36,528 nucleotides of DNA from Macrostomum lignano (GCA_002269645.1 NIVC01004736.1:1-36528), one strand, 5' to 3'; numbered from the stretch's first letter, positions 1-36,528 are shown. Made by a program: numbers and translations. The notes: generated from the sequence alone by a model not told the origin.

Positions 1-517
1 AGCAGCTGTGTAGTTATAAGTGCTCTTTAACACTCGTTTATTAGTCGTGTCCATAGACATAAATCAAACACACAGAGAATGAGTCTATGAGTCTATCATA
101 ACATAACACTATGCATCAAGATGGAGATTTGAAAACGTCAATCATAGGCCATACACGATTAGACAGCCACCCGATAGACTTTAACGTCAACGTCGTCAAC
201 CGGTTTAGATATTGTCAGAGAGCTTGCATTTTGTATTTTTTTGGTGTCGGTGAAAAGAAAACAGTTAACGTTTTCAGGCCGAAATCTCTGCTATCAATCT
301 TTGTCCCACGCTGTAAGCTCATTATTCATTTCTTAAAGCCGTTTCACATTAATACTAGTAGCTGTGTGGGTCAAAGATTGCTCATATTAATGCATTTGAT
401 TCAGACCAATTTTAATATTAATTTGAGCAATATTCGACCCCCGCAGCTGACTATAGCGTTAATGTGAACACAGGCCTTTATCTCTCAGTCTGCTATCTAA
501 ATCTCTGCCGTTCCTGA

Positions 518-690
518 GGGTTGTATAGCTTAGTGGTGAGAGCATCGGACTCACTCACGACTGAAAGGTCTGTGGTTTTATCCTCAACCCACTCGAAACA
601 ATTCGTGTCCTTGAGCAAGACACTTAACTCTGCATTGTCCAGAAGACACAGCCTGGCGTAATGACAAACTCAACTGGCCATTATTTCAGC
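518..690 (+). mobile_element. tRNA-derived SINE (tRNA-like head plus CORE/V-type hairpin)
   Basis: 518-590 has a GGGTTG/CAACCC acceptor-like stem, an A-box TAGCTTAGTGG (526-536) and a degenerate B-box GGTTTTATCC. It is followed by GTGTCCTTGAGCAAGACACTTAAC (605-628), a hairpin typical of the central domain of metazoan SINEs. The 3' end is uncertain. Confidence 0.7.
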
Positions 691-2746
691 TTTAACAGAC
701 GTTTGAACCATAGACGATTAGTTAAAGTATTCATATATTAACTGGCATAAGGGAATAATGTTCACAGTAATGATAATCACAACAATAGTAATATTAGTGA
801 GAAGAAAAATGATAGTCAAAACTATTTAGCCACAAAACTATTTAGCAGAAAACGCGCCTAACACAAAAACAACATAGTAGTCGTAGTCTGTTCATCAGAA
901 GTTGCTCATTAAAAATGAAATGTGCAATCCTTGAAGTGGCAATTCTCTAAAAACCGAACTGCACTTTCTGAATCCATCCGACCTGCAGATTAATGGGTAT
1001 TGTAAAAAATTCACTGTTTCTATATAACCAATAGTATAGCCGCTATACTAATTTACTATTTACTAATTTGCTAATTTACTTACAACTTAATGTACATGTA
1101 CTTACCATGCTTCATCCGCGTCTCCTGTCTCACGTCCACTGAAGCATAGGGGTTGCACTGCTAGTTGTGACAACACTTTGCTTATTTGCCAGTGTCTCAT
1201 GCTGCTCAGATGCTCTCTTCAGAGCACTGCTTATCGCTGTCGAGGCTGCACGCACGGCTCGGTCCCGTTTATGTGACTAGTACCTACGGACAGTTCGTTC
1301 GCTTTTCTGGCCTGTGATACACATTATGTCGCTCATGTCATGTCCAGCATCACGGAGATCTGATATCCTGGTGACCCGAATGCAGTGGTTTGAGTAGACA
1401 CGGGATAGAGCACATGTTTGGCTTAATTTCTGCATGAAGCCAGCCATCCAATTAAATCCTCGAACCATCTTGTCTGAGAAGCGAATCCGTTGAATAATCG
1501 TTGGCTAATGGTTTAGGGAAAAAGCTGTTGTCCCTCGTGTTCTCCGGCAGCAGGGCAGCATACCGCAATACAAGATCACGTTGCTCGCCGTACAATCGAG
1601 ACTGCTTGCGGACGTCGTCCTTGCAGCGGTTGGGATCAGCGGACTGGTTTTTGGTAGGCATGGCAGGCAGCTCCAAATAAGGATTTTCGTCGGCGTCGGT
1701 CTTTTCCTGCAGGGTTCCCTTTCTACGCATCTGCTTTAGGTGCTCCTGCCCCTTTCACCAAACACGTAGAGGATAGTAAATAGGACTTCATTTTGCAACT
1801 TCTCACCCGTGCTCCTGTCGAAGTAGTCTCGCAGCTTCGCTAAATCTCCTTCATTGATAGGCTCGTACTGAGTGGTCACACCGCCACTGTTGTGGAACTC
1901 GCGAACCGTCACTCTCAACATTCTGTTGGCACTCTCAAAATCGGTTCCACTCACCAGATTGATAGCACGATGCTTGACCAGATGGAGGTACCGTTGGATG
2001 CCTGCCCGAACGCATACAAGAGTAGCTGGAGCGTAGGGCTCTCCGGTCGTTTTTTTCAAACCGAAATAGTAGTATCGAAGGTACTCGTTAAGCTTCCAGG
2101 AAGGCATCGTGACGCAATCCTCTGCAGTATTGTCCTGCAAGAACTTTTCAAAGGCTCCACCATGTCGCATCATTTGCTCCCTAGACGTTCTTGGCAACGA
2201 CTGGATTTCCACGGCGTCAAGGTTGACTCCATCTTCGGCGGGAGGCAGCTCCGGCAAGTCTCCAGAATCAGCCAGTGGATCTTCGAGCCACTTGATAAAT
2301 GAACTCAATTCTACATCCTGTTGATGCTCCTTTGCACTTAGCTCGAATAGTAGTTCTAACTCATATCTAGATACTCCGTTAAGGCTGTCCACGGGAAGAT
2401 GCGACCAATTGATAAGCGCCATAGCCGAAAAAAGAAAAGACAGCTCTGTTAATCCTCGATCTCGACTATCTCTACTTCTCGTCAGCTCAAGCCTATCATC
2501 AGCTTATTCATTTATAGTCTATGGCCCAACAGCTTTTTTATTTATAGTCTATGGCCCAACCACCGCCCTCTTTACGCAGTCGCACGCACGCAGACTCTTA
2601 CCCTGAAATAATGACCGCTTCCGGCACGCTGAAATAATGGCCAGGCTGTGTCTTATAGACAATGACGTTGCGTAGTAGGGGCTGAAATAATGGCCAAACA
2701 CGAGTGCGCGTAGCATTACGCCAGGCTGTGTCTTCTGGACAATGCA
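631..2746 (-). mobile_element. Probable Crypton-like DNA transposon, extent set by an inverted-repeat pair
   Basis: 631-663 is the exact reverse complement of 2714-2746 (33 bp), and 675-690 of 2681-2696 (16 bp). These arms bracket the recombinase relic. True termini were not established. Confidence 0.5.
1130..2422 (-). pseudogene. Crypton-type (DUF3504-like) tyrosine recombinase, disrupted by two frameshifts and one in-frame stop
   Basis: Three consecutive minus-strand ORFs (1736-2422, 1452-1730, 1277-1468) join into one protein. Motifs: GEPYAPATLVCVRAGIQRYL (core-binding domain), FGERGR[E]HLKQM (box I Arg, restored by adding one G near 1745), YSNHCIRVT (H-x-x-R) and ITGQKSERTVRRY (box II, catalytic Tyr). 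TAG at 1277-1279 is followed in frame by SHKRDRAVRAASTAISSALKR, ending at TGA 1130-1132. Confidence 0.8.
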
Positions 2747-2878
2747 TTGTTTGTAGTAATATATTGTTCTGCATTAAAAATGTGAATAATGATCGTCAAA
2801 TTACTAAACAATGCATTTTTTGTAGTAATGGATTGTTCTGCATTAAAAATGTGAATAATGATCGTCAAATTGCTAAAT
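2741..2878. repeat. 69-bp tandem duplication (2 copies)
   Basis: 2741-2809 and 2810-2878 differ at only a few positions. Confidence 0.9.
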
Positions 2879-3521
2879 AATGGTAGATTGCGTAGTAGGT
2901 AAGGGGCTGAAATAATGGCCAAACACGAGTGCGCGTAGGATCTGCCATTGTCTGTAGGATCGTCAAACAGAAAAACAATGCAAAGAATCGGCGGTCGCAG
3001 CACGTGACAACGATTTGTCTATGGCTCGCGACTACCGGCGCTCGCCAGACAATAGTTGTCACGCACTGGGACCGCTGATTATTTATCCATTGCATGCTTC
3101 AGTTCACCCAGCTGTAAAATGAGTTGGGTAACAGCATTAGCTGGGGTAATTGAGGGTGTGTACGAGCGTAAATGGCGACTCCCCAACCGTACGCAGGCTT
3201 CAGAGATGCGCCGCGCAATAGCTGCGGCTGAGCTGTCGGTTGCACATCTGGCCCGATTGGGGCAGGGGTAATCAATTATTATTATGTCCCAGGCGCACCC
3301 CTCTCTCCTAATTGGCCTTAATCGCACAGCGAAGTTGTACACTGCACTCCTTTAAATTATTTCACCTTCAACCCTCTGTGTGTGCAACCTCCCAGAACCA
3401 GCTGACTTAGCTCGTACTTATATATTAGGTGGTATTGGTACTTATTAGGGACCTTATCTGATTCTGATAAAGGCTGTTCTGACCTACTTTATTCAAATTA
3501 CCGCAATTAGCTTGGGTTTTC

Positions 3522-4440
3522 TTATCTATTGTCTACGGCAAACAGCTCATTATATTCTGTCGCTTGCTCTGTCGCTGTTAAAAAATTCCCAACCAAGTTA
3601 GTCTGTTTTAAAAAAGCCTGCAGAACATTACGGTCAAAATTGACTAGACGTATGGCCTCGATGGCATCCTGGGCAGCGAGCTCAAGGACCAGCTCGCCAA
3701 GGAACTGAAAAATACAGACACGCTCATTATTCGTCGTCGGGTCAGCTTGTGTGCCCTCCCATAAACTGCAATCCTTCTGAGTGGGTAACGGACAAGCTGG
3801 CTCGTCCTGGTTAAAGACGGGCTTACTTGACTCAGCTGCATCCGGATGCAGTGAGGAGGCGTTTCCGCCCAGTTTGCTAACCCCTGGCGACCACGGGCAG
3901 CTGGTGCTGCGGTTTCGCGCAGGGAGTTCCGGTGGTGCCGGTGTCCGCAGCGCGGTCCCCCTCCGGAGAGTCCAGGAGGTGGATGGTCGCTCGCCCGCGG
4001 TGGCCCTTAGGTAGCGGACGATCGCTGGCGGTCCGGGTTTGGGCCGAGGTAGGCGAGTCTGTCCTGAGTAAAGGCGAGGCATTAACAGATTACGAGCTAA
4101 GTGCTCCGCATTCTCGACACAGGAGAGGCAGAAAGGGCATTCCACGCTACAGATTTTTCCCTGGAGGTAACGATGCCTGCATGGCAAAACAGCCATGACC
4201 CGAGAGGGCCATGGTCACCGCCCTGATGTCCCTGCGGTTGAGTCCAAGCAGGGCCCTGCGCAGGGCGGAGGAAGGACAGCGGACAGCCGCGCGGGATTGC
4301 CGGCAGTCGGGTTGAAGACGGGGTTGACTGGGTATTCATGAATAAAGTGCTCCGCATTTTCATACCGGAGGGGCAGAAAGGGCGTCTCTCACTGCGGCTT
4401 CTCCTAGAGGTAGCAAAACAGTCATATGGTGACCGATTTA
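3522..4440 (-). mobile_element. Non-LTR retrotransposon 3' relic with two diverged CCHC zinc-knuckle (zf-RVT-like) segments
   Basis: ORF 3522-4196 has CPFCLSCVENAEHL. A second copy near 4335-4430 reads RPFCPSG[12 protein letters not shown] after a 1-nt frame fix. Both copies share AAGTGCTCCGCATT and GGCAGAAAGGGC. No RT core was recognised. Confidence 0.45.
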
Positions 4441-5388
4441 CTGTCACATCCAAGCAGGGTGGGCGAGGGCCTGTAGGGAACAGCAGCGCGTGACAGGGGA
4501 GACAATTAGCTCACATCTCTCGTGCTTGAATGTCGCCCACCGGTTAACCCGGGAGATGACAGCGGCGGTACCACAATGGTGGCAATGGTTCGGGAGCCGA
4601 AGGCAAGGCTGCCAGAAATTGAAAAACCGGGTCCAAACTCAGGATGCCAAATTGAAATCCCGGATGCTAGCTGGCATCAGTCGAAAAAATCAAAATCAAT
4701 TAATAATGCTGAGCCTCTCTTAATCTGCAGATGTCGCAGAAGTCTGCAGACTTCATATCTACAGATTACTCAAATTAATAGAATTCTTGAACCCTCAATA
4801 ATCATTTATTGATACTTCGAATGATATGTGAATTTAAGAAAATTGGAACTTAAATTAAATCCAGCAGCACATAGTCTGGAAAAGTAGGGTGCCAAATTGG
4901 CATCCGGGGTCCGAATTCAGGAGGCCAAAATTTAAGATGATGATAACGACACGCCATGACAAAAAACGATAAAAATGTTTAAACCAGCCAGCAAGACTGT
5001 CATCAAGTTCGTTGCCTCGGTGCCCGAGTGCCCATTATGGACACTTTGCTCGAGGAGCCTAAGCGGACGAGTTGCGACTGCATAAGCAATCGAGGATGAG
5101 CAGGAAGTGGTACGGGGTGTAGATAGTGCAGAGTAGGAAGTGAGCAATTGTGACAAAAAATTAACTAGTTCCAGAACTCAAATTTTGTTCCTAAGCATCT
5201 ATTCCGTTTTTCTGAGCCTTCAGCTAAACCAGAAATACTTTCCATAAGACCTGATTTTGAAGTACTTCAGCTTACTGAGTGAGCATTAAAGTCTATCAAC
5301 TTAATGTTAAAACCACAGTGGTTCACTTGAGTATCTGAGCTCTTATAAAATTCATTCTCAGCCTTCTGGTTTGGCTCAACTTCAAAAT

Positions 5389-6921
5389 TCAAGCAGAGGA
5401 CGGCGGCGGCGGCCGTGGCCCATCGGTCGGCACTGTCTCGGTCAGGTCTTGGATGCGAGTGTCCGGCAGACTGCGGGTCGGAAAGGCGGCAACGAGACAG
5501 GCGAGACCGAGGGTGGCGAACCTGGCCGGCATGTAGGGGATGAAGTTCACCAGCGGCGACAGCATGCAGCCGGTCCGCAGGGTGGCCATCAGCAGCCCGA
5601 GTCCCGTGTTGCGTACCGCTGTCGGGTAGATCTCTGCCCCGACCGCCATGATGGCACAGAAGGCGATGTTCGAGAAGAACTTGCCGCTCACGGAAAGGCA
5701 CACCAAAAGAACGATGACGATCATGCTGAGCTGTCCGTCTTCTGCTGCCGGCACTGTGGCGAAGATGATGCCGATGGAGAAACAACAGCCGACGGTGACC
5801 AGCGCGCTAACGAACAGAGTGCGGCCCCGACTGAATGTATTCAGGAGAAGCAGAGATGGTGGCTCCACAGCTGCCATGAGAGCGAAGGTGATATAGATGT
5901 TCGGCACGGCGTGGGTGATCACGAAAGTGAAACCGTAGTAGGCGAAGCCGCTGCTGAAACTGTACAGGCAGGTGGACAGCAGGCGGAATACCGACACCCT
6001 ATCTGATAGCAGCTTCTTGATGGCAGTGCAGAGCGACCCTCCAAGTATCGCGCGAGGCGTCCCATGGTCTTTGGTTTGCTGAGTGTCGAGAAGCTCTCCG
6101 TTCTCTTCGAGCTGCAGCGACTCCTCACCTTGACCACCCGAGCTCAGACTGAGAACACTCTCTGGCAATGGGCGCCTGTTGATCCATGCAATCTTCTGCA
6201 GCGCTCGCCTCACCTTCTTGACGGATTTCATTCTTTGCGAGAGCAGCCAGGACGGACTCTCGGGCAGAAGGGCGGCCACAATGACTGGTGGAACAATAAA
6301 AAAATTATTTGTGATCATCAGCCACTTGTAGTCTCGAAGGACGAAGGCCAGGATAGCTAGGAGAATGCCACCCACGGCTGCACCCAGGTTGTACGTCTTG
6401 ACGAACCTGCCCCGGTGCTCCGTCAGCAGCACTTCGTTGCCGTACACAAACACTGAGCCGAGAGTGCAGCTGACGAAGAAGCCGCAGACAAGACGGCTGG
6501 CCAGATGCAGCCAGAACTGCGGCGCTAGCGCGGCCAGCAGATTGGTGGCCAGAGTGCACAAAAGGCCGATCAGCAGTCCGGGAATTCGCCCGATGCTGTC
6601 TGCTGCTGGACCGGCCATCAACGAGCCGGGGATGCAGCCGGCGAGCAGAAAGACGGCGGACAGCTCTCCGAGAGAAGCCTGACTGTCACAGAGACCGTAC
6701 TCGGCGCTGACGGACGTCGTGAAGCCGTGCTGGCTGCTGTTGGCCGCGGCGACAATGTCTTCCGCAGTCGCGTTGGCGCTGCAGGTCATGAGGTTGTGGA
6801 AAGCTCCACCAGCGATGATCATCCCGCTGGAGATCAATGTGAAGCAGCCGACGATACAGACGAGAACCTGGTAGAGGCCGAAGCCTCCGATGTCCTTGAA
6901 GGTAGCCTGCAGGTCAATCAT
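5389..6921 (-). CDS. SLC22-like organic cation/anion transporter (MFS), 510 aa, single exon
   Basis: Uninterrupted ORF with multiple hydrophobic segments. It has an N-terminal FKDIGGFGLYQ, MFS motif A ADSIGR, PESPSWL after TM6, EIYPTAVRNTGLG and LPDT at the end, all characteristic of SLC22/sugar-porter MFS proteins. Confidence 0.9.
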   Translation of the reverse strand: MIDLQATFKDIGGFGLYQVLVCIVGCFTLISSGMIIAGGAFHNLMTCSANATAEDIVAAANSSQHGFTTSVSAEYGLCDSQASLGELSAVFLLAGCIPGSLMAGPAADSIGRIPGLLIGLLCTLATNLLAALAPQFWLHLASRLVCGFFVSCTLGSVFVYGNEVLLTEHRGRFVKTYNLGAAVGGILLAILAFVLRDYKWLMITNNFFIVPPVIVAALLPESPSWLLSQRMKSVKKVRRALQKIAWINRRPLPESVLSLSSGGQGEESLQLEENGELLDTQQTKDHGTPRAILGGSLCTAIKKLLSDRVSVFRLLSTCLYSFSSGFAYYGFTFVITHAVPNIYITFALMAAVEPPSLLLLNTFSRGRTLFVSALVTVGCCFSIGIIFATVPAAEDGQLSMIVIVLLVCLSVSGKFFSNIAFCAIMAVGAEIYPTAVRNTGLGLLMATLRTGCMLSPLVNFIPYMPARFATLGLACLVAAFPTRSLPDTRIQDLTETVPTDGPRPPPPSSA

Positions 6922-7628
6922 GGCAGCAATATTAGCAACAAGAGGTGACTGGGGGTTAGCAGGAAGGCCAGGCTTCAGTGTTTTATGCCTGGACGGTCAA
7001 GTGTTTCATCTGACCGATAAATCTAAAAAAATGCTACGCATGCAGAGACGCCAGCGGCAGGCTTCATATTTATGATCGCAGCTTTGGTCAGTGCAATTTA
7101 TGAGCCCGAAATTTGTTCGCAGGCTAAGAGAAGCAAAAAGCTTCATCCAAACCGCATGCAGTTCTTGCAACAGCAGCTGCTGTGCAAACTTATCTCGCAA
7201 CGCCGGCGCCTAAATTTCACCAAATTGCTACATGTATGCCCTTGGGGCGGCCTCTGTAAATTTACTGAAATGTGTGACGATTGTGAAAGAGGGGCTTCGA
7301 ATTCCTAGATGAGAAAATTTATTACCATGGCTCTGCAGCCCACCGCGGCACTGTCCCCAGCATCACAGTGTGACACTGCTGTTTGGCATTCGTATATCCG
7401 TTAGTATAGCTTAAATAGCAGTGTGCAGCGGGAGAAGAGACAGATAGAGGAGAGAGTAATTATCGGTACACAGTAAACACACGGAAGAACCAAATGACTC
7501 CAGGTCACCTGTGACGACGGGGCTTCTAAGAAAAAGCTCAGTTGATTGCTGAAGTTAGAGCAGAAGTGACAGAACAAGTGGACTGAGCGAGACTGAGGGT
7601 CCAACATTGGGGCGACATTGGACTGCCG

Positions 7629-7743
7629 ACCCTAACCCTAACCCTAACCGGAACCCTAACCCTAACCGGAACCCTAACCCTAACCGGAACCCTAACCCTA
7701 ACCGGAACCCTAACCCTAACCGGAACCCTAACCCTAACCTAAT
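7629..7743. repeat. Interstitial telomere-like array: (CCCTAA)2-CCGGAA 18-bp unit
   Basis: CCCTAA hexamers with every third hexamer replaced by CCGGAA, about 6 units. Confidence 0.9.
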
Positions 7744-8947
7744 CCTACATGTAACCCTTATCTAACTCACTGGCTTTCCGGACGTTCACAAATGAATTTT
7801 TTGCAGACCTGCGAAATACGCAATATTCTACTGCGGCAAGTAGTAAAGTAGGTTTTTTCTATGCTTACTCAGAAAGAATTTATTCTAGATTGTAGGCTTT
7901 TTGAACTTTTTGACTTTCGATTTCGTCTTGCTTTCTGAGTATGAAATGCAAATCAGCTGACCTGCCTTAATCCCAAACATTTTTTATTTTGCAATTTACC
8001 CTCTCATGGCTGAAGTAATGTCCATGCACAAGGCTCGCAGCACCGACTGACCCTCCCAAGATGACTCTCTCGGCTACTTTCTAAGCGTGACCGACTTTCA
8101 TGGCGACTGCCGTCATGAATAGTTAATTTGGACAGGGGGCCCTGTGGCCCTGCAGTTCTTGCATGAAGAGTGCAGCAGTGGAATGGGATGTTGGGAAGTT
8201 ATTTATTGGAAGCCTCTCAATCCCCCATCTGCCCGAGCCCTCGCCCAGACTACTCAACCAAATCCGAGAAATCCGCATGCATCACGCAGCTTCGCTATTC
8301 CACTGTCAGTAACAATGGTTTCAAGAACAAAGGACTGCCAGGCAGCAGTTCCTCAGCTACTGCTGCTTTGACAAGCAGAATTCTCTTTGGAAGTTTTGAA
8401 TTTGAAAGCAGAGGAAAAGTGATTGATGGGTTGCATTTAGGGGGGCCGTAGCCCAGCGGTAGCGCAGCTGCTCTGGTGTGCCAGCGAGCCAGGCTCGATT
8501 CCAAGTGCAGCCACATTAATTTGGGGCTGAATTGGAATCTCGGCTTGGCTCTGCTCGTGCAATTAACGGCATTGAGAGCCAACTCCCCAAGGCGCAGTGA
8601 AGTGTACATGCCTAACGATAATATAAAGTTAGGGCCGCTGTACACTCCTGTGTGAGTGTGTGCCTGCGTACGTATCCGCGCGCTTGTATGCCTGCTCAGG
8701 GGAGTCGGCGGAATGGGCAGTAATGCCTCTCGCCGGTTGTGTGCCCATGTCGCTTAAAGTGCGCCAGGGTGCACACAACCCCCTGCATCTAATAAAAAAA
8801 TGGGTTGCATTGATGGGTTCGAACCTCAGCCGGTTGATTTTCAAAGGTTGACAACAGATGCGAAGGCTTGATCTGCTTGACAGCTTGCAGGGCCGGGGAG
8901 CTTTAGACAGATGATCCCCAGCAGGGGACTCTGTACTCGTTTTTTAT

Positions 8948-9005
8948 CTAGTCTAGTTTTTAATCCAGTCTAGTTTTTAATTTAGTCCAGTTTTTAATCT
9001 AGTTC
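8948..9005. repeat. 17-bp degenerate tandem repeat (about 3 copies)
   Basis: The unit (T/C)AGTC(T/C)AGTTTTTAAT(C/T) is repeated. Confidence 0.7.
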
Positions 9006-9590
9006 AGCATTGTCTATAGACTGGAGTTAACTTGAAATTCTCTCCGACGGGAGAACCTTGTGGGAAAACCTCGGCGGGAAAACTTCCTGCGGTAAATTCT
9101 CGTGCTCCCTCTTCAGGCAGTGGTTACAGCGATCTGGGCCCAGGCGGTTGGCCCTCATGGACTTGGGGCATCGCACGACAAGCCGTTCGCGGAATCGAAC
9201 CCAATAAGAATCCAAAATGTGCCAAGAGATTCAGCTGCTCTCCGACAGTTTAATACGCGCTGCAAACGCCGGCAAGTTGCTTTTTTCTGTGGGCGTGAAC
9301 ACGACTTTTTAGGTGGAGTGGAGATATGAGTGGAGATATGCGGGAAAAGCAAAAAAATTATCACCAAATTTGGTCCGACAGGCGCGGTGCAACCGCTGCA
9401 TTTTTGAGAAGTTTTATGAGCACGGGAGGCCAAAGCTGGTAGCGGCTGTGCGTGGGCGGTGCTGAGCTTTGGCAACTTTTTGTGCTTGTCACTTGCACCT
9501 GAGAGATTTGAAATCTGCAGTTAACTCCTGCCGGATGGAAATCTTTTAGAAATTTGCTATGCAGTTCAGGAATTATTGACCATAAAGAGA

Positions 9591-10287
9591 CTGTGAGAAA
9601 CCTGCTATAGATTCTGTGAGAAATCTGCTATAGATTCTGTGAGAAATCTGCTATAGATTCTGTGAGAAATCTGCTATAGATTCTGTGAGAAATCTGCTAT
9701 AGATTCTGTGAGAAATCTGCTATAGATTCTGTGAGAAATCTGCTATAGATTCTGTGAGAAATCTGCGATAGATTGTGAGAAATCTGCTATAGATTCTGTG
9801 AGAAATCTGCTATAGATTCTGTGAGAAATCTGCTATAGATTCTGTGAGAAATCTGCTATAGATTCTGTGAGAAATCTGCTATAGATTCTGTGAGAAATCT
9901 GCTATAGATTCTGTGAGAAATCTGCTATAGATTCTGTGAGAAATCTGCTATAGATTCTGTGAGAAATCTGCTATAGATTCTGTGAGAAATCTGCTATAGA
10001 TTCTGTGAGAAATCTGCTATAGATTCTGTGAGAAATCTGCTATAGATTCTGTGAGAAATCTGCTATAGATTCTGTGAGAAATCTGCTATAGATTCTGTGA
10101 GAAATCTGCTATAGATTCTGTGAGAAATCTGCTATAGATTCTGTGAGAAATCTGCTATAGATTCTGTGAGAAATCTGCTATAGATTCTGTGAGAAATCTG
10201 CGATAGATTGTGAGAAATCTGCTATAGATTCTGTGAGAAATCTGCTATAGATTGTGAGAAATCTGCTGGGTTCTGTGAGAAATCTGC
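9591..10287. repeat. 23-bp minisatellite CTGCTATAGATTCTGTGAGAAAT (about 30 copies)
   Basis: Near-perfect tandem array read directly from the sequence. Confidence 0.95.
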
Positions 10288-11040
10288 TAGAATGTGGTAG
10301 AAATCTGCTAGAATGTGGTAGAAATCTGCTAGAAACCTGCTAGAAATCTGCTAGAAATCTGCTAGAGATCTGCTAGAAACCTGCTAGAAATCTGCTAGAA
10401 ATCTGCTAGAAATCTGCTAGAAATCTGCTAGAAACCTGCTAGAAATCTGCTAGAAATCTGCTAGAAATCATGTAAAAATCTACTAGAAATCTGCTAGAAA
10501 TCTGCTAGAGATTTGCTAGAAACCTGCTAGAAATCTGCTAGAAATCTGCTAGAAACCTGCTAGAAATCTGCTAGAAATCTGCTAGAAATCTGCTAGAAAT
10601 CTGCTAGAAATCTGCTAGAAATCTGCTAGAAATCTGCTAGAAACCTGCTAGAAATCTGCTAGAAATCTGCTAGAAATCATGTAAAAATCTGCTAGAAATC
10701 TGCTAGAAATCTGCTAGAGATTTGCTAGAAATCTGCTAGAAATCTGCTAGAAACCTGCTAGAAATCTGCTAGAAATCTGCTAGAAATCTGCTAGAAATCT
10801 GCTAGAAATCTGCTAGAAATCTGCTAGAAATCTGCTAGAAATCTGCTAGAAATCTGGTAAAAATCTGCTAGAAATCTGCTAGAAATCTGCTAGAAATCTG
10901 CTAGAAATCTGCTAGAAATCTGCTAGAAATCTGCTAGAAATCTGCTAGAAATCTGCTAGAAATCTGCTAGAAATCTGCTAGAAATCTGCTAGAAATCTGC
11001 TAGAAATCTGCTAGAAATCTGCTAGAAATCTGGTAAAAAT
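10281..11040. repeat. 11-bp minisatellite CTGCTAGAAAT (about 68 copies)
   Basis: Tandem array directly abutting the 23-bp array. Variant blocks recur 209 bp apart. Confidence 0.95.
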
Positions 11041-11783
11041 TCTGCAAAGTGCCGGATTTTCTGAGAATTTTCCGGAATGAATCAAACTGCACAGGGTGGA
11101 CGCTGCATTGAGAAATTGTGCATCGCGCCGACGTCAAAGGTGGCTCCGCAGTAAAGTGATAATCCGGGATTTATGACTGTCCGCCGTCTGGATCAAATTC
11201 TGAGGACCCAAGTTAAAAATTTACAATCGCCGCGGCCGTATAAAATGCATTAAAAATGCCATTGCCAGTTGGCAAGCCAGTGGGATTTTGTCCTGCCCAA
11301 AGAGATAGGAAATCGCGATGCTATTAGGCTGACTTGCTTTTGCTCTGCGGGCAATCCTCCTCAGCAAGGCGGCAACTCACCTTGTCGGCGCCTGTGAGTC
11401 TATCGATGAAGAACGGGAGAGAGGCTGAGTGAGTGTGAGGAGCGGGCCGCGGACCGCCAACTCTGGCGGCAGGGAATTCAACTAAACTGCGTCCCCTGCT
11501 CCAGCATGCAGTGCGGACCCCGCGTCAGCCCTCCAAATAGAAATCCCTCGCCTACATCTCCTACAAATTGCGCGGGACAGCCAGGGACTTCTAGCGGGAA
11601 TGAACATCTGGACTAGAAACCTGTATAACGTTAACTTGAAAGTGGCATGGACCCGGGCACCGCCAAACAACTGATTTGCCAGGGGGGGGGCATGAGTCCA
11701 GCTTGACGGCAATATGTCAACTTGTTGACCTCCCATTTTCACTGAAGGGGAGGCAGCTGACCCCTTTGTCCTCCCCCGTTCAG

Positions 11784-12306
11784 CGGTTCCCTGCGCGGAG
11801 CCGAACCGCATTTTGCAGACTTTGCTAAGCTGATTTCTGATGCACAAAAATGTACAAGAATTCTTGCCGTCGGCCTCGGAGCCTGTCGGTCCGGATTCTA
11901 TCCAGTCCAGATGTCTGCGGAAGTCGCATTGCGCCAGCTCTTGGGTGGGTGGGGGGGAGGGAGCGGAGAAAAAACACGCAGACAGATGAGGTAGAGAAGC
12001 TGGAAGGAGTTTCACTAGCTGCCTCGCCCACCCCCAGCCAGCACAGGTCGCGGCCGCTGCGGCTTGCAATGCGAATTGCAGTGCAGAGAGTTTGGGGCAC
12101 AATGGAAGGAGGCACTGGGGGCAGGCGGGGATGCAGGGATGCCGGCTCTGGTTGGCTGTGGGCTGCCGGCAACCCAAGATACGCTTAATAAGGCCCGGCC
12201 TGAGGCGGGAGCTGAACTCCTAGACGGGCGACGCCTCATCTCAGCTCGACAGCTGCCAGCAGCAGTCGAATCAATCCTTCTTTGTGAGCAGCTCATCAAC
12301 GGCTAG
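11784..12306 (+). CDS. Putative last two exons of an unidentified spliced gene (11784-11944, 12047-12306)
   Basis: Acceptor CCCGTTCAG| at 11783, donor |GTGGGT at 11945 and acceptor GCACAG| at 12046 are phase-compatible. The joined frame is open (GSLRGAEPHFADFAKLISDAQKCTRILAVGLGACRSGFYP...RQLLGRGRCGLQCELQCREF...LING*). No family was recognised. Confidence 0.3.
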
Positions 12307-12454
12307 AGAACTCTGAGGGCGACTCCTGGCGCGGCCTGCCAAGGTAGGCGGAACAGAACTTCGAGTTTTCTATCAGGTAGTCTGTCAGGTAGTCCGTCAG
12401 GTAGTCCGTCAGGTAGTCATAAATATTATCTAAAAGTCTATCAGCGAGTACGTT

Positions 12455-13180
12455 AATGAGACTGTCAATAAGTCTGTCAGGGAGTGGGATTCTGTCAATG
12501 AGACTGTCAATAAGTCTGTCAGGGAGTCTGTCAATGAGACTGTCAATAAGTCTGTCAGGGAGTCTGTTACTGAGTCTGTTAGGGAGTGGGAGTCTGTCAG
12601 TGAGACCGTCAATAAGTCTGTCAGGGAGTGGGAGTCTGTCAATGAGACTGTCAATAAGTCTGTCAGTGAGTCTGTCAATGAGACTGTCAATGAGACTGTC
12701 AATAAGTCGTCAGGGAGTCTGTCAATAAGTCTGTCGATGAGACTGTCAATGAGACTGTCAATAAGTCTGTCAATGAGACTGTCAATGAGACTGTCAATGA
12801 GACTGTCAATGAGACTGTAAATAAGTCTGACAATGAGACTGTCAATAAGACTGTCAATAAGTCTGACAATGAGACTGTCAATAAGACTGTCAATAAGTCT
12901 GTCAGCGAGTCTGTCAGGGAGTCTGTCAATAAGACTGTCAATAAGTCTGTCAGGGAGTCTGTCAATGAGACTGTCAATAAGTCTGTCAGGGAGTCTGTCA
13001 ATGAGACTGTCAATAAGTCTGTCAGGGAGTCTGTCAATGAGACTGTCAATAAGTCTGTCAGGGAGTCTGTCAATGAGACTGTCAATAAGTCTGTCAGGGA
13101 GTCTGTCAATGAGACTGTCAATAAGTCTGTCAGGGAGTCTGTCAATGAGACTGTCAATAAGTCTGTCAGGGAGTCTGTCA
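12455..13180. repeat. 12-bp minisatellite family with 36-bp higher-order unit GTCTGTCAGGGA-GTCTGTCAATGA-GACTGTCAATAA
   Basis: Three variant 12-mers cycle regularly in 12900-13180. A related 12-mer (CAGGTAGTC[T/C]GT) runs at 12373-12418. Confidence 0.9.
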
Positions 13181-13479
13181 GAGAGTTGCACACCGTGGAT
13201 TGGGATAGGCTGACAACAGGCCAACAAAGGTTGACAACAAAGAGTATCTGGTCTCATCCTGTATCTCCAACTCAGGTATACCTAAAAGCCCATCATTTCA
13301 AAGTCCGAATCCTAGGTTTAAAAAAATTCATACCTCAAACTCGAATCCCAAAGACAATAATTGTCCGCAATCTAATTTTAAATCGCAAATCTAGAACCCA
13401 CTATTCCAAATCCCAAACCTAAATTATATGTCGTAACGGTTTAGTCTGGAATCCCAAATCTCAAATTTTAGAAACCAGA

Positions 13480-13992
13480 ATGTCGTCAAGCGGCGGCAGC
13501 AGCAGCGGGCGGCTCGCCAAGTCCTGGGAGCAGCTCGCGGCAGCCCGCGGCCTGCGCGAGGCCTGGTCAACGCCCAGGAAGCAGCCGTCGCTGCAGGAGC
13601 CGCACCAGCCGCAGCAGCATCAGAGCTTCTTCATCGGGGAGCCGAAGGCAACTCCCCGGGTCACCAGCCTCCGCTCAGAGCCGGAGGGTCCGCAGCAGCC
13701 TCAACAGGAGCGGGCAAAGCACAGCGTCAGGCGGCAGGCCAGCCAGCATGCCGCAGGCCCGGACTCCGCCTCGTCCTCGCCGCCTCTGCAGCAGTCGCTG
13801 ACGCGGTCCGAGCAGCGGCTGTCCGTGCAGCACCTCGCCGAGCAGCAGCGGCAGGGCCGGCTGGTGGAGCGCGAGCCCCGGCGCCTCTGCCTGCCCAGCA
13901 CCGGCTCAGACCACCAGCTGCCGGGTCGGCAGCGGCTGCGGCCGCAGGTGCTCAGCATCGACGAGTCGCTGAGACAGTCGGTTGACAACTGA
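13480..13992 (+). CDS. GC-rich ORF or exon encoding a low-complexity Q/S/R-rich, probably disordered 170-aa segment
   Basis: Sharp GC-rich island in an AT-rich repeat context, with coding-like codon use (CAG, GCC, CTG). An acceptor-like TTTTAGAAACCAG lies just upstream, so it may be an exon of a larger gene. Confidence 0.45.
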   Translation: MSSSGGSSSGRLAKSWEQLAAARGLREAWSTPRKQPSLQEPHQPQQHQSFFIGEPKATPRVTSLRSEPEGPQQPQQERAKHSVRRQASQHAAGPDSASSSPPLQQSLTRSEQRLSVQHLAEQQRQGRLVEREPRRLCLPSTGSDHQLPGRQRLRPQVLSIDESLRQSVDN

Positions 13993-14051
13993 TTGACAGC
14001 CAGAGGTTCCGTGAAAGCGAAATCCAGTCTGAAATCAAATTCGAACCCAAC

Positions 14052-14500
14052 AAATCCCACATTTTAGAATCCCAAAATCCAATCCCACATTTTTTTAGAA
14101 TCCCCAAATCCAATCCCACATTTTAGAATCTACAAAATCCAATCCCACATTTTAGAATCCCCAAAATCAAATCCCACATTTTATTAGAATCCCCAAATCG
14201 AGTCCCACATTTTAGAATCCCAAAATCGAGTCCCACATTTTAGAATCCCAAAATCCAATCCCAAATTTTAGAATCTACAAAATCCAATCCCACATTTTAG
14301 AATCCCCAAAATCAAATCCCACATTTTATTAGAATCCCCAAATCGAGTCCCACATTGTAGAATCCCAAAATCGAGTGCCACATTTTAGAATCCCAAAATC
14401 GAGTCCCACATTGTAGAATCCCAAAATCGAATGCCACATTTTAGAATCCCAAAATCTAATCCCACATTTTAGAATCCCTAAAATCGAATCCCCAAAATCC
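14052..14500. repeat. About 28-bp minisatellite CCCACATTTTAGAATCCCAAAATC(C/G)A(A/G)T with a 145-bp higher-order repeat
   Basis: Tandem array. The TACAAAATCC variant recurs at 14131 and 14276. Confidence 0.9.
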
Positions 14501-15429
14501 TATCGCAGCCTCAGCCGCAGCGCCTGAGGCTGCAGGTGACATTCTGACTCAGCCAGCTTCATGAGGGATCCTCATGAGTCGCACTGCTATTTCGCTCAAA
14601 TACTTTAACTACTTGCTTGTTAATCTCTGCTTTTTCCCGCTTTCTTTCACACGCTTTTTGCCCAGTTCAAGACTGTCAGATTTGCTGTGTTGCGCCGGCC
14701 AGACACACCGGCCAGTCCATGGAACAAAACTAAAGAAAATAAACACACAGTGCGCGGCTAGCATTCCAGTGCTTTCAAAACACTTGAAGAAACTTTGAGT
14801 TCATTCTTGATAGATTTGGTAGTTCCGGCAGCTCGAAGCAAAAAAATAACAAGTTGGAAAGTCGCACACAAGTACAGGACGAACTTATTTTAAGCGATTA
14901 GTCGATTTATTGATAAAAATCACAGCTTGGAAAAAATTACGCGTCAGACTACTTAGTAGATAAGTACGAGTAGAGCAGAGGGGAAATTATGTTTACCACG
15001 AAGTCAAAATTGTAAAGCAAGCAAGCGTTATTGTAAATAAAGACGAAATCACAATTGAATTCCCAAATTGAGGATCACAAATCGCAAAGGATCGCATTGA
15101 AGACGGTCAGAGCGCGGTAAAAAATGCCTGTGACAACAGATCGGACACAGAGGGAGCGAGCAGACAGTTACGAATCGGAGACATGAGGGGGAGATCAAGT
15201 CACAATGATGAAAGCTTAATACAGTACGGCAATAGCGTGAGGGGTCTGCCGCACATAGCAGTGGCCAAATTAGACCAGATTGCAGACTTTCAGAGCACCC
15301 GCAAGTGGAAATGCATCTTAGCATATGCAACCAGCACTAAAGTGTACTGAATGTGAGACGCGGAGTTGGGCGGTAAACCAAACCCAGCTTGACACAGATA
15401 ATTTAAATATTGACAGAGTGTAAAAATAG

Positions 15430-15852
<423 letters not shown>

Positions 15853-15980
15853 TAAGCAATAAAAACTGAACACAAGAGTCCAGCATAGCAACTAAAACCA
15901 GACAGGATCAATAGACAGTTGCTTGGTGAGCCACACAAAAACAATCACAAAACGACACGGCTAAAAACAAAGCAGGGGCT

Positions 15981-18900
15981 TCAGAGCTCCGCTGTCAAGG
16001 CGCCTGCATCAATGGCCAGTCGGCCAACACTCGGACAGGCCACGCTGCGTCCGGCCAGCTCGGACAGGCCGGGGCCGGACAGGTCGCACACGTGCCACAG
16101 CTCGCTGGCCGTGCTGTCCTCCAGCCCGATCTTGATGAGCAGCTGGCGCAGCCGGGAGTCCCGGCGGCCGGCCTCCAGCCACAGGCGGACCGGCCGGACA
16201 GGCAGGCAGGTGAGCAGCAGCCGACCAAAAAGCCGGCGGAGGTTGGCCGCGTTCAGCAGGGCGCAGCCGCGGGCCGGACAGCTCGGCCGAACCGCCTCCA
16301 AGTCGGCCTGGAAAGCGTTTAAGGGAAGCGTGCGAATCAGAGCTGAGCTGGGTACATAGTGCCAGCCAATCAGAGCTGAGCTGGGTACATAGTGCCAGCC
16401 AATCAGAGCTGAGCTGTGTACATAGTGCCAGCCAATCAGAGCTGAGCTGGGTACATAGTGCCAGCCCACCAGAGCTGAGTTGGGTACAGAGCCAGCCAAT
16501 CAGAGCTGAGTTGGGTACATAGTGCCAGCCAATCAGAGCTGGACTGGGTACATAGTGCCAGCCAATCAGAGCTGGACTGGGTAGATGGTGTGAGCCAATC
16601 AGAAATCTAGAAATCTCACCTGAGCCACAGGGCCGTCCCACATGCAGTAGGTCAGAGCGACGGTGCCCTGCAGGCGGCAGTCGCAGGCCGCGCAGGTCAG
16701 GGCGAACCGCCGCCCAGTCTCCAGCTTGCCCGACAGCCGGCCGCCGCAGTCCCGCAGCTCCAGGTGGAGGCCGGCGGGCAGCGGCCGGCGACCCGCCTGC
16801 AGAGTTGAAGTGATAAACTTCGGCGGCCACAGCTCGAAGAAGCCGATGTTCTCCGTCTCGGTTAGAAAATCGAACCCCAGACGTCTGTAGCAGTTCACGG
16901 CTGGCGCGTTGCTGTGCTGCACCAACAGCTTCAGGTGGCCGAAGCCGGAGGAGGCGGCGAGGCGGCCCAGCGTGGCCAGCAGCGACTGGCCGACCTGCGG
17001 GAGGGCCGGTGCGGGTCTGGTTGGTTGTATGGGATATTTATGGCTTCTTAATATGCCCCGTGCTACCGTGGGGTTCAGTGGGGTATTTTGGGATGCAGTG
17101 GGGTATTATGGAATGCAGTGGGGTATTCTGGGGTGCAGTGGGGTATTTTGGGGTGCAGTGGGGTATTATGGAATGCAGTGGGGTATTATGGAATGCAGTG
17201 GGGTATTCTGGGGTGCAGTGGGGTATTTTGGGGTGCAGTGGGGTATTATGGAATGCAGTGGGGTATTATGGAATGCAGTGGGGTATTATGGGGTGCAGTG
17301 GGGTATTATGGAATGCAGTGGGGTATTTTGGGATGCAGTGGGGTATTATGGGGTGCAGTGGGGTATTATGGGGTGCAGTAAGGTATTATGGAATGCAGTG
17401 GGGTATTTTGGGATGCAGTGGGGTATTATGGAATGCAGTGGGGTATTATGGGGTGCAGTGGGGTATTATGGGGTGCAGTGGGGTAATATGGGGTGCAGTG
17501 GGGTATTATGGAATGCAGTGGGGTATTATGGGGTGCAGTGGGGTATTATGGGGTGCAGTGGGGTAATATGGGGTGCAGTGGGGTAATATGGGGTGCAGTG
17601 GGGTAATATGGGGTGCAGTGGGGTATTATGGAATGCAGTGGGGTATTCTGGGGTGCAGTGGGGTATTATGGGGTGCAGTGGGGTATTATGGAATGCAGTG
17701 GGGTATTATGGAATGCAGTGGGGTATTATGGAATGCAGTGGGGTATTTTGGGATGCAGTGGGGTATTATGGAATGCAGTGGGGTATTATGGAATGCAGTG
17801 GGGTATTATGGGGTGCAGTAAGGTATTATGGAATGCAGTGGGGTATTTTGGGATGCAGTGGGGTATTATGGGGTGCAGTGGGGTATTATGGGGTGCAGTG
17901 GGGTAATATGGGGTGCAGTGGGGTATTATGGAATGCAGTGGGGTATTATGGGGTGCAGTGGGGTATTATGGAATGCAGTGGGGTATTATGGAATGCAGTG
18001 GGGTATTTTGGGATGCAGTGGGGTATTATGGAATGCAGTGGGGTATTATGGAATGCAGTGGGGTATTATGGGGTGCAGTAAGGTATTATGGAATGCAGTG
18101 GGGTATTTTGGGATGCAGTGGGGTATTATGGGGTGCAGTGGGGTATTATGGGGTGCAGTGGGGTAATATGGGGTGCAGTGGGGTATTATGGAATGCAGTG
18201 GGGTATTATGGGGTGCAGTGGGGTATTATGGGGTGCAGTGGGGTAATATGGGGTGCAGTGGGGTATTATGGAATGCAGTGGGGTATTATGGGGTGCAGTA
18301 AGGTATTATGGAATGCAGTGGGGTATTTTGGGATGCAGTGGGGTATTATGGAATGCAGTGGGGTATTCTGGGGTGCAGTGGGGTATTATGGGGTGCAGTG
18401 GGGTAATATGGGGTGCAGTGGGGTAATATGGGGTGCAGTGGGGTATTATGGAATGCAGTGGGGTATTATGGGGTGCAGTGGGGTATTATGGGGTGCAGTG
18501 GGGTATTATGGAATGCAGTGGGATATTATGGAATGCAGTGGGGTATTATGGGGTGCAGTGGGGTAATATGAGATGCTGTTTCTTACAGTAAAATGTGGGA
18601 TATCCTGGGGTCGCAGCGAATTTATGCCACAGCCCCAAATAGAAGTTCATTCACAGTGCATTCACAGTGCATTCACAGTGCATTCACAGTGCATTCACAG
18701 TGCATTCACAGTGCATTCACAGTGCATTCACAGTGCATTCACAGTGCAATCACACAGAGGGACGCCTCACCTGGTGCCTGCGGTACAGCGGCTCAACGTA
18801 CAGGCTCTGTACGTAGAAGCCCGGCTCAGCGTGCCGCAGCAGGTAGGAGGGGGTGTACAGCAGGTATCCGATGACGCGGCCCTCGGCCTCGGCAACCATA

Positions 18901-19094
18901 ATCCTGAACAGGCCGTCCATGAGCATCTGGCGGTGCGCCTCGCTGCCCAGCCTGCAGTACTGCAGCATGTTTTCGTGACACTTGGCCAGCTCTTTCTCGT
19001 GGCAGGTCACCTGGTACATGTCATCCGGCGTGCCGTAGCGGATCACCACGGTGGCGGTGGAGGATTCGGGCTTCATGGCTGCTGGCAGCTGCAT
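15981..19094 (-). CDS. Tandem double-GNAT SSAT-like acetyltransferase, copy D (3 exons, about 335-341 aa)
   Basis: Exons 19094 (or 19076)-18771, 16994-16620 and 16307-15981, all phase 0. Junctions are CAG|GTGAGG, CCGCAG|GTC, CAG|GTGAGA and TTTCCAG|GCC. Motifs: IRYGTPDD, VIGYLLY, FYVQSLYVEPLYRRHQ|VGQSLL, SNAPAVNCYRRLGF, and in the second domain CDCRL..YCMWDG..ADL..ELW. Confidence 0.85.
16335..16602. repeat. 33-bp minisatellite in intron 2 of copy D (about 8 copies), each full unit with AGCCAATCAG
   Basis: Unit AATCAGAGCTGAGCTGGGTACATAGTGCCAGCC. Confidence 0.9.
17068..18571. repeat. 20-bp minisatellite GGGGTATTATGG(AA/GG)TGCAGT (about 75 copies) in intron 1 of copy D
   Basis: Long tandem array with recurrent variants (AAGG, TTTT, AATA). 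Confidence 0.95.
18648..18748. repeat. 11-bp repeat TTCACAGTGCA (about 9 copies) in intron 1 of copy D
   Basis: Perfect tandem array. Confidence 0.95.
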
Positions 19095-19130
19095 GAATTC
19101 GGGGTGGCGGTGAAATATATGGCTGCTGCT

Positions 19131-19373
<243 letters not shown>

Positions 19374-19746
19374 GCCTACACTTACTGCCCACTAAAGCTT
19401 TACGAAAAAGTAAAAATAAAAGGATACCAAAGAAACAAATCGGGATAAAAAAACAGATAAAAAGGTGAATTAAAAAATCTAATTCATTCTGTAATCATTG
19501 TCAAGAAAAATCTGCTCAAAGGAATGATCTCAGGATTATCGAGCGAATAAAAAAACTGGTTGGAAAAGCACTTGATGAACTGTAAACGAAGACAGCTGGC
19601 TTGATTGAAGTAAAGGTAAAACACATCGCAATCGCAAATCGCAATACAGTAAGAAAGTCGCAATACAAATTAATTATGAAGAAATATGGACAGTGCAAGT
19701 CTGTAGTAGCTGCAAGCTTTCAGTATTAAAGCCTGTGTCACAGAAA

Positions 19747-20024
19747 GACAGTATTACAGACTGACAGTATTATTACAGACTGACAGTATTACAGACTGAC
19801 AGTATTATTACAGACTGACAGTATTACAGACTGACAGTGTTACAGACAGACAGTATTACAGACTGACAGTATTACAGACAGACAGTATTACAGACTGACA
19901 GTATTACAGACTGACAGTATTACAGACTGACAGTATTACAGACTGACAGTATTACAGACAGACAGTATTACAGACTGACAGTATTACAGACAGACAGTAT
20001 TACGGACTGACAGTATTACAGACT
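19747..20024. repeat. 16-bp minisatellite ACAGAC(T/A)GACAGTATT (about 17 copies)
   Basis: Tandem array ending 2 nt from the stop codon of copy C. Confidence 0.95.
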
Positions 20025-20026
20025 GG

Positions 20027-21134
20027 CTACACGGCAACCAGGATGTTGCTGTCGACCTGCCGCTCCGCCAGGCCGCAGAGCTGGGCGCCCCGCAGCGCGC
20101 AGACGACCCAGTCTCCGTCGTGGCGGCCGTCCAAGTCCTCCAGTCCGGTGTGCAGCAGCATCCGGTGCAGCTCGGTCTGCTGCCGAGGCGCCTCCAGCCA
20201 AAGCCGCCTTGGCGACGCAGCCAGGCTGAGTGCCAGGCGGCCCAGCAGCCGCTTCAGATTGGCGACGCTCAGCAGCTGGCAGGGCCGCTGGGCGCAGGCG
20301 GGCCGCACCAGCCGCAGGTCGGCCAGCATGATGCAGCCGTCCCACATGCAGTAGGTGAGCGCCGCGGTGCCCTGAAGGCGGCAGTCGCAGGCCGCGCAGG
20401 TCAGGGCGAACCGCCGCCCGGCCTCCAGCCCGCCCGACAGCCGGCCGTCGCAGTCCCGCAGCTCCAGGCTGAGGCCGGCGGGCAGCGGCCGGCGACCCGC
20501 CCGAAGCATCGAGTTCACGAACTTGGCCGGCCACAGCTCGAAGAAGCCGATGTTCTCCGTATCGCTCAGGAATTCGAACCCCAGACGTCTGTAGCAGTTC
20601 ACGGCCGGCGCGTTGCTGCGCTGCACCAGCAGCTTCAGGTGGCCGAAGCCGGAGGAGGCGGCGAGGCGGCCCAGCGTGGCCAGCAGCGACTGGCCGACCT
20701 GCGGCAGGTGGGGATGTAGATGGATGATGAGGCTCAGGATTAAATAATTCCCATTTGCAATCAGTGACAACTCGCAGCATCCCTGACCCGGTACTCACCC
20801 GGTGTCTCCGGTAAGCCCCGTCAACAAAGAGGCTCTGCACGTAGAGGCCTGGCAGGTCCTGCTGGGACACGTGAGACACGGTGTACAGGACGAAGCCCAC
20901 AATCCGGCCGGTTGCCATAGCAACCGCGACCAGCAGCCTGAGCAGGCCGGCCAGCATCATGAGGCGGTGCTCGACGGCGCTGCAGCGGCTGTACAGCTGC
21001 ATGCCGTCATGGCAGGCTGCCAGCTCCTCCTCCAGCTCGGCGGCCTCCAGGAGGTCCTCCGGGGCGCCCTGCCTGATGAGCAGCGCTGGCTGGGCCGGCT
21101 GGCCGCAACTGCCAGTCACCATGGCAACAGACAT
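20027..21134 (-). CDS. Tandem double-GNAT SSAT-like acetyltransferase, copy C (2 exons, 335 aa)
   Basis: Exons 21134-20799 and 20698-20027 with a 100-nt phase-0 intron (CGG|GTGAGT ... CCGCAG|GTC). Motifs: IRQGAPED, IVGFVLY, LYVQSLFVDGAYRRHR|VGQSLL, AVNCYRRLGF, and in the second domain YCMWDGCIMLADL, GDW. Confidence 0.88.
20911..20924. promoter_or_regulatory. RFX X-box-like motif GTTGCCATAGCAAC within exon 1 of copy C
   Basis: Matches the RFX consensus GTNRCC-N(0-3)-RGYAAC. Binding is untested. Confidence 0.4.
21115..21128. promoter_or_regulatory. RFX X-box-like motif GTCACCATGGCAAC at the start of copy C
   Basis: Consensus match centred on the second in-frame ATG (21122-21120). Confidence 0.45.
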
Positions 21135-21295
21135 TTTGCTGGAAAAGTTTTAGGGCAACGGATGCAGAAACGAATGAAAAGTTTTAGCCAGTAAATTTTT
21201 TAAAGCAAAATCTGGCCTAAATTTCACTGATCAGGTGCTCAAGATGTGTTCTGACAAGATCCTTTGAAAGCTGCATCCAAGACCCCGAAATATCA

Positions 21296-21604
21296 TACCA
21301 AAATATCCCACAATCTCCCTAAAGATCCCACAATCTCACTTCCTAAGGATCCCACAATTTCACTAAAAGATCCCACAATCTCACCCTAAAATATACCACA
21401 ATCTCACCCTAAAAGATCCCACAATCTCACCCTAAAAGATCCCACAATCTCACACTAAAAGATCCCACAATCTCACTGAAAAGATCCCACAATCTCACCC
21501 TAAAAGATCCCACAATCTCACCCTAAAAGATCCCACAATCTCACCCTAAAATATACCACAATCTCACCCTAAAAGATCCCACAATCTCACCCTAAAAGAT
21601 CCCG
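21296..21604. repeat. 23-bp minisatellite AAGATCCCACAATCTCACCCTAA (about 13 copies)
   Basis: Tandem array between copies B and C. Confidence 0.9.
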
Positions 21605-22356
21605 CACGACACCAGAGAGAACTGTAAAACATTGGCATAGCAGTGAAAATGATACAATCACTTGAGCAGACAAAAACACGAACGACAAACTGCAGTTTGC
21701 CACGCCTGTGTGGATAACATATCTAATGATATTTGATACAATAAAGCGATGCACTCAGCTAAAAAATATTACAATTTTCTAAGCTAATCAGACAAGTAAA
21801 TTTATTGCACAGCGCAGGATTTGTACTGCTTATGGTAATAAAATCTAATCAAAATAAAAGTACATCCGATTGGGGACAACGGGATAGTTGAATTGTTAAC
21901 AGTTGCATCAGACAGGTAGCAGGAAATTTATTTGGACAAAAGGCGGTTCCGCGAGCCCCGCGTCACTCTGCTTTCCCAATTCTGAGCTGCTTCTCAGACT
22001 CTGCACTTGAGGGCAAACAAAAGAATTTCTTACCGGTGCGGGGTAGGGGATTGAGACTTGGCAGTAGGATATAGCAGCAAGGTGTGGGATCTGGTCGCTA
22101 GCAATACGTACAATCAGTGTATATATATACTGTACAAAAGTACAAAAGCATTTTGAAGGGTTGCAATGTCCCGCAATCAAAGATGGAGAGCAGAGAGGCT
22201 AAAAAAGGTTTGCAAAAGAGTTTCTCTCACAACTTGAAATACAAAAAATATTGCCATTGCGTGAAAGAGCGTTCGATAGATAAAATCAGTACAACCAGAT
22301 TATAAACGCTGGGTTTAGTGCAAACTGCAAACAATACTGCAAATAAACTCAGCATC

Positions 22357-22901
22357 ACTGCTGAGCACACTACTGAGCACACTGCTGAGCACACGGCTGA
22401 GCACAGTGCTGAGCACACTGCTGAGCACACTGATGAGCACAGTGCTGAGCACACTACTGAGTACACTGCTGAGCACACTACTGAGCACACTACTGAGCAC
22501 ACTACTGAGCACACTGCTGAGCACACGGCTGAGCACAGTGCTGAGCACACTGCTGAGCACACTGATGAGCACAGTGCTGAGCACACTACTGAGTACACTG
22601 CTGAGCACACTGCTGAGCACACTACTGAGCACACTGCTGAGCACACTACTGAGCACACTGCTGAGCACACTGCTGAGCACACTACTAAGCACACTGCTGA
22701 GCACACTGCTGAGCACACTACTAAGCACACTGCTGAGCACACTGCTGAGCACACTGCTGAGCACACTACTAAGCACACTGCTGAGCACACTGCTGAGCAA
22801 ACTACTGAGCACACTGCTGAGCACACTGCTGAGCACACTACTGAGCACACTGCTGAGCACACTGCTGAGCACACTGCTGAGCACACTGCTGAGCACACTA
22901 C
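22357..22901. repeat. 12-bp minisatellite ACT(G/A)CTGAGCAC (about 45 copies)
   Basis: Tandem array whose last unit overlaps the TAG stop of copy B. Confidence 0.95.
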
Positions 22902-24193
22902 AGAATCGCAGGCGCAGCACAGTCGGCCTCAATCACAAAATGATCCGCGACTTGCCGCTCCGCCAGGCCGCAGAGCTGGGCGCCCCGCAGCGCGCAGACG
23001 ACCCAGTCTCCGTCGTGGCGGCCGTCCAAGTCCTCCAGTCCGGTGTGCAGCAGCATCCGGTGCAGCTCGGTCTGCTGCCGAGGCGCCTCCAGCCAAAGCC
23101 GCCTTGGCGACGCAGCCAGGCTGAGTGCCAGGCGGCCCAGCAGCCGCTTCAGATTGGCGACGCTCAGCAGCTGGCAGGGCCGCTGGGCGCAGGCGGGCCG
23201 CACCAGCCGCAGGTCGGCCAGCATGATGCAGCCGTCCCACATGCAGTAGGTGAGCGCCGCGGTGCCCTGAAGGCGGCAGTCGCAGGCCGCGCAGGTCAGG
23301 GCGAACCGCCGCCCGGCCTCCAGCCCGCCCGACAGCCGGCCGTCGCAGTCCCGCAGCTCCAGGCTGAGGCCGGCGGGCAGCGGCCGGCGACCCGCCCGAA
23401 GCATCGAGTTCACGAACTTGGCCGGCCACAGCTCGAAGAAGCCGATGTTCTCCGTATCGCTCAGGAATTCGAACCCCAGACGTCTGTAGCAGTTCACGGC
23501 CGGCGCGTTGCTGCGCTGCACCAGCAGCTTCAGGTGGCCGAAGCCGGAGGAGGCGGCGAGGCGGCCCAGCGTGGCCAGCAGCGACTGGCCGACCTGCGGG
23601 TTGCCAACCAGAGTTGCAGTTGGTCCAGCGAGATTTGGCGGCCCAATCACTGATGACCCGAATGAGGCAGCGGCCCAGTCACTGAGGACCCGAATGAGGC
23701 AGCGGCCCAGTCACTGAGGACCCGAATGAGGCAGCGGCCCAGTCACTGAGGACCCGAATGAGGCAGTGGCCCAGTCACTGAGGACCCGAATGAGGCAGCG
23801 GCCCAATCACTGAGGACCCGAATGAGGCAGCGGCCCAGTCACTGAGGACCCAAATGAGGCAGCGGCCCAATCACTGAGGACCCCAAGAAGCCTCACCCTG
23901 TGCCGCCGGTAGTCCAGCTCCACAAAGAGGCTCTGCACATAGAAGCCGGGCTCGGGCTGGCTGTGCATGTAAGACGGCGTGTACAGCAGGAAGCCGACCA
24001 CCCGGCCGGACTGGCAGTCGGCGGCGACCAGCAGTTTGAGCAGGCCGGCCAGCAGCATCCGGTGGTGCTCATCGCACTCGATCCGGCAGTACAGCTGCAT
24101 GCCATTGTGGCTGTTCGCCAGCTCCAGCTCCTGCGCGGCCACCGCCTCGATGTCGTCCGCCGTGCCGCGTCTAATTTGTATCTGAGTTTCCAT
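22898..24193 (-). CDS. Tandem double-GNAT SSAT-like acetyltransferase, copy B (2 exons, 330 aa)
   Basis: Exons 24193-23897 and 23593-22898 with a 303-nt phase-0 intron (AGG|GTGAGG ... CCGCAG|GTC). IRRGTADDI, ELA, VVGFLLY, FYVQSLFVELDYR, VGQSLL and NAPAVNCYRRLG are colinear with SAT1/SAT2 as recalled. Confidence 0.88.
23638..23882. repeat. 32-bp minisatellite GAGGCAGCGGCCCAGTCACTGAGGACCCGAAT (about 7.5 copies) in the intron of copy B
   Basis: Tandem array filling most of the intron. Confidence 0.95.
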
Positions 24194-24199
24194 GGCAAC
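24186..24199. promoter_or_regulatory. RFX X-box-like motif GTTTCCATGGCAAC over the start codon of copy B
   Basis: Canonical X-box form whose central CAT is the start ATG on the minus strand. Confidence 0.5.
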
Positions 24200-24347
24200 C
24201 GGCTGACTGCAAATGCGGGATGTTGTTAATAATAATAATTTTTTATTCTAAGCATTTTGACTTGTTAGGCGCAACAGCCTACTAAAAGTAGAATTAGCTG
24301 CAGACAGTAAATTTTGCGTGTATTGTGGTGAGTTAAATACGTCTTGC

Positions 24348-25312
24348 CATGGATGGGTCAAAAGAATCAAGGATGGGTCATAAGGGTCAATGATGGGTCA
24401 TGAGAATCAAGGAAGGGTCATAAGGGTCAATGATGGGTCATGAGAATCAAGGATGGGTCATAAGGGTCAATGATGGGTCATGAGAATCAAGGATGGGTCA
24501 TGAGAATCAAGGATGGTTCATAAGAGTCAAGGATGGTTTATAAGAGTCAAGGATGGGTCATAAGAGTCAAAGATTATTTATAAGAGTCAATGATGGGTCA
24601 TAAGAGTCAATGATGGGTCATAAGAGTCAATGATGGGTCATAAGAGTCAATGATGGGTCATGAGAATCAAGGATGGGTCATAAGGGTCAATGATGGGTCA
24701 TGAGAATCAAGGATGGGTCATAAGAGTCAAGGATGGTTTATAAGAGTCAAGGATGGGTCATAAGAGTCAAAGATTATTTATAAGAGTCAATGATGGGTCA
24801 TAAGAGTCAATGATGGGTCATAAGAGTCAATGATGGGTCATAAGAGTCAATGATGGGTCATGAGAATCAAGGATGGGTCATAAGGGTCAATGATGGGTCA
24901 TGAGAATCAAGGATGGGTCATAAGAGTCAAGGATGGTTAATAAGAGTCAAGGATGGTTAATAAGAGTCAATGATGGGTCATAAGAGTCAAGGATGGTTCA
25001 TAAGAGTCAATGATGGGTCATAAGAGTCAATGATGGGTCACAAGAGTCAATGATGGGTCATAAGAGTCAAGGATGGGTCATAAGAGTCAAAGATGGTTCA
25101 TAAGAGTCAATGATGGGTCATGAGAATCAAGGATGAGTCATAAGGGTCAATGATGGGTCATGAGAATCAAGGATGGGTCATAAGAGTCAAGGATGGTTCA
25201 TAAGAGTCAATGATGGGTCATAAGAGTCAATGATGGGTCATAAGAGTCAATGATGGGTCATAAGAGTCAAGGATGGTTCATAAGAGACAAGGATGGTTCA
25301 TTAGTCAAGGGT
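24348..25312. repeat. 20-bp minisatellite GAGTCAA(T/G)GATGGGTCATAA (about 48 copies)
   Basis: Tandem array with duplicated variant blocks (AAGATTATTTA at about 24570 and 24770). Confidence 0.95.
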
Positions 25313-25742
25313 CAAGAATCAAGGACATTGCATGTAATGTGAGGTAGGTTAGTGCCACAAAAAACTAAAACTTCTGTTAAGAAACAGGTTAAAGTCAGAA
25401 AATAAAGTTGAACATATTAAGGCACAGCAAGCGATCAGTTAGTAGAGTGCTTGATACGTTAAGAGAGCTACACTGGATTAGGCACAGCGCACTACTGTTA
25501 GAGCAATGTGTAAGTGTTAAAATTTAAGCATAAAAGGATATATTAAAACAGCGATTTAGTTTGAGCTGCTAAGCGATAGATCTGTGTTAAAGTTTGCATA
25601 AAAGATTACCAGAATAAGCGGAACCTACTCATAGTAGTATAGAAGTAAATCAAATACTGAAGATTAGCGTTGGTCCAACTGTAAAGTCAGGACTCGAACC
25701 CTAAGATGACCTGTGATCAGAGATAAGGAGATAATGAGTAAA

Positions 25743-26153
25743 CAGGACTCTCACAGTGGGGATCAGGACTCTCACATTGGGGATCAGGACTCTCACAATG
25801 GGGATCAGGACTCTCAAAGTGGGGATCAGGACTCTCACAGTGGGGATCAGGATTCTCACAATGGGGATCAGGACTCTCATAGTGGGGATCAGGACTCTCA
25901 CATTGGGGATCAGGACTCTCAAAGTGGGGATCAGGACTCTCACAGTGGGGATCAGGACTCTCACAGTGGGGATCAGGACTCTCACAGTGGGGATCAGGAC
26001 TCTCACAGTGGGGATCAAGACTCTCACATTGGGGATCAGGACTCTCACAGTGGGGATCAGAACTCTCACAGTGGGGATCAGGACTCTCACAGTGGGGATC
26101 AGGACTTTCACAGTGGGGATCAGGCCTCTCACAGTGGGGATCAGGACTCTCAC
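25743..26153. repeat. 21-bp minisatellite GGACTCTCACAGTGGGGATCA (about 19.5 copies)
   Basis: Tandem array ending 7 nt from the stop codon of copy A. Confidence 0.95.
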
Positions 26154-26160
26154 ATCTCTC

Positions 26161-27860
26161 TCAGTCAGACAGTGAATCCGGGCAGCCGGCCAGCTCCGGG
26201 TGCAGGCGGCAGTTCAGCGGCCTGTTGGCCAGCAGGTGCAGCGGCCGGCCGGCCAGCAGGCAGATCAGCCAGCCTTCATTGGCCGTGTTGTTCTCGAAGC
26301 CGGCGCGCATCAGCAGGTCATCGAGTCCGCCGGAAGTCGGTCGGTTGGCGACGGTGTCAACCCACACGATATGCGGCGACGGTAGGGTGGGCTTGTCGGC
26401 AGCGGCCAGCTGCAGCAGGCGGCCCATCAGGCACTTCAGCGAGGCGGAGCTGACGGCGCCGCACTCCGATGCGGCAGCGCAGACCGGCCTCTCGGCCGAC
26501 AAGTCGATCTGGGGGTTGGCAGTGGAAGCTGACGGGTTTCTGCATCTCCTGTGCTCAAGCCTCCTATGAGCACTCACCTGCACCGCCTCTCCCTCCCACA
26601 TGCAGTAGCTGAGCTCTCACCTGCACCGCCTCCCCCTCCCACATGCAGTAGCTGAGCTCTCACCTGCACCGCCTCCCCCTCCCACATGCAGTAGCTGAGC
26701 TCTCACCTGCACCGCCTCCCCCTCCCACATGCAGTAGCTGAGCTCTCACCTGCACCGCCTCTCCCTCTCACATGCAGTAGCTGAGCTCTCACCTGCACCG
26801 CCTCCCCCTCCCACATGCAGTAGCTGAGCTCTCACCTGCACCGCCTCCCCCTCCCACATGCAGCAGCTGAGCTCTCACCTGCACCGCCTCCCCCTCCCAC
26901 ATGCAGTAGCTGAGCTCTCACCTGCACCGCCTCCCCTCCCACATGCAGTAGCTGAGCTCTCACCTGCACCGCCTCTCCCTCTCACATGCAGTAGCTGAGC
27001 TCTCACCTGCACCGCCTCCCCCTCCCACATGCAGTAGCTGAGCTCGGAGGCGCCAAACAGGCGACAGTCGCAGCCGGAAGTCCGAAGTTCGAATCGCCTA
27101 CCGTCGGCGCCGTCGCAGGGCCGCAGGCGCAGGCTGGCTCCGTCTGGCAGCGGCTGCTCGGCTGCGGCCACCAGGCCAGCAACAAAGTCCACGTCATTCA
27201 TCTCAAAAAAGGCGACCCCCTCGGTCTCTGTGAGCACCTGGAAGCCAATGCGCTGGTACCAGGACAGAGCCTCGTTATCTGTGTGCACAATCAGCTTGAT
27301 GTGGTCGCAGCCGGTTGCCAAGGCCTGGCGAGCCAGAGCCACGAGTAGAGACTTGCCTACCTGCAAGTAGTAGTAGTATTAGTAGTAGTAGTTGTAGTAG
27401 CAGTAGTAGTAGCAGTAGTAGTAGTAGTAGTAGTATTAGTATTAGTAGTACTACTACTACTAGAAGTGTGCCTCTTATTACTACAAGTAGCTAGTTAAGC
27501 ACATCATAACAGCCTCACTGATCGCTCTCACCTTCAGCCCCGGTAGTCCTCGCACACGTACACAGCCTGCAGGTAGAGTCCTGGCCTAGGCTGCCTGTCC
27601 AGGTGGCACCGGGTGTACAGCGCGAATCCGGCCGGCCGTCCGGCTGCCTCGGCCACCAGAAGACGGGCCAGGCCGGACTGCAGCACCCGAAAGTGGTCGC
27701 TGGCGCCCATGTGGCAGAACGGCAGCATGCCCTCGTGGCTGACCGCCAAGTCGCGAACGCACAGCGCCACAAACTCCGCATCCTCCGCCGGCCTGCCGGG
27801 CCGCAGCTGCACCTGCCGTGGCAAATCAGCCGCCCTCGCCGTCGAGTCCTGCGTTTCCAT
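26161..27860 (-). CDS. Tandem double-GNAT SSAT-like acetyltransferase, copy A (3 exons, about 343 aa if a 1-nt deletion is corrected; otherwise a pseudogene)
   Basis: Exons 27860-27532, 27360-27007 and 26508-26161. Exon 1 is 329 nt and ends TAC CGG GGC TGA AG|GTGAG; one extra G gives YRGLK|VGKSLL, matching the paralogs. Other motifs: PAGFALY, DNEALSWYQRIGF, CDCRL..SYCMWEGE..|IDL, NEGW. Confidence 0.78.
26572..27045 (-). repeat. 43-bp tandem array made of the exon-2 3' end plus splice donor of copy A (11 copies)
   Basis: Minus-strand unit GAGCTCAGCTACTGCATGTGGGAGGGGGAGGCGGTGCAG|GTGA. CTCAC (plus strand) occurs at 26573, 26616, 26659, 26702, 26745, 26788, 26831, 26874, 26917, 26959 and 27002. 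Confidence 0.95.
27366..27462. repeat. (TAG)n/(TAC)n microsatellite in intron 1 of copy A
   Basis: Imperfect GTA run that flips to the TAC orientation at about 27450. Confidence 0.85.
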
Positions 27861-27867
27861 GGGCGAC
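27853..27867. promoter_or_regulatory. Variant 15-bp X-box-like motif GTTTCCATGGGCGAC over the start codon of copy A
   Basis: Minus strand GTCGCCCATGGAAAC, in the same position as in copy B. Confidence 0.3.
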
Positions 27868-27929
27868 CGCAGCTGAAAATTAGATTTGAGAAAAAGAATA
27901 GATTAGTAATTCAATATCGTTTATTCACT

Positions 27930-28506
27930 TTGGCTAGACTAGCAATCCACTCTAATCCCGCATCCATGATTGGCTAGACTAGCAATCCACTCTAATCCCG
28001 CATCCATGATTGGCTAGACTAGCAATCCACTCTAATCCCGCATCCATGATTGGCTAGACTAGCAATCCACTCTAATCCCGCATCCATGATTGGCTAGACT
28101 AGCAATCCACTCTAATCCCGCATCCATGATTGGCTAGACTAGCAATCCACTCTAATCCCGCATCCATGATTGGCTAGACTAGCAATCCACTCTAATCCCG
28201 CATCCATGATTGGCTAGACTAGCAATCCACTCTAATCCCGCATCCATGATTGGCTAGACTAGCAATCCACTCTAATCCCGCATCCGTGATTGGCTAGACT
28301 AGCAATCCACTCTAATCCCGCATCCGTGATTGGCTAGACTAGCAATCCACTCTAATCCCGCATCCATGATTGGCTAGACTAGCAATCCACTCTAATCCCG
28401 CACCATGATTGGCTAGACTAGCAATCCACTCTAATCCCGCATCCATGATTGGCTAGACTAGCAATCCACTCTAATCCCGCATCCATGATTGGCTAGACTA
28501 GCAATC
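27930..28506. repeat. 40-bp minisatellite GGCTAGACTAGCAATCCACTCTAATCCCGCATCCATGATT (about 14 copies) upstream of copy A
   Basis: Near-perfect tandem array starting about 70 nt upstream of the copy A ATG. Each unit junction reads AGCCAATCA on the minus strand. Confidence 0.95.
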
Positions 28507-29149
28507 ATCTCTAAACCCACACTAGCAGGTAAAGCTAAAAGAAGATCTCAGCAAGACCAACATTCAAAAAAAGTAAAAAAGCAGCCGAACCCAAAGCCGG
28601 GAAAGAGTTCGGGCAGGCTTACATAAACTGTTTATTTGTCTTAATAAACCTATCTAATCAAATAGGAACCGAGCAGGGCCTGATGTCCGACTGGCTACAA
28701 GGCAGCGGGATGAGAAACTGAAAACTCAAAAATGATGAGAGAAATAGAGAATTTCGATAATTGCGTTTAAACTGGAAGGCTGCGTGCCAGTGTGAAATGT
28801 ACGCCATTGTGAAGCATTGCTGGCAGAAATGCACTGTTTAATAACAATACATATAATATAACTTTTGCTAAATATTTTTACAGACCAGATTAACAAAAAC
28901 GAGTTTGAATTTTTTTTCTCAAAAAGTTGGCGATTAACAGAAATGCATCAGCTGAGAACATCTGCCGCTTCTAGAAGACAGGGAGAGCCGCAATGACAGC
29001 CGAAATGCCAGCAAACAAGAGGAATTAAAACGGAATTTTCCTACCTGGATAAAATCAACCAGTCCGGTTGGCAAAGCCTAAACGCATCTGAACTCCAAAC
29101 AAAAACAGAATTGAAAACAGCGAACACGGACCCAGCCGAGCCGGGGTCA

Positions 29150-29248
29150 CTAGGGGAGCAGCCAGTCGCCCTGCTGAGACCAGATCTGCTCCAGCGGGAA
29201 CAGCTCCTCCAGCTCCAGCAGCGGCCCCACAGCCGGCAGCTGAGGCTC
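29150..29248 (-). CDS. Possible orphan terminal exon (EPQLPAVGPLLELEELFPLEQIWSQQGDWLLP*)
   Basis: Acceptor TCTTTCGATTGCAG| followed by 33 coding-like codons ending in TAG. The parent gene is unknown. Confidence 0.3.
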   Translation of the reverse strand, partial: EPQLPAVGPLLELEELFPLEQIWSQQGDWLLP

Positions 29249-29727
29249 CTGCAATCGAAAGATTGAAGCTTGTTGGTGTTTGCAAAAATTGCTAACTGGT
29301 TATGAAGTGAACACATCTTTCAAAGTGAACAATTGAAAGTGTCTGCTTTACGAAGTGGCCCGCACACTTGCGGCCTTCGGGAAGCCAGGGAGATAGCAGT
29401 GGATCGGGTTTCATTTGTTGCCCACGCCAGGGAAAGCACAAACTTGGCCAATTAATTAATTGGTAAGGCAGCCCTGTGCCACCCAGCCAGCCACTTGATT
29501 TACAATGCATGCATAAACAATGCGGCCAACACAACATGTTCGCATCGGATTGTGGAATTGGTGAAATGGAGAGCTGGGTTGTCTCATGTGAGCTGGGCTG
29601 CGGGTGTTTACTGCCGTGTGAATAGCTTAGTAATAAAGTGAAAAACAACAGTATACTTTATTTTAACTGCATTTAATTGCTGGGACACGGCAGCAATTGA
29701 TAAAACGCAATTAGATAGATATGCAGA

Positions 29728-29797
29728 ATGACAGACAGACATGGACAGACAGACATGGACAGACAGACATACAGACAGACAGACATGGACAGACATG

Positions 29798-29829
<32 letters not shown>

Positions 29830-29913
29830 CACACACACAGAAAGACAGACAGACAGACATACAGACAGACACAGACAGACAGACAGACAGACAGACAGGC
29901 AGACAGACAGACA
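29728..29913. repeat. (GACA)n microsatellite with GACAT(G) interruptions
   Basis: Direct reading of the sequence. Confidence 0.95.
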
Positions 29914-30918
29914 CGGCAAGGCCAGGCAAAGTCAGCCGCAGTCGGCACCAACTTTCGCTCCACTGGTTGGGGCCGGGAGGAAACCCGAGCTCAGCGCGGC
30001 AGCGCAACCCTAAAAAAGCAGGCAGGCGCAGATGCGCGCAGCCGGAGGAAAGATGAGACGGCCGGTGTCCGATTGCCAGGCAGTCCCAGCCCCAGCCCGG
30101 CCAGCCGGGACCACCCGCAACAGTTGCGAGGCCGCAGCTCGCCTTAGCAACAATAATATTAGGGGAGAAAAGTCGGCAGCGCAGCTTTAACCTTCTCCGA
30201 TCTGAGATCCCCAGCCCAATTCAGGCAGAAATCCCATTTTCACCTGCAAAAAAGAAGCAGCCCCCCAAGCCCCAGATTTATTCCCGCCAGAAGTCGAGCG
30301 GTGACGCAACCCCTTCCCGAGCAAGCAGATGTCAGCTCCCGGCCCCTGACCCACCTGGCAGGAATGGAACTCTGGGAGGGAGCAATCAGTCTGCTTACAG
30401 AAGATGGGGTTAGGAGGAAAAAAAGAGATTTAATTCCTCAAAACCGCCCAGAGACCCGCAGGACCCGTTGCGCAATCAAACTGGTTCGGGGATAAATTAT
30501 CCATTTACTTTAATTCGTTTGCTCAGAGGATCAGTGAAGTGGAAGCCAACAGTCCCGCAGCGCCCACCCCAGCACGGGTGTGAAATAAAAAGTCAATGGG
30601 CTGAATAGGGAATTGCTTGGGGACAGTGAATAGGTGTCGGGATTACGGACTCCCCGGGGAGACAAATCTATCAGACGGCTCTATTCGGCAAGTGGCGGGC
30701 CAGTCTGGGAGAAGCTGGATGCTGCTCCCTTCATCAGTTTCCCTTGATTACGAAGGTAAACAGTTTAGGCCGAACTATAGCGAGCGACTTCAAGTTTTCT
30801 TATGCTAAGAGAAAAACAGTTGAAAAATCTGAAGGCAAATAAAGGCACCCAGTCAATGATTAATTCGCTATATCAAGTTCTATATCCGTTTCAGTGCACG
30901 GATGAAAAAACCTTTGAA

Positions 30919-31584
30919 ACAGCAGCACCCACTGAAGCTCAGGAGGGGGAACAGCAGCACCCACTGAAGCTCAGTGGGAGAAGCAGCACCAACTGAAGCT
31001 CAGGAGGGGGAACAGCAGCACCCACTGAAGCTCAGGAGGGGAAACAGCAGCACCCACTGAAGCTCAGGAGGGGGAACAGCAGCACCCACTGAAGCTCAGG
31101 AGGGAACACCAGCACCCACTGAAGCTCAGGAGGGGGAACAGCAGCACCCACTGAAGCTCAGGAGGGGGAACAGCAGCACCCACTGAAGCTCAGGAGGGGG
31201 AACAGCAGCACCCACTGAAGCTCAGGAGGGAACACCAGCACCAACTGAAGCTCAGGAGGGGAACAGCAGCACCCACTGAAGCTCAGGAGGGGGAACAGCA
31301 GCACCCACTGAAGCTCAGGAGGGGGAACAGCAGCACCCACTGAAGCTCAGGAGGGGGAACAGCAGCACCCACTGAAGCTCAGGAGGGGGAACAGCAGCAC
31401 CCACTGAAGCTCAGGAGGGGAACAGCAGCACCCACTGAAGCTCAAGAGGGGAACAGCAGCACCCACTGAAGCTCAGGAGGGGGAACAGCAGCACCCACTG
31501 AAGCTCAGGAGGGGAACAGCAGCACCCACTGAAGCTCAGTGGGAGAAGCAGCACCAACTGAAGCTCAGTGGGGAGAAGCAGCGG
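30919..31584. repeat. 32-bp minisatellite CAGCAGCACCCACTGAAGCTCAGGAGGGGGAA (about 21 copies)
   Basis: Tandem array with variable G-run length. Confidence 0.95.
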
Positions 31585-31914
31585 CACCTACCAAGCAGAG
31601 GTACAGGACCTTCGGAATAAGACAATAAACTTGTATACTAATGTCCACACAAAACCAACAATTTGAGCATCGCAAGTAAACAAAAAATATTTCCAAAGCA
31701 TAAAATTGATTTAAAATCCCAAGACGCAGCTGCTTTTTCGAATTTAGTTAAAATGCAAAGCACAGCACATTTCGAAATATATTGGTATGGTGCAAATATT
31801 GGCAGACACTGGCAGTAATAGTAAACTAAGAGTATAAGATTATATACAATAGAATTTATGCTGCAAAGTGAAAGAGCAAGCGGTCAATTATCTATCAAGC
31901 AAATCCTCCTGACT

Positions 31915-33636
31915 TCAAGGCTTCAACCGAGCGGAGCTCAGCAGGCCTTCGGACCGAAGCAGGCGGGCCTTCATGGACGACGGCGAGATCAGAAGCCGCG
32001 GCCAGCGCCGGCCGACTCCGCCGCTACCGCTGCCGCCGCTGCCGCCGCTGCCGCCGCCGTTCTGCCGACGAACTCCCCGAAGCCGGAGGGCGCGCAGGCT
32101 GTCGCGGGGCGAGAAGCCGCTGCCGCCGCCGCCGCTGGACGGCGACTCGTCGAATCCGCGGCGACCACCGCCAACTCGGCGACATCGCAGGAGGCGCCGT
32201 CGGCGAGAATCACCGGGACGGCACCGAGACGGCGGCGTCGACACTTCCAGACTGGACGGCGGGGAGGACGGCGAAGTCAGCGAAGGCGGCGAGGCAGAGC
32301 TGGACGAGCTGGGCGACTTTGGCGGTTCCTGGCCGCCAAGCCGGCTCAGCAGAAACTGCCGGAACCGCCGGCCCTCGGCGGCGTCGGGCTCGGCCGGGAC
32401 GGCGTCTGCAGCAACCGTCGCGGCGGGACTCTGCGCTGACGGACGGCGGCCGCCGATGAGCGGCGCGGCACGCCTGCCAGCGGCGGCGGCGGCCACCAGG
32501 TTGCGCAATGAGGTGGCCAACGGGGCCGAGCCGCCGCTGTCGACGATGCCGACGACGCCGAGAACGGAGATGCCTGGCCGCGCCGGCTGCCAGGGCTGCG
32601 CGAGCGCGACCTGCTGGCGAAGCGGCCGACAGCGGCTCGGAGGGCGGCAAAGGAGCCGCCGCTGCCGCTGCAGCTGCCGCTCCGTCCGCGCTTCCCAGCC
32701 TCAACAGCCGGAGGCGGAGGCTCCACCGCTGTCACCGAGTCGATGGCGCCGAGCGCTTGGTGATGCCGGACCAGCAAGGCGGCGGCGGCGTTCAGCCGGG
32801 CAACGGCGTCTCGAGGCGAAGCCGGCGGCAGCAACGGCGAGGCTGCGGAGGCGGCAGCCGCTGCGCCCACGTGTCGCAGAAGGCAGGGCCCGAGGCAGGT
32901 GGCCAGATTGTCAGCGTCCATGCGGTTGGAGGCGGAGTGCCGAGCCACCTGGCCAGGTGATTGATGGGGTTGAGAAAGGAGGAATTAATTAGAGTCAAAC
33001 AAAGGAATTGTTAGAGAACTGAAAAATCAGAAATGGAATTCGCAGCTGCCTCACCTTGGCCAGAAATTCGCACAGATGCCGCAGCGCCCGCAGTTGGCTT
33101 GGCGACACGGCCGGAGGTCGGCATCGCCGGCGCAGCAGGTCGCGAGCTCGAGCCCCATCGTCGTCGGCAACACCGACAGCGGCAGCCTCGGCGAGCTCCT
33201 GGGCGATCGCTGGCGGCAGCAGCGGCTCGGGCAGCTCGCGGAGCCACGCCTTCAGAGCGCAGGCGACGTCCCTCGGCGGCGTCGCTTCGCCGACCCCGGC
33301 GCCGGCATCGAGTTGACGACGCAGCTCGACGAGGCGCGACCGCGGCGCCTCAACGCGGAACAGGCCCTCGTCTGTCACGTGACTGGCCAGATGGTCACAG
33401 CAGGCGGCCAGGATGGCTGGCACCGCGCCAAGTCCCGGCACCTCCGTTGTTGGCTGCAGTTCCAATGGTCGGCCGAAAAACTTGCCGTCGCTAGAGACGC
33501 TGTTGCCATGGCAACAGAACGAACGCTGCAGCTGGTGCTGCTGGTTCAGCTTCGGCCGGCTTGGCAGGCGAAGCAGCCCGGCAAGAAACTGCGGAGGCTG
33601 CGCGGCTGACTTCTGCTTCATCAATGGCGACTCCAT
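31915..33636 (-). CDS. RhoGAP-domain protein, by eye closest to the ARHGAP11A family (2 exons; apparent 1-nt frameshift near 32530)
   Basis: Exon 33636-33055, intron 33054-32949 (AAG|GTGAGG ... GCCAG|GTG), exon 2 from 32948. Motifs: KFFGRPL, VPAILAACC, EGLFR (arginine finger), DVACALKAWLRELPEPLLP and NRMDADNLATCLGPCL. The frame of the C-terminal low-complexity tail is uncertain. Confidence 0.85.
33502..33515. promoter_or_regulatory. Perfectly palindromic X-box-like motif GTTGCCATGGCAAC in RhoGAP exon 1
   Basis: Exact RFX palindrome about 120 nt downstream of the predicted ATG. Confidence 0.4.
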
Positions 33637-34997
33637 GCTTCTTCAGCTGCTTTGAATTGCTTCCAAATTCCGTCTCCGATCTCACCCAGTGAGCGTGCAG
33701 CTATATATTTATATATGCAGATGAGGCCGCAATGGGAGAGGGGAGCGCAGGCCGCAGCCACCCCAGCTCCACTTTCCAACCAATTAAAGTTTCACCGAGC
33801 CAACAACACGGGGCAGAGGGCGGCGCAGCCACCCTGCCCAGCCCGGGCGATCCGACAGGCCGCAAAGCAAACATGGGATAACAATGGATGGGAGAATGGG
33901 GAGTCCGGCTTGCGGATTAAGATAAGAAGAGCCATAATCCAAAAAAGCTGCAGGATAATGGGGGGCATGTGCTTTTTTCGCTAGCGCACGCACCAGCTGG
34001 ATCCGGGGATGCGGGAACCCAGCCCCCCCCCCAGCCACGCGTCAGCACAACAATGGGAGCGTTCACTCCAATCTCCAGGCCGAGCGGGAGAAGCCTGGGA
34101 TTTTTATTTATTCAAAGCGAGAGGGAAGAAAAAAGCTGGGGGAGGTTTGAAAGAAGCAGCGATCTTCTTGTTTCTGCCAGATGGCTTCGAGTAATCGAGA
34201 AGAATTGTTTGGGAGAATTGGCCAGCTGGGACTGGGAGCGAAGTCTTCCCACAGCCTCGCCGCTCTGGCAGCACAAAGACCGGACTTGGCTCTGGCTGAC
34301 TCGCGGTATAAATATATTATATTGCAGTCACTCAAGGGGGAGCGGTAGGTCACACGCGCGCGCTATGGGAAGGCAGACGGACAAGGGCATGCCAGGCTCC
34401 TCATCTGGCCTATGCTCACTATGCTCAGGAATATCAACACAGACGCACCCAGCAATACCAGCTCAACAATTTCTTCGGAGTCGTTTTAAACCCTGGCTTG
34501 ATGAAGACGGAGCGGGAGACGCTGACAGCAGCGGACACCGCCAGTCTCTTTGTCTGTGAGAGCCCTAAGCATTTCTATACGCAGGCCATGGATGGGTGCT
34601 AGATAAAGACTTTCGAGTCTTTGTCTCAGACAGCTAGAACTCCGAGTCTTCCAGTCTTGGGCCTTGATTCCACACCACACCCAGGCAATTAAACACAGTT
34701 AGGAAAGTCGTTTGAATAGAAAAAACTGCAGGGCCTCCGTCTCCGGGCGTCCGGGACCCCCCTCCCATACACAAGTCTTTGTGCCACGTGGTCTTTGTGT
34801 GCGAAGCATTATTAACTGTCTGTCTTGTCTGCCTGTTCGCGAGGAATTCGAACTCCAAATTTGGGACACAGCACTTGTAGACACTGTGTGAGGCTTTTTT
34901 GAATGCTTGCATTAACACAATTAAAATGACTAGAATACTTTCCACAGCCTCCTACAATGGGTATCTTCTACATTTGGGATGGTAGCAGCGGCCCAGC

Positions 34998-35305
34998 CTG
35001 AGGATCTGAGAGGACAGAGGCCCAGAAACTGAGGATCTAGGAGGGCGGAGGCCCAGAAACTGAGGATGTGGGAGGGCGAGGCCCAGAAACTGAGGATCTG
35101 GGAGGGCGGAGGCCCAGAAACTGAGGATCTGGGAGGCCCAGAAACTGAGGATCTGGAGGGCAGAGGCCCAGCAACTGAGGATTCTGGAGGCAGAGGCCCA
35201 GCAACTGAGGATCTGGGAGGGCAGAGGCCCAGCAACTGAGGATCTGGGAGGGCAGAGGCCCAGAAACTGAGGATCTGGAAGGCAGAGACCCAGAAACTGG
35301 GGATC
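34998..35305. repeat. 31-bp minisatellite GAGGATCTGGGAGGGCAGAGGCCCAG(A/C)AACT (about 10 copies)
   Basis: Tandem array with indel variants. Confidence 0.9.
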
Positions 35306-35953
35306 CGACGGTGGCCCATCCGGAAGATCTGGGACTTTGGCGCTCAATCATAATGAGAAGAGTCAAGTTGGTGCATTATATACCAAATCATTTAAAAAGC
35401 AGAAACTTATACTGAATATAAAGTACATTAATGCAATCAGTTTTAACCATGGCAGTTCTAGCATCTATTGAGTGCAAAATATATTGGCCTACTTATCTTA
35501 ATGAATTTGACCTTGAAATAAACCGCCAAACTCACCGACGGACGAGTTGTCACGTGACTAGTAAGACTGCCACCGCCGCTGCCGCAGACAGGCTGGGGGG
35601 CGCCAGCTTTGAGCCACCGGCAGCTGATGAGCGGGTCGGACTCGGCCAGGCTGACTGACGCCGCCTGCCAGAGGTGAGAAAAAACAATAAAATTCCTGTC
35701 AGCTACTGACAGTACAAATAACCGATTGTGCAGTCAAACACATAGATACAAGGACAACTGACTCAGGACCAGCGATTCGATCATGGACTCCTAATGCGAA
35801 GCATATCTGGATTGGAAATCAGTGCCCAGCCTATATGCCCTCTAACAGTAGAGTTCTAGATAATATTCCTGCCCAGGTGTTCTCTAACATCAAAAGCCCA
35901 ATCCGCTCACCCCAGGCGAATCCTCGCGGTTACAAGCGAGCCAGCCGCAGTCG

Positions 35954-36132
35954 TCAGAAGTGGCCGCCGAGGCCGGCAGGCTCAGGTTGCTGGCAGCTGT
36001 TGGTGGACTCGCCGCTGCCAAACAGCGACATCGGCGGCGAGGGCGGCGCCGGCGGTTGCAGCGACTGAAGGCGGCGCTGCGCCGGCAGAATGTAGATGCT
36101 GGCCGTTGAAGCAAACCGGCGGCGGAGAGAGG
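35954..36132 (-). CDS. Possible terminal exon of a gene continuing beyond the window
   Basis: GC-rich island following the acceptor GTCGTCTTCCAG| (36133). The reading frame cannot be fixed from the window. Confidence 0.25.
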
Positions 36133-36528
36133 CTGGAAGACGACGGTAAACAAAAATATTAAAGCCTTGCATACTACTTACAGCGTCAGGGATATGAGCA
36201 GTAAAATTTTACAAAAAAAAATCAAAAGAGTAAAATTAAAGAAATCCTAAACGGTGAACTCGATCTGGAACTGCGCTCCGAGCCAGATCAGATACCTCAT
36301 GTCACCTGACCCTCCCAGCTATTTGTTTGCTTTAGCCATTAATAGAGCGAGCGGCCAGGGCAGACAGGCGGAGTGAATGTACGCAGCAATGCAAAACTGG
36401 CTGCACCCGCCACTCAAATAGCGCTCGGTCATCTGACCGGCCGGTTCACAGCCAGTTGTAGCAAGAGTGGGTGAGGTTTAGAGAGAATGAAAAGTAGGAG
36501 AAAGCAAGAATCACATGTCTAAGACGCA

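What the first reader, a model, noticed from the sequence alone, without database searches (positions are those of the whole stretch)
15981..27860. Single-chain SSAT pseudo-dimers: two fused GNAT domains with complementary loss of active-site motifs
Seen: all four proteins (330-343 aa) contain two SSAT-like units. The N-domain keeps IR..T..D, GF.LY, the motif-A region (YRxxxVG.SLL) and N..A..(C/W)Y.R.GF with the catalytic-position Tyr. It lacks the YDPW/YSTW Trp and the C-arm Trp. The C-domain keeps YCMW(D/E)G, a following Asp (ADL/IDL) and the late Trp (GDW, ELW, NEGW; compare SAT1 EEGW). It has lost the acetyl-CoA loop and the Tyr. Known: SAT1/SAT2 are homodimers whose acceptor channel is built from both subunits. 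As I recall, Trp84 and Trp154 come from the partner subunit; this needs checking. Inference: a dimer became one chain with a single composite active site, possibly with changed substrate. Motif A lacks its first Gly, and the SAT1 LED Glu is Gln in all copies.
Basis: partly seen in the sequence, partly recalled or inferred. Interest (0 to 1): 0.9.

Follow-up and report, generated by a model that had tools for sequence, protein, structure and literature searches.

The report
Flatworm tandem double-GNAT acetyltransferase genes
Four neighbouring genes of the flatworm Macrostomum lignano each encode an acetyltransferase of the polyamine-acetylating (SSAT) type fused to a second, cofactor-less domain predicted to have the same fold; one-chain "double-GNAT" enzymes of this design are already known in other families.

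Summary
Window 15981-27860 (minus strand) holds four tandem genes encoding 341, 335, 330 and 343 aa, and every quoted motif is present. The duplicated locus has the intact G5 run.

The N-half is an SSAT-family GNAT (Pfam 1e-12 to 1e-14; hhalign to SAT1 98%). It keeps the catalytic Tyr. SAT1 E28, E92 and D93 are replaced by His, Gln and Ser/Ala, and motif A lacks its first Gly.

The C-half has no clear-cut sequence similarity to anything outside M. lignano. Pfam and PDB searches found nothing, Smith-Waterman z is about 0, and only 5 hits appeared among 1.84 billion proteins. AlphaFold gives it a GNAT-like strand and helix order without α1/α2. Foldseek hits in two libraries are mostly GNATs (49 of 50 in PDB), at marginal E-values. 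One weak collinear hhalign match (P 0.0045-0.06) pairs its Trps with SAT1 W84 and W154.

The composite-site geometry could not be tested. Double-GNAT enzymes with one dead domain are known (NMT, HisAT/NAT16, MshD), so this is a lineage-restricted variant of a known kind.

The parts
15981..19094 (-). Gene 1 (341 aa). Exons 19094-18771, 16994-16620 and 16307-15981. The N-domain/C-domain boundary (AGRRPLP) is at 16796.
   Evidence: Splice sites and translation. The product equals P0004 (BOX15_Mlig013841g3) plus two N-terminal residues. Acetyltransf_1 E 1.3e-14 over residues 60-149.
20027..21134 (-). Gene 2 (335 aa). Exons 21134-20799 and 20698-20027. There is no intron inside the C-domain. The N/C boundary is at 20500.
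   Evidence: 99.7% identical to P0001 (BOX15_Mlig017646g4). Acetyltransf_1 E 9.6e-13. This protein was the AlphaFold target.
22898..24193 (-). Gene 3 (330 aa). Exons 24193-23897 and 23593-22898. The N/C boundary is at 23395. Exon 2 is identical to that of gene 2 over its first 641 nt.
   Evidence: The product equals P0002 (BOX15_Mlig012588g2), whose longest contig is 36528 nt, the length of this window.
26161..27860 (-). Gene 4 (343 aa if repaired). Exons 27860-27532, 27360-27007 and 26508-26161. In this window it is frameshifted. The N/C boundary is at 27165.
   Evidence: In-frame TGA at 27536-27534. The intact homeologous gene in L001 is annotated at 347 aa with GNAT Pfam hits.
27532..27548 (-). 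Site of the 1-nt deletion in gene 4. The window reads GACTACCGGGGCTGAAG|GT (G4); the duplicated locus has G5.
   Evidence: regex comparison of the window with L001. P0008 reads ...EDYRGLKVGKSLL.
20681..20813 (-). Gene 2 motif A (YRRHR|VGQSLL), split by intron 1. The first Gly of R-x-x-G-x-G is Arg here (Gln in gene 1, Lys in gene 4).
20576..20596 (-). Gene 2 CYRRLGF. Tyr148 aligns with the SAT1 catalytic Tyr140.
   Evidence: hhalign of the N-half against the SAT1 family, probability 98.2%, E 4.5e-14.
20832..20840 (-). Gene 2 VQS, at the position of SAT1 L91-E92-D93. The general-base Glu is Gln and the Asp is Ser.
20336..20353 (-). Gene 2 C-domain YCMWDG. Trp231 sits in the predicted β3-β4 turn and aligns with SAT1 Y81-D-P-W84-I-G86.
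   Evidence: AlphaFold strands 219-229 and 233-243. hhalign collinear alignment.
20108..20116 (-). Gene 2 C-domain GDW. Trp309 starts the predicted β6 and aligns with SAT1 E-G-W154.
26567..27045 (-). 43-nt minisatellite in gene 4 intron 2, built from copies of the exon 2 end plus its GTGAG donor.
   Evidence: Tandem Repeats Finder: 11.2 copies, 96% matches. Donor copies listed.

Best explanation
The region is a Macrostomum lignano-restricted tandem array of four paralogous genes, and the array is itself duplicated in the genome. Each gene encodes a double-GNAT protein of about 335 aa.

Shown:
- The N-terminal ~175 residues are an SSAT / thialysine-acetyltransferase-type GNAT domain. It has the acetyl-CoA motif region and the catalytic Tyr.
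- The acidic residues that hold and deprotonate polyamines in SAT1 are replaced: E28 by an invariant His, E92 by Gln, and D93 by Ser or Ala. The Trps at positions 84 and 154 are also replaced.
- The C-terminal ~150 residues have seven invariant Cys. They have no cofactor loop and no catalytic Tyr.

Predicted:
- The C-half folds as a GNAT core (β1-β4, α3, β5, α4, β6) that lacks helices α1 and α2.

Inferred:
- The C-domain is a degenerate copy of an SSAT-like unit. It packs on the N-domain as the second subunit of the strand-swapped SSAT dimer does, or as the second half of known double-GNAT enzymes does.
- Only one of the two ancestral sites survives: acetyl-CoA and Tyr from the N-domain, and Trp231 and Trp309 from the C-domain.
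- Because the channel has lost its acidic residues, the acceptor is probably not a polyamine but some less cationic amine.
- The paralogues evolve fast, which fits diversifying acceptor specificity.
For: Gene models and transcript-based GenBank proteins. The annotation derives from RNA-seq.

N-domain:
- Pfam Acetyltransf_1 at 46-55 bits against a 20.7-bit cut-off.
- PDB hits: thialysine acetyltransferase 12jc at 5.5e-12, SAT2 at 2.8e-6, SAT1 at about 2e-3.
- Smith-Waterman z 17-20 against SAT1.
- hhalign 98.2% with the Tyr140 column conserved.

C-domain fold:
- In the full-length model the elements are E188-199, E203-213, E219-229, E233-243, H257-270, E277-283, H287-295 and E309-313, with 10-residue block pLDDT of about 65-88 over residues 181-300.
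- The best Foldseek hit of the full model is the tandem-GNAT protein 2WPX, aligned over 361 columns.
- For the C-half modelled alone, 49 of the top 50 PDB hits are GNAT folds and the other is the ornithine decarboxylase antizyme chain 4zgy_B. Most of the named BFVD hits are acetyltransferases.
- hhalign of the C-half against a broad SSAT profile scores 24.4 (P 0.0045), and 0 of 200 column shuffles reach that score. The alignment is collinear and pairs W231 with W84, D239 with D93, L293 with Y140 and W309 with W154.
- The first 50 residues of the C-domain are confident only when the N-domain is present (block pLDDT 68-88 against 37-46).

Other support:
- The SAT1 site is built from two subunits, with W84 and W154 from the partner, and the dimer is β7-swapped.
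- The reading frame of the C-half is kept across dS 0.5-1.0.
Against: - No clear-cut sequence evidence ties the C-half to GNATs: Pfam none, PDB none, pairwise z about 0.
- hhalign against the C-half's own N-half gives P 0.24, and against SAT1 orthologues alone P 0.53. With the setting -M first the broad-profile P is only 0.06.
- The AlphaFold alignments have only 3-4 sequences. Mean pLDDT is 62 for the full model and 53 for the C-half alone, and pTM is 0.45.
- Foldseek E-values for the C-half are 5e-4 to 3e-2 with TM 0.35-0.5.
- The domain orientation and the Trp positions were never measured.
- The N-domain lacks the Glu92 base, and the review cites the E92Q mutant of mouse SSAT as confirming that this residue is essential. 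It also lacks the first motif-A Gly, so it may be a poor enzyme or none.
- dN/dS is high in both halves (0.49-0.79).
- Intron positions in the two halves do not correspond.
Confidence: 0.55

Rival explanations
1. The C-half is a lineage-specific Cys-rich domain unrelated to GNATs, for example a metal-binding or protein-interaction module. On this view the Trp and Asp 'motifs' are chance resemblances and the GNAT-like AlphaFold model is a default α/β guess.
For: - No Pfam or PDB sequence hit.
- Smith-Waterman z about 0.
- Only M. lignano hits among 1.84 billion representative proteins.
- Seven invariant Cys, against none in the N-half.
- Low pLDDT.
Against: - Two independent structure libraries return mainly GNAT folds.
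- The full model aligns end to end with a tandem GNAT.
- The order and lengths of the secondary-structure elements match the GNAT core.
- The collinear hhalign match beats 200 of 200 shuffles.
Confidence: 0.17
2. The C-half is GNAT-like, but the protein is not an SSAT-style composite-site enzyme. The second domain may only stabilise or regulate the first, or bind another ligand. Alternatively the whole protein may be a pseudoenzyme or binding protein, since the N-domain lacks the Glu92 base and the first P-loop Gly.
For: - E92 is Gln and D93 is Ser or Ala in all copies, and motif A reads R-x-x-(R/Q/K)-x-G.
- The review cites the E92Q mutant of mouse SSAT as confirming the essential role of Glu92.
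- dN/dS is 0.5-0.8.
- The domain orientation is unresolved (pTM 0.45).
Against: - Tyr140, the motif-A backbone region and the β4/β5 elements are kept in four paralogues that have diverged to dS of about 1.
- There is an invariant His at the E28 column that could replace the base.
- Two Trps are invariant at exactly the partner-subunit positions.
- In the known double-GNAT enzymes the second domain does shape the acceptor site.
Confidence: 0.23
3. The array consists of decaying or non-functional duplicates, and the apparent two-domain proteins have no selected function.
For: - The gene 4 frameshift in this window.
- High dN/dS.
- A repeat-ridden locus.
Against: - Three genes are intact here and all four are intact in the duplicated locus.
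- Transcript-based models exist.
- The frames are open over about 1 kb despite dS up to 1.0.
- About 50 residues of the C-half are invariant.
- The single indel lies in a G-run of a PacBio-based assembly.
Confidence: 0.05

Closest known systems
Spermidine/spermine N1-acetyltransferase family (SAT1, SAT2 / thialysine N-acetyltransferase, bacterial 2FE7 / 12JC-type, plant NATA1)
   Same: The N-domain is a clear sequence relative. It shares the catalytic Tyr, the motif-A region and the C-terminal arm. The proposed N/C packing copies the strand-swapped SSAT dimer, in which W84 and W154 of one subunit line the partner's site.
   Different: This is one chain instead of a homodimer. E28, E92 and D93 are replaced by His, Gln and Ser/Ala. 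The first motif-A Gly is missing. The second unit has no α1/α2, no cofactor loop and no Tyr, and it is unrecognisable by sequence.
Double-GNAT enzymes with an active N-domain: HisAT/NAT16 and N-myristoyltransferases
   Same: There are two GNAT folds in one chain. The N-domain binds acyl-CoA and the second domain has lost its cofactor residues. The active site lies between the domains. In HisAT the only substrate contact from the second domain is a Trp.
   Different: No sequence or top-50 fold match to NAT16 or NMT was found. The N-domain here is of SSAT type. The second domain is shorter (about 140 aa, no α1/α2) and Cys-rich. The family is restricted to one flatworm lineage, which implies an independent fusion.
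Mycothiol synthase MshD and the clavulanic-acid tandem GNAT (PDB 2WPX)
   Same: These are monomeric tandem GNATs in which one domain is catalytically silent yet forms part of the acceptor pocket. 2WPX is the best Foldseek hit of the full model.
   Different: [quoted passage not shown] The TM-score to 2WPX is only 0.32 (RMSD 19 Å), so the domain arrangement in the model is different or unreliable.
Ornithine decarboxylase antizyme C-terminal domain (4ZGY chain B)
   Same: It is the only chain among the top 50 PDB fold hits of the C-half that is not described as an acetyltransferase. From my own knowledge, not tested here, it is a cofactor-less domain with a GNAT-like fold from polyamine metabolism.
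   Different: There is no sequence relation. Antizyme is a free-standing regulator rather than a domain fused to an acetyltransferase.

Membership tests
GNAT superfamily (Pfam PF00583 Acetyltransf_1), N-domain | Profile match above the curated cut-off | tested here: met
   45.7-54.9 bits against a 20.7-bit cut-off for the three proteins scanned.
GNAT superfamily, N-domain | Motif A pyrophosphate loop Q/R-x-x-G-x-G/A | tested here: not met
   The loop is R-R-H-(R/Q)-V-G in genes 1-3 and R-G-L-K-V-G in gene 4. The first Gly is replaced in all copies and the second is kept.
SSAT / diamine N-acetyltransferase family, N-domain | Significant sequence similarity to SAT1 / SAT2 | tested here: met
   phmmer gives SAT2 2.8e-6 and SAT1 about 2e-3. 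Smith-Waterman z is 17-20. hhalign gives 98.2%, E 4.5e-14.
SSAT family, N-domain | Catalytic general-acid Tyr (SAT1 Tyr140) | tested here: met
   The Tyr of CYRRLGF / WYQRIGF aligns with Y140 and is invariant.
SSAT family, N-domain | General-base Glu92 and adjacent Asp93 (the LED motif) | tested here: not met
   VQS in genes 1-3 and LQA in gene 4.
SSAT family | Trp84 (β3-β4 turn) and Trp154 (β6) lining the acceptor channel | tested here: inconclusive
   The N-domain has Q/R and Ile at these columns. The C-domain has invariant Trps at collinear positions, but that alignment is only marginally significant (P 0.0045-0.06).
SSAT family | β7-swapped two-fold dimer with two composite sites | not testable with these tools
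   The oligomeric state and the strand swap need coordinates or an experiment.
Double-GNAT fold proteins (NMT, HisAT/NAT16, MshD, 2WPX, Eis) | A second GNAT fold in the same chain | tested here: inconclusive
   The predicted GNAT topology and the mainly GNAT Foldseek hits support it. However, the models have low confidence and the E-values are 5e-4 to 3e-2. No sequence-family hit was found.
Double-GNAT fold proteins | Only one domain keeps the acyl-CoA binding residues | tested here: met
   The C-half has RPxCx4-5C where the P-loop should be and Leu at the Tyr140 column. The N-half keeps both features.
Double-GNAT fold proteins | Strand exchange between the domains and an active site at the domain interface | not testable with these tools
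   This would need reliable inter-domain geometry. There is only an indirect hint: the first strands of the C-domain gain about 30 pLDDT points when the N-domain is present.
HisAT/NAT16 or NMT families specifically | Detectable sequence or closest-fold relation | tested here: not met
   Neither appears among the 60 listed PDB sequence hits or the top 50 fold hits.

The most novel reading that the evidence does not exclude
A recent, Macrostomum-specific conversion of a strand-swapped SSAT homodimer into a single chain, followed by exactly complementary decay. One unit keeps acetyl-CoA, Tyr and α1/α2. The other keeps only the partner-supplied Trps. This leaves one composite site whose acidic lining has been stripped, so the enzyme has moved from polyamines to a new acceptor, and the four paralogues are diversifying on it. 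It would be an independent origin of the double-GNAT design whose parent family (SSAT) is still recognisable from the N-domain sequence.
Probability: 0.3. Interest if true: 0.55.

Novelty: new variant of a known kind. Interest (0 to 1): 0.4.

Why it matters
Double-GNAT enzymes such as NMT, HisAT/NAT16, GLYAT and MshD are old. Their origin by fusion of a dimer can no longer be traced, and the HisAT study says as much. In this flatworm family the catalytic half is still plainly an SSAT-type domain, and the silent half still carries Trps at the columns that the partner subunit supplies in SAT1. If the fold and packing are confirmed, this would be a young, traceable example of dimer-to-monomer conversion with complementary loss of function. 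It would also be an SSAT relative whose acceptor is probably no longer a polyamine. For genome annotation, the practical gain is that the ~150-aa orphan C-terminal region of these 'hypothetical proteins' gets a structural assignment. If the fold is not confirmed, what remains is an ordinary lineage-specific GNAT gene expansion with an orphan C-terminal domain.

Tried and rejected
- Pfam on the three C-halves at E up to 10 gave no GNAT hit.
- A C-half profile and the single gene 4 C-half against PDB sequences gave 0 hits and 1 spurious hit respectively.
- hhalign of the C-half against its own N-half matched only an 18-column α4/β6 stretch, P 0.24.
- Smith-Waterman with 500 shuffles for the C-half against SAT1 and against the N-half showed no signal.
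- An exhaustive hmmsearch of the C-half profile against 1.84 billion representatives found only five M. lignano proteins, so no outgroup was available.
- Word-indexed searches with gene 2 and with the four-gene profile found only M. lignano proteins plus one bacterial GNAT-receiver fusion that matches the N-half.
- AlphaFold of the C-half alone was too uncertain (pLDDT 52.6) to stand alone.
- I looked for conserved intron positions between the two halves as a sign of internal duplication. The N-domain intron follows motif-A YRRHR, and the C-domain intron (genes 1 and 4 only) precedes β4. They do not correspond.
- The primary SAT1 structure papers (PMC1360125, PMC2518666, DOI 10.1073/pnas.0511008103) are not held. 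I used a preprint and a review instead.
- The gene identifiers are not mentioned in any searchable paper.
I used gene 4 without the two junction residues instead.
- A selenocysteine reading of the gene 4 TGA was rejected, because the homeologue simply has one more G.

Full report
**Origin and gene models**

The window is a 36,528-nt contig of the free-living flatworm Macrostomum lignano. Proteins encoded in it are identical or nearly identical to the GenBank models BOX15_Mlig013841g3, BOX15_Mlig017646g4 and BOX15_Mlig012588g2. One of these clusters lists a longest contig of exactly 36,528 nt. Reading the minus strand and its GT-AG junctions gives four tandem genes:

| Gene | Exons (window coordinates, minus strand) | Product |
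|---|---|---|
| g1 | 19094-18771, 16994-16620, 16307-15981 | 341 aa |
| g2 | 21134-20799, 20698-20027 | 335 aa |
| g3 | 24193-23897, 23593-22898 | 330 aa |
| g4 | 27860-27532, 27360-27007, 26508-26161 | 343 aa if repaired |

The GenBank annotation of this assembly was derived from RNA-seq-based transcript models, so g1-g3 are transcript-supported. In g2 and g3 the second half of the N-domain, the linker and the whole C-half lie in a single exon. The two-part architecture therefore cannot be a gene-model artefact.

In this window g4 is not open. Exon 1 ends ...GAC TAC CGG GGC TGA AG|GT, with an in-frame TGA at 27536-27534, and the spliced length is 1031 nt. A second copy of the whole four-gene array lies on the 459-kb contig NIVC01000731.1 (locus L001). 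It is collinear with the window and about 92-99% identical in the aligned blocks. There the run is GGGGG rather than GGGG, the gene is annotated at 347 aa, and a UniRef M. lignano protein reads ...EDYRGLKVGKSLL.... The assembly is PacBio-based and highly redundant because of karyotype duplication. The lesion is therefore either a homopolymer assembly error or a null allele of one duplicate. I added the missing G for protein analyses only.

**The N-terminal half**

Residues up to about 175 are an SSAT-family GNAT domain.
- Pfam Acetyltransf_1 scores 46-55 bits against a cut-off of 20.7.
- The best solved relatives are a thialysine acetyltransferase (12jc, 5.5e-12), Pseudomonas 2FE7, plant NATA1/2, human SAT2 (2.8e-6) and SAT1 (about 2e-3).
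- I checked my recalled human SAT1 sequence against PDB entry 2B4D and it matched 171 of 171 residues.
- Smith-Waterman scores of the four N-halves against SAT1 lie 17-20 standard deviations above shuffles.
- hhalign against a 76-sequence SAT1 alignment gives 98.2% probability, E 4.5e-14.

That alignment gives the following residue correspondences.

| SAT1 residue | N-domain equivalent |
|---|---|
| Tyr140 (catalytic acid) | kept: CYRRLGF / WYQRIGF |
| Arg101 and Gly106 of motif A | kept |
| Gly104 | Arg, Gln or Lys |
| Glu92-Asp93 (LED) | Gln-Ser or Gln-Ala in every copy |
| Glu28 | an invariant His |
| Trp84 | Gln or Arg |
| Trp154 | Ile |

One footnote: g1-g3 have a non-homologous Trp five residues further on (FFELW), which g4 lacks. 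The review of GNAT enzymes cites the E92Q mutant of mouse SSAT as confirming that Glu92 is essential. Either the chemistry here uses another base, for which the invariant His is a candidate, or the activity is low. The loss of three acidic channel residues argues against a polyamine acceptor.

**The C-terminal half: sequence evidence**

As sequence evidence for a second SSAT unit they do not stand up well.
- There is no Pfam hit at E up to 10.
- There is no PDB sequence hit for a three-sequence profile or for g4 alone.
- Smith-Waterman scores against SAT1 and against the protein's own N-half are indistinguishable from shuffles.
- hhalign against the N-half profile gives P 0.24, and against SAT1 orthologues P 0.53.
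- An exhaustive HMMER search of 1.84 billion representative proteins found five hits, all M. lignano gene models.

At the sequence level, then, the C-half is an orphan domain restricted to this lineage.

One weak positive came from a broader target profile made of the SAT1 orthologues, the four N-halves and a bacterial relative. It gave score 24.4 and P 0.0045, and none of 200 column-shuffled queries reached that score (mean 12.2, maximum 21.9). With a different match-state setting the P was 0.06. The alignment is long (114 columns) and collinear. It pairs TYCMWDG with TYDPWIG (W231 with W84) and D239 with D93. It also pairs LLHTGLED with FYKRRGASD (L293 with Y140), and DW with GW (W309 with W154).

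**The C-terminal half: fold evidence**

AlphaFold2 on g2 with the four paralogues as alignment gave mean pLDDT 62 and pTM 0.45. In the C-half it predicts E188-199, E203-213, E219-229, E233-243, H257-270, E277-283, H287-295 and E309-313, with 10-residue block pLDDT of about 65-88 over residues 181-300. This is the GNAT core order β1-β2-β3-β4-α3-β5-α4-β6, but with a short loop where helices α1 and α2 should be. In this frame Trp231 sits in the β3-β4 turn and Trp309 at the start of β6. Those are the same structural positions that the alignment assigns to SAT1 W84 and W154.

Foldseek gave the following results.
- For the full model, the best PDB hit is the tandem-GNAT protein 2WPX, aligned over 361 columns (E 3.9e-7, but TM 0.32 and RMSD 19 Å). 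It is followed by single GNATs, including mouse and human SSAT.
- The C-half folded alone is poor (pLDDT 52.6). Even so, 49 of its top 50 PDB matches are GNAT-fold proteins and the other is the ornithine decarboxylase antizyme chain 4zgy_B (E 1.7e-3 to 3e-2, TM 0.35-0.50).
- In the independent viral library most of the named hits are again acetyltransferases, with three hits below 1e-3.
- The first 50 residues of the C-half have block pLDDT of 37-46 alone but 68-88 in the full-length model. This hints that they pack against the N-domain.

I put the probability that the C-half is a GNAT-derived domain at about 0.8. I put the probability that it descends specifically from an SSAT-like unit at about 0.55.

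A docking and MD study on PDB 2B58 describes the SAT1 spermine site as lying at the A-B interface. Glu28, Tyr78, Tyr90 and the Glu92/Asp93 pair (numbered Asp92/Glu93 in the preprint) come from monomer A. Asp82, Trp84 and Trp154 come from monomer B. The GNAT review states that human and mouse SSAT dimerise by exchanging β7 strands. The recollection was therefore sound.

Mapping the flatworm residues onto that scheme gives two sites.
- Site 1 combines the N-domain cofactor site and Tyr with the C-domain Trp231 and Trp309. It keeps the cofactor, the acid and both Trps, but it has lost the acidic residues (E28 to His, E92 to Gln, D93 to Ser/Ala, and partner D82 to Cys).
- Site 2 has lost the cofactor loop, the Tyr, α1/α2 and both partner Trps.

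It is an inference from alignments.

**Comparison with known systems**

The design is not new in kind. Double-GNAT proteins are well described: N-myristoyltransferases, FemA/FemX, MshD, Eis, the 2WPX protein and, most recently, human HisAT/NAT16. In HisAT the N-domain binds acetyl-CoA. The second domain has lost the cofactor residues and the β-bulge. The last strands of the two domains are swapped. The substrate binds between the domains, and the only contact from the second domain is a Trp.

What differs here is the following.
- The parent family is of SSAT type.
- The second domain is small and lacks helices α1/α2.
- The second domain has seven invariant Cys.
- The distribution is extremely narrow.
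- The proteins are not detectably related to NAT16 or NMT.

I therefore rate it a new variant of a known kind.

**Evolution of the array**

Nei-Gojobori estimates give dN/dS of 0.49-0.72 for the N-halves and 0.64-0.79 for the C-halves, at dS of 0.3-1.0. Constraint is weak but similar on both halves, with open frames retained. Exon 2 of g2 and g3 is identical over 641 nt, while their first exons differ (dS 0.29). This indicates recent gene conversion or unequal exchange. The introns and spacers are filled with minisatellites, as expected for this genome.

**Verdict**

My best estimate is a lineage-specific double-GNAT acetyltransferase family with one functional site and a non-polyamine acceptor (confidence about 0.55). 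The main rivals are a C-domain unrelated to GNATs (0.17) and a GNAT-like but non-contributing domain or a pseudoenzyme (0.23).

Noticed in passing
window 26567-27045 (gene 4 intron 2, minus strand): A 43-nt minisatellite (11.2 copies) consists of copies of the last ~38 nt of exon 2 plus the GTGAG splice donor (...SYCMWEGEAVQ|GTGAG). It creates 11 candidate donors, at 27007, 26964 ... 26578. Only every third one would keep the reading frame.
   Followed up: partly
window 27532-27548: Gene 4 has GGGG where the duplicated locus L001 (position 2410) has GGGGG. This produces an in-frame TGA. It is either a homopolymer assembly error or a null allele in one duplicate.
   Followed up: yes
C-halves of all four genes (for example gene 2 residues 195-312, window 20452-20099): There are seven invariant cysteines: C195, the CDC motif at 216-218, C229 in YCMW, C247 and C252 replacing the P-loop, and C312. 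The N-half has no invariant Cys. A metal site or disulfides are possible, but this is unexplained.
   Followed up: no
window 20058-20698 and 22953-23593: Exon 2 of genes 2 and 3 is identical over its first 641 nt and then diverges near the stop codon, while the first exons differ (dS about 0.29). This points to recent gene conversion or unequal crossing-over within the array.
   Followed up: partly
L001 (NIVC01000731.1: 221518-242628) versus window 9600-29900: The whole four-gene array and its flanks are present a second time in the assembly, at about 92-99% identity. This is consistent with the known large-scale duplication in the DV1 line.
   Followed up: partly
window 5389-6921 (-): A 510-aa open reading frame encodes a major-facilitator transporter (Sugar_tr 5.7e-25, MFS_1 2e-20). 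It lies 9 kb from the acetyltransferase array. No link between the two was established.
   Followed up: no
window 32346-33636 (-): RhoGAP-domain coding exons (PF00620, 5.2e-18) lie in a very GC-rich stretch (63-68% GC).
   Followed up: no
window 1736-2422 (-): A 228-aa ORF has a sub-threshold QRICH1-domain match (4e-5, 24 bits against a 30.8-bit cut-off).
   Followed up: no
window 7634-7739: A perfect 18-nt tandem repeat, AACCCTAACCCTAACCGG (5.9 copies), is an interstitial telomere-like array.
   Followed up: no
window 17076-18576 (gene 1 intron 1) and 24351-25301, 9596-11045: Very long minisatellites are present: 20-mer x 75 copies, 20-mer x 47 copies and 11-mer x 130 copies. The first makes up most of the 1.8-kb intron that splits motif A of gene 1.
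   Followed up: no
P0008 (UniRef M. lignano protein) versus window 26508-26410: An alternative model of gene 4 joins ...EAVQ directly to LAAADKP. It skips 33 residues that correspond to predicted β4, the P-loop position and the start of α3 of the C-domain. This is either an alternative acceptor or an annotation artefact.
   Followed up: no
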